This document shows positions 1 to 60,193 of a DNA stretch of 60,193 nucleotides, one piece after another. Source of the DNA: Bugula neritina (Eukaryota > Animalia > Bryozoa); assembly GCA_964035545.1 (NCBI GenBank), contig CAXIUT010000257.1, positions 1 through 60,193 on the forward strand, in the 5' to 3' direction. The notes under the pieces were generated by a model. The model saw only the letters and a program-made list of their open reading frames with translations. It did no database searches and was not told where the DNA came from. Made by a program: the position numbers and the translations under genes. Numbering within the stretch: the stretch's first letter is position 1; each line of letters starts with the position of its first letter.

Positions 1-2153
1 CCTGAGAATGCCTGCGCCAAACGAACGATCAGCGATATGAACTTTTGCCCCTGCCCGGGTGAACCGAAAGTGGAACACAGATCCCTCAGTGCGATTTCCA
101 GAAAATCTGCTTGCTCAGGATCAAGCGCAACGGTGTATGTCCAATTCAGGTTCTCCTCTAGACCCCGATCCCGAATGACCAAAGGGGCAAAACCGGTGGT
201 CGCTCTAAGTACGACCGCTTCGTCGATTTTGTCCAATCCGAATTCTTCACGCAACCGTTCAGACAGTTCGATCTGGGAGGCCGCCCGGTTGCGTAGATCA
301 TAGGCGTCGTTCTCGTTGCCCGCTGATTCAGCCCCGCCTCCTGTCGCGCGAATATCACGCACACTGCGCGTCACCGCGCCGGTTACAAAACGTAGCCCTG
401 CGCTGACGGCCGCGGGAGTTTTTTCTTTGAAGTCAACAAGATCAATTGTGAACACATCGTCTTCGGTAGGATTGCTCAGGAACGTACGCATTGTTTCACG
501 CGCCTGTTTTGCAAACGCCAGGCGGGCTGCGCGTGCGGCATCTGTCTCGTCACTTGTGACAATTGACAGCGGGATATATTTTGTGCGGACGGCGTTAAGT
601 TCGTCGCGGACTTTGTTCAGATCTAAACTGCTTCGAGAGCCATGGTCGGCAAGGTGAATGACAAAACGCGGTCCATCTTCAAACCATCCTTGATCTGTTT
701 CAAAACGTCGGGCTTGTTGCACCACGGCTTCAAGCGCCGCTTCCTCTCGCAAACCTACCTTATCGTTAAGTCCAGCATGGCTCGAGATAACCTCGAGCGG
801 CCCCGAAAGATCGACGCCTCGGTTAATTGACCGCGAAGGCATCAAGGTTTTGGTGTCAATTGGGTCATCCAGCCCAGTGGCAGACGCTTTTTTGAAATCG
901 CTGTAGGCATAAACCGCCATGCGCATATCCGGCAGTCGCAGCGCTTCGTTAAGCCGGTCCTCGCGATATTTATCAATAAAATCAGAGATGCCTTGCCGTA
1001 CCAGCGGCAGATAGGGCCTCATGCTTTCTGTCGTGTCAACAACCAACATAACGTTGATCCGCTGAAACTCGTTCAATCGTTTGGCCAGATCGGCCTGCGA
1101 GACAAGATCGCCAGCTGCATTCGATCCTGAGCGTCCTAAGAAAATTACCTCGTGATAGGCTGGATCCTCAGGGTCGGCGAAAATGTCGCTCAAAGGATCC
1201 ACTGTGCGTACAATGGGGTAAGACAAGAGTTGCCGGTTGCCGTGGACATATTCCTCAAGTTCTTCAGCAGGCAAACCGGGACGGATGTTTGGTGCCGGTG
1301 TTCCGTCGCGCCAATTTGTAATCAAATCTCCGAGTTCTGTGAAAAGATAACCTTTGCCTGCTGCGTCATAGAACAGCCCCAAACGTGTCGGCCAAATTTC
1401 GAGTCGATTGAGCGCGATCCAGCCGAATATTCCGCTCTCTCCGTCGCCAACCAAAACGACAGGGCCGCCGGATTCATCGATATCTATATCGTGAATTTCA
1501 AGAACAGAAAAAAACGTGCGATTAGGCAGCGCTTGCCCACCACGCGCCTCGGTCCGGAACACCACTTCGCCACGGCCCGCGGCTGCATCCGACCCCAAAA
1601 GGACCCCTTTGGCACGCAACCCCGACGGAATTCCATCACACTCTAGGTCTTTTTGGTCAGGCACAAGCGTGCTGAGTTTGGTGCAAAATGTTCCTAATGG
1701 CATCGCCCGCGCAGCCTCGCATATCGGGCGGGATTTTCGTGTAAAGGTATCCAGTTTCTCGCGGCGATGTTCATCCAAAAGCGCCTTCCGCGGGACCCAG
1801 CCGCATGATGACAGATCCTTGGTTGCCACAAAAACCCGTCGCTCACTTGAAGGACCCGTTTCGGCGTAGCAATTCACCTGCGCAAACGCGCCATTTACAG
1901 TTGCGGCCGACGTTCGACTGCCAGCCAACGGGAAAAGTGGTATGCCATCCCCGATCAGCCATTGGACACCGTTTGATTGTCCTTCTAGCGTTTTTGAAAC
2001 CTCTTTACAGTCAAGGGAATCGTCGAGCTGCAAAAGTTCTTTGGATATCCCTAGATCCCTATCTTGCGCTTGACTGTACGCAACATTCGCAAAGGCGCAG
2101 ACCGTGGTTACCGCTAATGCTGACCGCATAATAATGTTTGCAAATACAGGCAT
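1..2153 (-). CDS. 5' part of the secreted vWA-domain protein (complete copy at 54416..56974)
   Basis: Lies in the duplicated segment; the ORF runs off the window edge. Confidence 0.9.
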   Translation of the reverse strand, partial: MPVFANIIMRSALAVTTVCAFANVAYSQAQDRDLGISKELLQLDDSLDCKEVSKTLEGQSNGVQWLIGDGIPLFPLAGSRTSAATVNGAFAQVNCYAETGPSSERRVFVATKDLSSCGWVPRKALLDEHRREKLDTFTRKSRPICEAARAMPLGTFCTKLSTLVPDQKDLECDGIPSGLRAKGVLLGSDAAAGRGEVVFRTEARGGQALPNRTFFSVLEIHDIDIDESGGPVVLVGDGESGIFGWIALNRLEIWPTRLGLFYDAAGKGYLFTELGDLITNWRDGTPAPNIRPGLPAEELEEYVHGNRQLLSYPIVRTVDPLSDIFADPEDPAYHEVIFLGRSGSNAAGDLVSQADLAKRLNEFQRINVMLVVDTTESMRPYLPLVRQGISDFIDKYREDRLNEALRLPDMRMAVYAYSDFKKASATGLDDPIDTKTLMPSRSINRGVDLSGPLEVISSHAGLNDKVGLREEAALEAVVQQARRFETDQGWFEDGPRFVIHLADHGSRSSLDLNKVRDELNAVRTKYIPLSIVTSDETDAARAARLAFAKQARETMRTFLSNPTEDDVFTIDLVDFKEKTPAAVSAGLRFVTGAVTRSVRDIRATGGGAESAGNENDAYDLRNRAASQIELSERLREEFGLDKIDEAVVLRATTGFAPLVIRDRGLEENLNWTYTVALDPEQADFLEIALRDLCSTFGSPGQGQKFISLIVRLAQAFS

Positions 2154-4246
2154 CAGTTTACTCCAGATCCGGAAATAGTGTCTTTTATTATGAGAACCAA
2201 TTGGTCAGACAATGCCGTCGTGTAGCGCGCTGCTACATCGACACTATCGCGCCAAGGCTCTACGATGAAGGGATAAATTGTAACGTTGAGATCGCCGTTG
2301 TCGCAAGTATATGCCCCTCCTTCGCCCAATGCTGCTGGCGAAAATCCTCTGGGCTGCAAACGGCTTGTGTCTAATGGTTTGGTGCTTGGAATATGGCGCA
2401 TGATCGAGAAAACTTTGAACTGCACAGGGACACCTGGTCGCGTGTTAAGCCGGGCTACCGCATCTGTAAACAGTTCACCTTTGCATGGGTCAACCGTCTC
2501 ATCGCTTGTATCTGGCTGGACATAGCTCAGTAATGTAACGGTCAGCGCCGTCAAACCGTCTTCCGTTGCCTTATCTTGCAGCGGAGAAATCGCTTTCTCT
2601 AGCGCTTTCGCATCAAGTGCCATCCGAGAATTGATCAGCTTCGTGCGGAAACGGTTTACCTTTTTAAACGACCCTAGAATACGGTTTCGCAGCGCATCTG
2701 AGCCGAGTTCCAATGCCTTATTGAAAACTCCGCGCCCGGACACGTTTCCCATGGTGAGATTATCCAACGACCATGCCTGGGACCCGCTTGTTTTGGACAG
2801 GCGGAAGTGTGCTGCCTGTACCGCATCCACAGATTTGCGGGCTAAATCGGCGGCATCTAACGGATCGAGCCCTAGGCGTTCTTCAAGTTCTTTCCCATCA
2901 ATCAGAAAAACATGCGCTAAAGCTTCGCGCTTCGCATCGCCAACACCAAGCCCAATTTCCAAAGTCTTCTGAACCGGCAATGTCACCTCCTGGTCAGTGA
3001 AATCACAATTCTCGACAGGTGCCACATTAACAAGGGTTGCCCGAACTTGATTTTGGTTAATCAAAAAGGGTTGTTTGATCGCTGCACCAGTACGTAAACT
3101 ACCATCAGCTTGACGCCTAGGTTCCAATTCCAATTTTGCGGCTACCCCATCGGTATCGGTATAGTGCAAATCGAATCGGCAATTTCCGTAGTTAAGCACT
3201 GCTGGAATTTTGAGAAAAACCTGCTCAGGCATTTCAACCGCCGCGCCTTCCTTGATTACCCAAGTGCCATTGTTGGACACGTCAATTCGCGCTTTTAGTG
3301 CCGTAAGTTTAGCCATCTGCGATCCACTTTCGGTGCAATCTACGCGATCTTCAAAAACGTCGGCTCCAAGCGCCAAAAGAATGCAATCCAGACGATCTAT
3401 CCCAAGATCTTGTGCATCTTCTACGCGTCCGTCGTTGTATTTAATCTTTATGTTTGGTCCACTCCTCTGTGCAGAAACCTGTGCGGATGGGGCTTTTATC
3501 TCCACTTTTAGAATGGCTTTCTTCGTTTCTCTGGTCGGTGTCGGTACTGCAGCCTTTACGAAAGACTTCATGCTCTCACAATTAACGCCACCGCAAAGTA
3601 CAAAAATTGGCATGCCTTCCTTGACGCTGGCCAATTGAAAAAATTTCTTAATGTTCTCTGATATACCGTCGGCTTTGATGCTACGACTATGTCCAACATT
3701 CCCTTTTTTCAGTCCAAGATAACGAGGTTCAGACAGGTTTTGGCTATCAAGTTTCAGAAATAGATTTGTGCCGTCAGTTTCAACTTTTCCATTGAAAAAG
3801 GCCGATATATTGAAGTTTTTGGCAGCCCACTTTTTGGCTTTCGTTTCAGCGTCAGCGGCCGTTTCAAAAGTACGTACAAGCAAGACCGGTAAACGGGTGT
3901 TATTAAGAAAACGAAATTGGTCTGGGTTAGGATCTTTGTTGGCAACAAGCTCTACAACAATCAGTTTACAACCTAATTTCACAGCGTTGCTATCACTGGG
4001 TGAATCTGTCAGCAAATATGGTTCAGTTCTAGAATCCAATATTTCTCTGACGCTCACGGGGTCGTTAGAAACTGTCCACCCAATTCGACTGAAAATCATT
4101 GCGCCAGATATCTCAGTACTCTCTAAGAAACCTGCAGAGGACAGTAAGCTTTGACAATCAAACTCATCCTGTGTTTGAGCGGTTAGCGGCCCCGACAAAG
4201 CAAACAATAATACTGTTCCAAAACTCTGAATCAATTGTTTAAGCAT
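2153..4246 (-). CDS. Secreted/periplasmic protein of unknown function, 697 aa (duplicate at 56974..59067)
   Basis: Signal peptide MLKQLIQSFGTVLLFALSGPLTA; GGAGG RBS; TGATG coupling to the vWA gene. Confidence 0.85.
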   Translation of the reverse strand: MLKQLIQSFGTVLLFALSGPLTAQTQDEFDCQSLLSSAGFLESTEISGAMIFSRIGWTVSNDPVSVREILDSRTEPYLLTDSPSDSNAVKLGCKLIVVELVANKDPNPDQFRFLNNTRLPVLLVRTFETAADAETKAKKWAAKNFNISAFFNGKVETDGTNLFLKLDSQNLSEPRYLGLKKGNVGHSRSIKADGISENIKKFFQLASVKEGMPIFVLCGGVNCESMKSFVKAAVPTPTRETKKAILKVEIKAPSAQVSAQRSGPNIKIKYNDGRVEDAQDLGIDRLDCILLALGADVFEDRVDCTESGSQMAKLTALKARIDVSNNGTWVIKEGAAVEMPEQVFLKIPAVLNYGNCRFDLHYTDTDGVAAKLELEPRRQADGSLRTGAAIKQPFLINQNQVRATLVNVAPVENCDFTDQEVTLPVQKTLEIGLGVGDAKREALAHVFLIDGKELEERLGLDPLDAADLARKSVDAVQAAHFRLSKTSGSQAWSLDNLTMGNVSGRGVFNKALELGSDALRNRILGSFKKVNRFRTKLINSRMALDAKALEKAISPLQDKATEDGLTALTVTLLSYVQPDTSDETVDPCKGELFTDAVARLNTRPGVPVQFKVFSIMRHIPSTKPLDTSRLQPRGFSPAALGEGGAYTCDNGDLNVTIYPFIVEPWRDSVDVAARYTTALSDQLVLIIKDTISGSGVN

Positions 4247-4258
4247 TAAACCGTCCTC

Positions 4259-5095
4259 CTATTCGAAAATGACAATATGCGCCGCATCGGAATTGTTGCG
4301 CGGAGCCAAGCGGATCATTTGGCCTGTACGATCACGAGCACAAAGATTTGGGACGTCATTTTCCCACACCCAGATCACGCGTCTAAGAGCTTTTTGACTT
4401 CCGTCCTGCGCGATCATCCAATCAAGACCCTGTTCACACTGCTTCACGCTTAACCGCGGGATTCCAACACGCAATGAATTGATGTTTTTGGCTGTGGTGA
4501 GAGATAGCCGCGCGTTATCCCCCAAATAGCTGAAACCTGGATCAGGAGAGATCTCGAACGCGGCCAACCGCGCTTCGAGCTGCACAACGCGGGTTTCAGC
4601 CTTGAGGCGCTTATCGAGCTCGACTCTCAATTCATCGGTCCGCGCTGTCAACTGGTTCGCAAGGCGATTGACTTCGGCGCTCATTTCGCTCGTTGCTTCA
4701 TTCTCTTTGGGGTCGTCACTAAAGGATGTGCAAGCTTCCAACCGATCATTCAAATTCAGATTCGAGCGACGGGCCTGCTGCCTGTCTTCTTTGCAAAATG
4801 TGATTTCTTCTTGCAGCAACTGTAACTGTGCGTCGTCAACACCGCAGCTATCTGCGGGTGGCTCCAAAGACGCCATTGACGAAAGCATCAAGACAAGTTG
4901 GGCCTTGTCTGACGTACAGGACGCGAGGGCCAGCTGCGTCGCTGTTTTGGAGTCCGTTGTATTTTCAGCAGTCCCAACGGCTGTGGGTTCGGTCATTTGT
5001 TGGTCGCTTGTCGGTTCTGTTTCTTGCGCAGCAATGAATGTGGTGAAATTCAATCCCAAAATTGTAGCGCAAACAATGCGTCCGAATTGTATCAT
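4259..5095 (-). CDS. Secreted coiled-coil protein (likely start 5095, MIQFGR...; duplicate at 59080..59916)
   Basis: AGGA RBS overlapping the ABC gene's end; signal peptide; heptad-rich segment EVNRLANQLTARTDELRVELDKRLKAETRVVQLEARL. Confidence 0.8.
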   Translation of the reverse strand: MIQFGRIVCATILGLNFTTFIAAQETEPTSDQQMTEPTAVGTAENTTDSKTATQLALASCTSDKAQLVLMLSSMASLEPPADSCGVDDAQLQLLQEEITFCKEDRQQARRSNLNLNDRLEACTSFSDDPKENEATSEMSAEVNRLANQLTARTDELRVELDKRLKAETRVVQLEARLAAFEISPDPGFSYLGDNARLSLTTAKNINSLRVGIPRLSVKQCEQGLDWMIAQDGSQKALRRVIWVWENDVPNLCARDRTGQMIRLAPRNNSDAAHIVIFE

Positions 5096-5099
5096 GGCG

Positions 5100-7463
5100 T
5101 TATTCCTGTAAATATTTCTTAAGCTGGTTGCGGGTTTGTCGCCACCAGATCGCAACGACCAATGCGGTAATAATAGCCGTCGCGGCCCCCAGCTTGACAA
5201 CAGATTGTGTAAAGCCCACTTCGGCATAGTCCCAAATTGACCCCAGATTAGGCGGTAGAGCAGGCATTAGGAAATACAAAGCGAGCGCGCCGTATCCGAC
5301 AAAGAAAACCAAAGCGAAGATAAAGGCGGGTATAAGATGGCAAAAAATGGCCCAAAAGATATCTAAAAAGCCTGCACCGTGGGCAATGAAAAGAGCGAGC
5401 ACGCGTTTGTTGAGTTCCAGAATATTGTTGATGACAAGGAACACGAGCATTGCGCATCCAAATAGGCTCATCCAGACAATGACGGGCGGCACACGGTGCG
5501 CCAATCGCGAGATATTCTGAAGCGTTTTGACCGCCGCTGCACTGTCATCGCGCACACGGTAATGACTGTCCTGAATCACATCACGCGCGTTTTCAAACCC
5601 ATCAATCGGGAAATAGGCGGTTGCGATATTAAACGGCCGCGGTGAGTAACCTGTTTGCAGCCCCGCCGCCCGTTGGAAATCATGTTCGAAAATGATGATC
5701 TCTGCTTGCGACGGATATAGCGGTGGGGGCAAAGCAATGGAGCCTCGGATTTCAAGTTCTATCGGTGCGGTGCGACCGCCCTGCCCCGCAGCCCATTGCA
5801 CAATGATTGGGCTGTCTATCGGATGGCCGCAACGCTCGATAAGCGTATCGACATAGAATTGGTCAAGCATGGCAATTCCAAGCGGGTTATCAAAATTGGT
5901 TTCATCCGCGCGCGCCTCGGAAATGATGACGTCTGGCACATCGGTAAGGCCCGCTTCGCCACTGGATTTGACAAGCTGCGTTTGGCGGACCAATGGATCG
6001 TGCGCGTTCAGTGCAACGGTTTGCAACGGCAGCCAACGATTGCAGCCCGCCTCTGGCGATCTGAAACGTATTGCTGAACCACTGACCGATCGTCTTCCAT
6101 AAACCGAGACGCGTTCTATTTCCTGCGCGGAGGTTCCTTTGGTCTTTAACGCGCTGGCTATTTTGTCGCGTATAGTAGGCACAGTGCTATCGCCATACAG
6201 CTGTTGAGGCGCGTCGTCGGCGTTTTCGTCGGCAGGCACAATGTATTCAAAGACAATGCGCGCCACTGACGGGTCCTGCAATTGGGCGTCACTATAGGAT
6301 TGCGCAAGACGGCCAAAACCTTCGACCGCAGCGATTTGCGCCAACAGAATGCACAGAACAAAACCAAAAGAATATCGGCTGTAACTGAGCAAGCGAAGCA
6401 GCCAAGACCGGACCCTGTTTTCCTTCACCGGCTTGCCAGTCACCAGCCCCAACGTCCGCAAAAGAGATCGGGGGGCAAGGTGTGGATGATTGGTTCGCTC
6501 TCCACGCGGAGACAGCCATTCCTCGTAAGACAAAGCGTTCGCGATCCAACCGGAAAATTGCCACCTGCCAGGTGCAATAACACGGTCTTCGGTCGGTTCC
6601 GCCGCAGCCTGCGTGGTGTTGTTTTTGGCGTGTGTGTTAATATCCTGGCTGATGTCCCGTAAAACGGTGAGCCGCTCTGCCCAGGTTTCGGTCCCGAATG
6701 GATCAAGATCCGACGCCTCGTCTTCTTCGTATTTAATGGCCAGAGCGAAATTTTGCGCTTCGGTCGGTTCTACGACGCGCCCGTCAGCGACGAAAACGAA
6801 ATGATTTGCAAAGCGCGCGGCATGTTCCAGATTATGCGTCACCCAAAGAACGGGCCGCCCAGTTTCATCCGACCATGCCTGCAGCGCTTCCATTGCATAT
6901 GTTGCCGTACGTTCATCTAGGCTGGATGTTGGCTCATCACACAGAATTGCGCGCGGGTTCATCGACAAGGCGCGCATAATCGCGATGCGCTGCGCTTGCC
7001 CGCCACTTAATTGATTGGCCTTCTTTCCGACCAAACTGTCTGACCCATCCTGTAGATCAAGTTTTTCCAAGGCGCGGCGTAACTTGGACAATCCGAGGGG
7101 TGGATTATCTGCATCTGGCACCCGCGAAACTTGACCCTGTAAAACATTCAACAGGCCACTGCCCACACCAAGGAGCATCGGGTTTTGGAAAACGAAAGAC
7201 ACCAGCCCCGGGGCAACACCTGAGTGCGAGATATCGCGGCCCTCGAATGTGAAATGACCACCATCTTTAATCTGTGGTGTCAAAAAGCCAGCAAGAATCG
7301 ACAGCAGCGTCGTCTTGCCCGATCCCGAGTGCCCAATAATGGCCGTCACACCTGTCGGATTAATGTCAAGGTTTTCGACGATAATCCCATGCACCCGCGT
7401 GCTATCGGTCTCTACTTTTTTGTTGTTGTAGAGATAGCAAACGTCTTTCAATGAATATGACAT
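5100..7463 (-). CDS. Fused ABC ATPase + FtsX/MacB-type permease (TagT/TagS- or MacB-like)
   Basis: Walker A GHSGSGKT, signature LSGGQ, Walker B ILCDEP, H-loop VTHN; then one TM, a large periplasmic loop and three C-terminal TMs. Confidence 0.9.
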   Translation of the reverse strand: MSYSLKDVCYLYNNKKVETDSTRVHGIIVENLDINPTGVTAIIGHSGSGKTTLLSILAGFLTPQIKDGGHFTFEGRDISHSGVAPGLVSFVFQNPMLLGVGSGLLNVLQGQVSRVPDADNPPLGLSKLRRALEKLDLQDGSDSLVGKKANQLSGGQAQRIAIMRALSMNPRAILCDEPTSSLDERTATYAMEALQAWSDETGRPVLWVTHNLEHAARFANHFVFVADGRVVEPTEAQNFALAIKYEEDEASDLDPFGTETWAERLTVLRDISQDINTHAKNNTTQAAAEPTEDRVIAPGRWQFSGWIANALSYEEWLSPRGERTNHPHLAPRSLLRTLGLVTGKPVKENRVRSWLLRLLSYSRYSFGFVLCILLAQIAAVEGFGRLAQSYSDAQLQDPSVARIVFEYIVPADENADDAPQQLYGDSTVPTIRDKIASALKTKGTSAQEIERVSVYGRRSVSGSAIRFRSPEAGCNRWLPLQTVALNAHDPLVRQTQLVKSSGEAGLTDVPDVIISEARADETNFDNPLGIAMLDQFYVDTLIERCGHPIDSPIIVQWAAGQGGRTAPIELEIRGSIALPPPLYPSQAEIIIFEHDFQRAAGLQTGYSPRPFNIATAYFPIDGFENARDVIQDSHYRVRDDSAAAVKTLQNISRLAHRVPPVIVWMSLFGCAMLVFLVINNILELNKRVLALFIAHGAGFLDIFWAIFCHLIPAFIFALVFFVGYGALALYFLMPALPPNLGSIWDYAEVGFTQSVVKLGAATAIITALVVAIWWRQTRNQLKKYLQE

Positions 7464-7464
7464 G

Positions 7465-7956
7465 CTACAAGTAACCCCTTCCCGATCTTACCAATATGAC
7501 AGCCAGCGCAACCGCAAGCAGCCCGGATACTATAAAAAGTGCACGCGACGTCGACGTTACCAGCCCGCCATGACCCATGAGCGGTACAATAAATCCGCTG
7601 AACCAAATGACGGCGAATACGATTGCGCGGTCACGCTGCAAGCCTACATTACGAGCAACAAACGCACCGCCTGCGGCCACAATAACCCATGCGATAATCG
7701 CAGACGTGAAATTTACGGAGAACGATATCCAGCCAACCGGAACAGGCCAACCGCTGATTAAATCAATCCCGAACGGCCCGATACTCACAGACACTGCGTA
7801 CCAAAGCAGCACCCATACCCCGATAGCGAGGCCAAGGCCCACGCTGGTTAATAGGGCCGTGCGTGGTCTTTTGCTCAGCAAAACTAAACCTGCGATCGCA
7901 AGTGCTGCCGCAAAAGGCGGGGCGAAGGAAATTGGATCACTCTGTTGGAGTATCAT
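7465..7956 (-). CDS. Small multi-pass membrane protein (about 5 TM)
   Basis: 163 aa, almost entirely hydrophobic; overlaps the upstream gene and abuts the ABC gene. Confidence 0.75.
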   Translation of the reverse strand: MILQQSDPISFAPPFAAALAIAGLVLLSKRPRTALLTSVGLGLAIGVWVLLWYAVSVSIGPFGIDLISGWPVPVGWISFSVNFTSAIIAWVIVAAGGAFVARNVGLQRDRAIVFAVIWFSGFIVPLMGHGGLVTSTSRALFIVSGLLAVALAVILVRSGRGYL

Positions 7957-8920
7957 TGAAGCGACCCTCCAGCAGTGAAAGCTCTGACATCATCGGCGCG
8001 GCGCAACTGACGTTTTTTTGGATTTTGGATAAGTCCGACATCGCCTGCGTGTGCACAGCTTTGTCGCCAACAACCACGGCCAAAAGCCCCAAGGCAAAAT
8101 GCCGCCAAGACGCCATTTCTGGGGAAATTTGGCGCACGACCTGCTCTGCCAAATCCCGATCAAGGGCGAAAGCCAAATGTCCAAGCATCAAAGGGCATGC
8201 GCCCGCCTCGGAGAGATCAAGGATCCGGTCGGAAAAGTCGCCAATGATCTTGGGGCACTGGCTGTTACCCTGCTCCCAAGGTTTGGCGCGCATCCACCCC
8301 AACACACGCCAGCTGAGAACCTGAAAACTTAATGGATCAGCCTTCTGCGCCTCGTCTAAGCGCAGCAACAGGTCACTGGACCATGCCTTTGACGACTGGT
8401 CGTTGGCTGTGACAATGGACCAAAAAAGCCGATCTGAACGCAGGCTATCCGGCACGTCTGATTGAGCCGCAAACTGGTCAATAAAGGCTCTCGCTTCAGC
8501 GTATTTTCCAAACTGGATTGCTGTTAAAATAAGTTGATTTTCAAGTACTTGTCTTTGATTTACAGACAGTTGCCCCGCGTCGAGCCCATCGTTCAGAAGA
8601 CCAATCGCAACCTCATAGTCACGCGCAAAACTGGCGAAAGATACTGCGCGCCGGACGTCTTCTGGCATGGGATTCAGCGTGATCTGCTCGCGCATTGTTG
8701 CAGTATCTCCAAAACGGACCAGAGACTGACTACAGCCCTTTTCGATCTGCGACTCTATCCGGCGTGTATCGACGATAGGCTGCGGCACGACAGTGACAAT
8801 GCGTGCCCATTCCAGATTGGTGCGCACCCATTGGGTTTGCGGTGCCGCAAGCTGGTCTGCCAACGTCACCGATCCAAGTCCCATTACCAGAGCCGTAGAA
8901 GTGATACGCGCAATCTTCAT
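7937..8920 (-). CDS. Secreted all-helical, TPR-like protein
   Basis: Signal peptide; TPR-like helices (DYEVAIGLLNDGL, GKYAEARAFIDQF, LDEAQKADP); ATGA overlap with the upstream gene. Confidence 0.7.
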   Translation of the reverse strand: MKIARITSTALVMGLGSVTLADQLAAPQTQWVRTNLEWARIVTVVPQPIVDTRRIESQIEKGCSQSLVRFGDTATMREQITLNPMPEDVRRAVSFASFARDYEVAIGLLNDGLDAGQLSVNQRQVLENQLILTAIQFGKYAEARAFIDQFAAQSDVPDSLRSDRLFWSIVTANDQSSKAWSSDLLLRLDEAQKADPLSFQVLSWRVLGWMRAKPWEQGNSQCPKIIGDFSDRILDLSEAGACPLMLGHLAFALDRDLAEQVVRQISPEMASWRHFALGLLAVVVGDKAVHTQAMSDLSKIQKNVSCAAPMMSELSLLEGRFNDTPTE

Positions 8921-9549
8921 CGGAAAACACTTTGCGAGGTGAAACTGCGGGGTGACAGGACAAGCACAAGTTTCAAAAGTTCGTCTGCTTTTGGGGCCTT
9001 GACCAAGGCATAGCGAAGCCGAATATCACAGGCCTGGCTTAGGCCCGACAAAGGCGCAAGATCGTCCACATCCGATACCAAAAAGACGGTTAGCTGAGAA
9101 CGCAATCCTTGGGGGCATTCGATGCCCCGCGCTAGATCCAACTTTGCCCGCACCCACGGCTCAGGCGGGGCCACTGGATCGACGTACAGCTGCAGGGATG
9201 ACGCATTTGGCACAGCTTTATAGCGCGAGCTGGTGGAAAAGATGGCATCACCGCTTGGGCCAGCGTAGGCCGCATCGGGTTCCTGAAGTCCTAAGGCAAC
9301 GGCCGACATATTAAGGACAGTCAACGCGCCACCCGTATAGATCGCGAAATCGCCACGCTCCCTGACGGCCTTCCAGCCCGAACTGTTCAGTTCTTGCGTC
9401 ATGTTCTGTTGCGCAATGGATTCAACATTTACGCGCGGTTCTTCGACAACGATGCTGAATTTTATGAATACGAATAAAACAAGGATCGAACAGAAAAAGG
9501 TAATCGCCAAATCGATCGATGCAGTGTCCAGATCGCTTTCATTTTCCAT
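8917..9549 (-). CDS. Single-TM MotB/ExbD/TolR-like protein #2 (likely start 9549)
   Basis: MENESDLDTASIDLAITFFCSILVLFVFIKF: Asp at the start of one TM helix, followed by a periplasmic domain; overlaps the stop of partner #1. Confidence 0.6.
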   Translation of the reverse strand: MENESDLDTASIDLAITFFCSILVLFVFIKFSIVVEEPRVNVESIAQQNMTQELNSSGWKAVRERGDFAIYTGGALTVLNMSAVALGLQEPDAAYAGPSGDAIFSTSSRYKAVPNASSLQLYVDPVAPPEPWVRAKLDLARGIECPQGLRSQLTVFLVSDVDDLAPLSGLSQACDIRLRYALVKAPKADELLKLVLVLSPRSFTSQSVFR

Positions 9550-10000
9550 CCGGCAACTCCATATTTGCCAAGGAAACGACATATACAGACCGCGACCCAG
9601 AATCGGCGCGCGGGATGTCATCAAGATTAGAGTTCCGCGTCGCCACAAGTTCCTTTGAAATAAACGTATAGCAACGCCCTGTAATCACGCCGCGCTCGTC
9701 GGGGACAACCGCCAAAAGGTAGTAGGGTTTTGCGCTCATGTCCATTCGATCGGGAAGGTTCGCCAGATCGCTTGCTTGCGCTACAGGCATGGCATCGGCG
9801 GCAATTCGATCTGCGGGCCAAACCAGCGCGTTTGTAATGACCTCATTGTCAGTTTGTGCGGGGCACGTCGCAAGGAAATCGGCCTGAAGCGGAATTGGCT
9901 GGGGTTCGAAAGGTTGAGACACCGCAAGGACCATCAACAAGGCCGCGGCCGCAGAAATGAATAGGTCCGTCATCGCCAAGCCAGCTGATTGACCGATCAT
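9539..10000 (-). CDS. Single-TM MotB/ExbD/TolR-like protein #1
   Basis: LAMTDLFISAAAALLMVLAV: TM helix with an Asp at the canonical position; ATGA-coupled to the MotA-like gene. Confidence 0.6.
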   Translation of the reverse strand: MIGQSAGLAMTDLFISAAAALLMVLAVSQPFEPQPIPLQADFLATCPAQTDNEVITNALVWPADRIAADAMPVAQASDLANLPDRMDMSAKPYYLLAVVPDERGVITGRCYTFISKELVATRNSNLDDIPRADSGSRSVYVVSLANMELPDGK

Positions 10001-10488
10001 GCCGAGGCGGTCTTGATTGCAAGATGGCTCACTGTTCGAAAGATCATCAACAAAACTGACGACGTCAGCCCAAGAAAGGTTGTGTCGAACGCGGTCGATA
10101 GTCCTCCAATCAAAGCCGCTGGATCACCTTCGCCCATCGCAGTCTCAAGCCCGCCAACAGCCAGCGACACACCAATGATTGTCCCTAGAAAGCCCAAGGA
10201 CGTGAACAGAGTTTGACCCCACAACGTGAACATATCATAGGCTGCGGCACCGGATTGACCCCGACGCATCGCTACAACGGCATGAAGCGGCATCGCCAGC
10301 AAACCACTCAGCAACGCGCCTTGATAAACGCTTTGGAAACTGCGCGACAAAACACCGCCCAGATATCCGCTCTCGGCAAAACGCTGATGATCTAGCCCAT
10401 TGGCAGCAGCGAGCCAAAGAAGACCCGCCACCAGCATGGTCATACCAATCGCATCAAGGAAAACGCGTGCTCGAATTTCCATTTTCAT
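9997..10488 (-). CDS. MotA/TolQ/ExbB proton-channel family protein, minimal (163 aa)
   Basis: Family motifs TSLGFLGTIIGV and GGLSTAFDTTFLGL in the last two TMs. Confidence 0.85.
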   Translation of the reverse strand: MKMEIRARVFLDAIGMTMLVAGLLWLAAANGLDHQRFAESGYLGGVLSRSFQSVYQGALLSGLLAMPLHAVVAMRRGQSGAAAYDMFTLWGQTLFTSLGFLGTIIGVSLAVGGLETAMGEGDPAALIGGLSTAFDTTFLGLTSSVLLMIFRTVSHLAIKTASA

Positions 10489-10505
10489 GCCCCCAGTACA
10501 TTGGT

Positions 10506-11132
10506 TTACTGAGTCACACCATCCAGCAGGCTTTCGGCTAGAACTTTACCGTTTTCGACAATGCTCGAAAATTCATTGACGTTATTGCGGATGGATTGTG
10601 CGGCAAGCTGCACCTGATTTGCCTTGATGAAAAACACGAGCGCGTCATCATTTTCTTCGAGCGTGCGCAGCAAGTTGCGCGCCTCTACCACAGTCGATGA
10701 ACGCTTGCGGTCATCAGACTCCAAGTCATCCAACGTTTTCTCCAACCCCGGAATCGCGGTTTTAATAGCACTGTTGTTAGAGGCTTCTGCTTCGGCAATC
10801 AAGGCAAGCGTTTCCTCCTTATACTTGTCGATCGCCAGATCAAATGTAGATCCATCCTCCATCTGGGTTGTCGCTTCTTTCAGATCAGCAATAAGCCCAG
10901 AAACGCGTTCTTGAGCCTGCTCGATTTCGACCAACCCTTTTTCGAGTTCTTCCAGAAAAGGCGGGAACGCCTCGGTGCGGGATTGCAGTTGTTCCATCAG
11001 TGATTTGATCTGTGCAGCACTGGCCTCAACTTGGTCTTCCGCTGACTGTGCCCATGCACCTTGTGCCGCAAATGGCATGGCCAAAGACGCACAAACGGCA
11101 ACTCGCATGCCAAAATCCAACAGTTTAGTCAT
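10506..11132 (-). CDS. Secreted long coiled-coil protein
   Basis: AAGGAG RBS; signal peptide ending AWA; acidic heptad repeats throughout. Confidence 0.85.
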   Translation of the reverse strand: MTKLLDFGMRVAVCASLAMPFAAQGAWAQSAEDQVEASAAQIKSLMEQLQSRTEAFPPFLEELEKGLVEIEQAQERVSGLIADLKEATTQMEDGSTFDLAIDKYKEETLALIAEAEASNNSAIKTAIPGLEKTLDDLESDDRKRSSTVVEARNLLRTLEENDDALVFFIKANQVQLAAQSIRNNVNEFSSIVENGKVLAESLLDGVTQ

Positions 11133-11208
11133 AGAGAATCTCCTTACAGATTAATAATGTTTATCTAGCCTAAATTGAGACTAAGCTTGACGTTTGGAAA
11201 GCCCAAGC

Positions 11209-12042
11209 TCAGCTTTCGCAGAAGGCAACATAGAGTCGAACAATGCCACGGATCGTTCCAGCCGCGTTTTCCAAGGTCTTTACAGAGGTCGTCAGACTCG
11301 AAATTTCGACTTTCAATCCTTCTAGCTTTTGCTCCGATCCTCGAACCAATTTATCAACCAAATCGTCCGCAGTCCCTTCGGTTTTGTACCCGCGCACGAC
11401 GTTCTCCCAGTCTGTCTGGCATTGCTGCACATCTTGGGCTTGACGCTGAAGAGAGCGCAAGTTTGCCGGATTTTCGGAGGCCAGTTTGAAGCTGGCGCTA
11501 AGATCTTCTCGTGTAAATCCGCACAACGCTTCGCGCTCGCTTACGTCTCCATAATCTCGAGTAAGCAATTCACCATAGGTTGAAAGTTCGGATTTGATGT
11601 CCGTGATAAGCAGTGCGGATCGCCCTTCAAGTTCCACAACCGTGGATGAGCACGCGGGTGCAAGCTTAGCCAACTCACATTCTTCTTGCTCGAAGATATC
11701 ACCAAGCTTGGAACAGTCCACTCCCGACTCCGTTACTGGCTCCGACACGACGACCTCAGCAGGTTGTGTATCGCCTTCGGCTTTTCCACCAAGCAGCGAC
11801 GCACATGTCGCATTGTCTTTCGCATTTGCGCGCCCCTGTTCGTCAAAGAAGTTTGCGACGCAGAATGACACATTGCTCGACAGGAAATCTTCATTTCCGC
11901 AAGAAAATTGGGCGCAAGTTGCAGGACAGGTCGACTGCATCTCCGTGTTAGAGCAAATGTCGATGTTAGCTTGAGCCTGAACCAAAGTTCCAAAAAAAGC
12001 AAAAAAAATAGCGGAAACACTAAATCGCAGCAAAAAATTCAT
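11209..12042 (-). CDS. Secreted protein with Cys-rich N-terminus and coiled coil; first gene of the envelope operon (likely start 12042)
   Basis: GAGGG RBS before MNFLLRFS; signal peptide ending AQA; many Cys; C-terminal heptads. Confidence 0.8.
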   Translation of the reverse strand: MNFLLRFSVSAIFFAFFGTLVQAQANIDICSNTEMQSTCPATCAQFSCGNEDFLSSNVSFCVANFFDEQGRANAKDNATCASLLGGKAEGDTQPAEVVVSEPVTESGVDCSKLGDIFEQEECELAKLAPACSSTVVELEGRSALLITDIKSELSTYGELLTRDYGDVSEREALCGFTREDLSASFKLASENPANLRSLQRQAQDVQQCQTDWENVVRGYKTEGTADDLVDKLVRGSEQKLEGLKVEISSLTTSVKTLENAAGTIRGIVRLYVAFCES

Positions 12043-12240
12043 AATTAGCCCTCTTTTCCTGAACAACAGGTAAGCGTTAATTTTAAAGGAACGCAAGGTG
12101 TTAGTATGACATGAACCGGATCACGAGAGGAATTGCGTACGGTCAAAATTGCCAAATTCATCAAGGGGCGGATTACGCGGTTTCACTTTAACTATTTGAC
12201 TTAACGTTAGTTTATCACCTTTAATGGCATTTTAATTATT

Positions 12241-12717
12241 CTATTCTGCTCTGGTTTTCAAATCCCAGGCTGGCCATTTCTGTATATAAAAAGAAGGCGT
12301 CGGTGCACGAATAAAAGTGGTCCCACTAACTCGGACAGCTTTACGGCCTTTGGTTCGGGTGAACAGATACGCACGGCGCCGCTTGCCAGAGACAGATATC
12401 CAATGCGCCACCGCCTTGCGGCTCACGCCGGTCAGCTCTGGATGCACGGGCTTCGCGGTCTTTCTTTGCTTTGCCGAGATCTTACTGCGCACCTGGCCGT
12501 TTGAGCAGCAAACATCGCGCACCTGAAGGTTTAGCAGATCGACCGAGCGCAACATGCTGTCCAGCGCCAGCGACAGGAGCGCATAGTCGTGCCACTGTTC
12601 TTGCTTGATCAGCCAGATCGAGAGCTGGCGAATTTCCGCTGCGGTGAAGTGGACTTTGACCCCTTGCGATCGGTCCTTGTTCCAGCCCGCGCCGTTCAAG
12701 CGGTGTTTTTTTCTCAT
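12241..12717 (-). pseudogene. Truncated tyrosine recombinase (N-terminal half of the catalytic domain)
   Basis: WNKDRSQGVK...DYALLSLALDSMLRSVDLLNL...QRKT; C-terminal HxxR and Tyr motifs are absent. Confidence 0.75.
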
Positions 12718-12955
12718 GGATGGGAGGGGCTAAAGGTTCGCTTCTTCTAAAAGCGAACGTATTATATCATTTTATCGCGCAATATCAGAGCATTGAACGC
12801 ACGTACACACAGGAGACCTGATCATGGAACATGAAGATTGCATGAAGAAACAGGGGCTTGCGGGGTTCGCTTTTAGAATTAGCAATACTGCGTCAGATCT
12901 GTGTGCTGACAGCGGCGCATAGCGGAAGTCTAATCCATCGCGGCGCATGGGCAAA

Positions 12956-13210
12956 TTAGAGTGCAAACATGGTCAGTTGTTGCGGTTCGACAAAATACCC
13001 GCGCCGCCGTTTTGTGGTTTCCAAAAGCACCAATGCCGCCACGGCGTCTTCCTCCTGGTCGTACCAATCCATACGGATTTGTCCGCCCTGCCCGATGCGC
13101 CCCCACTGGCGCTCAAGGGTCCATTCGCCAAACAAGTTTGGCAGCACAGCCATACGGTAAAACCGCGCCTGCCGCTTCTTTTGATCTCGTTTTTCTAGGT
13201 ACGTGTGCAT
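12956..13210 (-). CDS. WGR-domain protein
   Basis: ARFYRMAVLPNLFGEWTLERQWGRIG...KRRRGY. Confidence 0.9.
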   Translation of the reverse strand: MHTYLEKRDQKKRQARFYRMAVLPNLFGEWTLERQWGRIGQGGQIRMDWYDQEEDAVAALVLLETTKRRRGYFVEPQQLTMFAL

Positions 13211-13233
13211 GATATCGAGGTTTTCTTGTTCGC

Positions 13234-14496
13234 TCAGCGCCCTTGTTTCTGCTTCATGAAAGCTTCCAACGATAAGCGGTTTTCGGGCCGATGGCGGCAG
13301 CTCTTGTCGCATTCCTTGATCCAATCCCTACCTCGTTTGTGAGCTTCGACATGGACAAGGTACATGTAAGCCCTAATTGGGCTTTTATTTATCAAGCCGC
13401 GATAGTCCCCCTTAAGCAGAGACAGTACGTCAAAGAGCATTTGCCGAGGATACCACCGCACCAGCACGCCAATTATTTTGGTGCTGCTGGTATGGATTGT
13501 TCCTAGTTGACTGAGCCCATCTACAATACCCTCGATGATGTAGGGGATATCCTCACTGGGGTTTGCTTGTTTAGGCGGTATTCGCCCTTTTGGGGCGGTT
13601 CGAGGAATTTTTGTTGCTACAAATTTCCAGTCGGTTTTATCTTTGGTTTCCTCAATCCACACCTGTAATTTACCGCTAGAAAGCTCTTTACCGTCCAGTT
13701 CTAGCACAAAACGCTTAAGCAACTCGTGACGAGCAAACCGCTGGTCGTATCGCGTGCCTCCCAAAAAAAGCTCTTCACGTATGAGCCCTAGCGACCGCCG
13801 TTCCCACTTTCGCTTTTGGCTTAAATAGCTATCAAGCAAAGTGTAGAGGTTGGCGCAGCTTTCGTTTTTGATCGACAGAAAAGCGTCATAATTCACTGGC
13901 TTAGTATTCCCTGCCAACATGTTTTCAACAATCCGTGGATTGAGCATGACGGTTTGTTGAGACGTGAAAAGCTCACTTCGCAGAGAGTCCTCTCTCTCGA
14001 TGTATGAGCGATCAGAAATGATGTTCATTTCTTGAACTCGAGTCTCTACCTTGGAGTCCCGTGTATATGAACGTAGCCAATCAATTTGAGTGCCTTTAAG
14101 GATGGTCAAATGATCCTGTATTCGGCGGGCAACGTTCTTTCCTGACCAACGCCAGTGGAGTATATGTGCCATCTGGCGTGCCGAGAATACGACCTCCCCA
14201 TTCTCTGGTTTACCTGCCAGCTCCCATAGTTGCGTCAACCCTAAGTAAACCTTGAGAGTCGTGGTTGTAGGGCGCTTTTTTCCCATCAACGGCGTGATTG
14301 TCAGCGAAGCTTTGGCTTTCTCTCCCCCTCGATCAACTTCCCACGTAAATACTTTGGGTTGATCTAGGTCGCGAGCGTATGGAGATGCAAAAATTCGACC
14401 CGCAGACCGACCGATGTTTACGTCCGGTCGTGTGATTTCGACCGGATCGAACATTTCTAACTGGATAGCCGATTCAGCCTTAATGATGTTGTTCAT
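13234..14496 (-). CDS. Plasmid replication initiator (divergent, RepA/RPA-like)
   Basis: Directly adjacent to iterons, a DnaA box and the par genes; winged-helix-like segment VVFSARQMAHILHW...ARRIQDHLTIL. Confidence 0.75.
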   Translation of the reverse strand: MNNIIKAESAIQLEMFDPVEITRPDVNIGRSAGRIFASPYARDLDQPKVFTWEVDRGGEKAKASLTITPLMGKKRPTTTTLKVYLGLTQLWELAGKPENGEVVFSARQMAHILHWRWSGKNVARRIQDHLTILKGTQIDWLRSYTRDSKVETRVQEMNIISDRSYIEREDSLRSELFTSQQTVMLNPRIVENMLAGNTKPVNYDAFLSIKNESCANLYTLLDSYLSQKRKWERRSLGLIREELFLGGTRYDQRFARHELLKRFVLELDGKELSSGKLQVWIEETKDKTDWKFVATKIPRTAPKGRIPPKQANPSEDIPYIIEGIVDGLSQLGTIHTSSTKIIGVLVRWYPRQMLFDVLSLLKGDYRGLINKSPIRAYMYLVHVEAHKRGRDWIKECDKSCRHRPENRLSLEAFMKQKQGR

Positions 14497-14501
14497 GATC
14501 C

Positions 14502-14664
14502 CTGGGACTTAGCCTGTATATATTGATCATACACACTGGGACCTTTTCTGTATAGTCTGGGACTTAGCCTGTATAAGACCTGTGGATAACTTTTTCACCC
14601 CTGGGACCTAGCCCGTATGCGCATTGGGACCTAGCCTGTATGCCTCTGGGACCTAGCCTGTATG
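14502..14664. repeat. Six 19-bp iterons (consensus CTGGGACYTAGCCTGTATR); replication origin
   Basis: Copies start at 14502, 14536, 14557, 14601, 14624 and 14646; spacings 34/21/44/23/22 are near multiples of a helical turn. Confidence 0.9.
14581..14589 (-). promoter_or_regulatory. DnaA box
   Basis: TGTGGATAA = perfect TTATCCACA on the minus strand, between iterons 3 and 4. Confidence 0.85.
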
Positions 14665-14699
14665 GCGACGTCGTGAAAAACTCTTTAGCTGAAAGGGTT

Positions 14700-14972
14700 T
14701 AATGCCATTCAGGAGTATCTGAACACTATATACTAAACACTAATAAATTAAACACATTGCCAAAGGCATGAGATTTTTAGAATTTTCATTAAGAATACAG
14801 CCTGAATAATAGGTCGTACAAAATGGCAAAGACAGTGAAAAAAGAAAGACACTTAGAAGAATCAGGAGCAATGTGTGAGACTTCAAAAAAGTTGCTTCAC
14901 AAGCCACCAAGAATTAAATTGCTCAAAAAATATTACTATCTTTAGTATAGTTAGTAACAATAGTAATTATAC
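14700..14972. promoter_or_regulatory. AT-rich unwinding region, with TTACTA/TTAGTA repeats (candidate centromere)
   Basis: AACAC-type repeats near 14722-14757; TTACTA/TTAGTA at 14933, 14942 and 14951. Confidence 0.55.
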
Positions 14973-15212
14973 TCAGATAACTCCAAGATCTTTTAGCTTT
15001 AAACGAAGGTAAGCTGACATAGGAACGGCTCCTCTATCAGCTTCCAACTTTTCAAACTCAACTTCGGTGAGCATTGTTTGTATACGTTGGGACAATTTTT
15101 CCTTTTTTGGCTTTTTTGGCGCGCCCACTTTTTGAGATGGCTTTGGTGCCACTGTCAAAACCGGCGCAGAAAGCGATTTTCTCTGAAATGCGGAAAGATC
15201 ATTTTTGCTCAT
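14973..15212 (-). CDS. Small type Ib partition adaptor (ribbon-helix-helix-like)
   Basis: 79 aa, ATGA-coupled to parA; flexible N-terminus plus RIQTMLTEVEFEKL...MSAYLR. Confidence 0.7.
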   Translation of the reverse strand: MSKNDLSAFQRKSLSAPVLTVAPKPSQKVGAPKKPKKEKLSQRIQTMLTEVEFEKLEADRGAVPMSAYLRLKLKDLGVI

Positions 15213-15877
15213 GATATCAGTTGCTTGTTAATTTGAGTAAGTTGGTCGCATACGGTCTTGAAGCGGTTTGCAATGAAGGCGGCTACAAATGGAGTGCCAT
15301 CAATCTTAGTCCCTTCTATGAGTTCTTGAACACTAACGCCGTCATTTTGTGCCCACTCAAAAGCCGTGGTCTCCATGATTGGTAGCATTGGAAGTTCTAA
15401 TCCTGTCCCCTGCTTAATGGCTTGCCGGATCATGACGCATTGCTCACCATCCAGCGGCTCGCGGTTAAATTTACCTCTGGTCTTAACGTGTGTGGCCACC
15501 ACGATAGTTTTGGCGATCAGCTCAGGCTTGAAATCTCTAATTTCCTCAAGTGTCCGGTTGGTCTTAATCAGGGTGTCACGCAAAGCCACCGTTGGTACAA
15601 TTACCCAGTCCGACTGACTGAGAGCCGATTTGATACTTGGGGCTGAGGCTTTGGTCAGGCTCCCCTTAAGATCAAACACTATGTCGTAGCCGTCCAAATC
15701 GGGGAAAGCTTCGTCTTCTGGCACAATCAATAGTCGGTCTTCTGGTAGAACGTCATCGATAGTAACATCATCTAAAGCTTCATTTGTGGCGACCGCCCAA
15801 TCGTTGCGGAGCGCCAGCTCAGAGGCGATTGGACTTTTGCCAACACGCCCCTTTATGTTCCAAACAGTAATTTTCAT
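15209..15877 (-). CDS. parA: ParA family ATPase (short, type Ib)
   Basis: Deviant Walker A KGRVGKS; DIVFDLKG; SDWVIVP. Confidence 0.9.
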   Translation of the reverse strand: MKITVWNIKGRVGKSPIASELALRNDWAVATNEALDDVTIDDVLPEDRLLIVPEDEAFPDLDGYDIVFDLKGSLTKASAPSIKSALSQSDWVIVPTVALRDTLIKTNRTLEEIRDFKPELIAKTIVVATHVKTRGKFNREPLDGEQCVMIRQAIKQGTGLELPMLPIMETTAFEWAQNDGVSVQELIEGTKIDGTPFVAAFIANRFKTVCDQLTQINKQLIS

Positions 15878-15879
15878 GT

Positions 15880-15998
15880 TTTCATAGTATATTTAGTAGG
15901 CTTACTAGGTCAAGTAATGTTACTAAATTTGATAATTATGGTATTTTTAGTAGAAATAATAAAGTTACTAAATTGAGTATATTTATCCAAATAAGTAC
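15880..15998. promoter_or_regulatory. AT-rich par promoter/operator with TTAGTA/TTACTA repeats
   Basis: Motifs at 15893, 15902, 15920, 15947 and 15965; the same hexamer occurs downstream of the par operon. Confidence 0.55.
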
Positions 15999-17186
15999 CT
16001 ATCCACCCATTTCCCTTATAAGCCACTGTATTTGAGCTGCTGTAAGATCCCCAGGATCCTGCACAGTGTCAGGAATGCCAACATCTACCCGCACATCAGA
16101 CTGAAATCTCTGATCCCAATCAAACCCCTTAGCAGTGAGCCCATCGGCTTTCAGCGCGGCTATTGCGTGGGTCTGAGCGGTGGTTCCAGGCTTGTCGCGA
16201 TCAAACCACACTAGGATCTCATTTGCCCCCAGGATCTCTTTCAGCAGATGCAGCTTGGCGATCTGTGCGGCATTGAGCGTTGTACCAAAACTTGCCAGCA
16301 CGTTCTTGACTCCTGCCTCGACGCATTTGGCGACATCAAAGCAGCCTTCGACTAGGATCAATCGTCCGGTCTCTTTGATTTGCGCCTGTGCTTCGGGATC
16401 AAGCCGCACCTGATCGATGTTGTAGAGCTCCAACGATTTGCGAAACCCTTTGTAGTAGGTCCATTTGCCGACCTCTTCGATCTGCTCAGGCGTTGTGGCG
16501 CGCCCCATATGGGTGAGGATCGCTGGTTTTGGTTTCACGGCTTCCAGATCATCGACGGATCGCACTTGGAATACCAAGCGTTCGCGCAGGCTGCTTTTGT
16601 TGTTTGCTGGTAGAAACCCGCAGCCAAGGTAGCGGCAGGTCGCTTCAGAGATTCCACGGGTGGCAAAGCCGGAATGTGTGCCGAGCTCTGTGAGCAGTGG
16701 CAGCAAAGACTGCCGTATTGGCGCGTTCTTAGCCTTGATGCGCGTCTCTGGGGCCTCTTTCCTTTTTTCACCGCTCGGATTTTCAGCCTTAGGCTTCTGC
16801 TTTGTCCGTTGCTGCGGCTCAGCGCCTTGGTCCAGATAGGCGCGGGGCTGGGGACAGCAGCCTTCATCTACAAGCCAGCGTCCCGCCTCAAAGATGTTGC
16901 CGCCTTGAAGCGCTTGCACCAGATCCAGCAGCCCACCACCTTTTCCGGAAGAATGGCAGTACCAGCGGCCTCCGCCGTTTGGATCCCCGTTCATATGGAA
17001 CGAGGCGGTCTTTTCTTCTGGATTGAACGGTGACTTCGCCCACCAGTCATCTGGCCTGCTGTGCTTTTCATCGCGTGTCAGGCCGAGCGTTAGGAAAGCC
17101 CTTTGCCAATCGGCAGTTTGGCGGATTTCATTGAGAGTGTCGCGGTTGATGAAAGGCCGCTCTGGTGATGTGCTGGGTTTGCGCAT
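15999..17186 (-). CDS. DnaG-like primase (degenerate CHC2 zinc-binding domain + TOPRIM); likely start 17186
   Basis: SPFNPEEKTASF...WYCHSSGKGG; TOPRIM motifs LILVEGCFDV and WFDRDKPG; QDPGDL. Confidence 0.85.
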   Translation of the reverse strand: MRKPSTSPERPFINRDTLNEIRQTADWQRAFLTLGLTRDEKHSRPDDWWAKSPFNPEEKTASFHMNGDPNGGGRWYCHSSGKGGGLLDLVQALQGGNIFEAGRWLVDEGCCPQPRAYLDQGAEPQQRTKQKPKAENPSGEKRKEAPETRIKAKNAPIRQSLLPLLTELGTHSGFATRGISEATCRYLGCGFLPANNKSSLRERLVFQVRSVDDLEAVKPKPAILTHMGRATTPEQIEEVGKWTYYKGFRKSLELYNIDQVRLDPEAQAQIKETGRLILVEGCFDVAKCVEAGVKNVLASFGTTLNAAQIAKLHLLKEILGANEILVWFDRDKPGTTAQTHAIAALKADGLTAKGFDWDQRFQSDVRVDVGIPDTVQDPGDLTAAQIQWLIREMGG

Positions 17187-17389
17187 GGGGCAGGGGATTA
17201 CAGGGTGCAGCATACCCACGCGGCGACATCGCGCAAATCTTGCAAGCCGGAATTTGAACGCCGGTTTCTTTGACAAATTTCCAAAACTTGGAACACTCAT
17301 CTCCAGAAGCCCAAAAGGGCTTTCTCTCAACCGGCATTGTCGGTTGGGGGTGTCCCTGACCGATTGCCCTGAACCCCAGGAGATCTGTC

Positions 17390-18190
17390 ATGGACCCATC
17401 CGCTTTGGCGGCTAAGACCGCCTTTGAGAAACTGTTCCGCCACATGGCCCCGGAACGCCACCGCTACGAGGTGTTTCGCGACTTCGTCACACTGTCTGCC
17501 TGCGCGTTGCACAACGGTTTCTGGAAAGAGCCCAAGCGCGAGGCTGAGTACATGGCGATCATTGCACTGTACAAGCCAGCCGATCAAAAGGCTTTCCCGG
17601 AGCTGTTTGCGCATCTTGTGGCCATGCTAGAGCCGGAGCCCCGCGATATGCTGGGACCGCTCTACATGGAGATGGAAGTGGCCAATCGCGATCAAGGCCA
17701 ATTCTTCACGCCTCCAGAAGTCTCAGAGATGATGGCGCAGATACAAGGGGTAGATCGGCTACTGGCTGATGGACGTCCCTTCATCACGCTCTCTGAGCCT
17801 GCATGCGGGGCAGGGGGCATGGTCCTGGCTGTGGTTAAGACCCTCATAGGCGCTGGGTATGATCCGGCTCGTGCCCTCTGGGTGCAAGGCTGGGATATCG
17901 ACCGTCTGGCGGCTCTCATGGCCTATGTGCAGCTCAGCTTATGGAACGTGCCCGCCGAGATCGTGGTGGGCAACACGCTCAGTCTGGAGGTGCGCGAGAT
18001 CTGGCATACCCCAGCGCATCACTTGGGCTTCTGGTCAGCAAAGCTCGCGGCAGAGCCGCGATTGACGCCGAAAACGAGCGCAGTGCCCGCTGAACCAAAG
18101 GGGACTGATGCGCAAAGCGCACCAGCCCCAAAAGCAGAAGAGGCGGCAACGCCGCCCTCCGACCTGACGCAGCTCAGTTTTGATCTCTGA
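17390..18190 (+). CDS. N6-adenine DNA methylase-like protein (HsdM-like, lacks motif IV)
   Basis: GQFFTP and EPACGAGGM present; no NPPY/DPPY; AGGAG RBS. Confidence 0.8.
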   Translation: MDPSALAAKTAFEKLFRHMAPERHRYEVFRDFVTLSACALHNGFWKEPKREAEYMAIIALYKPADQKAFPELFAHLVAMLEPEPRDMLGPLYMEMEVANRDQGQFFTPPEVSEMMAQIQGVDRLLADGRPFITLSEPACGAGGMVLAVVKTLIGAGYDPARALWVQGWDIDRLAALMAYVQLSLWNVPAEIVVGNTLSLEVREIWHTPAHHLGFWSAKLAAEPRLTPKTSAVPAEPKGTDAQSAPAPKAEEAATPPSDLTQLSFDL

Positions 18191-18267
18191 GCCGCATCCC
18201 ATGTCATCCAAACGGTTGTCACGCGGCGGATCATAGATCCCGCCCTGTGCGCCCCAGGATAGCTCTC

Positions 18268-18305
18268 ACGCCCCGCCATTGAAGGCGGGGCGTTTTTCTT
18301 TTTTC
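18268..18305 (+). terminator. Rho-independent terminator
   Basis: ACGCCCCGCC-attgaa-GGCGGGGCGT followed by a T-run. Confidence 0.8.
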
Positions 18306-18317
18306 ACCGCTTCAGAT

Positions 18318-18345
18318 TTGACATTAGCCCTATCGTAATTACACT
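18318..18345 (+). promoter_or_regulatory. Sigma70-type promoter of the TA operon
   Basis: TTGACA-16 nt-TACACT, overlapping a GTAATTAC palindrome (candidate operator). Confidence 0.6.
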
Positions 18346-18371
18346 GTAAGACAATGTCCTAACCCGAGCAA

Positions 18372-18650
18372 ATGAAAACCATGCCAACCGCATCCTTTAC
18401 CACTCGTATCGATTCCGAGCTAAAATCAGAGCTGGAGCAAATTGCCCGCTATGAGGATCGCAGCGCGTCCTACATTGCTAATCAGGCAATTCGAAACTTC
18501 GTAGAAGAGCGTAAAGCGACCCGTGAACTGGTGGACCTGGGGCTGGAGCTGGTTGAGCGCGGCGCGCCTGGCATCCCAGAAGAGGATATAGATGCTTGGC
18601 TTGCGGCAGATGAAGAGCAATCGTTCCCAAAACCTCGATCCACTAACTGA
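18372..18650 (+). CDS. CopG/RHH antitoxin
   Basis: FTTRIDSELKSELEQIARYEDRSASYIANQAI; acidic C-terminus; upstream of the toxin. Confidence 0.85.
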   Translation: MKTMPTASFTTRIDSELKSELEQIARYEDRSASYIANQAIRNFVEERKATRELVDLGLELVERGAPGIPEEDIDAWLAADEEQSFPKPRSTN

Positions 18651-18658
18651 GCCTTCCC

Positions 18659-18994
18659 ATGAACCTCAAATTTCTGGAAACGGCCCAGCCTGGTTTGCGC
18701 TGGTTTCATCGGTATTACCGAGAAAACCCACAGCTTCGCAAACCAGCGGCCTTGGCTGCGTTTCGCAAGGCGCGTGAGCTTATCAAAGGCAACCCATACA
18801 TTGGTCATTCCTACGAGGGCATCGACACAGTTCGGGAATACACGATCCAAAGTACGAACTTTTCCATCCTCTATACCTTCGCGGACGAGACGATCTGGGT
18901 GATCGACATCCGCGATGCGCGCGGTCTTCGCAGTGCCGAGGCGCTAAGCCAGTTCGCAGCAGAGCTGCGCGGCCAAATGAGCAGTGAGGGGTGA
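18659..18994 (+). CDS. RelE/ParE family toxin
   Basis: IKGNPYIG...VREYTIQSTNFSILY...IWVIDIRDAR. Confidence 0.85.
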   Translation: MNLKFLETAQPGLRWFHRYYRENPQLRKPAALAAFRKARELIKGNPYIGHSYEGIDTVREYTIQSTNFSILYTFADETIWVIDIRDARGLRSAEALSQFAAELRGQMSSEG

Positions 18995-19285
18995 TCCTGC
19001 AGAGCAGGATTGTGCCAAGGTGCCAAGTGAGTTGGTGAACCTGTGAGCCGTGCCCGCCGCAAAGCGGCGCGGAAGCAAGATTGCATGTTTGTGCAAACAT
19101 GACCCGCAAAGCGGCGGTGATGGGGGAGACCCATGCCCCAATTGACGGCTAGGTGGATAAGACACTACCCATCGGTTGCTAGGTCAAAGACTGTGGAAAA
19201 ATCGCCAAACCTTGATTGAAATTCCGGATCAGGCCAAGATCTGATCAAATCACGCCATTTTATAACTTCGCTGGAGAAACTTATC

Positions 19286-20128
19286 ATGAGAATTTTATAT
19301 TTTGTATTGATTATGTTGATGATTGTTAGTGTTGCACCTGCGCAAGCAGAAGAATGGGTGGAGATAGACACGTTTGAGGAAAGTACTGTGCTGTCCAAGG
19401 ATGCACCAAGCGTCACATTTAACGATAGGACCTATAAGTTCGAGATTGGTGCAACCAGGTCCTATGAAAAAGGCACGTCTTTGTCTTTTCTGGTATGGTC
19501 AAGTGAGTTTAGGCCTTTCGTTTTGGTCCGCGAAGCGTGGTCAAAAAAGGGTAAGGCTGGAAACGGTGACATTATCGTAAGCGGAACCAACTCTATTCGC
19601 GACAACAACGGTGTTGAAATCTATATTTCCGAAATATCATTTGAACCGTCCGAAACTAATAACTATCGGCTGATAGTTACCAGTGTTGAAGACATCGCTA
19701 GCGATATCGCGCACACGGGCAAAATTGATATTTCCTGGACCATGTATGAGTGGAAAGAACCCGAAGTAGTAAAGCCCGATCGTCCTGCCGATGCCTATGT
19801 AAATGGCTGCACTATTGGAGGCGCTGATGGTTTGCTCAGTGAATGGGACGCAGCAGAATATGGAGCCGTTTGGGTCGCGGATATCGACAACAAACGCTCA
19901 TATGACACAAGAATTTTCACCCTGCGCACCAAACTTTCATTTGGCAAAGCCCAAGAACTTGCAGATCGTATCAAGCCAGTACAACCTGACATGACTTTTG
20001 TTGACATGATGTCTCGCGATGAAGCTTGCGACTTCATCCTCAAGACCTGCGGGAGCGCGGATGGTTTTGCAAAAAATTGTGTACCGTTAGGATACGCGGC
20101 CATTCCAGAGCAGCGGTTCAGTCGGTAG
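19286..20128 (+). CDS. Secreted hypothetical protein
   Basis: GGAG RBS; signal peptide ending AQA; beta-rich N-domain and Cys-containing C-domain. Confidence 0.75.
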   Translation: MRILYFVLIMLMIVSVAPAQAEEWVEIDTFEESTVLSKDAPSVTFNDRTYKFEIGATRSYEKGTSLSFLVWSSEFRPFVLVREAWSKKGKAGNGDIIVSGTNSIRDNNGVEIYISEISFEPSETNNYRLIVTSVEDIASDIAHTGKIDISWTMYEWKEPEVVKPDRPADAYVNGCTIGGADGLLSEWDAAEYGAVWVADIDNKRSYDTRIFTLRTKLSFGKAQELADRIKPVQPDMTFVDMMSRDEACDFILKTCGSADGFAKNCVPLGYAAIPEQRFSR

Positions 20129-20282
20129 TTACCTGTTTGTATGGCATAAAAACCCAGAGGCAGTTTGCGATATAAATGTGCAGCAAAGCTAAATATAAGG
20201 GCAAATTGTCCTACTTAACGAAAGGCTGTCAGTGAACCAAGTTAACACACTGATCGATGCTAAAGTGGCATCAACAATTTAA

Positions 20283-20744
20283 TTATGGGCAAGGGCTTGG
20301 CCCGATCCAGTTGCCAGTCTGTTGTGCAAATAAGCAAAGCCTTTTCGCGCGTTGAGACGGCGTTCCGTAAGTATGCCAGTCCGAACTGCTGCCACCGTTC
20401 ATAAACAGTTGCCATGCAACAAGAACAGCTTGCGGGCTCGCTCTTGACGCTGCACATTGATCGGCGTCTCGTTCCCTGAAAGTCGGGTGAATTCCTGGCT
20501 GAAATTGGTGACCCAATCCCACGTGACAGTGTTCGTGTACTTGAAAAAAAGCACACGCTAAACCAATTTGAGAGCAAATAATTGGATTGTAAACAATAAC
20601 AGCGCCCGTCGGCGAGTTTGGATTTGAGAAGACGGCTGCAATGTCGCCAAATTGCGGATTTGGAATTTCTGGCGTGTTCGTTTGTGCTGACGCTGGGCTG
20701 TAGCATCCAATCGTGAGCACGATGATCTGAAGTAATTTTTTCAT
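20283..20744 (-). CDS. Small secreted putative zinc metallopeptidase (HExxH, M48-like)
   Basis: Signal peptide; HEHCH, ERDADQCAA, TYGTPSQR. Confidence 0.7.
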   Translation of the reverse strand: MKKLLQIIVLTIGCYSPASAQTNTPEIPNPQFGDIAAVFSNPNSPTGAVIVYNPIICSQIGLACAFFQVHEHCHVGLGHQFQPGIHPTFRERDADQCAASRASPQAVLVAWQLFMNGGSSSDWHTYGTPSQRAKRLCLFAQQTGNWIGPSPCP

Positions 20745-21003
20745 TTATCTGGACCTCATAATGAGAGCATCATAGCATTCTATGCTTGCTAAAGAAGAAA
20801 TTTCTTAGTGGCATAACTTAGAGTTGATTCCATGGACGGTTCAACTTGGCCTTCGCAACTTTTGAGTAATGACCCTATCTTTTGCCAAAGAAATACCCTG
20901 CGGCTCTCAATATTTGCTTACCAAACACTGCACCCTGCCAAAACCTCCTGTAATTTTTGACAGGTTTTTTGCCTCGCTCTAGACTGCGGCCAAACCCAAA
21001 AAA

Positions 21004-21366
21004 ATGCCGCGAACCGAATACCAAAAGCAGTACTGGCAACAGTACCGCGCCCGTAGATGCCGTGTTACGATCATGCTCTCCCCAGGCGAGTACAGATTGT
21101 TAAAGGCGCGGGCGGGCAAATCCCGCAAACCTGGAGAACAGATTTGGCTGGAAGCGCAGGCCTACCGCGAAGAGCGCTATCTGCCGCCCGAGGTGGTGGT
21201 GCAACGGTTAGAGACTGTTTTCGCCATGATGTTGCGTCTCCACGATCTTCTCACGGGTCTGCAGACTGGTCCACTGGCGCAGACGCGCGTTTTGCCAGAA
21301 ACTCTACAGCGTTTACACCAAATGCGAGCGAGCCTTGATAAATTTCTCAGCCCATCACGGCGATGA
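21004..21366 (+). CDS. mobC: MobC-like relaxosome accessory protein
   Basis: RVTIMLSPGEY RHH-like motif; overlaps the relaxase start. Confidence 0.6.
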   Translation: MPRTEYQKQYWQQYRARRCRVTIMLSPGEYRLLKARAGKSRKPGEQIWLEAQAYREERYLPPEVVVQRLETVFAMMLRLHDLLTGLQTGPLAQTRVLPETLQRLHQMRASLDKFLSPSRR

Positions 21367-22304
21367 TCCTGAAATCTCTAGGTCATAAAACCCGCTCATT
21401 CGGAAAGCTCTTGGCCTATGTGGCGCGCGGCGCTGCGCAGGACGGCGCGGCAAAGAACAGAACTGACCAAAACAACGCACAAGAATGCGCAGGCAAGCCT
21501 GCTGTTTTCAGCCGTAACCTGATGGTTGATCCAAACGATCTGGCCGCAGTGGAGCAGGCATTTGAGCAAAACGCACGGTTTTTGCGTCCGCGCCAAGGTG
21601 GCAATTGGTGCTATCATGAGATTATCGCACTGCCGGAGCCGGTGAAGGAAAAAGACAAGGCGGCGGTGGAGGCAATGCTGTTTGAGCTGGCAGTTCAGTA
21701 CGTCAAAGGACGTGCACCGCGCCAGCTGGTTTGGGGGCAGGTTCATTGGGAAACCAAGCATCCGCATTTGCATCTGGTGATCTCTGCCAATGAGGTCAGA
21801 TCCCCGCGCCGGGTCCGACTGCCCAAAGCGCGCTTTACCCAGCTCATTGAAGAGCTGGAGGTATTCAAATGCGCGCGCTGGCCTGAAGTACTGCCGGAAA
21901 AGCTTTGGCAGCACCGCAAGCACTACAATCAAAAGCGCCGCAGCCATGCAGAGGATCATCTGACACGTCGCACGGGCCGCGCGTCCAAGCGCGCTGAGTT
22001 GGCCGAGACACTGTCGGAGATCTTTACCCGCGCTCGCTGGATTGATGATGTGAGGCATGCGCTGAGCGAAAAAGGCCTGGCGCTTTACCGACGAGGCCGC
22101 ACCTGGGGCGTACTGCAGCAAGCCAGTGGCAAGCGCCACCGCTTGAGCCGTCTAGGGCTGTTCAGCGCCTTTGAGGCGATGGCACAGCGCATGCAGATCT
22201 TAGAACATCGTTTGGATCAGTTGACAGAGAGGCGCACCACCGGCACCGAGCATGCAACGGGGCGCGAAAGAGTTACCAAACCATATAACCCATTAAGACT
22301 ATGA
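21363..22304 (+). CDS. Relaxase (MOB_P/VirD2-like HUH)
   Basis: MILKS...LLAYV, YHEIIAL, VHWETKHPHLHLVISAN. Confidence 0.88.
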   Translation: MILKSLGHKTRSFGKLLAYVARGAAQDGAAKNRTDQNNAQECAGKPAVFSRNLMVDPNDLAAVEQAFEQNARFLRPRQGGNWCYHEIIALPEPVKEKDKAAVEAMLFELAVQYVKGRAPRQLVWGQVHWETKHPHLHLVISANEVRSPRRVRLPKARFTQLIEELEVFKCARWPEVLPEKLWQHRKHYNQKRRSHAEDHLTRRTGRASKRAELAETLSEIFTRARWIDDVRHALSEKGLALYRRGRTWGVLQQASGKRHRLSRLGLFSAFEAMAQRMQILEHRLDQLTERRTTGTEHATGRERVTKPYNPLRL

Positions 22305-23851
22305 ACCGCCGCATAATCCGATATTGGCGCGCCTGCTTGGCGATTGCTGCTGTGTTATGGGGCATCACGCGCTTTAGAGAGAGACGAAGCCAAGGAAAGG
22401 GCAGCGCCAGCTTCATGTCTGCTTGGCAACGCTGGCGTCTGCTCAGTGAGCGCAACGCCGGATTTCTGATCGACGGGGTGTACCGCGCGCTGTCGCGGAA
22501 AAAGTCGTTTCAGAGCGTGCTGGTCGTGGGCGGCGTTGGAAAGGGCAAAACCACGGGGTTGTGTATCCCAAACCTGTTTCATCTGAAGAACGCATCCTTG
22601 GTGGTGATCGATACCTCAGGCGAGTTGTTCGAGCTGACATCCGGCACACTGGCAGCCGAGGGCCGCGATATCCAAGTGCTGGATCTGATGCGCCCGGGGC
22701 AGGGGATTGGCTACAACCCGTTTGAGCGCTGCACCACCTTGCTTGAACGGCACCGTGCCTGCGCTGCCCTGGTGCAAGCCGCATCGCTCAATGAGGGCGA
22801 TCCGTTCTGGGATGACGGAGCCACTAAGGTTCTGCGCGTGCTCTCTGGCGCGCTCTATGCCCAAGACCCGGCGCAATGCCATCCGGGAAACCTACGTACC
22901 TTACTGGCGCATTTCGATGTGTTCAGTGCCAAACCTGGCTTTAGCGTGATGGACCGCTATATGGCCGAGGCCACCCGCAATGATCCAGCTACGTGGGAAG
23001 ATTACCGCACGCTGGTGAATGGAAACCCCAATACAGTGCTGTCATTTATTTCAACGGCGGACACAGCGCTGACGGCGCTCGCCAGTCCTGAAATCGCTCG
23101 ACTGACGGCAAAGACCACGTTTGATTTTCAATCGCTGCGCAAACGTCCAACCGTGCTCTACGTGAAGGTCAACGAACAGGACGTCAGCTTTTATCGGTTC
23201 ATCTTAAATCTTTTCTTCACCGATCTGTTTGGCGCGCTGCGCGAGCATCTGCCCCAAGAGCGAGAGCTCGATGTGTTCTGCCTGCTCGATGAGTTCGGTC
23301 AGCTCAAATTGCCTGATTTCGATAACGTCATCGCCACTGCCAGAAAATACCGGCTGGGCGCGATGATCTTTTTGCAAAGCCTGGCGCAGTTAGAGGATCG
23401 CTATGGCCGCGCCAAGGCGCGTACCATCCGCGACGCGCTGCAAACCGAGCTCTATTTTGGCGGAGTGGATTTGGAATTGGCCAAAGAGTTGGAACGCCGC
23501 CTGGGTCGACAGCGCATTGCACTGGAACAACAAGGCCAGCGCATCCACCGCGAAGAGAACTTGATGAACGAGGATGCTATCATCAAAATCCCCGACAACA
23601 CGCTGATAGTGTTTCACTCAAACATGTCTGGATTTCTGCAGCGGTTCACGCCGTTCTATCAGCGCAAGGCGCTGCGGCAGGGGACCAGCATGCCGCCGAT
23701 CAAGACCGCAGAGCAGCCGCGCGTTGTGCCGACAATTGGGCCTGAGTTGGAGCGACTGCGTGAGATGAGCGAAGGGCGCGTGCGCGGTGAGAAGAGCAAA
23801 GAGAACGCCGGGAGGATTGCCAGGTTAGAGGACATCGCGGTGACGTTGTGA
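22301..23851 (+). CDS. Type IV coupling protein (TraG/VirD4 family)
   Basis: N-terminal TM; GGVGKGKT, IDTSGEL, YNPF, DPFW, LLDEFGQL, LQSLAQL. Confidence 0.9.
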   Translation: MNRRIIRYWRACLAIAAVLWGITRFRERRSQGKGSASFMSAWQRWRLLSERNAGFLIDGVYRALSRKKSFQSVLVVGGVGKGKTTGLCIPNLFHLKNASLVVIDTSGELFELTSGTLAAEGRDIQVLDLMRPGQGIGYNPFERCTTLLERHRACAALVQAASLNEGDPFWDDGATKVLRVLSGALYAQDPAQCHPGNLRTLLAHFDVFSAKPGFSVMDRYMAEATRNDPATWEDYRTLVNGNPNTVLSFISTADTALTALASPEIARLTAKTTFDFQSLRKRPTVLYVKVNEQDVSFYRFILNLFFTDLFGALREHLPQERELDVFCLLDEFGQLKLPDFDNVIATARKYRLGAMIFLQSLAQLEDRYGRAKARTIRDALQTELYFGGVDLELAKELERRLGRQRIALEQQGQRIHREENLMNEDAIIKIPDNTLIVFHSNMSGFLQRFTPFYQRKALRQGTSMPPIKTAEQPRVVPTIGPELERLREMSEGRVRGEKSKENAGRIARLEDIAVTL

Positions 23852-23962
23852 GGGAGGCACGGCTCAAATCGGACGTCCTACTACGCCACTCACACCTGTG
23901 TTGGTCAGAGCAGGTGGTCGAAGTTTCAAGCCGACCACCTAACTCACGCTGTACTAACAGCG

Positions 23963-25084
23963 TCAGCGCTTGATAACGCCGTGCTCTTCATAGGCTTCAG
24001 TCAATACTTCCACGAACTTGGTAGTATCCGAAGTCAAATTGCCCAAATCTGGCCAAGCAAACGGTTCTGAGAACAAAGAAACTTCTAGCTCGACCTCGAA
24101 CCCCAGTTTCGCCGCAACCGCCAATGCTGACGTTGTCTCCTTATCTTCTGGCCAAAGCAGTTCGTCGAAGGTGATCCAGACCACTTCTTTATCAATAAGG
24201 CTTATCTTCGCGCGCATGGCACCAAGCCGTTCGTTGACGCTGGTCGCGTCTTCGAGCAACGCACACCGGATCAGTGTCGAGACGGTTTCTTCATCCACGT
24301 GCAACATAAGTCGTGGCTCCACAAGTCGTACCTCTGCTTTCATTCGTAGCTCTGGGTTTGGGGTTTGCGCTTGTTCCCCCGGAAATTGTTCATCAAATGG
24401 TTCGGCGTGGAGATTGAGTGGATGAGTGCCACAATTGGGGCAATGCCAAAAGTTTTCCGCAACTTGTTCACCCGTAATTTGTGCATCACAGCTGTGACAA
24501 TACCAAGTGACGGCTTCAGCGCCACTCAGTGGATCTCTAGCTATCCCGTCGTGATCCGCTTTTGTTGACCGTCGCGGCCAATCGACCGCCATTTGCGCTC
24601 GAATTCGCGTACTGCGTTCTTGAGCGATCTTAAGAAGTTCTGCTTGAAAATCGGAATTTTTGGCCGGGCTTGTTTCTGAATAGCGCTCATCTATCTCAAA
24701 GACGGGCGTTTTGTACGGGGCTTCTGGAATTCGTAGATCCCATCCCGTTCCTGAGATAAAAACGTCCCCGAGTGAGTCTCTAATCTGGTATTGATGTCCG
24801 CAAAGCTCACCTTCTTCCGATGCTGGTTCACTGAAGAAGATTGCACCACGTTGCGGAGCACCTTCTTGAGTTTTGCCCCCAGCTTCGCGAACGAATGCTT
24901 CGGCCCGAGCGATATCCTCGTCGTTGATCTGCCAACCACTCTTCGCCGCATCGGTGAGGGCTTTCCAATGTTTAAACCCAAACTCCGTTGCTAGGGCGTT
25001 TAATGCTACAATGTGGGCCTTAGTGGTCGCTCGCGCGTATCTCTTGCCCAACGTTCTTAACTTTTTAATATGATAGTCTGACAT
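23963..25084 (-). CDS. Hypothetical protein with a helical N-terminal domain and a Zn ribbon (DUF5623-like)
   Basis: ALNALATEFGFKHWKAL; WYCHSC...WHCPNC; GGAG RBS. Confidence 0.75.
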   Translation of the reverse strand: MSDYHIKKLRTLGKRYARATTKAHIVALNALATEFGFKHWKALTDAAKSGWQINDEDIARAEAFVREAGGKTQEGAPQRGAIFFSEPASEEGELCGHQYQIRDSLGDVFISGTGWDLRIPEAPYKTPVFEIDERYSETSPAKNSDFQAELLKIAQERSTRIRAQMAVDWPRRSTKADHDGIARDPLSGAEAVTWYCHSCDAQITGEQVAENFWHCPNCGTHPLNLHAEPFDEQFPGEQAQTPNPELRMKAEVRLVEPRLMLHVDEETVSTLIRCALLEDATSVNERLGAMRAKISLIDKEVVWITFDELLWPEDKETTSALAVAAKLGFEVELEVSLFSEPFAWPDLGNLTSDTTKFVEVLTEAYEEHGVIKR

Positions 25085-25111
25085 GTGTCATCTCCAATGG
25101 GATCTGACTAG

Positions 25112-25215
25112 GTGTCCGCTGCTAATCACACCGTGCAATAAGCACGGGTTGCAAAATATGATTGAATACGCTGCTTGGCTTTGCATGGCGGACACACTGG
25201 CCTGCGTTTGGGCCA
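25112..25215 (-). ncRNA. Candidate structured 5' leader RNA
   Basis: Nested stems 25112-19/25188-95, 25131-36/25142-47, 25150-55/25180-85 and 25198-202/25211-15, downstream of TTGACG-17-TATCTG. Confidence 0.4.
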
Positions 25216-25395
25216 ACTAACAGATATGGCCTCTATTGAGTTTCGTCAAGACGGGCCAAACCGGACATCCGACACGAACCTTTCATAATGTAACCGAGCC
25301 TGCATTGCCGACGGTTGCGTCGCCATAAAAAATCAATCTGGGTCAGCCTAGAAATAGCTTAAAGGCTTCTCTTGTGAGAATCCCTGGAGTTAAAA

Positions 25396-28300
25396 TTATT
25401 TTTCCGCCTCGTACCAATAAGCAATTTTCTTCAGATATTCGCGTGCTGAATTGCTGACGCGCGAGACCCCTAAGTGACGCGCAAGGTCTCCAATCTGATC
25501 ATCCGAAGTTGATAAATCATTTCCGATCTGATCAAGTACAAAAGCGATTTCTGTCCGCGAAACATCTTGAATTGATCGCTCAGCAAGACCGCGAAATGGA
25601 CTCCTTGTTTGGATGGTGCCCGCAGCCCAAACGAAAGGAACCCCAAACTCTTCATGCAACTCTGCATCATCCATCGCACGCTCGACGCGCTCCATGATGC
25701 GACGGCCTGTGCGCTGCCATCCGTGACGGTTTGCAACCTCTCTTCCAAGATTGCGGAGGGGAATTGGCGCTTCTTCTTGGATGATTTCCTGAACCAGCTG
25801 CCTGAGTTCACCTATGTATGATAGATCATAAAACCGGTCTGGGTCCGGCGTTGTAGCCGGTGCGACGTTTGCCGTAGGCTTGGAGCTGTGTGCTCCATCC
25901 ACGAACAGGCTGGTTTGTTCGTCATTTTCTACTGGATCATGCTCAAGTTGGAGAACTGTCTGTTCAACTTTTTCGACCGTTGGAGGCGGTAAAGCACGCG
26001 GCTCGCTTGGTATGTCCAACGGCTCTTCAACAGTTTCTGCTTCCTTTGCCGCTTTTTCGGCTCGATTCTGTTCAAGAAGCGCTTCAAGTGCTTCATTGAG
26101 ACGTTCGACAACTGCGGGAGGATTTCGGAACCAATCGGTCGACCAGATCCGTAGTATGTTCCACCCCAAGTTCTCAAGGACGGCCTGACGAACTTTGTCT
26201 CGATCGCGTGCGGTGGCAGAACTGTGGTAGGTCGCGCCATCACATTCAATCCCTGCCAAGTAAGCGCCTGCGCGGTCTGGGTTTACAATTCCCAAGTCAA
26301 TCCGGAAGCCGGAGACACCGATTTGAGTTCTGACCTCCCAACCTTTTGCGCGGAATGCAGTAGCGATCGCTTCTTCAAATGGGTTCTCTGCTGGACCGAG
26401 TGATCCCTCGTCTCGGGCCGGAAGTGCGACTGGCCCACTTTCAGCGTAATGGAGGAAGGTTTTCAGGTCACGGACACCAGTCGCGCGGGTTCGTGACAGA
26501 TCTATTTGATCATGTGTCAAAGATGCGAAAACGTGCAGTTCGCTTCGCGCACGAGTGATTGCAACGTTTAAGCGTTTTTCGCCTCCATCCGAGTTGAGTG
26601 CGCCAAAGTTCATTGTGAGCTTACCCGCCATATCCGGGGCAAAAGTGATGGAAAAGAGCATGACATCGCGTTCATCACCTTGGATGTTTTCGAGGTTTTT
26701 TACGATGACGGGTTCTTCACGTTCATCTGCGAAGAACCATTCAAGTTCCGTATTTTGTCTCCGCACTTGATCAAGAAGATCAAGGATCAGCCCTTGCTGT
26801 TGGGCGTTAAATGTAATGACGCCAATCGTTAGTCGATCTTCTTCTGGCAGTTTGATCCAAGCGGTCAATCGCTTGCGGATCAGCGCTACGATTGCCTTTG
26901 CTTCATCGACATTGGTGCGACCGGTCCCGCGCGCATAAGTGCCGTCTATTTTGTGAAACTGGACTGCTTCACTGTCAGTGGTTGGTGCAGGAAAAGTGAC
27001 CAGTCCGCCGTCATAGTAGAAGTGGTTTGAAAACGCGATAAGTGCTTCGTCTCGGCTGCGATAGTGCCAGTCCAGACGGCGTGTGGGGATGCCTGCCGTG
27101 GCAACTTCGTCAAGGATAGAAGGCATGTCACCCAAGATCCCAGTTGCGTCGTCGTCACCTTCGCCATCATCAGAGCGTCCAAAAAAGTTGGTAGGCGGGA
27201 GTTGTTTAGGATCCCCAACAATGATCGATTGCTTGCCGCGTGCGATAGCGCCTACTGCGTCCCAAGTGGTGATCTGTGACGCTTCATCAAATATCACAAC
27301 ATCAAAGGTTGCCTGACCTGCTGGCAAATATTGGGCGATAGAAAGTGGTGACATCAAGACGCAGGGCGCAAGCTTTGGAAGGGTATCACCAAGGTTTTCA
27401 AGTAAGTTACGAATTGCCATTGAGGGCCGCTGTAGTCCAAGCTGATGGCGCAAGACACCTAGTTGAGAATTGCGCGGAACGCCGTCTCGCGCTGGCAGTC
27501 GATGATGTATTCGGCGCATGACCTCAATCGGCGCAAGTCTTGCCACTTCGTCGTCTAAATCTTGGAACGCCGTGATAACGTCCTCATGTTCCCAATGTGC
27601 AAAGCGGCGTAAAGGCTCTGATGCATCCATCGCAAGAGGTAGCCACCACCGAGCATATGCGCTTCGGCACTCTCGTATAGTATCTTCCTTTAGTTCACCG
27701 GCCTCCATAGCCTCCGATAGTGCTGACAGCCCTGCAATGTCAGCGCGGGCTTTGACGTCTTTCCAGCGGGTCCAGTCCGCCAGTCTTGCACGCTCTGAAA
27801 GAGTTTGATCCACGGACTCTTGCAAGTTGCGCAAGGGCATCTCTAAAGGAATTTGACCTCCGCACTTCTCAAAGTCCGTGATAGCTGTCTGCAATTCGGC
27901 ATTTGAGGTTCGCCAATCCTCAAGGGCGCGCTGAAGTTCCCTATCGGGCCCTTCAACCAGCGCAGCGAGTGCCGCTCCAAAAGTAACCGTGTCAGAAACA
28001 TCCAATTTTATCTCGGTCGCAGCTTGTCTAAATGAGGTCGCCTGGGAAATAACTGTTTCGAGCTGATCAATTGAACGGTCTTCCCCAGCTAGCTGGGTGA
28101 CAGGTATTTGGCTTAGTAAGTCAATCTGTTTGCGTGCAGCTTCTATTGCACGCAATTCGATTTCTGGGTTTGCTTGACCTGAGGATGCGTAAGTTTGAAG
28201 GAGTTTGCGAACCTTCCCCTTTTTCACCGAGGAAAATGGCCAAGTGGAGACCTTGGCAGCACGCCAGTCAGCGTCCAATTGCCCAAAGGGCAATCCTATT

Positions 28301-31272
28301 ATGCTATCTTCAGAGTAGCTTGCTTGCAGCTGGCTCTTAGCTTGGTTGAGCGCTTTGCAGGCCGTGGTGAAACGGTCCAGTTCGACATTCAGTTCGCTCT
28401 TTGACAGCTGAGGTACCAACTTCAAATTTTTCGCGTCATCGTTGGCGCGTTGTGCCAAAGCAGTTAGATTTTGCAGACGCTCGGGTGATGTTGCATTTTC
28501 AGGTCTAAGGCCAAGTTTATTGCCAAGATCGGCGGCTGATCTGCTCGCCCTCTCGATTGCGACACGCAAGCTTTTTGCGTGATCGATGATCTGTTCTTCC
28601 CATGCAAAGGACCATTCAGCTTGACCAACTAGAAGCAAGGTGGGTCCGTCGCCAACGGCTTTATAGGTCTGCCCTAATTCTTCGGCCATATTGAGAATGG
28701 CCTCAAAACTTAGCTGATCGTGTGCGTCCTTGTCTTCGAATTGAAGTAGTAGTCCTTTTGGTTTTGCAGCAGTCCATGAAACAGCGTCATAAACAGAAAA
28801 TCCCTGCGTCCCCTTAGTATGCACGGCTTCAACATAGGTATTTAGCTGATCGCGCTTGATGCGAAGCTTATCCGTTATGGCAATCCACTCGCTTTCGCTT
28901 GCAGCTGATGCTCTGTCCCAGCCCCGACCAAGTTGGGTCAAAACGCGTTTGCGGTCAGTCTTGTTTGAATGAAGTTCCAATACTGCGTCACCCAAGCCAT
29001 GCGACACTAGACGACGTTGAACAACATCTAGTGCAGCTGCCTTTTCGGCTACGAAGAGAACTGTCTTGCCATGAGCAATGCACTGGCAAATGATATTCGC
29101 AATCGTTTGACTTTTGCCAGTGCCTGGCGGGCCGATCAGAACGAAGTCTTGTCCTTCCGCCGCAGCAACGACGGCTGCCAATTGTGAACTATCGGCAGGT
29201 AGTGGCGTTACCAAGTCTTTTGGTGCAACGCGCCGATCAATTTCATAGGGCGCTATCGGCGACCCTGTACCAGCTTCAAATGTCTTTTCAGGGTTGTCGA
29301 CTAAATGTGCGACAAGGCGGTTGTTACGCAACTGATCAGTCCGGTCGACCAGGTCTTTCCACATTAGGAACTTAGAGAAAGAAAATGTCGAAAGCGATAT
29401 TTCCTCCACAACCTCAAAACCAGGAATGTCGCGAACACGCGACCTCATCCACTCGAATACCTGTGGCACATCGATCCCGCTTTCGTCTCGCGGAAGCTCA
29501 CCCTCTAATTCGGGGAGAATTAAATCGAAGTCGCGTTTTAAAAACTCCAAAAGAGTAGAGTTAAAGCGGACTTCATCCTCGTGATGGGTGATTTTGAACT
29601 CGGACCTCGCAGATTTGCGTTCAAGTTTAATCGGGACCAGCAACAAAGGAGCTCGGTAACTTTTCTTGTCGCCGTCTCTTTGCCAGCGCAGAAACCCTGC
29701 CGCGAGAAAGAGCGTGTTAGTCCCACCTTCTTGAACGTCACTTTTTGCTTTGCGGTACAAGGACAGCAGCCGGTTTTCAGTGTCCTTCTTGACCAGAGGA
29801 ACAGTTATTTGCCCACGTCTAAATGCATCATCGACCGCGCTTTGAATAATCGCATCTTTGTCGGCCTGTGCTAGCTGGCGCTCTCCAATAGGGTCGTCTT
29901 CCATCAAGGGATAAGCTTTGAAAGGCTTCTCTGCGGCAAGTGCGTCCTCAAGGTCAGCAAGATTAGGCACCATGCATGGCACCGTCTGCTTAGTTTGCTT
30001 GAAATTCAAAAGACGATTGCGCAGCGATAGATCAAGTAATTTAGCTTGCCAACGGTCGATCCGTCCTTTCGGTGTATCTGGCACAACATCAACAAGTTCC
30101 GTTGGAAGAAGACCAAATTCGATTGGTGATGGCAGCTTGGCTGGGGCGGCTTCAATATGCTCAGCTTCGCCAGTGTCGTTACTTGCATGGCTTGCCAAAG
30201 GTCGGATACGTGCTGAGCGTGCGCGTGTTATGTCAATCGCCATACGGAATTCGTGCTCACGCTCTTCAGCAAGACGACTATGTCCAGCTTCAACAGCCTG
30301 TTCGAATCCGACAGTCGGACGTTGTGTCAACAAAGTCGTCTCAACCGGGATGAATTCTTTCGCTTGGGATGCTTTGCGGACCGTAACAACATCCGGTTCC
30401 GTCACTTGACCAAAATCACGCTTCGTAATCCAAACACCGGCCCACGCATGCCCTTCACTAAATAGAATTACGGGGTTCAGCCCAGCCTGTTCCCACGCAG
30501 CGGCCAGCAACAATGAACTATCCAGGCAAGTGGCTAGACCTTCGCTGCGTATCCGTGCAGGAGACCGAACTTTCTGCCCATCGATTTCAAAGGACGCGGG
30601 AGGATTGGCATATGTCAAACCCATGCCAGTCATTGCTGACCAAATCGCTCCAGCGATCATCCATGCGCGCTGCGGGTTATTTGACTGGTAACCTTCCAAG
30701 GAGCCGTCATGACCGCTTTGCTCAAGAAGCAGCGAAGCTTCCTTAAGAATTGATGCGACAACTGAGTCGTTGGGCGAGACAAACGCGGCAAGCAAACGAT
30801 CCATGTCGCCAAGTCCACCCCACTGGTCTCGGGCAAGGAGCTCTAGCGTTCGAACTTCAACTAAAAGAGCACCATGTGCATGCGTAACCGAAACCGAAAG
30901 AGACCCAAACTCTGTTTCGTTGAGGCCGGACAAGTGCTGGATGTCGAGCGGTGTTGATAGGTCGTTGAGGCTTAAGCTCTGATCGGCTTCTAACCGATCA
31001 ATCTTCCAAGTTTTTGTTCTGAACACTGCGGGGTTAGCAGATAGTGTAACATCTATTTCTGTGAGTGCGTGTTCTCCGGTGTTGGTCAATGAGAGGGATC
31101 TGACAACGGGCACGTCATTTTGAGCTGATGCAAAGTTCACTCTGCTCGAAGTATTAAGTTCTATTACAATGTCATATTCGGCTTTTGCTTCCTGAATCCC
31201 TTCAGACACAACACCTTCCAAGTCACCAATTGCGTTACCTGCAGTGTGCTGACCGTCAGAAGTCTCATCCAT
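25396..31272 (-). CDS. DUF4011/DUF3320-type SF1 helicase with Vsr-like nuclease; Hhe-type anti-phage candidate (likely start 31272)
   Basis: LLDLSLRNRLLNF; GPPGTGKS; FDEASQ; GDPKQLPP; WHYRS; NIQGDERD; RLNVAITRAR; RIDLG...IECDGATYHS...GWNILRIWSTDW. Confidence 0.88.
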   Translation of the reverse strand: MDETSDGQHTAGNAIGDLEGVVSEGIQEAKAEYDIVIELNTSSRVNFASAQNDVPVVRSLSLTNTGEHALTEIDVTLSANPAVFRTKTWKIDRLEADQSLSLNDLSTPLDIQHLSGLNETEFGSLSVSVTHAHGALLVEVRTLELLARDQWGGLGDMDRLLAAFVSPNDSVVASILKEASLLLEQSGHDGSLEGYQSNNPQRAWMIAGAIWSAMTGMGLTYANPPASFEIDGQKVRSPARIRSEGLATCLDSSLLLAAAWEQAGLNPVILFSEGHAWAGVWITKRDFGQVTEPDVVTVRKASQAKEFIPVETTLLTQRPTVGFEQAVEAGHSRLAEEREHEFRMAIDITRARSARIRPLASHASNDTGEAEHIEAAPAKLPSPIEFGLLPTELVDVVPDTPKGRIDRWQAKLLDLSLRNRLLNFKQTKQTVPCMVPNLADLEDALAAEKPFKAYPLMEDDPIGERQLAQADKDAIIQSAVDDAFRRGQITVPLVKKDTENRLLSLYRKAKSDVQEGGTNTLFLAAGFLRWQRDGDKKSYRAPLLLVPIKLERKSARSEFKITHHEDEVRFNSTLLEFLKRDFDLILPELEGELPRDESGIDVPQVFEWMRSRVRDIPGFEVVEEISLSTFSFSKFLMWKDLVDRTDQLRNNRLVAHLVDNPEKTFEAGTGSPIAPYEIDRRVAPKDLVTPLPADSSQLAAVVAAAEGQDFVLIGPPGTGKSQTIANIICQCIAHGKTVLFVAEKAAALDVVQRRLVSHGLGDAVLELHSNKTDRKRVLTQLGRGWDRASAASESEWIAITDKLRIKRDQLNTYVEAVHTKGTQGFSVYDAVSWTAAKPKGLLLQFEDKDAHDQLSFEAILNMAEELGQTYKAVGDGPTLLLVGQAEWSFAWEEQIIDHAKSLRVAIERASRSAADLGNKLGLRPENATSPERLQNLTALAQRANDDAKNLKLVPQLSKSELNVELDRFTTACKALNQAKSQLQASYSEDSIIGLPFGQLDADWRAAKVSTWPFSSVKKGKVRKLLQTYASSGQANPEIELRAIEAARKQIDLLSQIPVTQLAGEDRSIDQLETVISQATSFRQAATEIKLDVSDTVTFGAALAALVEGPDRELQRALEDWRTSNAELQTAITDFEKCGGQIPLEMPLRNLQESVDQTLSERARLADWTRWKDVKARADIAGLSALSEAMEAGELKEDTIRECRSAYARWWLPLAMDASEPLRRFAHWEHEDVITAFQDLDDEVARLAPIEVMRRIHHRLPARDGVPRNSQLGVLRHQLGLQRPSMAIRNLLENLGDTLPKLAPCVLMSPLSIAQYLPAGQATFDVVIFDEASQITTWDAVGAIARGKQSIIVGDPKQLPPTNFFGRSDDGEGDDDATGILGDMPSILDEVATAGIPTRRLDWHYRSRDEALIAFSNHFYYDGGLVTFPAPTTDSEAVQFHKIDGTYARGTGRTNVDEAKAIVALIRKRLTAWIKLPEEDRLTIGVITFNAQQQGLILDLLDQVRRQNTELEWFFADEREEPVIVKNLENIQGDERDVMLFSITFAPDMAGKLTMNFGALNSDGGEKRLNVAITRARSELHVFASLTHDQIDLSRTRATGVRDLKTFLHYAESGPVALPARDEGSLGPAENPFEEAIATAFRAKGWEVRTQIGVSGFRIDLGIVNPDRAGAYLAGIECDGATYHSSATARDRDKVRQAVLENLGWNILRIWSTDWFRNPPAVVERLNEALEALLEQNRAEKAAKEAETVEEPLDIPSEPRALPPPTVEKVEQTVLQLEHDPVENDEQTSLFVDGAHSSKPTANVAPATTPDPDRFYDLSYIGELRQLVQEIIQEEAPIPLRNLGREVANRHGWQRTGRRIMERVERAMDDAELHEEFGVPFVWAAGTIQTRSPFRGLAERSIQDVSRTEIAFVLDQIGNDLSTSDDQIGDLARHLGVSRVSNSAREYLKKIAYWYEAEK

Positions 31273-31444
31273 CTTTAATCTCCACAGCGGGAAATGAGCT
31301 TCCCAAAACGCTAATTTTTCAACGATTTCATGATGTCCGCCGGAAGCGGTGAAAGGCAAGACGCAATATGTCCTGCCAAGTAGATTTACCTATGATGGCG
31401 AGCAAAGTAGCTAATCCTAAATCCATTTTAGCCGTTAATACGTC

Positions 31445-31560
31445 AGGTGCATTCGCGATCGAATGAATCTATCGACGGCAATAGGTGATCTTGAGGCACG
31501 TGATCTTCAATTTAAAACTCGTAAAACAGTGCGCCCTGCGTTTCTTATTTAGGTCCAATC
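31445..31560 (-). pseudogene. IS1182-like transposase N-terminal remnant
   Basis: Minus strand reads IGPK*ETQGALFYEF*IEDHVPQDHLLPSID (two stops). Confidence 0.55.
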
Positions 31561-32496
31561 TCACCGAAACATCCCCACGGGCGATCCGTCTGCATAGCGC
31601 CATGCCGTTGCAAAATCTTTCTTTAGCTCGTCGAGATGCGCAAAAAACAATCCGGGCAGCACCTCTTCAAACACAGGGCTTTGGCGAACCTGTTTTTGCA
31701 CGGATCTCATGATGGCGGGATCGGTATAAACCGAGAGGACAAACGGCGCGCTCTTGGTAGGGTAGTTTGGGAATTTTTCCTTAATCGCGGTTGAAGCAGC
31801 AAAGTTCCGATAAAGCTGATCGATAACAAGTTCGGTGACGCTCTCGTTATGCAGCTCAACCACAAAAAGCCTGGGCGTGTCTTTGATGGTCAGCCCCAAG
31901 AAGCCATCGGGCTTGGCTTGGAGCTGGCCGCGCTCATTCCAAGTCACCATATTGATCGATACAGGACGACCACGTTTTTCGGGGCGGTTCGGATCGCCTT
32001 GGTAGTCGTGGGTAAACAAATCTATGGCTGCACCGGAATGCTGGACCCATTGGCGCAATGAGATGTGGAAATCCACATAAGCGCGGCGATGAAAGTACTC
32101 GTTGGTGAGCGTGGTTTTTTCTTTCGGGATCCAGATTTTATCGAACTGTAGTTCGCCGACGTTGCTTATAAATTCATCTTCAAACGCATGATACAATCGA
32201 TCGAGGCCCGTCTGCGTCAGATAATACATGTAGTGATGTTTGCTGGGGCGTTCGCCTGGGGCAAACTTGCCATTGCGCAGGCTGAGGCAGAAATATGCGT
32301 TCTTGCGCTTTCCGGGCGCGATTTTTTCTTCACCGGTTTTGGCATCCACAGTGGGCGCTAAGTAGGGCAGAGCGTGGTTTTCCAGACTTGCAACGGACTT
32401 TGCCAGGCCTAGGCCCACCATCTGCGGTTTGGTCAGGTAGTGGTAATGACACAGAGCCCTCATGATGCTTAAGGCGGCTGGGGGGAGATGGATCAT
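31561..32496 (-). CDS. Replication-relaxation (Replic_Relax / MOB_C-like) protein
   Basis: wHTH-like N-terminus (YHYLTKPQM, YYLTQTG); HRRAYVDF; KPDG...FVVELH restriction-like core. Confidence 0.7.
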   Translation of the reverse strand: MIHLPPAALSIMRALCHYHYLTKPQMVGLGLAKSVASLENHALPYLAPTVDAKTGEEKIAPGKRKNAYFCLSLRNGKFAPGERPSKHHYMYYLTQTGLDRLYHAFEDEFISNVGELQFDKIWIPKEKTTLTNEYFHRRAYVDFHISLRQWVQHSGAAIDLFTHDYQGDPNRPEKRGRPVSINMVTWNERGQLQAKPDGFLGLTIKDTPRLFVVELHNESVTELVIDQLYRNFAASTAIKEKFPNYPTKSAPFVLSVYTDPAIMRSVQKQVRQSPVFEEVLPGLFFAHLDELKKDFATAWRYADGSPVGMFR

Positions 32497-32497
32497 T

Positions 32498-34462
32498 TCA
32501 CTCGTACCCTGCGCCTGGATCTAATGCGGTCTTGTTCTGAATCGCAGCTTGGATGCTAGATTTGCTGGTTGGATGCTCTGCTTTACCCACTGTTTGGCGC
32601 GCGGCGGTGTCAGAGTGGCGCTGCCCCAGATCTGATGTTGGGCAGTAGTAACTCTCCAACTGCTGCTGCTTGGTGATCTCCCATTCAGCGTCCGTCATAT
32701 ACCGAGCGGCGTTCTGCTCGCGCCACTTAGCGCCCTTGAACAACAAATCGGTCCCCACTTGAAACTGGCGCGGCAAGATTGGCGGCGCATCTTCAGCGCC
32801 GCGTGAGCGCAGATAGAAATTACCAACGGTTTGGTTTTGCAAAATCGTAGTTTCATCCAAGTCTTTTGACTTACCGGTAAGATCGAATGCCGCGTTCATG
32901 GCCTCCAGATTTTTGCCAGCGCAAAAGCCCGCGATCTGCACGCCCAAGCCTTTGACAGCCTCTAAGGTCTTGCTCGGGAATTGTTCGGTGTACTGCGTGG
33001 CGAGTGTCAGGTTGAAGCCGAACTTGCGCAGCTCATTGATCTGCTTGGCGGTCTCTAAAGTCACGAGATGCTGAGCTTCATCGATGAACACATGCACCGG
33101 GTGCTGGCCGGAGGATTGACCAAACTTACGTTTCAGGATGGCCATGGTGATCTGGGCCATGAGCAGTTGGCCGATCATGCGGGTGACTGGTTCGGTGAGA
33201 TCTTTGAACGGCAGGTTGATGATTATCACCTTACGCTGTTCCAGCAATTTGCCGACGTTAAAGGTGGGTGGGTTGAGCAACATGCGCTGCAGCACTGGCG
33301 ATGTGATGATGCGCTCTAAGCGCCCAAACAGCGCGTTCTTGGCCATGCCGTAATTGCCATGCATGAAGATGTTTTGAAAATGCTCGCGGATGATTGGGTT
33401 GGGAGAATTGTGGCAGGCATCCTCATATATCTGTGGATAGGGCTTGGCTGGTTTGTCGCGTTTGGGAGGTTCGACGCTGAGCAAATCCATAAGATCTTTG
33501 AGATTATAGTTGTCGTTTTCTAAGATCACATGCGCGCAGTTCTGGCAGATGGTTTCCATGTTGCCGGTGCCGGTGGGATCTGCCGTGCCTGAGATGGCGC
33601 GCAGGGCCTCACCGTATAGCGTCGCTTCCACAAACAGGTTGTCGCTGGATTTGTCATCGGTATTCAAAAGATTGGGGCAGGGGGTAAATGCGGGATCAAG
33701 CGTGGGGTCGATATAGACCAAGCGATCGGTGCCATAGAGCGGCTTCATCCGAGCGATCTCAGGGGCCATTTCGCCGTGAGGGTCAATCACAATGATCGTT
33801 TCGCGCAGGTCGGGTTTATTGAGATAGTGCCACACGCGCTGCTTGATAACTTCTGATTTTCCAGAGCCGTGATTGCCAACAATGAACGTGCCAAACTCTG
33901 CCGCAGCTTCAGGGATCGGCAGGCTGCGGTTTTTACTGAGAAAGGCTGTCAGAGGTGAAACAGGCGAGGGGGGTGCTTGGACCTCGTCTTGGCCTTCAGG
34001 GGTTTGCACCAGCTGGGAGATTTCAGCGTCGGCGTAACTGAGATAGTTTCCTAACCCATAGCCGAAGTATCGCCGGATATGATCGATCTTTGCGGCTTCG
34101 CCTTGATGAGCCAGCAGCGCGGTCTCATAAATTCTTAAGGCTTGGTGGTAGCGATAGGATTTGGCGATCTCGCGCTCTTCTGGTGCGTCGTAGATAATGT
34201 GTGCTGGATCAAAGACGGGATCATCAATGTGAGGCGCGATGAGTTTGATGTCCTTGGCATTCAGGCGCTTTTGCAGCTGATCAAATGACATGAACGCGCC
34301 GGTGTAACTTGCGGCGTCACTGACGACATCGACTGCTAGCTTGAGAGCGTTTTGCAACGTCCATGTACCAACCACACCGTCATTGGCGTTGAGGGGCGCG
34401 CCGTCCGAGGTGATGGGTAGGCCATCAACCTTGTGCAGGGCTTTCTCTAGAATGGGCTGCAT
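32498..34462 (-). CDS. Second coupling-protein-like ATPase (TraD/TrwB/HerA-like), no obvious TM anchor
   Basis: GNHGSGKS, VIDPHGE, VFIDEAQH, ELRKFGFNLTLATQY. Confidence 0.85.
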   Translation of the reverse strand: MQPILEKALHKVDGLPITSDGAPLNANDGVVGTWTLQNALKLAVDVVSDAASYTGAFMSFDQLQKRLNAKDIKLIAPHIDDPVFDPAHIIYDAPEEREIAKSYRYHQALRIYETALLAHQGEAAKIDHIRRYFGYGLGNYLSYADAEISQLVQTPEGQDEVQAPPSPVSPLTAFLSKNRSLPIPEAAAEFGTFIVGNHGSGKSEVIKQRVWHYLNKPDLRETIIVIDPHGEMAPEIARMKPLYGTDRLVYIDPTLDPAFTPCPNLLNTDDKSSDNLFVEATLYGEALRAISGTADPTGTGNMETICQNCAHVILENDNYNLKDLMDLLSVEPPKRDKPAKPYPQIYEDACHNSPNPIIREHFQNIFMHGNYGMAKNALFGRLERIITSPVLQRMLLNPPTFNVGKLLEQRKVIIINLPFKDLTEPVTRMIGQLLMAQITMAILKRKFGQSSGQHPVHVFIDEAQHLVTLETAKQINELRKFGFNLTLATQYTEQFPSKTLEAVKGLGVQIAGFCAGKNLEAMNAAFDLTGKSKDLDETTILQNQTVGNFYLRSRGAEDAPPILPRQFQVGTDLLFKGAKWREQNAARYMTDAEWEITKQQQLESYYCPTSDLGQRHSDTAARQTVGKAEHPTSKSSIQAAIQNKTALDPGAGYE

Positions 34463-34879
34463 ATTTGATCCCTTGGAATGCTATCGGTAACCCACTGATT
34501 AAGCTGAAACAGTGCCTTGGGTTTTTCCTTAGTTTAGGGCTTGGTTTCGACATTCGGCAAGCAGGGATTTTGGCCTGCAAGAACAACGACATAGGTAGAT
34601 TCCATAACTTAACTTCCAACCTCACTTGGTCTCTTTCTCTCTTTCGTCATCCTGAGCGTCTTCCTCTCTCGCTCGCTCACCCTTCATATAATCCGGTTGT
34701 GACCGCCCGCGCTCCGATGGATTGTTTTTCTATCAAAGCGTTCCCCCCTTCCAGCCATGCAATCAAGCCGATCACTCCAGTTTCCAATTCAATGAACTGG
34801 CCGGACAAAATTCAGCTGAATAAAATGAACAAAAATTCAAACGAAAAACTGGGCAAAGAAGAACTGTTCGGTAGAAACG

Positions 34880-36112
34880 CTAGAGCGGGAAATGTTTGCG
34901 CAGCAAATTGATCCGCATATCCAGCTGATCAACAGCGCGCAGCTTTTCTTCCGCTGCCATCATCTCTCGGATCAGCTTTCGGCGCTTGCCAGACAGCTGC
35001 GCACTAAGGCGATCAAGCAGGCCCATCCGATCGAATGTGGTGCGGTGTTTGGTGATAGTGGATTTGAGTTTGCGCCGGGCTTTCTTGTTGTTTTGCACGA
35101 CCCCGTCCCAGCCGGATTTGTGGGCTGTGGAGAGAAGGTGAGCGGCTTCTGCGCGCCAATCTTTCAGCGTGGTAAAACTTGCCTGGCCGAACTCTTCTGC
35201 CTGAAGGGTCTTGGTTAGCTTTTGCGGCACGCTTGACCAGAAGTAGAGCTGTAGTGATAAAGCCAATCTTTCGGTTGGCGTCGCGGCGCGTGCAAGTGCG
35301 TTGACCAACAGGCGTTTGGTGGATTGATGGCTGGCATCCAATTGCGATTGAAGTTGATGATGCAGCTCGGGGCGCTCGTCGGCCAAAGCGTCCAGATAGG
35401 CTAGGCTCATGGCTTGGCGTGTGTGTTCCCATAACTTGGTCTTGTTGATCTGGTGGCGCTTGTTCTGGCTCTTGCGCGAGGCGGTGACGGTATAGGAGCC
35501 ATCACGATTGCGGCGCATCCCATCTGGGTGACCATACTTAATTTCGACATCTGGCATGGCAGCTGGATTGATCTGCATGGCTTTCAGGCGCTCGCCAAAC
35601 CGGGCGTGTGTTTTTTGGAGGGATGTTTCGCTGACGCTGTGATCTTTGAGCGTGCTTGGAAATTTTAGAGCTTTTGCAAACGGGCGCAAAGTGGGCGTCA
35701 GTGTACCTGTAGTGATAAAATTACTTTTGCTTGGCGCGCTTTGCTTACTGGATTTAATGTCCATTGGCTCTGGCCTGTTAGTCGCATCAACAGATTTGGG
35801 GCGCGGCTCTTGTTCAAGCGGTTTAGCCTCGAGTGGGGCAGAGGCTTCTGTTTGGATCTGCGGTGTACTGGTGGCGGTGCCGATGATGTTCGTGCTTGCG
35901 GCGCGCACTGATGTGACGAGCGCGGCCATGTCGGCTTGTCCAAGTTGTTCGCGGGTGGCCCTGACTTGCTGCGCCACGGCAGGTTCCACAGCGCCTAGGT
36001 ACTCAATCGTTCGCGTGCGAACGCGGCCACCCTCGCGATAGCTTTCCTGCATATAGCCGTAGTATCGACCATGTACCTTTTTGATCGCTAAGTAGGGTAC
36101 CTGAGACCTCAC
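34880..36112 (-). CDS. Basic hypothetical protein with an N-terminal beta-sheet DNA-binding-like domain
   Basis: KKVHGRYYGYMQESYREGGRVRTRTIEYLG; 410 aa; GTG start. Confidence 0.75.
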   Translation of the reverse strand: MRSQVPYLAIKKVHGRYYGYMQESYREGGRVRTRTIEYLGAVEPAVAQQVRATREQLGQADMAALVTSVRAASTNIIGTATSTPQIQTEASAPLEAKPLEQEPRPKSVDATNRPEPMDIKSSKQSAPSKSNFITTGTLTPTLRPFAKALKFPSTLKDHSVSETSLQKTHARFGERLKAMQINPAAMPDVEIKYGHPDGMRRNRDGSYTVTASRKSQNKRHQINKTKLWEHTRQAMSLAYLDALADERPELHHQLQSQLDASHQSTKRLLVNALARAATPTERLALSLQLYFWSSVPQKLTKTLQAEEFGQASFTTLKDWRAEAAHLLSTAHKSGWDGVVQNNKKARRKLKSTITKHRTTFDRMGLLDRLSAQLSGKRRKLIREMMAAEEKLRAVDQLDMRINLLRKHFPL

Positions 36113-36173
36113 AGTTTTTTATGCTTACCTGTAGTGATAAAATCAATTTGACGATGCGTCTAGGGTTCCTACG

Positions 36174-36530
36174 ATGAGGAAGATGATATCCACGTTTCAG
36201 CGAATTGACCGCACTGAGCGTTCGATAGGGGAGCGGGCGAAGCGGTGTTTCCAGGAGGGAGAGTTCGTGGACAGAGTTGCGCGCAAAATCTGGTTGGATG
36301 ACGTGCATGAATTCTTGCGCTGGCTGGCTATGCAGACAAACTCGCTTGATGAGGGCGCGTGGACGGTTGATCGATCCCGGCAATATGTATTGCACCTACA
36401 ACGCTACCAGCCGCGCCAACGGGCAGCTCGCAAGTGGCAAGCCGTGGTGCACCTGGCCGATTGGAGCCACGAAGCTATACCGTTTAGAACGGAAACCCCC
36501 ACTGAAGGCGTAGTGATAACTCGCATCTAA
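36174..36530 (+). CDS. Stand-alone integrase core-binding (SAM-like) domain protein
   Basis: DDVHEFLRWL...RQYVLHLQ...AARKWQAV pattern; no catalytic domain. Confidence 0.45.
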   Translation: MRKMISTFQRIDRTERSIGERAKRCFQEGEFVDRVARKIWLDDVHEFLRWLAMQTNSLDEGAWTVDRSRQYVLHLQRYQPRQRAARKWQAVVHLADWSHEAIPFRTETPTEGVVITRI

Positions 36531-38125
36531 AGTGCCTTTATCGGCCGATCATCATCGGGTGAAAGCGCTATTGAATTCCACTCAATGCCGTAGTCATCTT
36601 GCTCGAGGGTAACAGTGTGGCCAAGCTTTTTGAGATACTTGGGAATGTCCCGTTCGTAAAAACTCAGTACCCGTCGCTGGCCGTCGCTAAGATTTTCTGG
36701 TTCATATGGATTATGCTCGTTCACTGTGTGCCAGTAGGTTTGATCTGAATTGGATTGTATGATTGCTGTGTCGCCATGTGGCGTATCCACAGCCACGTGG
36801 AACTGTCCTTGCTCACGAGTGGCTCGCTCTGCCCAATCGCTTGCAGTGGGATATTCGTCATCAAAGTATGTTTCTGCCAAATCAGATAGGTCTTCAGTAG
36901 TCGGCACATTGGTGCCTTCCCAACCATAGCTTTCTGGATCTGATGGCAGAACTTCTGTTGCGAAATGGCTGATCTCTGAGCTGCGAATTTCAGACCAGTT
37001 GTCTCGCCGCTCAATATCATAAGTGTTCAACAACAGCACGTCATTGCCATAGACCTCAAGCACGAGAGCGTCTTCACCAAAGGTCTCGATATCTGTTCCT
37101 GGCCGGAAGTCGTCAAGGATCAAGTCATCGCTTGAGGGAGATGCAAACTGCTCGATATAGGCGGCTGTTTCAGCATTTGGGAAATGCAGCTCTGCTAATC
37201 CATCGCGCGCAGCCCGGCGGATTTCTTCCTTAAGAGTGCGCTGCCACCAGGTCTTACGGTAAGCCACCAAACGATCGAAGTCTTCCTGAGCACAGGTCGA
37301 CGTCTCCAGAAACGGATTGCCTGGCTGCAATTGAAAGTCATCGGCTGATCGGTGGCTTTGGTACAAATCAGATTGCAGCTCCAAAATGCGGCGCACGTTG
37401 GCATCTGCATCGGTTTGGCAGCGGACATGGGCAAAGTAATTTGCAGCGGCGTCCTCGCGAGAAAAATGAGCCCGACCACCGGGCGTGGGGAAGGGGGTGG
37501 CGTAAATGATTTCTGCGTAGTCAAAGTCGTAATCCTGATGTTCTTCCGGCAGTTGAAACTCGTCCCATTGAGTATGGATTTCCACAGGATTAATTGGCAG
37601 TAGTTCAAGTTCTAGTCGGCGGGCGAACAGGTCCACGGGCACCCGCTCGCCGTCGATCTCAGCCAGGATAGCTTCGATCAGCTCTTTTTCAGCGGGTTTC
37701 AAACCGGGAACGCGGGCCAAGTCTAATACGAACTGCCGCGAGATGAATGTCTTCCCCTCCAACTCATCCAGAACTGCCAGTGTTAAACTATCCGCGCCGC
37801 TGTAGGGCGGAATTGGGGGATTGGCCAACTCATATTGTACCTGAGGATCAAGATTGTCAGAACCTGGGAGAGGGCTCTGCGAGGTGAAGCGCTGATCGTA
37901 ATATGAGCCCGAAGTAGCCTGCGCATCAATTGCGCTGCGTTCCGGCGAGAACAACCCCTGTTGCACTTGGATGACATCAAGGGCCGTCGCGCGGCCAAGA
38001 TACTGCAACGTTCGGGTTCGCACCTGCCCTTTGAGCCGGTAACTTTCCTGCACATACAGGTAAGGATTCCCCTTAACCCATTTGATGACAGGGTAGCTCA
38101 CTTTAGCGGACTCCAGTTTGACCAA
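36527..38125 (-). CDS. Acidic protein with the same N-terminal domain plus an 'ELQSD' module
   Basis: KWVKGNPYLYVQESYRLKGQVRTRTLQYLG; FAHVR...RILELQSDLYQ...TWWQRTLKEEIRRAARDG...FYERDIPKYLKKLG. Confidence 0.75.
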   Translation of the reverse strand: MVKLESAKVSYPVIKWVKGNPYLYVQESYRLKGQVRTRTLQYLGRATALDVIQVQQGLFSPERSAIDAQATSGSYYDQRFTSQSPLPGSDNLDPQVQYELANPPIPPYSGADSLTLAVLDELEGKTFISRQFVLDLARVPGLKPAEKELIEAILAEIDGERVPVDLFARRLELELLPINPVEIHTQWDEFQLPEEHQDYDFDYAEIIYATPFPTPGGRAHFSREDAAANYFAHVRCQTDADANVRRILELQSDLYQSHRSADDFQLQPGNPFLETSTCAQEDFDRLVAYRKTWWQRTLKEEIRRAARDGLAELHFPNAETAAYIEQFASPSSDDLILDDFRPGTDIETFGEDALVLEVYGNDVLLLNTYDIERRDNWSEIRSSEISHFATEVLPSDPESYGWEGTNVPTTEDLSDLAETYFDDEYPTASDWAERATREQGQFHVAVDTPHGDTAIIQSNSDQTYWHTVNEHNPYEPENLSDGQRRVLSFYERDIPKYLKKLGHTVTLEQDDYGIEWNSIALSPDDDRPIKAL

Positions 38126-38171
38126 GTAGTGATAACTTTGGTATGATAGTCAAACTTCTTCACCAAAAGCT

Positions 38172-38432
38172 ATGGAATTTGATGGGCCAAAGCCGGAAAC
38201 ATCGGATGAAAAACGCACGCGGTGGGAACGTGAACGCCAGGCGTTTTGGCAAAAAGCTGAAACTCGAGATCCCGGCGATGCAAACGCCCGTTGGCTAAAA
38301 GCGGAAAGCGACAAGACTTGCGCGGCCATTGATCGTCTAACTACGGGGGCTCAAAACCCAAAGCCATATTTTGGCAGCAGGGGAGACGATGTGGTTGATT
38401 TAGAAGAGCAGCCAGACGGCTCATTCCGGTAA
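38172..38432 (+). CDS. Small hypothetical protein
   Basis: 86-aa ATG ORF, divergent from 38125, fills the gap. Confidence 0.45.
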   Translation: MEFDGPKPETSDEKRTRWERERQAFWQKAETRDPGDANARWLKAESDKTCAAIDRLTTGAQNPKPYFGSRGDDVVDLEEQPDGSFR

Positions 38433-38636
38433 TCAGAGTTTGCCTTGCCGCGTCAGTTTTTCCACGGTGGCATTGATGTGATCGCTGGAAGCCGCGCCAA
38501 ATTCTCGCACCAGCTGGATCTTTAGGCGTTCTCTGAATTCAAAGTTGCCTTTATCGTAAGCGATGTGTAGACCCCATGGTATCGGCCGCATCCGTGATGT
38601 GAGATTCTTGCCTCCAACGATTTCGGAGGGATTGTT

Positions 38637-38987
38637 ATGCTTGATAATGTTGGTGGCGGCGGTGTTCGCAAGAAGAACGTGCGCCGTTCTGCGGCGGAAC
38701 GCGCGGCGATTGTTGCTGAGAGTTATGAGCCTGGTGCGACTGTTGCGATGGTGGCGCGACGGCACGGGATTGTAGCATCGCAGCTTTCGACTTGGCGCAC
38801 GGCGGCAAAGCGCAAGAAGGAAGCGGATCACAGCCCTGCCTTTGCCGATCTATCCGTGATCCCCGAGGCGCTTCCAGCAGCGTTTGAGGGGGTCGAGATC
38901 GCGGTGGGCGCTATAACTGTCCGCCTGCCCAAGAGCACAACACCTAAACGGATTGCCGACATCGCACAACGTTTGGCACAGGCGTGA
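38637..38987 (+). CDS. tnpA: IS66 accessory protein TnpA
   Basis: IVAESYEPGATVAMVARRHGIVASQLSTWR HTH. Confidence 0.9.
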   Translation: MLDNVGGGGVRKKNVRRSAAERAAIVAESYEPGATVAMVARRHGIVASQLSTWRTAAKRKKEADHSPAFADLSVIPEALPAAFEGVEIAVGAITVRLPKSTTPKRIADIAQRLAQA

Positions 38988-39337
38988 TCTATCCCAGCCA
39001 AGCGGTTCGGATCGTGATCGCGACCAAGCCCGTAGACTTCCGCAAAGGCCACGATGGCTTGGCGGCACTGGCCGAGCGCGAACTTGGCCTTGATCCGCAT
39101 TCTGGCGTCATTGTTGTGTTCCGCGCCAAACGCGGCGACCGGATTAAGGTGTTGCTTTGGGACGGCTCTGGCCTGGTGCTGTGCTACAAGCGGTTGGAAC
39201 AGGGCAAGTTCGCTTGGCCGAAAGTGCAGGATGGCATGATACGGCTGACGAAGGCGCAGTTTGAGGCTTTGTTTGAAGGTTTAGATTGGCGGCGTGTGAT
39301 GGCGAAGCGGACCCGCCGCCCGGGTGCGACAGAGTGA
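38984..39337 (+). CDS. tnpB: IS66 accessory protein TnpB
   Basis: PVDFRKGHDGL...KVLLWDGSGLVLCYKRLEQGKF. Confidence 0.95.
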   Translation: MIYPSQAVRIVIATKPVDFRKGHDGLAALAERELGLDPHSGVIVVFRAKRGDRIKVLLWDGSGLVLCYKRLEQGKFAWPKVQDGMIRLTKAQFEALFEGLDWRRVMAKRTRRPGATE

Positions 39338-39396
39338 ATCGACACGCCAGATGTGGGACGGAATGCCGTGCAAACATAGTGCTATTTTGGTAAGTA

Positions 39397-40998
39397 TTGC
39401 TTATGTTTGACGCGCTTAAAAACCTTGATCTGGAGGCCCTTCCTGCGGAGGTGCGAGAAGTCGTTTTGGGTCTTGGTCAACGGAATGCAGAACTGGAAGA
39501 GCGCACCGCCGCCCTCGCAGCCCAAAACGCCGAGCTTGAGGCGCTGAACGCGCGGTTGGAGCACTTTGTCAAAGAACTGAACCATGTAATTTACGGCGCG
39601 CGCAGTGAGAAGCTGACGGAAGATGAACGCCAGTTGGCGTTCGAGGACATTGAGGTCGCCCAATCCGAAGCGGAAGAGCAGGCAGACACCATCGAGATGA
39701 CCACGCCGCGCAAGAAGCGCAAGCCTGTGCAGCGCAACCTTGGCAACCTGCCTGATCACCTGGAACGGATTGAACAGATCATTGAGCCCGACAGTATCGT
39801 CTGTCCCTGCGGATGTGGGGATATGGTGCGTATCGGTGAAGATATCACCGAGCGACTAGAGATTGTCCCCGCGCAGCCAAAGGTCATTGTGGCCATCCGC
39901 CCCAAGTACGCCTGCCCAAGCAAGCAGGGTGGTGTGGTGCAGGCCTTGGCCCCTGTACATCTGATCGAGGGTGGGCTGCCAACAGAAGGCACACTGGCCC
40001 ATGTCAGCGTGTCCAAATATGCGGATCACTGCCCGCTGTTCCGTCAATCCCAGATATATGCCAGATCAGGCCTCAACATTGATCGCTCCACGCTGGCCAA
40101 CTGGATGGGCAAGGTGTCCTTCCATCTCGCCCCAGTGGTGGATCACATGTTCAAAGAACTGAAGAGATCAGACAAACTCTTTGCAGATGAGACGCGCTGT
40201 CCGGTGCTGGACCCCGGACGTGGCAAAACCAAAACAGGCTATCTCTGGGCCATTGCCCGCGATGAGCGCCCTTTCGGCGGCACGGCTCCACCTGGTGTGG
40301 TCTTCTGCTACGCAGATGGACGCGGCGGCAAACATGCGACAGACTTCTTAACGGGCTTTAGCGGTACGCTGCAAGTTGACGGCTATACGGGCTATAATGC
40401 CCTGACCAAGCCGGGGCGCAATTCTGGCCCCGTCAAACTGGCGTATTGCTGGGCGCACGCGCGACGCAAGCTTAAGGAAGTGCATGACCGCGATGGATCG
40501 CCCGTCGCCAAAGAAGGGCTCAAACGCATTGCCAAGTTCTATAAGATCGAAGACGCCATCAGGGGGCAATCCGCTGAACAGCGTAAGGCCGCGCGCCAAG
40601 AGCAAACCAAACCGTTGATCGAGGACTTCGAGGTCTGGCTCAAAACAACCCGCGCCCGCATCTCCGCAAAATCACGGCTTGGTGAGAAGCTCAGCTACAT
40701 CGCCAAATACATGGATGGGCTAAAGCTGTTCCTTGATGATGGCACCGTCGAGATGGACAGCAACGTGGTCGAGCGTGCGATCCGCCCGATTGCCCTTAAT
40801 CGCAAGAACGCGTTATTTGCGGGTCATGATGAGGGCGGTCGCACATGGGCGCGCATCGCCTCCCTGATCGAGACCTGCAAGCTCAATGTCGTCGAACCAT
40901 ACGCGTATCTCAAGGCAACCTTGGAGGCCATTGCGGTAGGCCATCCGGCAGCTCGCATCGATGAACTCATGCCGTGGAACTTTGACAACGTGGGCTGA
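39397..40998 (+). CDS. tnpC: IS66 DDE transposase TnpC
   Basis: GARSEK, CPCGC, ADET, QVDGY, CWAHARRK, SNVVERAIR. Confidence 0.95.
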   Translation: MLMFDALKNLDLEALPAEVREVVLGLGQRNAELEERTAALAAQNAELEALNARLEHFVKELNHVIYGARSEKLTEDERQLAFEDIEVAQSEAEEQADTIEMTTPRKKRKPVQRNLGNLPDHLERIEQIIEPDSIVCPCGCGDMVRIGEDITERLEIVPAQPKVIVAIRPKYACPSKQGGVVQALAPVHLIEGGLPTEGTLAHVSVSKYADHCPLFRQSQIYARSGLNIDRSTLANWMGKVSFHLAPVVDHMFKELKRSDKLFADETRCPVLDPGRGKTKTGYLWAIARDERPFGGTAPPGVVFCYADGRGGKHATDFLTGFSGTLQVDGYTGYNALTKPGRNSGPVKLAYCWAHARRKLKEVHDRDGSPVAKEGLKRIAKFYKIEDAIRGQSAEQRKAARQEQTKPLIEDFEVWLKTTRARISAKSRLGEKLSYIAKYMDGLKLFLDDGTVEMDSNVVERAIRPIALNRKNALFAGHDEGGRTWARIASLIETCKLNVVEPYAYLKATLEAIAVGHPAARIDELMPWNFDNVG

Positions 40999-41540
40999 TA
41001 CCGCTTACTGTGCGGGCAGACCGGACGGTTACGCCGATACCATGGGGTCTACACATCGCTTACCCTTTATCGAGGTGATCAACCAGTTCCAGCCTTTTGC
41101 GTTCCTCAGCCAAAGTAACCAGCTCATGGCTTTGCTCACTGGTCTTAGCGTCCATCGCGTGCTGGTGATCGAGAATTGATTGCTCGGCTGTTATGCGCGC
41201 GGCCACAACCAACTCGATAATGCGGGTTTCCAGGCGCACAACTTCTTTGTCGATATCCCAAAAATGGCGAAAGAAATCGTCCTGCTGTTTGATTGAGGTC
41301 TGGATAGCTTCAAGCCGGACTTGCTGAGCGTTCTTGAATTCTTGAAACTTCAGATCAAGGGCGCGGTTTTCCTTATCAAGATCGTGATGAAGTAGTGATA
41401 ACTCTCGCTCGTTGTCCCCGCGAAGCTTTTCGATCTCAACGTCAAATTCTTCTGAGGTAATTCGATCCTGGCGGCGCAGGTCCGATTGCAGCCGGATTTG
41501 ATTTTCCCGTTGGCGTCCACGAGCTTCGATTTCCCATGCG

Positions 41541-41918
41541 TCAGCCATCAGTTTTGCCCAGCAGCGGTGTTTGTTGATCTGCTTTGGTGAGGCGTTGCGA
41601 AATATCGGCCCTAAAGCGTTCCATCAGATCTGTTTGCTGTTCATAGCCAGAGGAGACGGTTTTCTGCATGGTTTCGCTCATCTCCAATAGTTCAGATGTG
41701 CGTTGTTGCATTTGCCCTTCGAGTGCTGCGAACTTTGTCTGCAATGCCTCAAATTCAGCCAGAGCATCCCCAAAACTAGCTTCAATGCCGTTAAGTTTGC
41801 CGTGCAGAGCTTGGTTTTCCGCAAGGACGGCTTCGTACATGCGTTTGTAATCGGCTTGTTCTTGCTGATCGCGAAAGCGGTCACTGTCCCGCTCGTCTGA
41901 GGTGCGAAAATCTACCAA
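41541..41918 (-). CDS. Coiled-coil hypothetical protein
   Basis: Heptad-rich; tightly coupled to both neighbours. Confidence 0.7.
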   Translation of the reverse strand: MVDFRTSDERDSDRFRDQQEQADYKRMYEAVLAENQALHGKLNGIEASFGDALAEFEALQTKFAALEGQMQQRTSELLEMSETMQKTVSSGYEQQTDLMERFRADISQRLTKADQQTPLLGKTDG

Positions 41919-43147
41919 GTCAAATATCCAATCTCTCTAAAAGATGTTCTTTTCGTCTGAGAGTATCAAATATGCGCCGCCCTTCCATAGAGTCTTGCGG
42001 ATTGTCAATGTCGCCAGCTTCGTTTCGTATGTTATAGATCGCGGTGAGAATGCTTTCGGGGCGCTCACTTGTGGCTTTGGGAAGTTCGTATGTTTCGACG
42101 ATCTTAACCAGTGAGCGGTGTAGCTGTCGGGTTTCCTGAAACTTTCGCCACATGTCACGAGGTTCACGCGCTAATGTTGTTGTGAGCTTGTTGAACGCGC
42201 CAAAAAAACCTGTCTTGCCTTTGTTACGATCCTTTGCAGCCAGAAATTCTTCGGTCTGTTCAATGAAATGAATGCTGTAATTTGCTTTAAGATTAAGTGT
42301 CGAGCCATCAAATGCACGGTGGGCGGTCAAAATTTCGTCGGCTTCAAAGGTTGAAATGCGATACGTTTGGCAGATTTTTTCAAGGATGCCGTCCTCGCCA
42401 GTTACGAACACATCATTTGGGGATGTGTCGTAGTCGCCGCCATGTTCCGGAGCAGGGCTATCTTCGGTTTCGCGGTACTGTGAAAAATCAACATCTGGTT
42501 TTAGCACTGCGGGCACCGACATTACACTAGGGCCAGCTGAGGGAAAAGAGCTCTGGGCATTCACTAAACCCTCTTCTTGTTCCTCATGAGAAAAACGAAT
42601 ATTCTTGAAATAACTATCAGACATGTTCTCAACTAATTGTTCTACAGGAATTTTGACAAAATCTAAATCATCAAGAGAATTTATTTCTGCGAACAATACT
42701 CGAAAAACGGCCTCATGAAGGCCGAGGGATTTTTCTAGAGCAAATACTGATTTGTACATGATGGACGAGGTATAAAAACCATTTATACAGCACAGATGAG
42801 CGCAAGCGCCTAAAAATTTTTCGTCTACAAGGCCATCATGAAATGGTGCGTCGAATTTGTACAAATACTGCTTTTGCTCTTCTTTTAGCCCAATCAACGG
42901 TAGGTGAACAGATTTAGAACTTGCTGCACCGTCAATGGTTTCTTGCCCGCACTGTTCGTTATATTTCGGAAATGGGTGATGAGGTCGCTTTGAAAAATAA
43001 TAAACGGAATTCGTGTGGGAAATCAGCCCGTTCCACAGATCATTACACTCCTCGACCATTCTGTCTCCTTCGGAACTAGAGAAAGTCATGGGCATTGGTA
43101 AGCAAGCATCTTGAATATAACGCAGGTCGTATTTTATTTCCTCTAGC

Positions 43148-44198
43148 GGCTTTGTTGCACAAATCGGCTGATGGGATTCACTGCCTGAATCCAGCGTGAT
43201 AGCTCAAGGGCATGAGCAGCTGGGCACCCACGAGATACAAGACCAAGAACTGGTCGTCTTACAATGACAGTTTGAAACGACGCGGTTCGTTATCGATCTG
43301 GTTTGACCCTGAGATGATTTGGACGCCACCGCCAAGCGGCAAGCGAGGTCGGCAACAGCAATTCAGTGATGCCGCCATTCAGGCTTGTCTGACGTTGAAA
43401 GTCCTGTTTGGCATGCCGCTTCGCCAGACAACTGGGTTCGTCCAGAGCTTGCTACGGCTGGCCGGGATGGATTGGGTTGCGCCAGATTTCAGCACTTTAT
43501 GTCGACGCCAAAAGACACTGAACGTGAGCCTGCCTTATCGTGGTTCCAAGGGCCCACTGAACCTCCTCGTCGACAGCACGGGGATCAAGGCCGAAGGTGA
43601 AGGTGAGTGGAATGCACGCAAGCACGGAGGCTCCAAACGCCGCATCTGGCGCAAGATACACATAGGCATCGACGAAGAAACGCTGGAAGTACGAGCCGTC
43701 GAAGTCACTGGCAGCAACATCGGTGACGCACCCATGCTACCAGAACTTCTGAACCAAATCCCATCCGATCAGGACATCGGCAGTGTCACCGCAGACGGGG
43801 CATATGACACTCGCAAATGCCATGAGGCGATTGCGGCGCGAGATGCCCATGCGGTGATCCCGCCGCGCAAGAATGCCAAGCCCTGGAAGCCGACGAGTGA
43901 CGGAGCAATTGCGCGTAACGATGCTGTCAGTGCACAACGATATTTGGGCCGGACCCTTTGGCGACGCTGGAGTGGATATCACCGCCGAAGTCGCGTCGAA
44001 ACCAAAATGCACTGTATGAAACTACTCGGTCAATCGTTGATGGCGAGGGACTTCGATAGGCAGGTCGCAGAGATCCAGGTCCGTATCGCCGTCCTCAACC
44101 GCTACACTGCTCTTGGCATACCCGTCACTGAGCTAGTAGGCTAAATCCGTCTGGGGTAAGGGGAAGAACGTCCAGCACCCGATTTGTGCAACAAAGCC
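43148..44198 (+). mobile_element. IS5-family (IS903 group) element, 1,051 bp
   Basis: 20-bp IRs GGCTTTGTTGCACAAATCGG; 9-bp TSD TCCTCTAGC at 43139-47 and 44199-207. Confidence 0.97.
43212..44144 (+). CDS. IS5/IS903 DDE transposase
   Basis: NWSSYNDSLKRRGSL, VDSTG, ADGAYD, YHRRSRVET. Confidence 0.95.
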   Translation: MSSWAPTRYKTKNWSSYNDSLKRRGSLSIWFDPEMIWTPPPSGKRGRQQQFSDAAIQACLTLKVLFGMPLRQTTGFVQSLLRLAGMDWVAPDFSTLCRRQKTLNVSLPYRGSKGPLNLLVDSTGIKAEGEGEWNARKHGGSKRRIWRKIHIGIDEETLEVRAVEVTGSNIGDAPMLPELLNQIPSDQDIGSVTADGAYDTRKCHEAIAARDAHAVIPPRKNAKPWKPTSDGAIARNDAVSAQRYLGRTLWRRWSGYHRRSRVETKMHCMKLLGQSLMARDFDRQVAEIQVRIAVLNRYTALGIPVTELVG

Positions 44199-44712
44199 TC
44201 CTCTAGCTCCTCGACTATAGAAAATGCCGCGAGCCCGGGTATCGCTCGATCCATTAGGTGGATAATAGCTTGACCTGCGCCGACCGCTAAAAACTCTCGT
44301 TTCTCCGAGTATTGCATTGTGCCTCCCCTGAAGCCTTCAGACCATATGGAGGCTGTGCCGTAAAGCTTTTCCGTGTAGCCAATTGATAGTTGCATCCAAT
44401 ACGCTTCGTAATACGGGTTATGTAGGGTGTTAAACCTGTGATACCTTAGTGAGGGCTAACCAGTAGGGGATCGTATGATGAAGATGGCCCAATCGAAAGG
44501 TGTGGCTACCGTCCTATCCAACCGGGCATTTGGTGATTTTTTTCTGGCGAACCATGCGATTAGTACATCTTAGTTGTAGGGGGTCGCGTAATTATTGATG
44601 ATCGCTGAAAATCCGCTTGAATTGACTTTCTGATCAATTATGGTTGAGTTTATTGATTAAACCACAGACTTTCTCATGCCACTTGGAGAGCGCCCGGCGT
44701 GGAGTGCAAGTC

Positions 44713-46386
44713 ATGATACAGCGAACAGCCTCATCCCTTCGCGCCACGATGTTCGTGGTTTTGTTCGCATTTTTGGGCGGCATCAGCACCGCACAGGCGG
44801 AGGTCACCGAGCCCCGGCTGACATTGGTGAAAAACGAGGCTGCCAACCAAATCTTGATGGTGTTTGTGCACGGCATCCGTAGCGATGCTACAGACGCATG
44901 GACCAATGCGCGCACGGGGGCCTATTGGCCCGATCTTGTCGCCGCGGACACTGCGCTAGCACATGTGAACGTAGCGACGTTTGAATACCCCGCCTCTGCG
45001 CTGAGCAAGGACGGGCTGCGCATTAACGAAGTCGGGCGAAATCTCAAGGTGTTCCTGGACCCACAGATGCGGCGGCATGACAAGGTAGTCTTTGTCGCGC
45101 ATTCGATGGGCGGTCTGGTTGTTCGGGCGATGTTGCTTAACTTCCGTGACAGCTTTGACACGCCGTTGGCGCTATTTCTGGCAGTTCCAACTGCGGGGTC
45201 GGATTTGGCGAACTGGGCACAGGCGCTGCGGCTTGGGCGCAGCAATGCCTTTGTCGAAGGGTTGCGCGAGTTGCAGCAGAACGATGCGCTGGAAGCATGG
45301 ATTTCGCAGTGGGCCGCGTGGAATGGCGGCGGAAGGCCCAAGGTCCTGTGCGCTTATGAGCGGATCAGAACAGCCGGTGTTTTTGTGGTGGAACAGGCGG
45401 GCATGCTGCCTGGCTGCGATGACGTGCCTTTGGGCGTGGCAGCAAACCATTCAGATATCGCCAAGCCCAGCAGCGCGAGCGCCATACTGCATCAGTATTT
45501 GTCATCGGCCATTCAAGCTCTGAATTCAGAGACATTTGTACCGCGCCTTCAAGGTAACATTCGCCTAACGGATGCGCGCGGCTTACAGGATGGATTGCTG
45601 ATCGCGCGCACCATTACGCTGGAAGCAGACGTGACACTACCGTCAGACACACGCATTTTCGCCCAAAACATCTTTTTGAACGGACATAAGTTGATCGGAA
45701 AACATATTTCGATACTCGCTGACACCGTCGCCGATGGCATCATCCAGTCAGCGACAACGGGCGCTGGCGGCAATGCAGGGGATATTATGGTCGTCGCGCG
45801 GCGGCTGTCTGGTGTTGAATTGGTGGCACGCGGCACGGATGGTGGATCAGGCCGGAACGGAGCGGATGGCAACGCCGGAGCGCCGGGCGGGGCGGGGCGC
45901 GAAGGACGATGCGATGGGTTTGGCAAATGGCGTGCAGCTCATGCGGGTGGCAATGGTGGAAACGGCACGCCCGGCGGACTCGGCGAGAACGGCAGCAATG
46001 GCGGCAATGGTGGCCGCATCTTCGTTGCCACGGTGTTGCAAAGCGGTGTTTTGGCGGATGTCTCCGCTGGACGTGGCGGCGCTGCAGGACAAGGCGGACA
46101 GGGTGGGCAAGGCGGATCGGGCGGGCCTGGCGGGCGCGGCTGCACCGGCCTTGGCGGTACGCAAAGCAACGCAGCCACGGGTCGCGACGGTATTGACGGC
46201 ATCGACGGACGCAATGGCCGTCCAGGCACCGACGGTCTTGAAGGCACTATCTGGCGGGCAGAAGTTGATCGACTGAGTGTGTTGCCCGCCGTTGCCGCGC
46301 TGCCTTCGTCTGACCAACTGCCGGACTATGCCACAGTTCTGTTAGGCGACCTGAAAACCGACGTGAGACTCGCGGCTTCAAACTGA
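44713..46386 (+). CDS. Secreted alpha/beta hydrolase with a Gly-rich (PGRS/collagen-like) C-terminal region
   Basis: Signal peptide; VFVHG, AHSMGG, NHSDIAKP; GxxG repeats. Confidence 0.85.
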   Translation: MIQRTASSLRATMFVVLFAFLGGISTAQAEVTEPRLTLVKNEAANQILMVFVHGIRSDATDAWTNARTGAYWPDLVAADTALAHVNVATFEYPASALSKDGLRINEVGRNLKVFLDPQMRRHDKVVFVAHSMGGLVVRAMLLNFRDSFDTPLALFLAVPTAGSDLANWAQALRLGRSNAFVEGLRELQQNDALEAWISQWAAWNGGGRPKVLCAYERIRTAGVFVVEQAGMLPGCDDVPLGVAANHSDIAKPSSASAILHQYLSSAIQALNSETFVPRLQGNIRLTDARGLQDGLLIARTITLEADVTLPSDTRIFAQNIFLNGHKLIGKHISILADTVADGIIQSATTGAGGNAGDIMVVARRLSGVELVARGTDGGSGRNGADGNAGAPGGAGREGRCDGFGKWRAAHAGGNGGNGTPGGLGENGSNGGNGGRIFVATVLQSGVLADVSAGRGGAAGQGGQGGQGGSGGPGGRGCTGLGGTQSNAATGRDGIDGIDGRNGRPGTDGLEGTIWRAEVDRLSVLPAVAALPSSDQLPDYATVLLGDLKTDVRLAASN

Positions 46387-46751
46387 TCCCGCATAAACTA
46401 ATTACCTGCGAGGGCGGGTATCAGCGGACTGCCGGAAAGTACCGCAAAGCGTGGGGCAGTTTGGTGACTGGAAAGTTGCCGTGAATTCCAAGTCCTTTGG
46501 ATGCCTGCTGGTGAAGAAAATTTTTGCAGGGCCCTCTCTCTGGGAGATGCGATTGCCCCAAGCTTTGAGGTACTCTCCATGAATGCTCAATGACGATGTC
46601 ATCTCAGACTTTACCTTACTCAGAGTGTATGTTGCGCAATTAGGGTATACCCAAAACGGCGAACCAGGCGTACACCACAAATCCTGAATAACTTGTCCAT
46701 TTTGGGTGGTTTGTGAGATACTGAACACATCTCACTACAGGCACACCCAAA

Positions 46752-47315
46752 ATGAACACATCTCCCGCCCGTATCGGCTACGCCCGCACATCAACTACAG
46801 ATCAAAACCTTGATGCACAGATCGCAGCACTAGAGGCAGCGGGCTGCACTATGATCCGCACCGAACAGAAAAGCGGAGCGCGTCTCGATGATCGCCATGA
46901 GCTGACCACCATTCTCGATTTCATCCATGAGGGTGAAACTTTAGTGATCACACGGATCGACCGGTTGGCGCGGTCACTCCGAGATTTGCAAATCATTGTG
47001 GATCGGCTGAAAGAGAAAGGCGCACATCTTGTAGCCACTGAACAGCCAGTTGATACGTCCACAGCCGCTGGTAAGGCGTTCTTCGATATGTTGGGTGTCT
47101 TTGCAGAGTTCGAAACCAACCTGCGACGTGAAAGACAAGCGGAGGGGATCAGTGCGGCAAAAGCCAAGGGCGTTTACAAAGGCCGTCCAGCAAAGATCAA
47201 CATGGAAGAAATCATGCGCCGCTTGTCAGAAGGCCACAGACCAGCTGATATCGCGCGCGATTTGGATGTGGCCAGAAGCACCGTTTACAAAGCAAAGGGG
47301 CAGATGGATGCGTGA
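46752..47315 (+). CDS. Serine recombinase (resolvase/invertase)
   Basis: IGYARTSTTDQ, RIDRLARS, C-terminal HTH IARDLDVARSTVYK. Confidence 0.95.
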   Translation: MNTSPARIGYARTSTTDQNLDAQIAALEAAGCTMIRTEQKSGARLDDRHELTTILDFIHEGETLVITRIDRLARSLRDLQIIVDRLKEKGAHLVATEQPVDTSTAAGKAFFDMLGVFAEFETNLRRERQAEGISAAKAKGVYKGRPAKINMEEIMRRLSEGHRPADIARDLDVARSTVYKAKGQMDA

Positions 47316-47508
47316 GGGTAGGGTGGTCTAAAACGGTTCAAAACCCCAAGCGTTTTGCGCCGGAGTTTTGAGCCTTGTAAACGCCAGTAAATGCACGGGG
47401 CAGGGCGGAGAGCTCAACAACGACCGTTTTAGCACTCCCCTAAAGAGTGACCCAGCCCCCTGAAATCAGGCGAGCACAGAGTTAATAATCCTCCAACTAA
47501 AATATGGC

Positions 47509-48555
47509 CTATCGATAAACAATTCTGCAGTCATAAAGTAATCCAATGATATTTCTTTTGCAAAGGCGGACTCGCTTTTTGGCCTTTCTATTGGCCTTGC
47601 GTTTGGGTTGAGGCTTGAACGCTGCTCTATTTCTAGAGTCCTGCAACCATTCATCTAACGCAGTCTGAGATTTCTTTTTCAAGGCCAAGAGTTGAGACTC
47701 ATTCAAATAACCTGTGGGCTCTGTGTTTACAGTAGCTTGCCAAGCCCGAATAGCTGAACGTGTTCCGTTGCCTATAGCACCATCTACTCCGTTTGGGTCA
47801 TGCCCGATTACTAATAGGCGAGTTTGAATGTCTCGGATGGCTTGTTTGCTCAGATTTAGCTCTTGCTCCATTCTCTCTGAACCGACGGGCATCACAGCAA
47901 TGGTCACAGTTTTGATTGAAGCTAGTTCACCATCGGTCTCGGCAGGTGAAGTCACTAAGGCCACAAGGGATAGTATTCCGGTCTCGGATGTTTTCAGTAG
48001 AAAGGACGCTCCATCACCTTTGTTCGCATAAGGAGCGCATTCTTCGAGGACAGCAACAATCTGAAGGTATTGCAGTCTTGCTCTAGAGCTAGGGCTTTCT
48101 GGCTCAATAATCTCTGGAAGGTCGAAGAGGTTCCCACCTGCATCCACAGAAAACCCGATCAACATGTTGACACTGGGCTTTTCCGCTACCGCAGTCGTCA
48201 GGCACATCTCTTTGTCATTCGGTTGAGACTGAACAGCGGCTTGATTCAGAACGATTTCGCTATCCGACGCAGCTTTCAGTCTATCCTCAAAGGCAGCGAA
48301 AACGATACCGTCATAGGATTCACCAAGCAAAATGCTCACAGCTGCGTCTGAGGCCGGAAAGTTGTCTATTATCAGCTGAACCTTGGTGATGGCTTCTTGC
48401 AGTTCGTCAATGGAAGCCCCTTCATTCTCTTGCACTGCCTTCAAATCAGCCAAAGCGGTTTCTACGCTGTCCTGGGCGGCAACAAAGCTACTCAAAGCAA
48501 CGCAGATCACACACGACCACATTAATAAGAACCTTGATCTGACCATGCGCTTCAC
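47509..48555 (-). CDS. Secreted peptidoglycan-binding domain protein
   Basis: Signal peptide; DIQTRLLVIGHDPNGVDGAIGNGTRSAIRAWQ...TGYLN. Confidence 0.85.
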   Translation of the reverse strand: MKRMVRSRFLLMWSCVICVALSSFVAAQDSVETALADLKAVQENEGASIDELQEAITKVQLIIDNFPASDAAVSILLGESYDGIVFAAFEDRLKAASDSEIVLNQAAVQSQPNDKEMCLTTAVAEKPSVNMLIGFSVDAGGNLFDLPEIIEPESPSSRARLQYLQIVAVLEECAPYANKGDGASFLLKTSETGILSLVALVTSPAETDGELASIKTVTIAVMPVGSERMEQELNLSKQAIRDIQTRLLVIGHDPNGVDGAIGNGTRSAIRAWQATVNTEPTGYLNESQLLALKKKSQTALDEWLQDSRNRAAFKPQPKRKANRKAKKRVRLCKRNIIGLLYDCRIVYR

Positions 48556-51500
48556 CGTTTCAGCTTGCAGTCGAAGACAGCAGAGCGACCATTCAAAGAT
48601 TGGAGTTTGGCGTCAAACCTCGCGGTTATCTTGCCGTCGAGTCTTTCCAAGACACTTGCGCTTAGGCGACATACTACGTTGACACTTGGCCCTGAATAAT
48701 CGCGCCCAACAGTCTGAGTGTGATGCAGAAACCTGTCCATCTCACGCATGTTGGCCAATTGCATGTCTCTGACAGGTTTAAGCACGTCGGTTGGATCATG
48801 CTCATGAGTGATAATCACTACCCCATCCTGAAAGGACATGTTTTGCGTTGCTAGCTGGAGTGTGACACCTTGCGAAAGCATCGAGATTGCCTTGGCTTTG
48901 TTGAACTGTAGAAGGTCGCCCACGTTTTCGATCACAAACTTACCAGAAAACATGTCATCCATGTGGCGCGCCCATCGCTGCTCAATCTGTTTTTGGAAGG
49001 CCGCAATCTCCGCCGCCTTTTTGCCAGCCGCTTCCCGTGCGGCCTGTTGACGTCGGGCTTCTGCTTGTCTTCTTATCTCAGCCTCTTGTTCGGCACGCAG
49101 TTGAGCTTTCCTCTGTTCCTCAGCACGCCTCTCTGCAGCTTCAGCACGATTGGCCGCTTCGACTTCTTTCGAAACAGCTCGTAAAGCGTTGTTCTGCTTC
49201 CACTTGGCAGCAATGTTCGTCCCTCCGGCTGGGTTTGCTCCATTGTATCTGTCAGCCCTCCATTCGACAGTCCAATCATATCTTTCATCACGAGGTTGAC
49301 CGACAAAGATCGATGCGCTGATGCCGCTATATGTTAGCTTTCCTCGATAGCGACATCTTTCGGCTAAGTTTCGTATAGCGGCCCTCATGATAAATGCAGT
49401 GAGGTAGGTATTTGAAAAAAGCCTAGGATCAACGTCGTTGTTAGTAATTACTGATATATCTCTTTTGAAATCCGCATCCCCACATCTAGCTACCGACAGT
49501 TTAAAGCTACTGACCGGATATCTTATCCTGAGACTGCCATTTTCTAGAACAAGTCCCCACTGCTCGCCCACACGTGAAATCCAAATTATCCTGCCATTCT
49601 CTCGCCACTTTAAAGTGCCCTCTCCGCTAATTTTGGCATTTTGGCATGTTCCATCCCAAGACACCGCATCAGGCTTCTCCCAAGGGAACGAGACTTTACA
49701 ACGGGTTCCTAAGACTGAAACAGTGTTGGTTTTGTAGAGTTCATAGTCTGCATCTGGCAGTGTTGTTCCATCTTGAGCTTTTGTGGATGGTGGGACCACC
49801 TTTTCTGAACTGGCCACTTGAAAAGCCTCAGAATGTCTTGCGGTCTCAACGATGGAGGTGAATTGCCCATCATTATTTTGCATCACGTAGGCATTTTCGT
49901 CACCACCGCCGCAAGAGAAAACGGAATGACAGGCCCAAGACTCGCCCTTGTTATAGCTTTGACAGATCTGGCCTTCCGCTGGTCTCCAAAGCCCTGTGGT
50001 TTTTTCGCCTTTTGAGTTTGTAAAAACTGCAGGCCCGACTTCCTTCGTCGTCAGGTTCCAGAGATTCAAAGACCAGTTCGCGCCGGATGCTGTAGTTCCG
50101 TTGATCGGTTTAGACACCCATGCAAGCAATGTGTCGCGAGAAACGGGAGACGTTGGGAGTGTGCAGCTTTGCCCTGCGATCTGAACAGAGCCAACAACAT
50201 CTTTCGACTGAAGCTCCGATGATGCCGTCGCTGTCCCTTTTCTATCTTTGCTGTCGATACTAGGACATTCTGCCTCCCAACTGTCTTTGTGTTCAAAGAC
50301 CTGATTTTGCACAGAGTAGTTGCAGATTCGATTCTGTTCAGCGCGTTCAGAATTGAGAATGTCTGGGTCTGAAAGAGTCATTGTCAGCGCGCCCGTGTTC
50401 TGGGAATACGAGGCTAAGACTTTAACGCCGCTTACGAGGCCCGATGATCCATCACCGTTGTCGGACCACAAGTTGCACTGCAACTTCGGCACCAAGGCTT
50501 CCCATGTCGTAATGCCGTACTCCGAGGCTGCACCGGCTCCTTGTGTAACCCAGTGTGTGCAATTCACTGACAGCTTATCTGAAATATCGACGTTGAAACC
50601 CGTAGACCTTAGTTCGCCGTCATCAGAGAGGCGCACAACTCGATCAAGACGCGGTTTGGGAAACACAAATTCAACGCTTCTGGAAGGGGCCTCGTCTACG
50701 CCACCGTTGTCAACGCGGGTAGCAAACGCAACCAAGTCGGCACATTTTATTACCGCTCCCTCTCCGCCGCCACCACGACAATATCCCTCTTCGTCCGGCC
50801 CGCCCCAAACAACAACGTCCTCCCCCTGTTTTAGCGCGCGAGTGTCATAGACTGTGCGTGTTCCGTTGTCCCAAGAAAACCAAATTACATCCGTCGCGCG
50901 CAGTGTTTTCGTGTGTATGAAAGCTGGCTGGGGGGTGGCGTCCGTAAGATCGGCAGAAAGCTCTTCAACGAAGCTTTCACCACGAGTTAACAAGCTGTCG
51001 TTAGGCCATCCTCGATCAGAAATCATATCGGGCAGAGACTCGCTTTCGAAAATAAGCGCTCCCGTGATTGCATGCCAGCCATTTTGCGTACGGAAGATGC
51101 GCGCTCCCGCTCCAGACGCGAAAGCACGTGCTTCATCTATTGTGCGACGCGACGCCAGTTGCGCCCACATATAACCATCAGGTGCGGAGTAATTTGTTGG
51201 TTCAAGTGAATTCACGTCGGAAACTAAAATAGCACTTGGCTCGCGAACAACTCCTAAGTCATCAAAAACACGCGCCGCAAAGCCAGCGTAATCTCGCAAA
51301 CCATCACGCCCAAGATTAACTGTTTTCGCCCAACGATACCAAAGGTTTTCTGGCGTTCCGTCAAATTCTGAAATTTGCTGCCCCAGGGATTCTAGTTCGG
51401 CGTTGACGTCTTTGCCTTCAATCTGTCTCGCCTTGATAAGCATAACCGCATTGACGATCAACAACCGACGCCCGGCACCAACATTTAGTCCAGAACCAGT

Positions 51501-52571
51501 CATCAAATCAGTAGCAACGGCGTCTTGAGCGATCTTGTAATCGAGCAAGTCTTGGAAATCGTATGTCGAAACTGACTCCAAGGCTGAAATTTGAAGCTTT
51601 GCAAAGTCGACGGATTGATCGACCAAGTCAGCATTCGCCTTATTGAGGCTGTCTAGCTCGTTGAGAACCTCCACACCTTTTGCAATCGGGTAAAGAAGGC
51701 CCCCCGTGCCTGCGCTCCCAGCGAGCAGCGCCGGTCCTGCTGCACAGGCACCGTCAACAGTTTCGTGCAGAAAGCTCACCAAATAGGAGTCAAATCCGCC
51801 ACCAAGCTTCGTTCGAACGAAAGGTTCGACGTACTGTTCAATAACAGCATCCAAAATATATGTTCCGACCAAGCAAACGAGGGCTGTTTTACTGACCACA
51901 TCGGCATTCGACGCTGTTTCGCGTACTTCTTTAACGGTTTGCGGCGCTAGAACCTTTTCCCATTTAGGAAGGGCGAGAATTTGACCAGCTAGAACTCTGG
52001 CTTCTTCCAAGTCCTTGGCAAAGAGTAATATATCAAGAATTTCAATGGAATGCTCAAGCTTGGTTAACGCACTGGCTTCTGCGAGCTCGTCGAGCTTGCT
52101 CGAAGCTGCCGCCAATGAAGCATCTATGGGCGGGGATTGGGGCACCTCATTAGAAGCGGGTAGATCACTCAGGACAATGGAGTGCTCAAGCTTGGTTAAC
52201 GCACTGGCTTCTGCGAGCTCGTCGAGCTTGCTCGAAGCTGCCGCCAGTGAAGCATCTATGGATGGGGATTGGGGCACCTCATTAGAAGCGGGTAGATCAC
52301 TCAGGACAATCGTCCCCGCATTGCCTTCTTTTATCGCCCGAGCAGGTTTCGAGTCCGGGTATTCAGAAGTTACCCGATCTAATAATGACCTGACCTTGGT
52401 CAATGACTGTTCTCGGTCACTTTCAGATAAATTCTTGGATGAGATGAAAATTGTGTTTGCTTCCACAAACAGCCTATTCGCTTCCGAGTTTGAACTTTGG
52501 GCGTAGGCCTCAACTGAAGTCCAACACATAGCCATAAAAGCCAGCAGAAAAGTTACTGATCTTCTATGCAT
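48552..52571 (-). CDS. Large secreted multidomain protein, 1,339 aa
   Basis: Signal peptide; GGAG RBS; internal duplication, Cys pairs, TolA-like Ala/Glu/Arg helix near the C-terminus. Confidence 0.85.
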   Translation of the reverse strand: MHRRSVTFLLAFMAMCWTSVEAYAQSSNSEANRLFVEANTIFISSKNLSESDREQSLTKVRSLLDRVTSEYPDSKPARAIKEGNAGTIVLSDLPASNEVPQSPSIDASLAAASSKLDELAEASALTKLEHSIVLSDLPASNEVPQSPPIDASLAAASSKLDELAEASALTKLEHSIEILDILLFAKDLEEARVLAGQILALPKWEKVLAPQTVKEVRETASNADVVSKTALVCLVGTYILDAVIEQYVEPFVRTKLGGGFDSYLVSFLHETVDGACAAGPALLAGSAGTGGLLYPIAKGVEVLNELDSLNKANADLVDQSVDFAKLQISALESVSTYDFQDLLDYKIAQDAVATDLMTGSGLNVGAGRRLLIVNAVMLIKARQIEGKDVNAELESLGQQISEFDGTPENLWYRWAKTVNLGRDGLRDYAGFAARVFDDLGVVREPSAILVSDVNSLEPTNYSAPDGYMWAQLASRRTIDEARAFASGAGARIFRTQNGWHAITGALIFESESLPDMISDRGWPNDSLLTRGESFVEELSADLTDATPQPAFIHTKTLRATDVIWFSWDNGTRTVYDTRALKQGEDVVVWGGPDEEGYCRGGGGEGAVIKCADLVAFATRVDNGGVDEAPSRSVEFVFPKPRLDRVVRLSDDGELRSTGFNVDISDKLSVNCTHWVTQGAGAASEYGITTWEALVPKLQCNLWSDNGDGSSGLVSGVKVLASYSQNTGALTMTLSDPDILNSERAEQNRICNYSVQNQVFEHKDSWEAECPSIDSKDRKGTATASSELQSKDVVGSVQIAGQSCTLPTSPVSRDTLLAWVSKPINGTTASGANWSLNLWNLTTKEVGPAVFTNSKGEKTTGLWRPAEGQICQSYNKGESWACHSVFSCGGGDENAYVMQNNDGQFTSIVETARHSEAFQVASSEKVVPPSTKAQDGTTLPDADYELYKTNTVSVLGTRCKVSFPWEKPDAVSWDGTCQNAKISGEGTLKWRENGRIIWISRVGEQWGLVLENGSLRIRYPVSSFKLSVARCGDADFKRDISVITNNDVDPRLFSNTYLTAFIMRAAIRNLAERCRYRGKLTYSGISASIFVGQPRDERYDWTVEWRADRYNGANPAGGTNIAAKWKQNNALRAVSKEVEAANRAEAAERRAEEQRKAQLRAEQEAEIRRQAEARRQQAAREAAGKKAAEIAAFQKQIEQRWARHMDDMFSGKFVIENVGDLLQFNKAKAISMLSQGVTLQLATQNMSFQDGVVIITHEHDPTDVLKPVRDMQLANMREMDRFLHHTQTVGRDYSGPSVNVVCRLSASVLERLDGKITARFDAKLQSLNGRSAVFDCKLKR
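52043..52310. repeat. In-frame 132-bp (44-aa) tandem duplication
   Basis: IVLSDLPASNEVPQSP[S/P]IDASLAAASSKLDELAEASALTKLEHS occurs twice. Confidence 0.95.
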
Positions 52572-53019
52572 CTATCTCCCCCAAAACATACTCCCAAATC
52601 AAAGTAATGAATCACAGCGTCTTGAGCGATGCTACAGTTGACGCTGATAAGCGCAACACAAATGGACTGTTATCTGATAACAACCTCTCAGAGTTCGTTA
52701 GTGCTCAAAGCCCATACCCCGTGGAAACGACTTCCTAGCTGTGTCCAATATTGAAGCACGATTTAATGTTATGACAGGTGCCACCGCCTTCGACACAAAA
52801 TTAGGAAAAGTCGCTAGTTGCGTCGCTTTTTTGATCGAAATTTGCGGGAAAACAATTGTGCCTACTCGTTTTGCTTTGGGTGATAAATTTGCAAAACTTC
52901 CACCGTTTGCCCCGTTAGCATATACACAATGGCCCTGTACGCACCAAACCGCTGATGTGTAATTTGGGTTTTCTGTCCAAATAACATAATTCTCATTATA
53001 CGTCATAAATGCTGACCTG

Positions 53020-53280
53020 TGCGCGCGCTACTCCGAACTGCGACTCTTGTTAGAAAACAATATGTTATCTGACGAGAGGAATCGATATGGGCGCTGTATA
53101 TACCCAACTAAGTATCACAGAACGACGTAAAATAGAACGCTGGAGGCACGCAAAAGTCCCTGTTGATGAGATGGCGCGTGTATTGAAGCGCTGTCGCTCG
53201 ACAATTTTCAGAGAGCTGGGTGCGCGCTACCCCCAACTGCGATTTTTGAGTGATAGCAGATTGTTTGCAATCTGAACGGA
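53020..53280 (+). pseudogene. IS30-family transposase 5' remnant with two IS-end-like sequences
   Basis: YTQLSITERRKIERWR...RCRSTIFREL HTH; related GCGCGCTAC.CC.AACTGCGA at 53023 and 53222. Confidence 0.7.
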
Positions 53281-53281
53281 G

Positions 53282-54346
53282 TTACTGTTTCCGCCGGTTT
53301 TTCTCTCGCAGCTTTGAGCCGCGTTCCAGTTTTACCAATCGTTGTAAATCAGCAAGTTCCGATCGTGTACTTATCAATTCATCGCTCATTTGCTTCAGTC
53401 GATGTTTGGATCCTGACTCTTGTTCATCGGCAGCATCTGGTCGCGGTAGGACAGTATCAGCACTTACGCAGCTAGAAAAAGTCAAAGACAAAAAACCAAA
53501 TCCTACAGCCGCAAAAAGAAGCGGACTAAGCTGCGCAATATAGAGCAACGAGTCAGTCAATTGTGCCTGAGGTGTGCCCAAATCACCAACAATTGCGGCC
53601 ATCACAAGCAGCAGGCCAAAAGGAATGAGGCTACGGTACCGCTGCCGCTTTTGTTCTGGTGAAGTTTTTAAGCAAACGACCCAAAGCGAGAGGCTTAGAC
53701 CGAAGGCGAGTATAAGATTTGCAATCGTACGCCGCATGGTATCGTGTAACCGAACCGCCCGCGTACACTCAATTCTGGCTCTTTGAAAAACGGATTGATG
53801 TTCCGAGTGCAGCTGTTGAACCTCGCGGGGGGCTGCCTCGCCGCCTTCTGATGCTCCAAAACTTCCAAAGCCGCCAAACGTGGGTCGAACATTACTTTCT
53901 GTCGTCGGATGACTGGTCGAATTTGCTGAATTTGTTGGCGTCACGCTCACATAGTGCGAATACGCTTCTGCGATCGGATCGAAATCGCAGGCAAGGCTGT
54001 CGATCCGCTGGATAAGCGCATTCCATGAACGATCAAGGCTCTCGCTCAGTTCTTCACTTGCATCGCTGTTAAAGTCATCTGGTCCAGGAAACGGATTGGG
54101 TTGTTGGTAAATTCGTGCAATTTTTTCAAAGGTCACCCGTGCCAACTGACCCTTACGGCCAAGTGCCTCAAGATAAGAAGCAAAGCCGAAAGACTGCTCC
54201 AAGGCACCAAAAATAGCCGGGCCAATAGTGACATCATTAACGCTATGGGACGTTCGGTGAGCGCCTGGTACGGCGGCCCCAAAATTGTAGGTGACGCCCA
54301 CAATCAAGAAAGCGAGGTAAACTATAGCAAAAATTGTCCTCCGCAT
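53282..54346 (-). CDS. Membrane protein (1+3 TM, C-terminal coiled coil); possible last gene of the envelope operon
   Basis: AAGGA RBS; 69 bp downstream of the vWA gene on the same strand. Confidence 0.75.
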   Translation of the reverse strand: MRRTIFAIVYLAFLIVGVTYNFGAAVPGAHRTSHSVNDVTIGPAIFGALEQSFGFASYLEALGRKGQLARVTFEKIARIYQQPNPFPGPDDFNSDASEELSESLDRSWNALIQRIDSLACDFDPIAEAYSHYVSVTPTNSANSTSHPTTESNVRPTFGGFGSFGASEGGEAAPREVQQLHSEHQSVFQRARIECTRAVRLHDTMRRTIANLILAFGLSLSLWVVCLKTSPEQKRQRYRSLIPFGLLLVMAAIVGDLGTPQAQLTDSLLYIAQLSPLLFAAVGFGFLSLTFSSCVSADTVLPRPDAADEQESGSKHRLKQMSDELISTRSELADLQRLVKLERGSKLREKNRRKQ

Positions 54347-54415
54347 TTTATCGTTCCTTGATACGTCTGATCGTGCGACGTCATTGGATTATTATCTTAT
54401 TAATATCTTAACGGC

Positions 54416-56974
54416 CTATCGTTCAAAGAAATCTTCGAACCCACCGGACCCTGCCTGTTCTTCAATCTGCGAGGGTAGAACGAAGAAGAAACCAGGAACG
54501 AACACAGTTTCACTACCGATAACGGGGCGGTATTTGTAGATCCGTGATGTCGCTGTTTCACCGTCCTTGAGATCAAATTCCCGACCCGTCCAGACCAGTT
54601 GGCTGGGCTTTGCATAAAGTTCTGCTCGCATCATGTTTGTAAAGTGATAGCTTGTCCAGCACACGTCGCGGCGCAGCTTGTTCGCCACCTCGGAATCAGC
54701 GCTTTCAACACGTGCTCTCAGCAGGCGCGGCTCTTGCGACAGGAAACTCTGATCGGCACCCGGCAAACTGCCCACGTCAGACAGCACCGCATAAAGATCG
54801 CTTAGATCCTGAACATCGTCACCTGAGAATGCCTGCGCCAAACGAACGATCAGCGATATGAACTTTTGCCCCTGCCCGGGTGAACCGAAAGTGGAACACA
54901 GATCCCTCAGTGCGATTTCCAGAAAATCTGCTTGCTCAGGATCAAGCGCAACGGTGTATGTCCAATTCAGGTTCTCCTCTAGACCCCGATCCCGAATGAC
55001 CAAAGGGGCAAAACCGGTGGTCGCTCTAAGTACGACCGCTTCGTCGATTTTGTCCAATCCGAATTCTTCACGCAACCGTTCAGACAGTTCGATCTGGGAG
55101 GCCGCCCGGTTGCGTAGATCATAGGCGTCGTTCTCGTTGCCCGCTGATTCAGCCCCGCCTCCTGTCGCGCGAATATCACGCACACTGCGCGTCACCGCGC
55201 CGGTTACAAAACGTAGCCCTGCGCTGACGGCCGCGGGAGTTTTTTCTTTGAAGTCAACAAGATCAATTGTGAACACATCGTCTTCGGTAGGATTGCTCAG
55301 GAACGTACGCATTGTTTCACGCGCCTGTTTTGCAAACGCCAGGCGGGCTGCGCGTGCGGCATCTGTCTCGTCACTTGTGACAATTGACAGCGGGATATAT
55401 TTTGTGCGGACGGCGTTAAGTTCGTCGCGGACTTTGTTCAGATCTAAACTGCTTCGAGAGCCATGGTCGGCAAGGTGAATGACAAAACGCGGTCCATCTT
55501 CAAACCATCCTTGATCTGTTTCAAAACGTCGGGCTTGTTGCACCACGGCTTCAAGCGCCGCTTCCTCTCGCAAACCTACCTTATCGTTAAGTCCAGCATG
55601 GCTCGAGATAACCTCGAGCGGCCCCGAAAGATCGACGCCTCGGTTAATTGACCGCGAAGGCATCAAGGTTTTGGTGTCAATTGGGTCATCCAGCCCAGTG
55701 GCAGACGCTTTTTTGAAATCGCTGTAGGCATAAACCGCCATGCGCATATCCGGCAGTCGCAGCGCTTCGTTAAGCCGGTCCTCGCGATATTTATCAATAA
55801 AATCAGAGATGCCTTGCCGTACCAGCGGCAGATAGGGCCTCATGCTTTCTGTCGTGTCAACAACCAACATAACGTTGATCCGCTGAAACTCGTTCAATCG
55901 TTTGGCCAGATCGGCCTGCGAGACAAGATCGCCAGCTGCATTCGATCCTGAGCGTCCTAAGAAAATTACCTCGTGATAGGCTGGATCCTCAGGGTCGGCG
56001 AAAATGTCGCTCAAAGGATCCACTGTGCGTACAATGGGGTAAGACAAGAGTTGCCGGTTGCCGTGGACATATTCCTCAAGTTCTTCAGCAGGCAAACCGG
56101 GACGGATGTTTGGTGCCGGTGTTCCGTCGCGCCAATTTGTAATCAAATCTCCGAGTTCTGTGAAAAGATAACCTTTGCCTGCTGCGTCATAGAACAGCCC
56201 CAAACGTGTCGGCCAAATTTCGAGTCGATTGAGCGCGATCCAGCCGAATATTCCGCTCTCTCCGTCGCCAACCAAAACGACAGGGCCGCCGGATTCATCG
56301 ATATCTATATCGTGAATTTCAAGAACAGAAAAAAACGTGCGATTAGGCAGCGCTTGCCCACCACGCGCCTCGGTCCGGAACACCACTTCGCCACGGCCCG
56401 CGGCTGCATCCGACCCCAAAAGGACCCCTTTGGCACGCAACCCCGACGGAATTCCATCACACTCTAGGTCTTTTTGGTCAGGCACAAGCGTGCTGAGTTT
56501 GGTGCAAAATGTTCCTAATGGCATCGCCCGCGCAGCCTCGCATATCGGGCGGGATTTTCGTGTAAAGGTATCCAGTTTCTCGCGGCGATGTTCATCCAAA
56601 AGCGCCTTCCGCGGGACCCAGCCGCATGATGACAGATCCTTGGTTGCCACAAAAACCCGTCGCTCACTTGAAGGACCCGTTTCGGCGTAGCAATTCACCT
56701 GCGCAAACGCGCCATTTACAGTTGCGGCCGACGTTCGACTGCCAGCCAACGGGAAAAGTGGTATGCCATCCCCGATCAGCCATTGGACACCGTTTGATTG
56801 TCCTTCTAGCGTTTTTGAAACCTCTTTACAGTCAAGGGAATCGTCGAGCTGCAAAAGTTCTTTGGATATCCCTAGATCCCTATCTTGCGCTTGACTGTAC
56901 GCAACATTCGCAAAGGCGCAGACCGTGGTTACCGCTAATGCTGACCGCATAATAATGTTTGCAAATACAGGCAT
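54416..56974 (-). CDS. Secreted vWA (MIDAS) domain protein, 852 aa
   Basis: Signal peptide; NVMLVVDTTESMRPY (DxTxS), AVYAYSD, EEAALEAV, FVIHLADHGS. Confidence 0.85.
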   Translation of the reverse strand: MPVFANIIMRSALAVTTVCAFANVAYSQAQDRDLGISKELLQLDDSLDCKEVSKTLEGQSNGVQWLIGDGIPLFPLAGSRTSAATVNGAFAQVNCYAETGPSSERRVFVATKDLSSCGWVPRKALLDEHRREKLDTFTRKSRPICEAARAMPLGTFCTKLSTLVPDQKDLECDGIPSGLRAKGVLLGSDAAAGRGEVVFRTEARGGQALPNRTFFSVLEIHDIDIDESGGPVVLVGDGESGIFGWIALNRLEIWPTRLGLFYDAAGKGYLFTELGDLITNWRDGTPAPNIRPGLPAEELEEYVHGNRQLLSYPIVRTVDPLSDIFADPEDPAYHEVIFLGRSGSNAAGDLVSQADLAKRLNEFQRINVMLVVDTTESMRPYLPLVRQGISDFIDKYREDRLNEALRLPDMRMAVYAYSDFKKASATGLDDPIDTKTLMPSRSINRGVDLSGPLEVISSHAGLNDKVGLREEAALEAVVQQARRFETDQGWFEDGPRFVIHLADHGSRSSLDLNKVRDELNAVRTKYIPLSIVTSDETDAARAARLAFAKQARETMRTFLSNPTEDDVFTIDLVDFKEKTPAAVSAGLRFVTGAVTRSVRDIRATGGGAESAGNENDAYDLRNRAASQIELSERLREEFGLDKIDEAVVLRATTGFAPLVIRDRGLEENLNWTYTVALDPEQADFLEIALRDLCSTFGSPGQGQKFISLIVRLAQAFSGDDVQDLSDLYAVLSDVGSLPGADQSFLSQEPRLLRARVESADSEVANKLRRDVCWTSYHFTNMMRAELYAKPSQLVWTGREFDLKDGETATSRIYKYRPVIGSETVFVPGFFFVLPSQIEEQAGSGGFEDFFER

Positions 56975-59067
56975 CAGTTTACTCCAGATCCGGAAATAGT
57001 GTCTTTTATTATGAGAACCAATTGGTCAGACAATGCCGTCGTGTAGCGCGCTGCTACATCGACACTATCGCGCCAAGGCTCTACGATGAAGGGATAAATT
57101 GTAACGTTGAGATCGCCGTTGTCGCAAGTATATGCCCCTCCTTCGCCCAATGCTGCTGGCGAAAATCCTCTGGGCTGCAAACGGCTTGTGTCTAATGGTT
57201 TGGTGCTTGGAATATGGCGCATGATCGAGAAAACTTTGAACTGCACAGGGACACCTGGTCGCGTGTTAAGCCGGGCTACCGCATCTGTAAACAGTTCACC
57301 TTTGCATGGGTCAACCGTCTCATCGCTTGTATCTGGCTGGACATAGCTCAGTAATGTAACGGTCAGCGCCGTCAAACCGTCTTCCGTTGCCTTATCTTGC
57401 AGCGGAGAAATCGCTTTCTCTAGCGCTTTCGCATCAAGTGCCATCCGAGAATTGATCAGCTTCGTGCGGAAACGGTTTACCTTTTTAAACGACCCTAGAA
57501 TACGGTTTCGCAGCGCATCTGAGCCGAGTTCCAATGCCTTATTGAAAACTCCGCGCCCGGACACGTTTCCCATGGTGAGATTATCCAACGACCATGCCTG
57601 GGACCCGCTTGTTTTGGACAGGCGGAAGTGTGCTGCCTGTACCGCATCCACAGATTTGCGGGCTAAATCGGCGGCATCTAACGGATCGAGCCCTAGGCGT
57701 TCTTCAAGTTCTTTCCCATCAATCAGAAAAACATGCGCTAAAGCTTCGCGCTTCGCATCGCCAACACCAAGCCCAATTTCCAAAGTCTTCTGAACCGGCA
57801 ATGTCACCTCCTGGTCAGTGAAATCACAATTCTCGACAGGTGCCACATTAACAAGGGTTGCCCGAACTTGATTTTGGTTAATCAAAAAGGGTTGTTTGAT
57901 CGCTGCACCAGTACGTAAACTACCATCAGCTTGACGCCTAGGTTCCAATTCCAATTTTGCGGCTACCCCATCGGTATCGGTATAGTGCAAATCGAATCGG
58001 CAATTTCCGTAGTTAAGCACTGCTGGAATTTTGAGAAAAACCTGCTCAGGCATTTCAACCGCCGCGCCTTCCTTGATTACCCAAGTGCCATTGTTGGACA
58101 CGTCAATTCGCGCTTTTAGTGCCGTAAGTTTAGCCATCTGCGATCCACTTTCGGTGCAATCTACGCGATCTTCAAAAACGTCGGCTCCAAGCGCCAAAAG
58201 AATGCAATCCAGACGATCTATCCCAAGATCTTGTGCATCTTCTACGCGTCCGTCGTTGTATTTAATCTTTATGTTTGGTCCACTCCTCTGTGCAGAAACC
58301 TGTGCGGATGGGGCTTTTATCTCCACTTTTAGAATGGCTTTCTTCGTTTCTCTGGTCGGTGTCGGTACTGCAGCCTTTACGAAAGACTTCATGCTCTCAC
58401 AATTAACGCCACCGCAAAGTACAAAAATTGGCATGCCTTCCTTGACGCTGGCCAATTGAAAAAATTTCTTAATGTTCTCTGATATACCGTCGGCTTTGAT
58501 GCTACGACTATGTCCAACATTCCCTTTTTTCAGTCCAAGATAACGAGGTTCAGACAGGTTTTGGCTATCAAGTTTCAGAAATAGATTTGTGCCGTCAGTT
58601 TCAACTTTTCCATTGAAAAAGGCCGATATATTGAAGTTTTTGGCAGCCCACTTTTTGGCTTTCGTTTCAGCGTCAGCGGCCGTTTCAAAAGTACGTACAA
58701 GCAAGACCGGTAAACGGGTGTTATTAAGAAAACGAAATTGGTCTGGGTTAGGATCTTTGTTGGCAACAAGCTCTACAACAATCAGTTTACAACCTAATTT
58801 CACAGCGTTGCTATCACTGGGTGAATCTGTCAGCAAATATGGTTCAGTTCTAGAATCCAATATTTCTCTGACGCTCACGGGGTCGTTAGAAACTGTCCAC
58901 CCAATTCGACTGAAAATCATTGCGCCAGATATCTCAGTACTCTCTAAGAAACCTGCAGAGGACAGTAAGCTTTGACAATCAAACTCATCCTGTGTTTGAG
59001 CGGTTAGCGGCCCCGACAAAGCAAACAATAATACTGTTCCAAAACTCTGAATCAATTGTTTAAGCAT
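56974..59067 (-). CDS. Duplicate of 2153..4246 (secreted protein)
   Basis: Identical translation inside the terminal repeat. Confidence 0.85.
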   Translation of the reverse strand: MLKQLIQSFGTVLLFALSGPLTAQTQDEFDCQSLLSSAGFLESTEISGAMIFSRIGWTVSNDPVSVREILDSRTEPYLLTDSPSDSNAVKLGCKLIVVELVANKDPNPDQFRFLNNTRLPVLLVRTFETAADAETKAKKWAAKNFNISAFFNGKVETDGTNLFLKLDSQNLSEPRYLGLKKGNVGHSRSIKADGISENIKKFFQLASVKEGMPIFVLCGGVNCESMKSFVKAAVPTPTRETKKAILKVEIKAPSAQVSAQRSGPNIKIKYNDGRVEDAQDLGIDRLDCILLALGADVFEDRVDCTESGSQMAKLTALKARIDVSNNGTWVIKEGAAVEMPEQVFLKIPAVLNYGNCRFDLHYTDTDGVAAKLELEPRRQADGSLRTGAAIKQPFLINQNQVRATLVNVAPVENCDFTDQEVTLPVQKTLEIGLGVGDAKREALAHVFLIDGKELEERLGLDPLDAADLARKSVDAVQAAHFRLSKTSGSQAWSLDNLTMGNVSGRGVFNKALELGSDALRNRILGSFKKVNRFRTKLINSRMALDAKALEKAISPLQDKATEDGLTALTVTLLSYVQPDTSDETVDPCKGELFTDAVARLNTRPGVPVQFKVFSIMRHIPSTKPLDTSRLQPRGFSPAALGEGGAYTCDNGDLNVTIYPFIVEPWRDSVDVAARYTTALSDQLVLIIKDTISGSGVN

Positions 59068-59079
59068 TAAACCGTCCTC

Positions 59080-59916
59080 CTATTCGAAAATGACAATATG
59101 CGCCGCATCGGAATTGTTGCGCGGAGCCAAGCGGATCATTTGGCCTGTACGATCACGAGCACAAAGATTTGGGACGTCATTTTCCCACACCCAGATCACG
59201 CGTCTAAGAGCTTTTTGACTTCCGTCCTGCGCGATCATCCAATCAAGACCCTGTTCACACTGCTTCACGCTTAACCGCGGGATTCCAACACGCAATGAAT
59301 TGATGTTTTTGGCTGTGGTGAGAGATAGCCGCGCGTTATCCCCCAAATAGCTGAAACCTGGATCAGGAGAGATCTCGAACGCGGCCAACCGCGCTTCGAG
59401 CTGCACAACGCGGGTTTCAGCCTTGAGGCGCTTATCGAGCTCGACTCTCAATTCATCGGTCCGCGCTGTCAACTGGTTCGCAAGGCGATTGACTTCGGCG
59501 CTCATTTCGCTCGTTGCTTCATTCTCTTTGGGGTCGTCACTAAAGGATGTGCAAGCTTCCAACCGATCATTCAAATTCAGATTCGAGCGACGGGCCTGCT
59601 GCCTGTCTTCTTTGCAAAATGTGATTTCTTCTTGCAGCAACTGTAACTGTGCGTCGTCAACACCGCAGCTATCTGCGGGTGGCTCCAAAGACGCCATTGA
59701 CGAAAGCATCAAGACAAGTTGGGCCTTGTCTGACGTACAGGACGCGAGGGCCAGCTGCGTCGCTGTTTTGGAGTCCGTTGTATTTTCAGCAGTCCCAACG
59801 GCTGTGGGTTCGGTCATTTGTTGGTCGCTTGTCGGTTCTGTTTCTTGCGCAGCAATGAATGTGGTGAAATTCAATCCCAAAATTGTAGCGCAAACAATGC
59901 GTCCGAATTGTATCAT
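59080..59916 (-). CDS. Duplicate of 4259..5095 (secreted coiled-coil protein)
   Basis: Identical translation inside the terminal repeat. Confidence 0.8.
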   Translation of the reverse strand: MIQFGRIVCATILGLNFTTFIAAQETEPTSDQQMTEPTAVGTAENTTDSKTATQLALASCTSDKAQLVLMLSSMASLEPPADSCGVDDAQLQLLQEEITFCKEDRQQARRSNLNLNDRLEACTSFSDDPKENEATSEMSAEVNRLANQLTARTDELRVELDKRLKAETRVVQLEARLAAFEISPDPGFSYLGDNARLSLTTAKNINSLRVGIPRLSVKQCEQGLDWMIAQDGSQKALRRVIWVWENDVPNLCARDRTGQMIRLAPRNNSDAAHIVIFE

Positions 59917-60193
59917 GGCGTTATTCCTGTAAATATTTCTTAAGCTGGTTGCGGGTTTGTCGCCACCAGATCGCAACGACCAATGCGGTAATAATAGCCG
60001 TCGCGGCCCCCAGCTTGACAACAGATTGTGTAAAGCCCACTTCGGCATAGTCCCAAATTGACCCCAGATTAGGCGGTAGAGCAGGCATTAGGAAATACAA
60101 AGCGAGCGCGCCGTATCCGACAAAGAAAACCAAAGCGAAGATAAAGGCGGGTATAAGATGGCAAAAAATGGCCCAAAAGATATCTAAAAAGCC

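Follow-up and report, generated by a model that had tools for sequence, protein, structure and literature searches.

The window (the whole stretch of 60,193 nt analysed) ends with the sequence with which it begins: positions 1-5372 and 54822-60193 are identical in a self-comparison, so the window represents a 54,821-bp circle. Twelve minus-strand ORFs (g1 to g12) extend from 12042 through the circle junction down to 53282, in the one-direction run described in the initial annotation. Its description of the genes as overlapping or nearly abutting also holds, since the spacing within g1-g11 ranges from -20 to +76 nt when the start of g9 is taken at Met45. Spacings of -4, -11, and -4 nt in the motor gene stretch, which include the overlaps of 4 nt between g3 and g4 and of 11 nt between g4 and g5, point to translational coupling.

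The order of g1-g11 is the same in all complete related loci, whether on chromosomes, MAGs, or metagenome contigs, and the full gene set is also present in two remote variants, one of which is rearranged and split into two divergent operons. This co-conservation in other genomes is far above chance, and g1-g11 form a single autonomous, horizontally mobile operon. The 11-12 gene unit proposed earlier thus stands for the eleven genes, but not for g12 (53282..54346, minus strand), a 354-aa membrane protein with homologues in the two closest relatives only (L023, 32%, full length; L022, a fragment) and at none of the remaining loci, which makes it a lineage-specific add-on outside the conserved unit. 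The cassette occurs at 15 loci in 185,579 species genomes, and its spread covers about a hundred scattered bacterial lineages. Carriers are mostly Rhodobacteraceae, together with Blastochloris and a Competibacterales MAG, and cultured carriers from the roseobacter group include Marinibacterium profundimaris and Tropicibacter alexandrii. The window copy is plasmid-borne, as had been claimed, on a plasmid of marine type, but this location is not a general trait, as the other copies are chromosomal; no other plasmid copy was found in PLSDB, and viral contigs gave no match.

The flanks of the cassette are unlike one another in every genome, and no conservation extends to the genes beyond g12. The Blastochloris cassette adjoins a type III CRISPR-Cas system, DsbA-like genes occur in two flanks, and an ABC-MlaE fusion gene lies beside the rearranged remote variant, in this one variant only. 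The window plasmid also encodes a DUF4011 helicase-nuclease and a methylase.

The product of g3 (9997..10488, minus strand), a protein of 163 aa with about four membrane segments, is a minimal MotA/TolQ/ExbB-family proton-channel subunit, almost without a cytoplasmic domain and about 70 aa shorter than ExbB/TolQ. The family assignment made initially is supported by PF01618 (MotA_ExbB), which matches with 27.6 bits for a cut-off of 22.9 and spans the last two membrane helices. The g3 family is discrete, with 93 clusters followed by a steep fall in score, and nearly all of these clusters carry a precomputed PF01618 match. Comparison by hhalign gave E-values of 0.002 with ExbB, 0.004 with TolQ, and 0.096 with MotA. 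More specifically, T103 and T137 align with the channel threonines of TolQ (T145/T178) and ExbB (T148/T181) and are, together with the core motif, invariant in the family alignment. The top PADLOC and NCBIfam matches of g3 are ZorA2 models, of whose 420-680 positions only about 10-130, the membrane core, are covered.

The two genes that follow, g4 (9539..10000, minus strand) and g5 (8917..9549, minus strand; the ORF reaches 9648 and the start was set at ATG 9549), encode single-pass proteins with periplasmic domains of about 100 and about 170 aa, respectively, each with two invariant Cys. In the alignments, an invariant Asp (D12 in g4, D13 in g5) lies near the cytoplasmic end of the lone membrane helix, in line with the two Asp-TM partners annotated previously. 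None of the 33 g4 and g5 sequences matches the ExbD/TolR (PF02472) or MotB/OmpA-like Pfam models at E-values up to 10, homology to E. coli TolR and ExbD is undetectable by hhalign (E 0.07-0.5), and no likeness between g5 and g4 is detectable by sequence. From these sequence features we infer that g3, g4, and g5 may assemble into a 5:2 (A5B2) complex with a heterodimeric axle.

The second candidate engine is encoded by g8 (5100..7463, minus strand), whose product joins an ABC ATPase to a probable permease of the FtsX type in the MacB-like order. The ABC_tran domain matches with an E-value of 1.5e-25, and the Walker A, Q-loop, signature, Walker B, and H-loop motifs are all invariant in the alignment. 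PF02687 (FtsX) gives a full-length match in 10 of the 13 g8 members (best E 1.8e-5), the window protein scoring 18.8-19.1 bits, below the cut-off of 25.5, in keeping with the ATPase-permease fusion reported at the outset. By hydropathy, the ATPase is followed by TM1, a periplasmic domain of about 280 aa with two invariant Cys, and 3-4 more hydrophobic segments (4 by this measure). No match was found for the periplasmic domain, the MacB, LolC, and FtsX domains included. Directly upstream, g7 (7465..7956, minus strand) encodes a small polytopic membrane protein of 163 aa with 4-5 hydrophobic segments by hydropathy; it is poorly conserved (26% mean pairwise identity), although every locus has an ORF at this position, 145-170 aa long.

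Four further genes encode secreted coiled-coil or helical proteins. g1 (11209..12042, minus strand; 277 aa from ATG 12042, in an ORF reaching TTG 12096) is Cys-rich, with a visible signal peptide, a C-terminal coiled coil, and 12 Cys of which 6 are conserved. It belongs to no Pfam or NCBIfam family, and an orthologue of it heads the gene order at every complete locus and in each of the two remote variants. g2 (10506..11132, minus strand), a coiled-coil protein of 208 aa whose mature part lacks Cys, comes second, in the remote variants too (E 1e-10 to 1e-13), and has only weak library matches of the coiled-coil type. g6 (7937..8920, minus strand), of 327 aa with four invariant Cys in the alignment, is kept in the remote variants as well (E 1e-11 to 1e-18) and has no PDB or Pfam match. 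Its earlier description as TPR-like is not upheld, as TPR_19 and TPR_14 each match only one of 16 members (E 0.07-0.3). g9 (4259..5095, minus strand) is a coiled-coil protein whose C-terminal domain, about 110 aa long, is conserved, with C264, W270, W286, C296, and H317 as the conserved residues (numbered from the ORF Met1 at 5227). Starting from this Met1, g9 would overlap g8 by 128 nt, whereas starting at Met45 (5095) leaves 4 nt between the two genes and places a signal peptide at the N terminus. The library matches of g9 are of the coiled-coil type alone, with no membrane-fusion-protein or recognisable hydrolase domain, and no informative match was found for any of g1, g2, g6, g7, and g9.

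The last two genes of the conserved unit encode large secreted proteins. g11 (54416..56974, minus strand, its 3' part also being window 1-2153) has 852 aa, arranged as a β-rich N-domain, a vWA domain, and a helical C-domain. The vWA assignment proposed for it is weak by sequence and clear by fold: in Foldseek searches, its AF2 model (pLDDT 83, pTM 0.82) matches integrin I-domains, TEM8/CMG2, and vWF A3 with probability 1.00 and target-normalised TM of 0.6-0.7. The predicted MIDAS is intact, with D373-x-T375-x-S377 and D503 invariant in 55 sequences; g11 has 57 homologue clusters and eight invariant Cys. g10 (2153..4246, minus strand, with a second copy of its bases at 56974-59067), annotated initially as a secreted protein of 697 aa, is indeed secreted, and this description can be extended, as the multidomain protein probably also has a C-terminal vWA-like fold. 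Foldseek matches of its AF2 model (pLDDT 87) include BatB, TRAP, and pilus adhesins, each by its vWA module, the best being pilus-tip adhesins and the TRAP gliding adhesin, with E-values down to 3e-6 but a target-normalised TM of just 0.3-0.5. In g10, the only invariant columns are Cys; there is no invariant Asp, Ser, or Thr and hence no conserved MIDAS. It is an orphan family with 62 representatives in 1.84 billion proteins and the fastest-evolving cassette member (mean pairwise identity 25%), which fits an exposed or ligand-facing part. The signal peptides of both proteins are of the ordinary Sec type, C-terminal T1SS signals are absent, and the regions flanking the vWA fold gave no informative match. 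The fold searches with g10 and g11 also return TFIIH subunits and BatB, and vWA folds are known in non-adhesive roles as well.

Each product shows a signal peptide or membrane segment, confirming that every one is membrane-bound or secreted, and the ATPase domain of g8 is the sole cytoplasmic component of the cassette. Conserved Cys are found in the exported parts of g1 (6), g4 (2), g5 (2), g6 (4), g8 (2, periplasmic), g9 (3), g10 (9), and g11 (8). The residues of energy coupling are invariant, namely the channel Thr of g3, the Asp of g4 and g5, and the Walker A/B, signature, and H-loop motifs of g8; these and the predicted metal-binding residues of g11 are under strict conservation as judged from the alignments. 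No match to a named system was obtained in Pfam, NCBIfam, PADLOC, PDB sequence, PDB/BFVD fold, or literature searches. TonB, TolA/B, TonB-dependent receptors, and flagellar, T6SS, or Zorya effector genes were absent from the Pfam/NCBIfam/PADLOC results, and no cytoplasmic effector, Pal, or outer-membrane barrel was found in the cassette. By these searches, the cluster does not map onto a characterised system, and its initial description as a PMF- and ATP-energised envelope apparatus agrees with the co-conserved gene set, the invariant energy-coupling residues, and these negative searches.

One close parallel in design is the Agl-Glt/CglB machinery of Myxococcus xanthus, where the vWA adhesin CglB is driven by AglRQS, made of one TolQ-like and two TolR-like subunits (PMC9946355). 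The cassette likewise combines one TolQ-like channel with two different Asp proteins, a periplasmic helical/coiled-coil scaffold, and a Cys-rich vWA/MIDAS protein as the putative output, and PMF work would be passed outward to a vWA module in both. Unlike Agl-Glt, it lacks outer-membrane barrels, a lipoprotein anchor, and a cytoplasmic platform, and it has a probable ABC ATPase-FtsX fusion and, in g10 and g11, a pair of 700-850-aa proteins with vWA or vWA-like folds. Homology to Glt, Cgl, and Agl proteins is undetectable in Pfam and NCBIfam, where g1, g2, g6, g9, and g10 give no family match, and no barrel or lipobox was seen; the likeness is one of design only.

Other known systems share individual parts with the cassette. 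As in Ton and Tol-Pal, a PF01618 channel, whose best alignments are with ExbB and TolQ and extend to the two threonines, is paired with single-helix partners that carry a membrane Asp close to the cytoplasmic side, and work would be exported to the periplasm; unlike in these systems, g3 is shorter, g4 and g5 lack TolR/ExbD homology, and TonB, TolA, TolB, Pal, and a TonB-dependent receptor are missing. We rejected a Ton system, as the TonB C-terminal domain and the receptor are absent from the cassette and the flanks of 13 loci, and Tol-Pal, as TolA, TolB, and Pal are unmatched in Pfam/NCBIfam. Zorya also has a MotA-family channel on mobile DNA, and ZorA2 models are the best PADLOC and NCBIfam matches of g3, but the ZorA tail, the ZorB wall-binding domain, and the ZorC/D/E effector are missing; Zorya membership was rejected because g3 matches only the ZorA membrane core and PADLOC detects no further Zorya component. 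The type VII ABC systems (MacAB-TolC, LolCDE, FtsEX-EnvC) share the N-terminal ATPase, the large periplasmic domain that separates TM1 from TM2, and probably the FtsX-type membrane domain, and the position of g9 directly downstream of the ABC gene recalls the partners of FtsEX. They differ in that the periplasmic domain of g8 is not matched by theirs, no membrane-fusion protein is encoded, and g8 would be coupled to a proton motor. Bat (aerotolerance) operons also have a pair of vWA proteins, comparable to g11 and the vWA-like g10, beside helical-repeat proteins, and the fold matches of g10 include BatB. The vWA proteins of Bat operons are anchored in the membrane and act with a MoxR ATPase, whereas the cassette has no MoxR or DUF58 and uses other energy modules.

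SPI-4 of Salmonella has been presented as a type I secretion system whose substrate is the giant adhesin SiiE, with SiiAB as a proton-channel accessory of this ABC-driven system (bioRxiv 10.1101/641415). SiiABCDF thus resembles the cassette in having a MotAB-like proton channel pair and an ABC transporter for an adhesin, and represents the known precedent for dual PMF and ATP energisation. SiiF, however, is a T1SS exporter whose partners are a membrane-fusion protein and an outer-membrane duct, and its cargo, a giant protein of Ig repeats, bears its signal at the C terminus; no such exporter, fusion protein, duct, or cargo is present in the cassette.

Taken together, these features lead us to propose, tentatively but as the likeliest reading, a periplasmic machine powered by PMF and ATP for the deployment of a vWA ligand-binding module. 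g3 would form a minimal TolQ/ExbB-type channel around an axle of g4 and g5, giving a proton-driven motor of the 5:2 type. Since g3 has practically no cytoplasmic domain, work must leave through the periplasmic domains of g4 and g5, presumably disulfide-locked, as in Ton, Tol, Agl, and GldLM; the output would then be unlike that of flagellar or Zorya motors. g8, a likely member of the MacB/FtsEX/LolCDE class that probably acts with g7, may add ATP-driven mechanotransmission into its own 280-aa periplasmic domain. Both engines might drive a periplasmic scaffold of the secreted coiled-coil/helical proteins g1, g2, g6, and g9, which would carry two disulfide-rich vWA-fold proteins, the conserved g11 with its MIDAS and the fast-evolving, MIDAS-less g10. 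The likeliest output would be an energy-dependent deployment or tensioning of a metal-dependent, adhesin-like ligand-binding module that serves attachment or surface translocation, by the logic of bacterial focal adhesions. This output step is the weakest part of the mechanism: as the cassette encodes no outer-membrane barrel, lipoprotein anchor, or secretin, surface exposure of g10 and g11 is hypothetical, Glt, Gld, and Cgl homologues are undetectable, and the non-adhesive roles of vWA folds also count against it. For the motor, the missing homology of g4 and g5 to TolR, ExbD, and MotB is a counterpoint. Inner-membrane transport or nucleic-acid-directed defence seems less likely as the output.

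An alternative we consider unlikely, yet the best of the others, is envelope maintenance or trafficking, in which a TolQR-like motor and a Lol/FtsEX/MacB-like extractor would reshape the envelope or carry lipids, lipoproteins, or wall material through the periplasm, with the coiled coils and vWA proteins as bridge or regulator. Tol-Pal, LolCDE, and FtsEX-EnvC are envelope homeostasis systems, so that both engine types are best known from this context, and g8 is probably of the FtsX type. The coiled-coil g9, with its C-terminal Cys/His domain, directly follows the ABC gene like EnvC-like partners, and the ABC-MlaE fusion and DsbA-like neighbours noted above would also fit. Nevertheless, a cassette this rare, sporadic, and mobile, and here on a plasmid, is accessory rather than housekeeping. 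Moreover, domains of the hydrolase, MCE, LolA/B, or Pal type were not detected, and the MlaE gene accompanies a single variant.

Anti-phage or anti-conjugation defence, with a Zorya-like motor that senses or resists a breach and the variable g10 as invader sensor, appears rather improbable. The sporadic, horizontally transferred distribution, the fast evolution of g10, the ZorA2 matches of g3, the CRISPR-Cas neighbour in Blastochloris, and the DUF4011 and methylase genes of the window plasmid are consistent with it. However, a cytoplasmic effector, a ZorB-type wall-binding domain, and ZorC/D/E are all missing, g3 with its 163 aa lacks the long ZorA tail (ZorA models have 420-680 positions), viral contigs gave no match, and a clear defence system lies in only one of 13 flanks, the one other defence-type match having no locus assigned.

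There is only a small chance that the cassette serves dedicated export or assembly, the ABC protein, the g9 adaptor, and the motor helper moving g10/g11 or other cargo out of the periplasm, after the models of SiiABCDF for SiiE or MacAB-TolC for small periplasmic cargo. MacB-type exporters take their cargo from the periplasm, and g8 apparently has their ATPase-FtsX order; g10 and g11 also lie directly after the ABC gene. SiiAB gives the precedent for a proton channel plus ABC protein (bioRxiv 10.1101/641415). Against this, g9 lacks membrane-fusion-protein domains, no outer-membrane duct is encoded, and g10 and g11 carry Sec rather than C-terminal T1SS signals. Both are folded, disulfide-rich proteins of 700-850 aa, and such proteins could not pass a TolC-type duct. 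Ton-like uptake, in which the motor would power capture and import of a MIDAS-bound ligand, is very improbable: g3 is nearest to ExbB and TolQ, and the order of coiled coil, channel, two Asp proteins, and helical protein recalls TonB2-type clusters (TtpB/TtpC/ExbB/ExbD/TonB/TtpD in Vibrio), but the TonB domain and receptor are absent from the cassette and the 13 flanks, and the ABC protein is probably FtsX-type and not an importer with a binding protein.

Motors of the 5:2 ion-driven type are known from just a few processes, namely flagella, Ton uptake, Tol-Pal, gliding and T9SS, and Zorya. We see about an even chance that the cassette represents a further class of stator-driven envelope machines, with a minimal wheel, two unrelated Asp axle proteins, an FtsX-type ABC protein as second engine, a coiled-coil scaffold, and a vWA pair; eight of the eleven proteins would then be new families. 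If the proposed vWA-deploying machine is correct, the combination of motor, ATP-driven FtsX-type mechanotransducer, and integrin-like vWA proteins would be a new use of 5:2 motors, and a natural case of two energy sources for one periplasmic machine, possibly with a heteromeric axle. These proposals are directly testable, since cultured strains of the roseobacter group carry the cassette and it is a small, mobile unit. An output in defence or envelope repair would be a new mode without any cytoplasmic effector, and one in adhesion or surface movement would bear on the surface-attached life of marine Rhodobacteraceae.

The first and last 5,372 bases of the contig (1-5372 and 54822-60193) are identical, with 0 mismatches, and the sequence therefore represents a circle of 54,821 bp, whose overlapping reading places g9-g11 twice in window coordinates. 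On this circle, the minus-strand genes g1-g11 run from 12042 across the window junction to 54416 and encode, in that order, proteins of 277, 208, 163, 153, 210, 327, 163, 787, 278, 697, and 852 aa. The length of g9 is counted from Met45, a start which yields a signal peptide and which we used for the intergenic spacings. These are, from g1 to g11, +76, +17, -4, -11, -4, -20, +1, +4, +12, and -1 nt, which indicates an operon with translational coupling and agrees, as does the ORF map, with the co-directional run of mostly overlapping or nearly abutting genes described in the initial annotation. Promoter and terminator scans returned sites no commoner than in shuffled sequence. Downstream of g11 lies g12 (53282-54346, minus strand, 354 aa).

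We compared the cassette with loci surrounding g11 homologues, drawn from the Marinibacterium sp. SX1 chromosome, M. profundimaris, Blastochloris sulfoviridis, Tropicibacter alexandrii, Thalassococcus, Limibaculum and Maritimibacter MAGs, a Competibacterales (gammaproteobacterial) MAG, several other MAGs, and metagenome contigs. The gene set is co-conserved: in every locus of sufficient length, g1-g11 are co-linear, with identical order and tight packing. The cluster initially proposed to hold 11-12 genes is thus conserved from g1 to g11, whereas g12 has a full-length homologue in one close relative only and a fragment in another, and the three genes downstream of it recur in no related locus. 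One close relative has its ABC gene annotated as three pieces of 116, 507, and 185 aa (L023:4509-6868), for which a sequencing error is as likely as a real disruption, given a long-read assembly at 3x coverage. The flanks differ genome by genome, comprising nitrogen and thiamine metabolism, transposases, and, in Blastochloris, type III CRISPR-Cas. A transposon was rejected because flanking repeats are absent, and a phage origin because viral contigs gave no match and BFVD fold matches were generic vWA.

The cassette is rare, with 15 loci among 185,579 species (one genome each) and 3 loci in the metagenome scan, counts in which distant relatives are under-sampled since large searches hinge on shared words or few conserved peptides. 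Homologues of g11 form 57 clusters at 37-75% identity, and those of g3 form 93 clusters, followed by a sharp drop in score. The MotA-like proteins ranked next below this drop belong to two remote forms of the cassette: one retains the g1-g11 order, and in the other the genes form a pair of divergent operons (g1 g2 x g3 g4 g5 g6 g7 and g9? g10? g11 g8). Profile matches in these variants confirm g1, g2, g3, g4, g6, g8, and g11, and the survival of the gene set through rearrangement indicates that the cassette is a functional unit. Adjoining the rearranged variant (related locus L028, 501-3199), we also observe a 505-aa ABC ATPase-MlaE permease fusion, which may serve as a second engine, either additional or alternative, and a 394-aa orphan.

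The g3 product passes the Pfam threshold for MotA/TolQ/ExbB and matches E. coli ExbB (E 0.002) and TolQ (E 0.004), and less well MotA (E 0.096); its invariant T103 and T137 align with T145/T178 of TolQ and T148/T181 of ExbB, which bears out the family call made initially. A PDB profile search with g3 gave weak MotA matches only. With 163 aa and about four hydrophobic segments, it has almost no cytoplasmic domain; a recent survey of MotA relatives places non-flagellar proteins of this kind among generic ion transporters whose cytoplasmic domain is condensed (PMC12505986). Its two proposed partners, g4 and g5, each have a single membrane helix bearing the anticipated Asp, which is invariant and lies close to the helix's cytoplasmic end, and each has two invariant Cys in its periplasmic domain; the C-terminus of g5 carries an invariant hydrophobic-Phe-Arg motif. 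Profile-profile comparison detects no relation between g4 and g5, and neither has detectable kinship to TolR, ExbD, MotB, or OmpA-like domains. A survey of weak matches across all family members of g4, g5, g6, and g9 likewise gave no ExbD, OmpA, peptidase, or membrane-fusion signal. Judged by their sequences, g4 and g5 bear the functional hallmark of a B subunit but fall outside the family.

All catalytic motifs of the ABC ATPase domain of g8 are invariant, and in 10 of 13 family members the membrane domain matches the entire FtsX model. The first helix leads into a periplasmic insert of about 280 aa, so that the predicted layout is that of the MacB/LolC/FtsX design. PDB matches occur through the ATPase domain only; the C-terminal part, including the insert, gave no informative match in the profile search. 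The neighboring g7 is a small, poorly conserved polytopic membrane protein.

Four further products are secreted. Those of g1, g2, and g9 show weak coiled-coil-type matches only, and g6 has four invariant Cys; family models give no support to its earlier "TPR-like" label. PDB profile searches with g6 and g9 returned nothing beyond spurious coiled-coil matches, and profile-profile comparison found no relation between g5 and g9. The C-terminal domain of g9 (4259-4600, about 110 aa) contains invariant C264, W270, W286, and C296 and, five positions before its end, a near-invariant H317 (numbering from Met1 of the ORF). We rejected the reading of g9 as a papain- or NlpC/P60-like hydrolase using C264/H317 for lack of a supporting match; the two Cys are more simply explained as a disulfide, the pattern of all other exported parts.

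The structure of g11, predicted from a 55-sequence alignment (pLDDT 83, pTM 0.82), has a central domain whose fold matches integrin I-domains, TEM8/CMG2, vWF A3, and pilus adhesins, and the MIDAS residues D373, T375, S377, and D503 are invariant. The predicted fold and these residues uphold the initial vWA assignment of this 852-aa protein; a viral structure library gave the same vWA-dominated picture, and the PDB profile search gave no informative match. The beta-rich N-domain and helical C-domain have no separate match because the vWA domain dominates the whole-chain search. The model of g10 (42 sequences, pLDDT 87, pTM 0.56) also appears to hold a vWA-like alpha/beta domain, with a looser superposition; the fold search pairs it best with vWA modules from Streptococcus sanguinis pilin PilB, Plasmodium TRAP, RrgA, SpaC, and BatB. 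Profile-profile comparison shows no relation between g10 and g11. Cysteines are the only invariant residues of g10, and its mean pairwise identity is 25% (46% for g11, 47% for g3), suggesting, together with the looser superposition, that g10 is a MIDAS-less, fast-evolving partner. An exhaustive profile search of 1.84 billion proteins found 62 representatives of g10, all inside the family, which indicates an orphan family; a single-sequence search gave one relative only, owing to its word-index limit.

Conserved Cys number 6 in g1, 2 in g4, 2 in g5, 4 in g6, 2 in the g8 insert, 3 in g9, 9 in g10, and 8 in g11, with none in g2, g3, and g7 and one (C175) in the cytoplasmic ATPase domain of g8. 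Such clustering is characteristic of proteins that are disulfide-bonded in the periplasm or outside the cell. All parts of the cassette are exported except this ATPase domain, in line with the initial view that every product is membrane-bound or secreted.

Apart from the cassette, the circle consists of a mobilisable plasmid backbone with a relaxase and a coupling protein (21363-23851 and 32498-34462), a Toprim protein, a methylase, a DUF4011 helicase-nuclease, IS66 and IS5 elements, and a resolvase; no mating-pore genes were recognised. A further HerA/TrwB-like ATPase is present besides the coupling protein. No coupling protein in PLSDB reaches 30% identity to the latter, which sets the backbone itself far apart from described plasmids, and the database holds no similar plasmid or cassette by DNA or protein. 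The IS66-family element (perfect 31-nt inverted repeats; no close copy in PLSDB) and the IS5-family element (27-nt inverted repeats), listed in this order, occupy 38556-41063 and 43148-44198 between them. Copies of the latter on Phaeobacter and Sulfitobacter plasmids are 81-85% identical, which points to a roseobacter-group host. The 1,987-aa DUF4011 protein (25396-31359, minus strand), with superfamily-1 helicase domains, MTES_1575 nuclease, and DUF3320, is by its domains a defence-like helicase-nuclease, and an N6 methylase lies at 17390-18190. Directly upstream of g1, a 158-aa ORF (12241-12717, minus strand) with only a partial phage-integrase domain may be left over from the cassette's arrival on the plasmid. 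In the minus-strand interval 47509-52571, the gene of a secreted, Cys-rich orphan of 1,339 aa contains a 132-nt tandem duplication (52043-52306) and shares 4 nt with that of a 348-aa protein bearing a peptidoglycan-binding domain; neither gene accompanies the cassette in the related loci, and neither product has another family match.

Our functional readings rest on sequence, models, and context. The alignments show that the proton-path residues, the ATPase motifs, and the metal site are kept by purifying selection. We propose that g3 would form the wheel and g4 and g5 the axle of a 5:2-type motor, which would have to put its work into the periplasm, as a cytoplasmic interface is absent. The g8 protein, perhaps with g7, would contribute ATP-driven mechanotransmission, the coiled-coil and helical proteins a periplasmic frame, and the g10/g11 pair the working end, binding a ligand via the MIDAS site of g11. 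Since the cassette encodes no outer-membrane component or lipid anchor, surface exposure of g10/g11 is only putative. Both engine types and an EnvC-like placement of g9 would also agree with a device for envelope maintenance or trafficking, which poorly fits a rare, mobile accessory cassette. A sporadic distribution is what a defence system might show, and the best matches of g3 are ZorA2-like, but g3 lacks the ZorA tail, no part reaches far enough into the cytoplasm to act against incoming DNA, and only 1 of 13 flanks contains a clear defence system, the type III CRISPR-Cas of Blastochloris. With that single flank and one RT-Protease_XI match of untraced locus, a defence-island setting was rejected. 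A MacB-like pump that exports g10 and g11 would need an adaptor and a duct, neither of which is present, and large folded proteins would have no plausible way through; for Ton-like uptake, both TonB and a receptor are missing.

In design, the cassette comes closest to the Agl-Glt machine of Myxococcus, where a TolQ-like protein and two TolR-like ones power CglB, a Cys-rich vWA adhesin (PMC9946355), and SiiAB is a precedent for a proton channel aiding an ABC-driven adhesin system (bioRxiv 10.1101/641415). Pfam, NCBIfam, and PADLOC scans of all products gave MotA_ExbB, ABC_tran, weak FtsX, and weak VWA_2 only. Recognised membership covers g3 (in MotA/TolQ/ExbB), the ATPase domain of g8, and the vWA/MIDAS domain of g11, is tentative for the FtsX-type domain of g8 and the vWA fold of g10, and does not extend to ExbD/TolR, Ton, Tol-Pal, Zorya, Agl-Glt, or TPR. 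As the initial annotation had stated, no named system matches: no searched curated family, defence catalogue, solved structure, or paper names the cassette, and our literature search found no match for the gene combination. Eight of the 11 proteins fall outside any recognised family, and the combination is without precedent. We rate the cassette as belonging among stator-energised envelope machines, and the Agl-Glt/CglB and SiiAB precedents lead us to favour, as the weakest link of the proposal, an output of the adhesion or surface-translocation type.

Follow-up and report, generated by a model that had tools for sequence, protein, structure and literature searches.

Three overlapping genes, here called A, B1 and B2, probably encode a proton motor of the Ton/Tol type that energises a conserved 11-gene envelope system from the inner membrane. 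They were found in a 60,193-nucleotide stretch of DNA from an assembly of the bryozoan Bugula neritina (hereafter the window) and are carried by a 54.8-kb bacterial plasmid. The trio appears to be a divergent relative of the Ton/Tol motors, and so a variant of a known principle rather than a new one. Here, we describe the sequence, conservation and predicted structures of the three proteins and of the products encoded around them, and we weigh several ways in which one ring protein could be combined with two different single-pass partners.

A, B1 and B2 are translationally coupled. ATGA overlaps are found at the junctions of A with B1 and of B2 with g06, and B1 and B2 share 11 nt (Table 1). 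The reading frame originally listed for B2 opens at a TTG at 9648, within B1; we place the true start at the ATG given in the table, because orthologues are 205-228 aa long and a GGAG lies 9 nt upstream of that codon. The features that the first-pass annotation had described for this part of the window are all present at its coordinates. The order of the trio is kept in about 20 loci, and the pattern is therefore not a product of chance. Furthermore, the three genes always co-occur in a ratio of 1:1:1, both in these loci and in sister systems.

Table 1. Genes of the 11-gene block, with their positions in the window and the character of their products.
Gene	Position	Strand	Product
g01	11209..12096	minus	secreted Cys-rich and coiled-coil protein; likely start ATG 12042; first gene of the block
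g02	10506..11132	minus	208-aa secreted coiled-coil protein, conserved directly upstream of A
A	9997-10488	minus	163-aa MotA/ExbB/TolQ-family protein
B1	9539-10000	minus	153-aa single-pass protein, TolR/ExbD-like periplasmic domain (weak structural match)
B2	8917-9549	minus	210-aa single-pass protein with larger periplasmic domain; start ATG 9549
g06	7937..8920	minus	327-aa secreted TPR-like protein (helical repeats); invariant cysteines; ATGA overlap with B2
g07	7465..7956	minus	163-aa polytopic membrane protein; position conserved, sequence poorly conserved
g08	5100..7463	minus	787-aa fused ABC ATPase and FtsX-type permease, MacB-like architecture
g09	4259..5227	minus	secreted/anchored coiled-coil protein; likely start ATG 5095, about 278 aa
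g10	2153..4246	minus	697-aa secreted protein with 11 invariant cysteines
g11	54416..56974	minus	852-aa secreted vWA-domain protein resembling TssR

Judged by its sequence, A is a genuine member of the MotA/ExbB/TolQ family. It matches PF01618 (MotA_ExbB) over residues 95-153 with 27.6 bits against a cut-off of 22.9 and scores 28.3 bits with the same model in a six-frame genome search. Its best HMM matches are to ZorA2-type models (residues 58-153, E 4e-8), and the region of its pore motifs aligns with TM3-TM4, the core transmembrane pair, of MotA in PDB 6ykm. Residues G99, F100, G102 and T103, together with A133, F134, D135, T136, T137 and F138, do not vary among 36 family members or in the sister families, and the pore motifs GF(L/I)GT and AFDTTFLGL are invariant over three tiers of relatives. 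The homologue clusters (n=81) encode proteins of 158-189 aa, barring five outliers of 117-221 aa.

The cytoplasmic part of proteins related to A forms a torque interface in MotA, a helical bundle in ExbB and TolQ, and a tail in ZorA. The sizeable cytoplasmic domain that is otherwise usual in the PF01618 family is absent from A. The loop between its segments 2 and 3 has a mean length of 13 residues and lacks the charged insert of 50-100 residues that the sister families carry at exactly this point; the C-tail of the sister families is missing as well, leaving 11 residues on average. The first-pass description of A as a 163-residue protein with almost no cytoplasmic domain is thus borne out. Its count of about four transmembrane helices stands in part: the family-averaged hydropathy profile has four maxima, around residues 20, 65, 103 and 141, but segment 2 (residues 54-75) peaks at 1.6, barely at the usual threshold, and the positive-inside rule yields an equal K+R balance in four-helix and three-helix models. 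Because segment 2 is borderline and the charges do not discriminate, we regard the four-helix topology as no more than likely.

The partners B1 and B2 each possess a single N-terminal transmembrane helix bearing a conserved aspartate, as do ExbD and TolR. Both had been recognised earlier as different single-helix proteins by the motifs AMTDLF (B1) and ASIDLA (B2), and both motifs are in place, with Asp12 of B1 near the cytoplasmic end of its helix and Asp13 of B2 within its own. Orthologues of the two proteins were drawn from the loci around A homologues, because a word-based protein search returned just two close relatives for each. D12 of B1 is invariant (29 of 29 relatives), and D13 of B2 is kept in 141 of 142 representatives and is the sole invariant column of B2 in sets of both 26 and 54 sequences. 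Loss of these aspartates in homologues had been named in the first-pass annotation as grounds for rejecting its reading; since they are kept in the homologues of both partners, that objection fails. The C-terminal domains also contain conserved cysteine pairs, C46 and C110 in B1 (28 of 29 sequences) and C145 and C174 in B2 (invariant in 21 sequences), which would fit a periplasmic location. B2 ends in an invariant Phe-Arg, and a disordered linker of about 30 residues separates its helix from its periplasmic domain.

Family searches with B1 and B2 gave no Pfam match at E<=1 and none in NCBIfam or PADLOC, the ExbD, MotB and OmpA models included; no Pfam family was found in 54 members of the B2 family, and hmmsearch against PDB sequences returned nothing significant for either protein. 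The ExbD model detects the canonical ExbD genes of five host genomes, not B1 or B2, and B1-like proteins of the sister systems yield sub-threshold Pfam ExbD matches. When B1 and B2 were compared by hhalign with an ExbD/TolR alignment built from host genomes, the probability was 0.7-8% and confined to the transmembrane segment; weak profile alignments place the aspartates of B1, B2 and ExbD in the same register. The two proteins compared with each other gave a probability of 0.4-21%, again over the helix only, and we treat them as unrelated or diverged past recognition.

Predicted structures suggest a somewhat closer likeness for B1. Its AF2 model (pLDDT 86.7, helix at residues 5-28) has E. coli TolR (5by4) as its top PDB match, ranked first of 48,161 chains with a weak Z of 5.1, and the B2 model (pLDDT 77.9, helix at residues 3-32) matches the same TolR structure with a Z of 5.6, level with its top match and with unrelated folds, and ExbD (2pfu) with a Z of 4.2. 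Scores of around 5 are typical of widespread beta-alpha arrangements, and comparable values are obtained for ribosomal S11 and YqgF-like folds. Foldseek found nothing in the PDB at E<=0.001 for either model. The top ESM-Atlas shape match of B1 is a PF02472 ExbD cluster, with a weak TM of 0.45. The modelled periplasmic domain of B1 thus bears a weak resemblance to TolR and ExbD in two independent libraries. An OmpA/MotB-C fold is absent among the structural matches of both proteins, and the original remark that neither contains a recognisable OmpA-like peptidoglycan-binding domain agrees with these matches as well as with the Pfam searches.

The block to which the trio belongs is syntenic in about 20 loci, is present in 15 of 185,579 reference species, and is often adjoined by integrases or IS elements. 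A search of PLSDB found no record with a relative of g11 or the replication protein. Signal peptides are found on six of the 11 products, and conserved cysteines are many. Upstream of A, g02 is syntenic in 18 loci and has a signal-peptide-like N-terminus, its weak Pfam matches being only of coiled-coil type; the counterpart of g06 in sister systems matches TPR_2/TPR_16. By its domain content, g08 is assigned the architecture of a MacB-type (type VII) ABC transporter: residues 31-180 match ABC_tran (E 1.5e-25), residues 661-783 match FtsX with E 0.0015 and 19.1 bits, under the 25.5-bit Pfam cut-off, and the orthologue in locus L088 is annotated as PF02687 FtsX. Neither a family nor a look-alike was found for g10. 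The last and best-conserved gene, g11, is reached where the operon continues across the circle junction; its orthologues have weak VWA_2 matches (9 of 15), it contains the invariant motif D373-x-T375-E376-S377, and its ESM-Atlas feature matches to TssR/VWA clusters reach 0.97-0.98. Genes g12-g14 (53282-54346, 48552-52571 and 47509-48555) were considered as further members of the system and rejected, because nothing equivalent to them follows g11 in Marinibacterium. PADLOC, applied to the eight neighbours g01, g02, B1, B2 and g06-g09, found no system match, and its matches on g08 (ABC-ATPase/P-loop) and g02 (coiled-coil) are only generic.

On the model of ExbB-ExbD and TolQ-TolR, we propose that A would assemble into a ring; to our knowledge, every solved relative of A is a pentameric ring. 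The pore would be lined by the last two helices of A, with the invariant Thr103 and Asp135-Thr136-Thr137, and would be occupied by the single helices of B1 and B2. Alternate protonation of their aspartates from the periplasm would turn proton flow into relative rotation, and we infer both the ring stoichiometry and the rotation by analogy. Because A is nearly devoid of a cytoplasmic side, work would pass through the periplasmic domains of B1 and B2 to co-encoded periplasmic proteins, or else laterally in the membrane. Periplasmic output is the reasonable expectation; alternatively, the motor may act within the membrane, on the adjacent polytopic protein or on the MacB-like permease. As a working guess, the system as a whole may be a trans-envelope machine for assembly or export, powered by ATP through the MacB-like transporter as well as by the proton-motive force.

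The likeness to the Ton and Tol systems extends beyond the shared Pfam family of A. Like ExbD and TolR, B1 and B2 are small N-in proteins that cross the membrane once, carry an aspartate there and lack an OmpA-like domain, the model of the B1 periplasmic domain weakly resembles TolR/ExbD in shape, output would by analogy occur on the periplasmic side, and a TPR protein is encoded nearby, as are CpoB/YbgF. In contrast to the ring proteins of those systems, which have about 230-245 residues, A has about 160 and is without the cytoplasmic helical domain; the ExbD model misses both B1 and B2, between which no relationship is detectable. The block of the trio, moreover, contains no TonB/TolA-type protein with a Ser-His-Leu-Ser (SHLS) motif, no TonB-dependent receptor and no TolB/Pal, and is linked instead to a MacB-like ABC transporter.

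Within a motor of this kind, we give about an even chance that each pore would be filled by one B1 and one B2, and a 5:1:1 heterodimeric axle would be plausible. Transmembrane side-chain volumes of 2505 (B1), 2713 (B2) and 2785 (ExbD) cubic angstroms do not discriminate homodimers from a heterodimer. That a single A gene is combined with two different B genes is less unusual than had been implied, because the arrangement recurs in canonical ExbB-ExbD-ExbD operons with two different B genes, found in the same host genomes, in AglR-AglQ-AglS and in TolQ-like clusters of the PVC bacteria with heterologous TolR-like pairs, which have already been published (PMC12204202). AglR-AglQ-AglS, the Myxococcus gliding motor, likewise has one A-type and two different B-type genes, as the first-pass annotation had stated in agreement with PMC9389320, and whether AglQ and AglS form a heterodimer or homodimers is an open question (PMC9389320). 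However, AglQ and AglS are paralogous and can be recognised as TolR homologues, whereas B1 and B2 cannot, and AglR has a cytoplasmic domain; a general Pfam/NCBIfam search gave no suggestive match to a Glt-type partner for any of the 11 block products. The same general theme, a ring protein with two dissimilar Asp-helix partners plus TPR and vWA proteins, is seen in the PVC clusters and in the block, and distant relatives of A in Planctomycetota and Kuenenia are also accompanied by two Asp-helix genes. In the block, A is far smaller than in the PVC clusters, an ABC transporter and coiled-coil proteins are added, and g11, the vWA protein, has what looks like a cleavable signal peptide in place of a membrane anchor bearing an SHLS or Asp helix. 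Only tentatively, and with a good deal less than an even chance, do we suggest that one B1 and one B2 are obligate in every pore, forming an asymmetric 5:1:1 motor with the smallest known A subunit, whose two unlike periplasmic heads may couple proton flow to the MacB-type ABC transporter and the TssR-like vWA protein in a horizontally mobile, undescribed trans-envelope machine.

Two other arrangements of the same proteins have to be considered. The axle could be a homodimer of B1 alone (A5:B1x2), leaving B2 beside the ring as an accessory force transducer or regulator, the counterpart of TonB or TolA. The gene order A-B1-B2 parallels tolQ-tolR-tolA, B1 alone has the clearer TolR/ExbD-like fold, and the two proteins have no detectable homology. 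We nevertheless consider this arrangement unlikely, as the aspartate of B2 is almost universally kept and lies at the same depth as that of B1, and an acidic residue buried facing lipid would be costly. TonB and TolA, furthermore, bind the outside of the ring through their Ser-His-Leu-Ser motif (PMC12204202), and the B2 helix lacks this motif, having no conserved His or Ser pattern. Lower still is the probability we assign to two alternative homodimeric motors built on one type of A ring (A5:B1x2 and A5:B2x2), each with different periplasmic partners. Homodimeric axles are found in all solved 5:2 motors (PMC9389320, PMC11946911), and a pair of B2 helices would still be slimmer than a pair from ExbD, but B1 and B2 are coupled and strictly paired in every locus, either being found alone only in a decayed Hoeflea copy.

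The HMM match that is closest to the three C-terminal helices of A links it to ZorA-ZorB, where TM2 and TM3 of ZorA line the B helices (PMC11946911); the trio has neither the 70-nm tail, the membrane-proximal cytoplasmic domain, the peptidoglycan-binding ZorB domain nor the effectors of Zorya. A role as an anti-phage sensor, with a ZorA-type ring responding to envelope damage, is very improbable, even though ZorA2 models lead the HMM matches and the block lies on a plasmid or beside integrases, IS elements and a type I R-M gene, because A ends 13 residues past its last helix and so has no ZorA tail, B1 and B2 lack the ZorB domain, ZorC/D/E-like and nuclease genes are missing from the block, PADLOC gave only the generic matches described above, and so many of the products have signal peptides and conserved cysteines. 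Another comparison is with SiiA-SiiB of the Salmonella SPI4 T1SS. This MotAB-like pair conducts protons, shares its operon with an ABC exporter (10.1101/641415) and is counted among the 5:2 motors (PMC12204202). SiiA, however, has a MotB-like peptidoglycan-binding domain, that system has a single B gene, and the exporter there is a T1SS with an MFP and a TolC-like protein, whereas g08 is of the MacB/FtsX type.

If the trio assembles as proposed, A, at about 160 residues and consisting essentially of transmembrane helices, would be the most reduced ring subunit of the MotA/ExbB/TolQ type described. It would then be a convenient minimal object for the structure and mechanism by which proton flow becomes rotation, and would offer a clean test of whether one pore can hold two different B subunits, a question that is explicitly open for AglRQS and implied for many ExbB-ExbD-ExbD operons. 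B1 and B2 represent two protein families outside Pfam coverage. The block that encodes them is rare, mobile and uncharacterised, and pairs an ATP-driven MacB-like transporter with a proposed proton-driven motor; cultured carriers, Marinibacterium profundimaris, Tropicibacter alexandrii and Blastochloris sulfoviridis, exist for its study.

The candidate motor genes lie in a tight minus-strand operon running from about 12042, over the circle junction, to 54416. They are organized as the first-pass annotation had described them: a 163-aa ring candidate, A, is followed by two different partners bearing an AMTDLF (B1) or an ASIDLA (B2) motif. ATGA overlaps join A to B1 and B2 to g06, the next gene of the block, and B1 and B2 overlap by 11 nt. 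A mechanical ORF list opens B2 at TTG 9648, within B1; orthologue lengths and an upstream GGAG place its start at the ATG listed in the table.

A matches the Pfam MotA_ExbB model over residues 95-153 with 27.6 bits (gathering score 22.9), and in NCBIfam and PADLOC it comes closest to the TM core of type II ZorA. The motifs GF(L/I)GT and AFDTTFLGL are invariant across all tiers of A relatives and align with pore-lining helices of MotA 6ykm. Family-averaged hydropathy reveals four peaks, near residues 20, 65, 103 and 141, with segment 2 lying no higher than the hydropathy threshold. Four-TM and three-TM models fit the charge counts alike; in both, no more than a few dozen residues of each A chain face the cytoplasm. 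On average, 13 residues link segments 2 and 3, and 11 make up the C-terminal tail. In contrast, sister-family A proteins (219-291 aa) have a charged insert of 50-100 residues precisely where segment 2 meets the core, as well as a longer C-tail. Since the A family has neither, A was correctly described as having almost no cytoplasmic domain, a condition that, from these alignments, looks like secondary loss.

The proposed role of the partners hinged on their membrane-helix aspartates, and these are clearly conserved. B1 D12 does not vary among 21 orthologues, nor in a set of 29 sequences extended to sister systems, in which the only further conserved columns are cysteines C46 and C110. B2 D13 is likewise invariant in 21 orthologues, and when 26 or 54 sequences are aligned it is the one column without variation. 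A B2 profile search of 1.84 billion representatives recovered just 184 relatives, of about 200-250 aa bar a few short fragments; 141 of the 142 full-length relatives keep the Asp, against 76% for the next most conserved column. The extreme C-terminus of B2 (8917-8925) ends in Phe-Arg in 20/21 orthologues, the terminal Arg being invariant, and such conservation may point to a docking motif.

Pfam, NCBIfam and PADLOC find no OmpA-like domain in B1 or B2, as the first-pass annotation had it. They find no domain of any other kind either, and not one of 54 diverse B2 members falls in a Pfam family. By sequence, the two proteins are not members of the ExbD/TolR family: an ExbD model detects the canonical genes in five host genomes and neither B1 nor B2, and hhalign gives both less than 10% probability against an ExbD/TolR alignment, although the Asp residues of B1, B2 and ExbD coincide in these weak alignments. 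Each is clearly homologous to the corresponding sister-system protein (96.8% and 96.4%), and some sister B1-like proteins have sub-threshold ExbD matches. The B1 model (pLDDT 86.7) is suggestive of a TolR/ExbD-type domain, its best match among 48,161 PDB chains being E. coli TolR at a low score (Z 5.1, 82 residues, rmsd 3.4); independently, its best ESM-Atlas shape match is a PF02472 cluster, also at a low score (TM 0.45). The B2 model (pLDDT 77.9) is compatible with such a domain, with low scores for TolR (Z 5.6, a score shared by ribosomal S11-like and YqgF-like folds) and ExbD (Z 4.2).

A word search yielded 81 clusters of A homologues, of 158-189 aa bar five outliers of 117-221 aa. An A orthologue is present in 15 of 185,579 species genomes scanned, including Rhodobacterales, Blastochloris, Competibacterales, Thiotrichales and Desulfobacterales. 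The flanking genes accompany it in 14, and all loci with enough flank have an identical 11-gene order: two secreted coiled-coil proteins, A, B1, B2, a TPR-like protein, a small polytopic protein, a fused ABC-ATPase/FtsX permease, a coiled-coil protein, a Cys-rich protein of ~700 aa and a vWA protein of ~850 aa. Integrases, resolvases, IS elements or a type I R-M gene often adjoin the block. The remaining genome, a Hoeflea MAG, holds only a decayed chromosomal copy (L019:9905-11621) in which A is intact (200-aa ORF), B1 is a fragment, the N-terminal Asp helix of B2 is fused to transposase-like sequence, and no other block genes lie nearby. Sister systems, at loci L021, L022, L023, L026, L028, L030, L031 and L080 (Chromatiales, Competibacteraceae, Desulfobacteraceae, Aminicenantes and others), share the order coiled-coil proteins, longer A, B1-like, B2-like and TPR protein. 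L031, a high-GC contig under an Oceanobacillus assembly, looks like contamination of that assembly.

The contig belongs to a 216-Mb assembly of 321 contigs. Its positions 1-5372 and 54822-60193 are identical over 5372 bp with 0 mismatches, and it therefore represents a closed circle of 54,821 bp assembled with an overlap, a bacterial plasmid in a genome project of far greater size. Mobile elements have reshaped the plasmid, which looks mobilisable; it encodes a replication-type gene, a primase-like Toprim protein and the other genes tabulated, among them what looks like a large helicase-nuclease of the defence or plasmid-maintenance type. PLSDB (72,556 plasmids) contains no relative of its replication protein or of g11, the vWA protein. 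Genes g12-g14 are outside the conserved block, and the PG_binding_1 and 1339-aa proteins 3' of it have no counterpart after g11 in Marinibacterium.

Coordinates of the trio, other plasmid genes and canonical operons in block-host genomes G001 and G003
Feature	Position	Strand	Description
A	9997-10488	-	163 aa; Pfam MotA_ExbB
B1	9539-10000	-	153 aa
B2	start ATG 9549	-	210 aa
Tyrosine integrase	12241-12717	-	truncated
T4SS coupling protein	22301-23851	+	TraG/VirD4 type
1987-aa protein	25396-31359	-	DUF4011, SF1 helicase (AAA_11/AAA_12), MTES_1575 restriction-endonuclease-like, DUF3320
HerA/TrwB-like ATPase	32498-34462	-	
IS66 transposase	39397-40998	+	complete
PG_binding_1 protein	47509-48555	-	secreted; overlaps end of 1339-aa protein
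1339-aa protein	48552-52571	-	secreted; no family
ExbB-ExbD-ExbD	G001:C1:3509586-3510877		canonical ExbB, two different ExbD
ExbB-ExbD-ExbD	G001:C1:3701225-3702397		as above
ExbB-ExbD-ExbD	G001:C1:2050211-2051353		as above
ExbB-ExbD-ExbD	G003:C33:295896-297163		as above

The best-supported reading is that the trio would form a proton-driven ring-and-axle module of the ExbBD/TolQR type, with an output that is either periplasmic or lateral within the membrane. The stoichiometry of the ring, its rotation and the filling of its pore are inferred by analogy with solved relatives (PMC9389320, PMC11946911), and the first-pass interpretation is partly supported. B1 and B2 strictly co-occur one to one, are translationally coupled, and have Asp residues of equal depth and conservation, all of which favours a pore that may hold one B1 and one B2. 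Two alternative homodimeric motors are possible, and a TM-volume estimate does not discriminate among the three pore arrangements. The third, a B1 homodimer in the pore with B2 as a TonB/TolA-like side partner, is possible and disfavoured, as B2 has an invariant Asp and lacks the SHLS motif (described in PMC12204202). The trio is unlikely to play a Zorya-type role, since A has no tail, B1 and B2 have no peptidoglycan-binding domain, and the eight neighbours of A put to PADLOC include no effectors.

It is common for a single A gene to be accompanied by two different B genes; just two block-host genomes (Marinibacterium sp. SX1 and Tropicibacter alexandrii) contain four ExbB-ExbD-ExbD operons. 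In the classic case, AglRQS, the hetero- or homodimeric state is explicitly unknown (PMC9389320). Unlike AglQ/AglS and ExbD1/ExbD2, B1 and B2 have no mutual homology. TolQ-like genes with heterologous TolR-like pairs have been described, as have Asp-bearing "transpore helix" vWA proteins in heterologous pairs (PMC12204202), a theme that the present system shares. It differs from those systems in that its A is extremely reduced, its B families go undetected by the ExbD model, its vWA protein is secreted and TssR-like, and a MacB-like ABC transporter is linked to it. The proton-conducting SiiAB pair, which is encoded alongside an ABC exporter, is a loose precedent. The trio would be of use as a minimal motor and for testing whether axles can be heterodimeric.

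Follow-up and report, generated by a model that had tools for sequence, protein, structure and literature searches.

A putative plasmid address tag: a small N-terminal domain and the short oriented site that travels with it in a MOB_C-type gene cluster

Related systems and layout of the locus

Relaxosome accessory proteins such as F TraM and TraY, RA3 MobC and R388 TrwA bind at several sites near oriT and are autoregulating (PMC12857230). The proteins described here resemble them in joining a small module, predicted to bind DNA sequence-specifically, to a putative oligomerisation domain and in being encoded beside coupling-protein and relaxase genes, with sites at what is putatively their own promoter. 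Unlike those ribbon-helix-helix proteins, however, they carry a module, here called the tag, that is a predicted three-stranded sheet plus helix with no Pfam model; their sites are single asymmetric 11-mers hundreds of base pairs apart, two of them intragenic, and the tag is also fused to unrelated effector bodies. The cluster shares with the MOB_C systems of pAD1 (TraX) and CloDF13 (MobC/MobB) a homologue of the Replic_Relax / PD-(D/E)XK relaxases and a coupling protein dedicated to it. Recognition of oriT in pAD1 involves five direct repeats to which TraX binds (PMC12857230), yet neither a tag-domain protein nor a dispersed 11-mer array is described in either system. A link to ArdC and the polyvalent establishment proteins of conjugative elements is provided by positions 8834-9946 of the related locus L001, which encode a complete ArdC (ArdcN plus MPTase-PolyVal) bearing the tag; ArdC as known lacks an N-terminal extension of this sort, and its binding to single-stranded DNA is non-specific (PMC7213743).

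Two other systems are similar in the arrangement of their sites. As in the tyrosine integrases (lambda Int, HPI, P4-like; 3jtz, 3rmp, 3ju0), whose Arm-type domains combine an N-terminal sheet with a helix and whose arm-type sites are asymmetric and ~10 bp long, the sites are short, oriented and present in several copies; the tag proteins, in contrast, have no recombinase domain and no Pfam Arm-DNA-bind match. The lambda arm-type consensus may have a TCACTA core in common with the site. In lac, operator O2 lies within lacZ, ~400 bp from O1, and this spacing favours looping. The present locus likewise has a promoter-proximal site and further intragenic sites ~400-460 bp off, but lac operators are palindromic and orientation-free, whereas these sites are asymmetric and always co-oriented, and looping is what we infer.

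The window (the whole 60,193-nt stretch analysed) is a marine bacterial plasmid within a 216-Mb eukaryote assembly that includes bacterial contigs. The genes and elements around the sites are as follows.

31561..32496, minus strand: MOB_C-type relaxase homologue (Replic_Relax, PD-(D/E)XK), 311 aa; E 1e-15 to 1e-115 against proteins of the related loci
32498..34462, minus strand: coupling-protein-like ATPase (TrwB/HerA/TraD-type), 654 aa; TrwB_AAD_bind, DUF87 and T4SS-DNA_transf matches
34463..34879, minus strand: conserved purine-rich non-coding element between the tag and coupling-protein genes (alignment A7, 9 loci)
34880..36112, minus strand: 410-aa protein; tag (residues ~5-78), disordered linker (73-140), conserved C-domain of ~260 aa
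35879..36112, minus strand: tag-domain coding region of the 410-aa protein; strands 7-13, 16-27 and 30-42, helix 44-73
36527..38125, minus strand: 532-aa protein; tag domain as in the 410-aa protein, followed by an uncharacterised body
38556..41063, plus strand: IS66-family insertion with 31-nt perfect inverted repeats and an 8-bp target duplication, CCTTTATC
41060..41918, minus strand: p162 and p125 coiled-coil genes, upstream operon partners; homologues in L001, L010, L021, L025 and L027

The 311-aa protein has no direct Pfam match; its homologues in the related loci match PF13814, the MOB_C family (PMC5357655). The MOB_C module features present are the relaxase homologue, recognised via these homologues, and a dedicated coupling protein. 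Tag gene, ATPase and relaxase are linked in all loci as a conserved operon, with the ATPase gene 3′ of the tag gene, and the tag is most often carried by a conserved protein of 350-480 aa whose gene lies just 5′ of those for the ATPase and relaxase. The non-coding element at 34463..34879, a candidate oriT or promoter region, showed no conserved hairpin and carries no site copy. The IS66 insertion is outside the system; it interrupts the array of sites and cuts the p162 gene short. In many loci a resolvase gene lies 2.5-3.4 kb upstream. For the plus-strand ORF at 36174-36530, previously labelled integrase-CB-like, we found no Pfam or PDB-sequence match in support of that label.

The C-domain of the 410-aa protein is predicted to be largely helical and to end in a coiled-coil hairpin, which would fit a role in oligomerisation. 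Its invariant acidic residues are few (D197, E322, E388), and across the more distant subfamily none of the acidic residues or histidines comes close to invariance, which argues against an enzyme. The sole relative found for the 532-aa body lies within an 805-aa fusion, P0088, that joins the tag, a 532-type body and a 410-type C-domain, each of its two junctions bearing an ITT peptide.

The oriented site in the window and in related loci

The word GTAGTGATAA occurs six times in the window, each time on the plus strand; the copies are given below by the strand of the local genes.

35251..35260, minus strand: site copy 2 within the 410-aa gene, sense TTATCACTAC; encodes L285-S286-L287-Q288 in frame 2
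35709..35718, minus strand: site copy 1 within the 410-aa gene; encodes F132-I133-T134-T135 in frame 1
36131..36140, minus strand: site copy 5′ of the 410-aa gene, separated by 18 nt from its GTG at 36112; putative operator
36510..36519, minus strand: site copy 3′ of the 532-aa gene, 7 nt past the stop codon
38126..38135, minus strand: site copy 5′ of the 532-aa gene, adjoining the TTG at 38125
41392..41401, minus strand: site copy within the p162 gene, beyond IS66; window-specific, the p162 homologues of L010 and L001 having no such copy

The exact k-mer count agrees with the six same-strand copies of the preliminary description, against an expectation of 0.03 from sequence shuffles, none of 100 of which reached six. 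Of the near-matches claimed there, 32437 (plus strand) is indeed a one-mismatch copy, while 32230 has two mismatches; the only other one-mismatch copy in the window, at 48812, lies on the minus strand. Across both strands of the assembly the word has 777 copies (~1 per 280 kb), and its local density is ~500-fold higher. With IS66 removed the six copies span ~3.6 kb; neighbours in the window are 379-1616 bp apart, and between intragenic and flanking copies the distance is mostly 380-500 bp. The copy 18 nt upstream of the start at 36112 was placed as described before. The copy said to abut the start at 38125 does adjoin that TTG; the likelier start of the 532-aa gene, however, is the GTG at 38101, which is preceded by GGAG and where the tag profile begins, so that the site, reckoned by the end of its 11 nt, stands 23 nt upstream. 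Around the sites, matches resembling promoters did not exceed chance frequency.

GTAGTGATAA makes up the core of a slightly longer, oriented site of 11-12 nt, gTTA(T/A)CACTACa on the sense strand of the local genes. This short site is asymmetric, lacks a dyad and has unconserved flanks. The word is not peculiar to this plasmid: it accompanies these genes in every related locus, in sense orientation only. In 18 non-redundant related loci (252 kb) we counted 54 sense copies and no antisense copy where ~1 was expected. Every homologue of the 410-aa gene has two intragenic copies, in different reading frames (xITT and LSLQ/H). In a codon alignment of 11 homologues with 38-60% amino-acid identity and a GC content of 45-56%, the two intragenic sites are the sole invariant runs of at least 6 nt, and wobble positions within them are invariant against a mean third-position identity of 0.46. 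The copy at 35251 is an 11-nt run invariant across the 11 genes, and alignment A1 shows L285, S286 and L287 without variation. The copy at 35709 lies at the junction of the disordered linker and the C-domain, where its xITT forms a conserved island in an otherwise variable linker.

Outside the coding regions, the site is usually found 13-57 nt before the start codons of tag genes or at the operon start. Most 410-type homologues have one such copy 5′ of the start, as do most tag genes with an upstream gap, the tag-ArdC gene of L001 included; the homologues of L013/14, L021 and L024 have no copy directly upstream. In very distant tag genes (L031, L033/34) a CACTACA core is kept 13-20 nt before the ATG, and in L034 this is the only CACTACA in 12 kb, with the Replic_Relax gene 4 kb away on the opposite strand. 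The site thus goes with tag genes, not with the relaxase or ATPase. Some loci have a further copy within or just 5′ of the ATPase gene. Other copies come directly after a stop codon where the gene upstream is variable (L005-L008, L015, 36510 in the window and 9933 in L001), and the tag-ArdC gene has copies at +210 and +664, between its tag, ArdcN and MPTase domains. Such placing at gene and domain boundaries could reflect coding tolerance; recombination is also possible.

The tag domain and its co-variation with the site

BLASTP confirmed that the 410-aa and 532-aa proteins, otherwise unrelated as had been stated, have ~55 N-terminal residues in common (E 1e-10) and nothing further. AlphaFold models predict a three-stranded antiparallel sheet packed on a C-terminal helix (pLDDT 83.5 for the isolated domain). 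We found the domain in 672 cluster representatives, N-terminal in all of them and fused to at least five bodies: the conserved ~260-aa domain, ArdC, Zeta_toxin, RelA_SpoT and the 532-aa body. It has no Pfam model, no match to the Pfam Arm-DNA-bind model and none among PDB sequences, and no homologue of the tag proteins was present among 72,556 PLSDB plasmids. Fold searches gave no significant match to a DNA-binding domain (best Foldseek E 0.17; VIA-align Z at most 4.2, best to unrelated folds). Arm-type domains head the Foldseek results, but not significantly (E 0.17-1.2, TM 0.16-0.29; for 3jtz and 3rmp, E 0.17-0.28 and TM 0.16). Among the weak rows are also PC4/Sub1, Pur-alpha and RPA, which bind single strands, again without significance.

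The tag profile weakly matches the extreme N-termini of multi-copy DDE_Tnp_1 ORFs of 530-590 aa (E 1e-7 to 9e-5), one of which belongs to a 2,083-bp IS with 8 copies in one Rhodobacterales genome; the L022 transposase matches PF01609 at 2.7e-13. The tag thus resembles the N-terminus of IS1634/IS4-type transposases, but no DDE domain was detected in the 410-aa or 532-aa protein. The IS ends inspected held no clear copy of the site. Of the portable, beta-sheet, IS1634-N-like tag with cognate sites that had been proposed, the portability and the sheet are supported by the fusions and the model, the likeness by the transposase profile match, and the cognate sites by co-travelling and co-variation; membership of the Arm/AP2 fold would be a matter of topology only.

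The switch between T and A at site position 4 tracks a switch between V and I at residue 13, which belongs to strand 1 of the domain; this points to direct recognition. Of 37 T-class proteins 36 have V at residue 13, and of 12 A-class proteins 11 have I, the class being read for most of them from peptides and not from DNA; where two sites could be read, the agreement is 24/24 and 7/7. The two intragenic sites switch jointly (29 I/S, 7 N/T, 1 mixed, 0 I/T), and at TTAAC sites the protein reads NTT or LTL. All DNA-verified loci agree with the pairing; P0114 and P0115, both classed from a single site, are discordant. In a tree built without the tag domain the site class switches at least four times, and of 4-5 independent pairs ~3 are concordant, ~1 shows no difference and none is opposite (sign test p ~0.25, not significant). 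Together, co-occurrence, orientation and this co-variation lend indirect support to binding of the short asymmetric site by the tag domain. The V13/T versus I13/A specificity switch makes the pair directly testable.

Proposed role, rival explanations and meaning

We lean towards a site-specific address tag: the site would be recognised by the N-terminal domain, which would autoregulate the operon and assemble proteins on the site. Systems of this kind are already known; this is a variant for which, as for the tag domain and the site word themselves, no earlier description was found. The small domain common to the 410-aa and 532-aa proteins would read the site directly. With the promoter-proximal copy as operator, the tag protein would repress the operon that encodes it; the intragenic and flanking copies would serve as auxiliary operators. 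Oligomerising through the C-terminal coiled coil, tag proteins could bridge copies into a looped nucleoprotein complex, as with lac O2, adjoining the likely transfer origin. Other tag-bearers, here the 532-aa protein and elsewhere ArdC, zeta toxin or RelA/SpoT proteins, would be brought to the same plasmid address. Among the three uses suggested in the preliminary description, autoregulation fits best because sites lie 13-57 nt upstream of starts; tethering of cargo to transferred DNA is possible, and cassette recombination is the least supported.

The strict 54:0 orientation is not needed by a simple operator; reading of a single strand (T-strand or mRNA) or a polar process fits it at least as well. 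There is a small but real chance that the tag binds either the mRNA of the operon or, in the recipient, the T-strand, and would either mark incoming DNA every ~450 nt so that ArdC-type proteins act on their own plasmid, or repress translation. The entire region is transcribed one way, and a protein bound at the several copies 13-23 nt from start codons would occlude the ribosome. ArdC is required in the recipient and not in the donor (PMC7213743), and for MOB_C relaxases no covalent relaxase-DNA intermediate has been observed and DNA recruitment is unexplained (PMC12857230). Yet the similarity to single-strand binders is not significant, and the related transposase N-termini, judged from general knowledge of transposases, most likely bind duplex ends. 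We consider it improbable that the tag is irrelevant and that the sites are oriT-associated direct repeats read by the winged helix of the MOB_C relaxase, or loading sites for the coupling protein. Streptomyces TraB recognises 8-bp repeats, and the constant linkage of tag gene, ATPase and relaxase and the extra copies at some ATPase genes agree with such a role, as do the direct repeats bound by TraX 70-120 bp from nic (PMC12857230). Here, however, the site variant follows a tag-domain residue, copies precede tag-ArdC and distant tag genes, away from the relaxase, spacing is in hundreds of base pairs and not helical-repeat, and the conserved intergenic element beside the ATPase gene is devoid of copies.

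Somewhat less credible again is that gene and domain cassettes are shuffled at the sites, by site-specific recombination or because the joints are recombination-prone, and that the different tag fusions arose in this way. The copies straight after stop codons of variable genes and at the tag-ArdC domain boundaries, the ITT junctions of P0088 and the upstream resolvase genes would suit it. Against it, the site has neither dyad nor conserved flanks, the intragenic copies stand in different frames, so that recombination between them would destroy the gene, and every homologue retains both, cargo-less ones included; no recombinase is present consistently (L010, L013), and linkers and domain boundaries are also the cheapest places for an imposed DNA word. 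We give almost no credence to the view that the repeats are a by-product of protein conservation or recent duplication and functionless as DNA. Of the six copies, two do sit at conserved coding positions, but in different frames and with invariant wobble positions, and many copies are non-coding with unrelated flanks; the codon alignment and the 18-locus survey already contradict it. Three other identities were rejected. Plasmid iterons are tandem at ~17-22 bp beside rep, whereas this 11-nt core has unconserved flanks and a spacing of 379-1616 bp; in related loci Rep3 lies several kb off and carries no site copies. Integron-like cassettes would have an attC-type dyad and an integron integrase, and neither was found. 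A ribbon-helix-helix accessory protein does not fit a model that is beta3-alpha and not beta-alpha-alpha.

Beyond the address tag as proposed above, a wider reading is offered tentatively, and we think it unlikely: the tag would be a plasmid-specific address label, and oriented sites ~450 nt apart, in the region that probably enters first, would be recognised either on the fresh duplex or on the transferred strand. Tag-bearers (ArdC, kinase- or alarmone-type effectors, the 532-aa protein) would so be concentrated on the plasmid that encodes them or delivered with it. In that case the tag-C-domain protein might stand in for DNA piloting, since MOB_C relaxases lack an observed covalent intermediate.

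What emerges is a protein-DNA pair, a domain of 672 clusters that is unannotated in Pfam and was not found in PLSDB, together with its probable DNA word. As a conserved, putatively site-specific partner whose gene adjoins that of the coupling protein, the tag protein would be an evident candidate for the DNA recruitment left unexplained in MOB_C systems. It is also a clear case of dual coding that the pair offers: a putative regulatory word of 11 nt is held invariant in a coding gene, in two frames, among relatives that share ~25-60% of their amino acids and differ widely in GC content, and imposes the peptides ITT and LSLQ on the protein. The presence of the tag on ArdC and on toxin-type domains suggests that anti-defence proteins may be aimed at their own plasmid.

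Gene order and the mobilisation module

The two genes considered here encode a 410-aa and a 532-aa protein that share a small N-terminal domain (the tag). They lie on a bacterial plasmid, a circle of 54,821 bp that sits in a 216-Mb eukaryote assembly. The window runs once round this circle and on into its own start: its first 200 nt recur at 54822, 1-5372 and 54822-60193 are the same sequence, and whole-window statistics count features of this stretch twice. Transcription runs leftward across the region of the tag genes and of the short DNA word associated with them (the site).

Features of the region, in gene order
41060-43095, leftward: p391, p125 and p162 (p125 and p162 coiled-coil), first in the gene order
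38556-41063: IS66-family insertion with 31-nt inverted repeats and an 8-bp target duplication, CCTTTATC
36527-38125, leftward: gene of the 532-aa tag protein, after the IS66-family insertion
34880-36112, leftward: gene of the 410-aa tag protein, after the 532-aa gene
between the 410-aa gene and the ATPase gene: non-coding gap of 417 bp
32498-34462, leftward: coupling-protein-like ATPase matching TrwB_AAD_bind, DUF87 and T4SS-DNA_transf
31561-32496, leftward: 311-aa protein, downstream of the ATPase gene

The IS66-family element interrupts the p162 homologue and removes its 3′ end; without the insertion p162 would encode about 196 aa, like its homologue at the related locus L001. The order p125-p162-tag protein-ATPase-relaxase is conserved among the loci, and at plasmid loci ParA and Rep3 come after the module. 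At locus L025, recombinases accompany the module on a contig of 690 kb, suggesting a mobilisable island. Among the homologues of the 311-aa protein at the loci are proteins that match PF13814 (Replic_Relax), the profile assigned to MOB_C relaxases in CONJscan (PMC5357655). MOB_C relaxases are PD-(D/E)XK enzymes; TraX of pAD1 binds five direct repeats located 70-120 bp from nic, and the recruitment of DNA by MOB_C enzymes is still unexplained because a covalent DNA intermediate has not been seen (PMC12857230). Directly downstream of the relaxase gene, a 1987-aa protein (25396-31359, -) aligns along its entire length with NCBIfam NF058533 ('anti-phage protein ProA'; 2095 bits, cutoff 1500). The plasmid also carries a second, unrelated mobilisation pair at 21363-23851 (+), composed of a MobA/VirD2-like relaxase and a VirD4-type coupling protein.

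The gap upstream of the ATPase gene (34463-34879) holds a conserved purine-rich non-coding element (GAGCGAGCGA...GATGA.GA.GAGGA...) followed by AT-rich blocks, without copies of the site. The purine-rich element, which recurs even at the distant loci L013 and L025, is a candidate for an oriT or for the ATPase-gene promoter. A search of this tag-ATPase gap for hairpins returned nothing conserved.

Distribution, position and nucleotide constraint of the site

Exact counting bore out the six copies of the 10-mer GTAGTGATAA noticed in the preliminary description, all on the + strand, vs. 0.03 expected. Their positions and near-matches agreed with that description, as did the spacing to the two start codons. 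A word search restricted to residues 1-50 of the 410-aa protein gave 15 homologues. The contigs of several of these, plus contigs found by scanning genomes and metagenomes, provided 18 non-redundant loci from Rhodobacterales, Caulobacterales and unassigned metagenomes, with a GC content of 35-56%. The motif is enriched near homologues at these loci, where 54 sense and 0 antisense copies were counted vs. about 1 expected; the site co-occurs with tag genes in a single orientation. In gene sense the motif is TTATCACTAC and in some lineages TTAACACTAC. Information content across the loci gives gTTA(T/A)CACTACa with unconserved flanks, and we refer to copies with T or A at the variable position as T class and A class.

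In every homologue two copies, separated by 446-506 nt, lie within the coding sequence. When 11 genes are aligned by codon, the two sites are the sole invariant runs of at least 6 nt, at a mean third-position identity of 0.46. The first copy encodes x-I-T-T, a conserved island amid a variable, disordered linker, while the second encodes L-S-L-Q/H in a different frame; the TTAAC-type word gives N-T-T and L-T-L instead. As the peptides follow the DNA word, and do so in two frames, the constraint acts at the nucleic-acid level and the protein accommodates it.

For most tag genes with an upstream gap, a copy is found ahead of the start codon, at a distance of 13-57 nt (mode about 40 nt). At L025 and L027, with the tag gene closely coupled to the gene upstream of it, the copy instead precedes the leading gene of the operon by 29 nt. 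The CACTACA core is retained 13-20 nt upstream of very distant tag genes whose C-terminal parts differ (L031 and L033/34), and at L034 this is the only CACTACA on both strands of 12 kb. At L001, a complete ArdC (8834-9946; ArdcN and MPTase-PolyVal) carries an N-terminal tag and precedes a family member, an order that mirrors the 532-aa and 410-aa genes of the window. Its gene has a copy 18 nt upstream of the start and two more at +210 and +664, between the domains. The public gene call for this ArdC starts at 9323 and omits the tag and ArdcN.

On the opposite strand, sigma-70-like promoter matches at 38118-38147 and 36148-36175 (+) overlap or abut two sites; both point towards small + strand ORFs, and one scores 10/12 with an extended -10. 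In a promoter scan the number of matches near sites was at chance level.

The tag domain and its carriers

The 410-aa and 532-aa proteins are alike only in their first ~55 residues, in agreement with the shared N-terminus described earlier. In an AlphaFold model of the isolated domain (pLDDT 83.5), strands are predicted at residues 7-13, 16-27 and 30-42, with a helix beginning at residue 44. When 1.84 billion representatives were searched with the profile, the domain was detected in 672 proteins, and in all but about 12 of the best 150 of these matches it begins within the first few residues. The bodies attached to it differ: a C-domain of ~260 aa is common to about 60 of 165 tag proteins compared, and among related proteins the body of P0100 is RelA_SpoT and that of P0131 is Zeta_toxin. 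In the metagenomic protein P0088 (805 aa) the tag is joined by a 532-type body, 32% identical over 499 aa, and by a portion of the 410-type C-domain, with ITT peptides at both junctions. The two tag genes of the window may therefore be related to the split or fusion of a P0088-like gene. P0088 is the sole relative found for the 532-aa body; for the 532-aa protein itself the word search gave none.

Neither tag protein matched a Pfam or NCBIfam model, a search of PDB sequences gave no match, and ESM Atlas searches returned low-score rows only. The top Foldseek rows for the domain were PC4 and the arm-type binding domains of HPI and P4-like integrases, all with E of at least 0.17, and the best VIA-align Z was 4.2; with the full-length protein, fold matches were confined to the C-terminal helical hairpin. 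The site may resemble a lambda arm-type site. The tag profile weakly matches the N-termini of DDE_Tnp_1 transposases, which lends support to an earlier remark on an IS1634-N-like character. In the Rhodobacterales genome G411 (e.g. L055), a 2,083-bp IS present in 8 copies encodes a 589-aa DDE transposase that starts with a tag-like segment; no clear site copy was seen at the IS ends.

Co-variation of tag and site and the proposed mechanism

Site classes of family proteins were assigned by peptide signatures, and many rest on peptides. Read in this way, the two intragenic sites change class together (29 I/S, 7 N/T, 1 mixed and 0 I/T). Residue 13 of the domain (V of IKK-V-KG) is V in 36/37 T-class and I in 11/12 A-class proteins, the class of P0088, P0100, P0131 and a distant subfamily coming from peptide signatures and not from DNA; among proteins with both sites inferred, it is V in 24/24 T and I in 7/7 A. 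The DNA-verified loci are all concordant with this pairing. In the window, both tags are of the V type and all six sites of the T class, I tags accompany A sites at L021, L024, L025, L027 and in the L001 ArdC tag, and L001, with one V-type and one I-type tag, has sites of both classes. A tree built from C-terminal parts only places five changes in each trait, of which at least four site-class changes are forced by well-supported branches. The 4-5 independent pairs comprise about 3 concordant, about 1 without difference and 0 opposite (sign test p ~0.25, not significant). Taken together, the case for direct contact between tag and site is good but not conclusive. Residue 16 (R16H) was ruled out as the specificity determinant of the L001 variant, since L010 has Q16 yet canonical sites. 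Candidate identities such as a DnaA box, an IHF site, anti-Shine-Dalgarno pairing or a T7-like promoter core, judged by their consensus sequences, gave a poor match or had no matching enzyme.

In a tblastn search of PLSDB (72,556 plasmids), the two tag proteins of the window and the related P0054 had no match, and P0131 matched only via its zeta-toxin part. Literature searches with the motif strings returned unrelated primers only, and the motif itself was not found mentioned. Systems of this kind, in which a transfer module contains a DNA-binding accessory protein and its sites, are known; we found no description of the tag domain, its portability or dual-coded co-varying sites.

The site may also be read as single strand or RNA, or by a polar process. 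The strict one-way orientation fits these readings and is the main loose end of an operator model, so that both stay candidates. The data are best read with the tag as a site-specific address domain; from the observed co-occurrence, orientation, nucleotide constraint, position and co-variation we infer binding, repression, looping and cargo recruitment. The promoter-proximal copy would be an operator through which the tag represses, and so autoregulates, its own operon. Further copies are mostly 380-500 bp apart, with the same spacing in the unrelated ArdC gene, and would act as auxiliary sites, held together by tag-protein oligomers that form via the C-terminal coiled coil. Other tag-bearing proteins would then be drawn to the same place.
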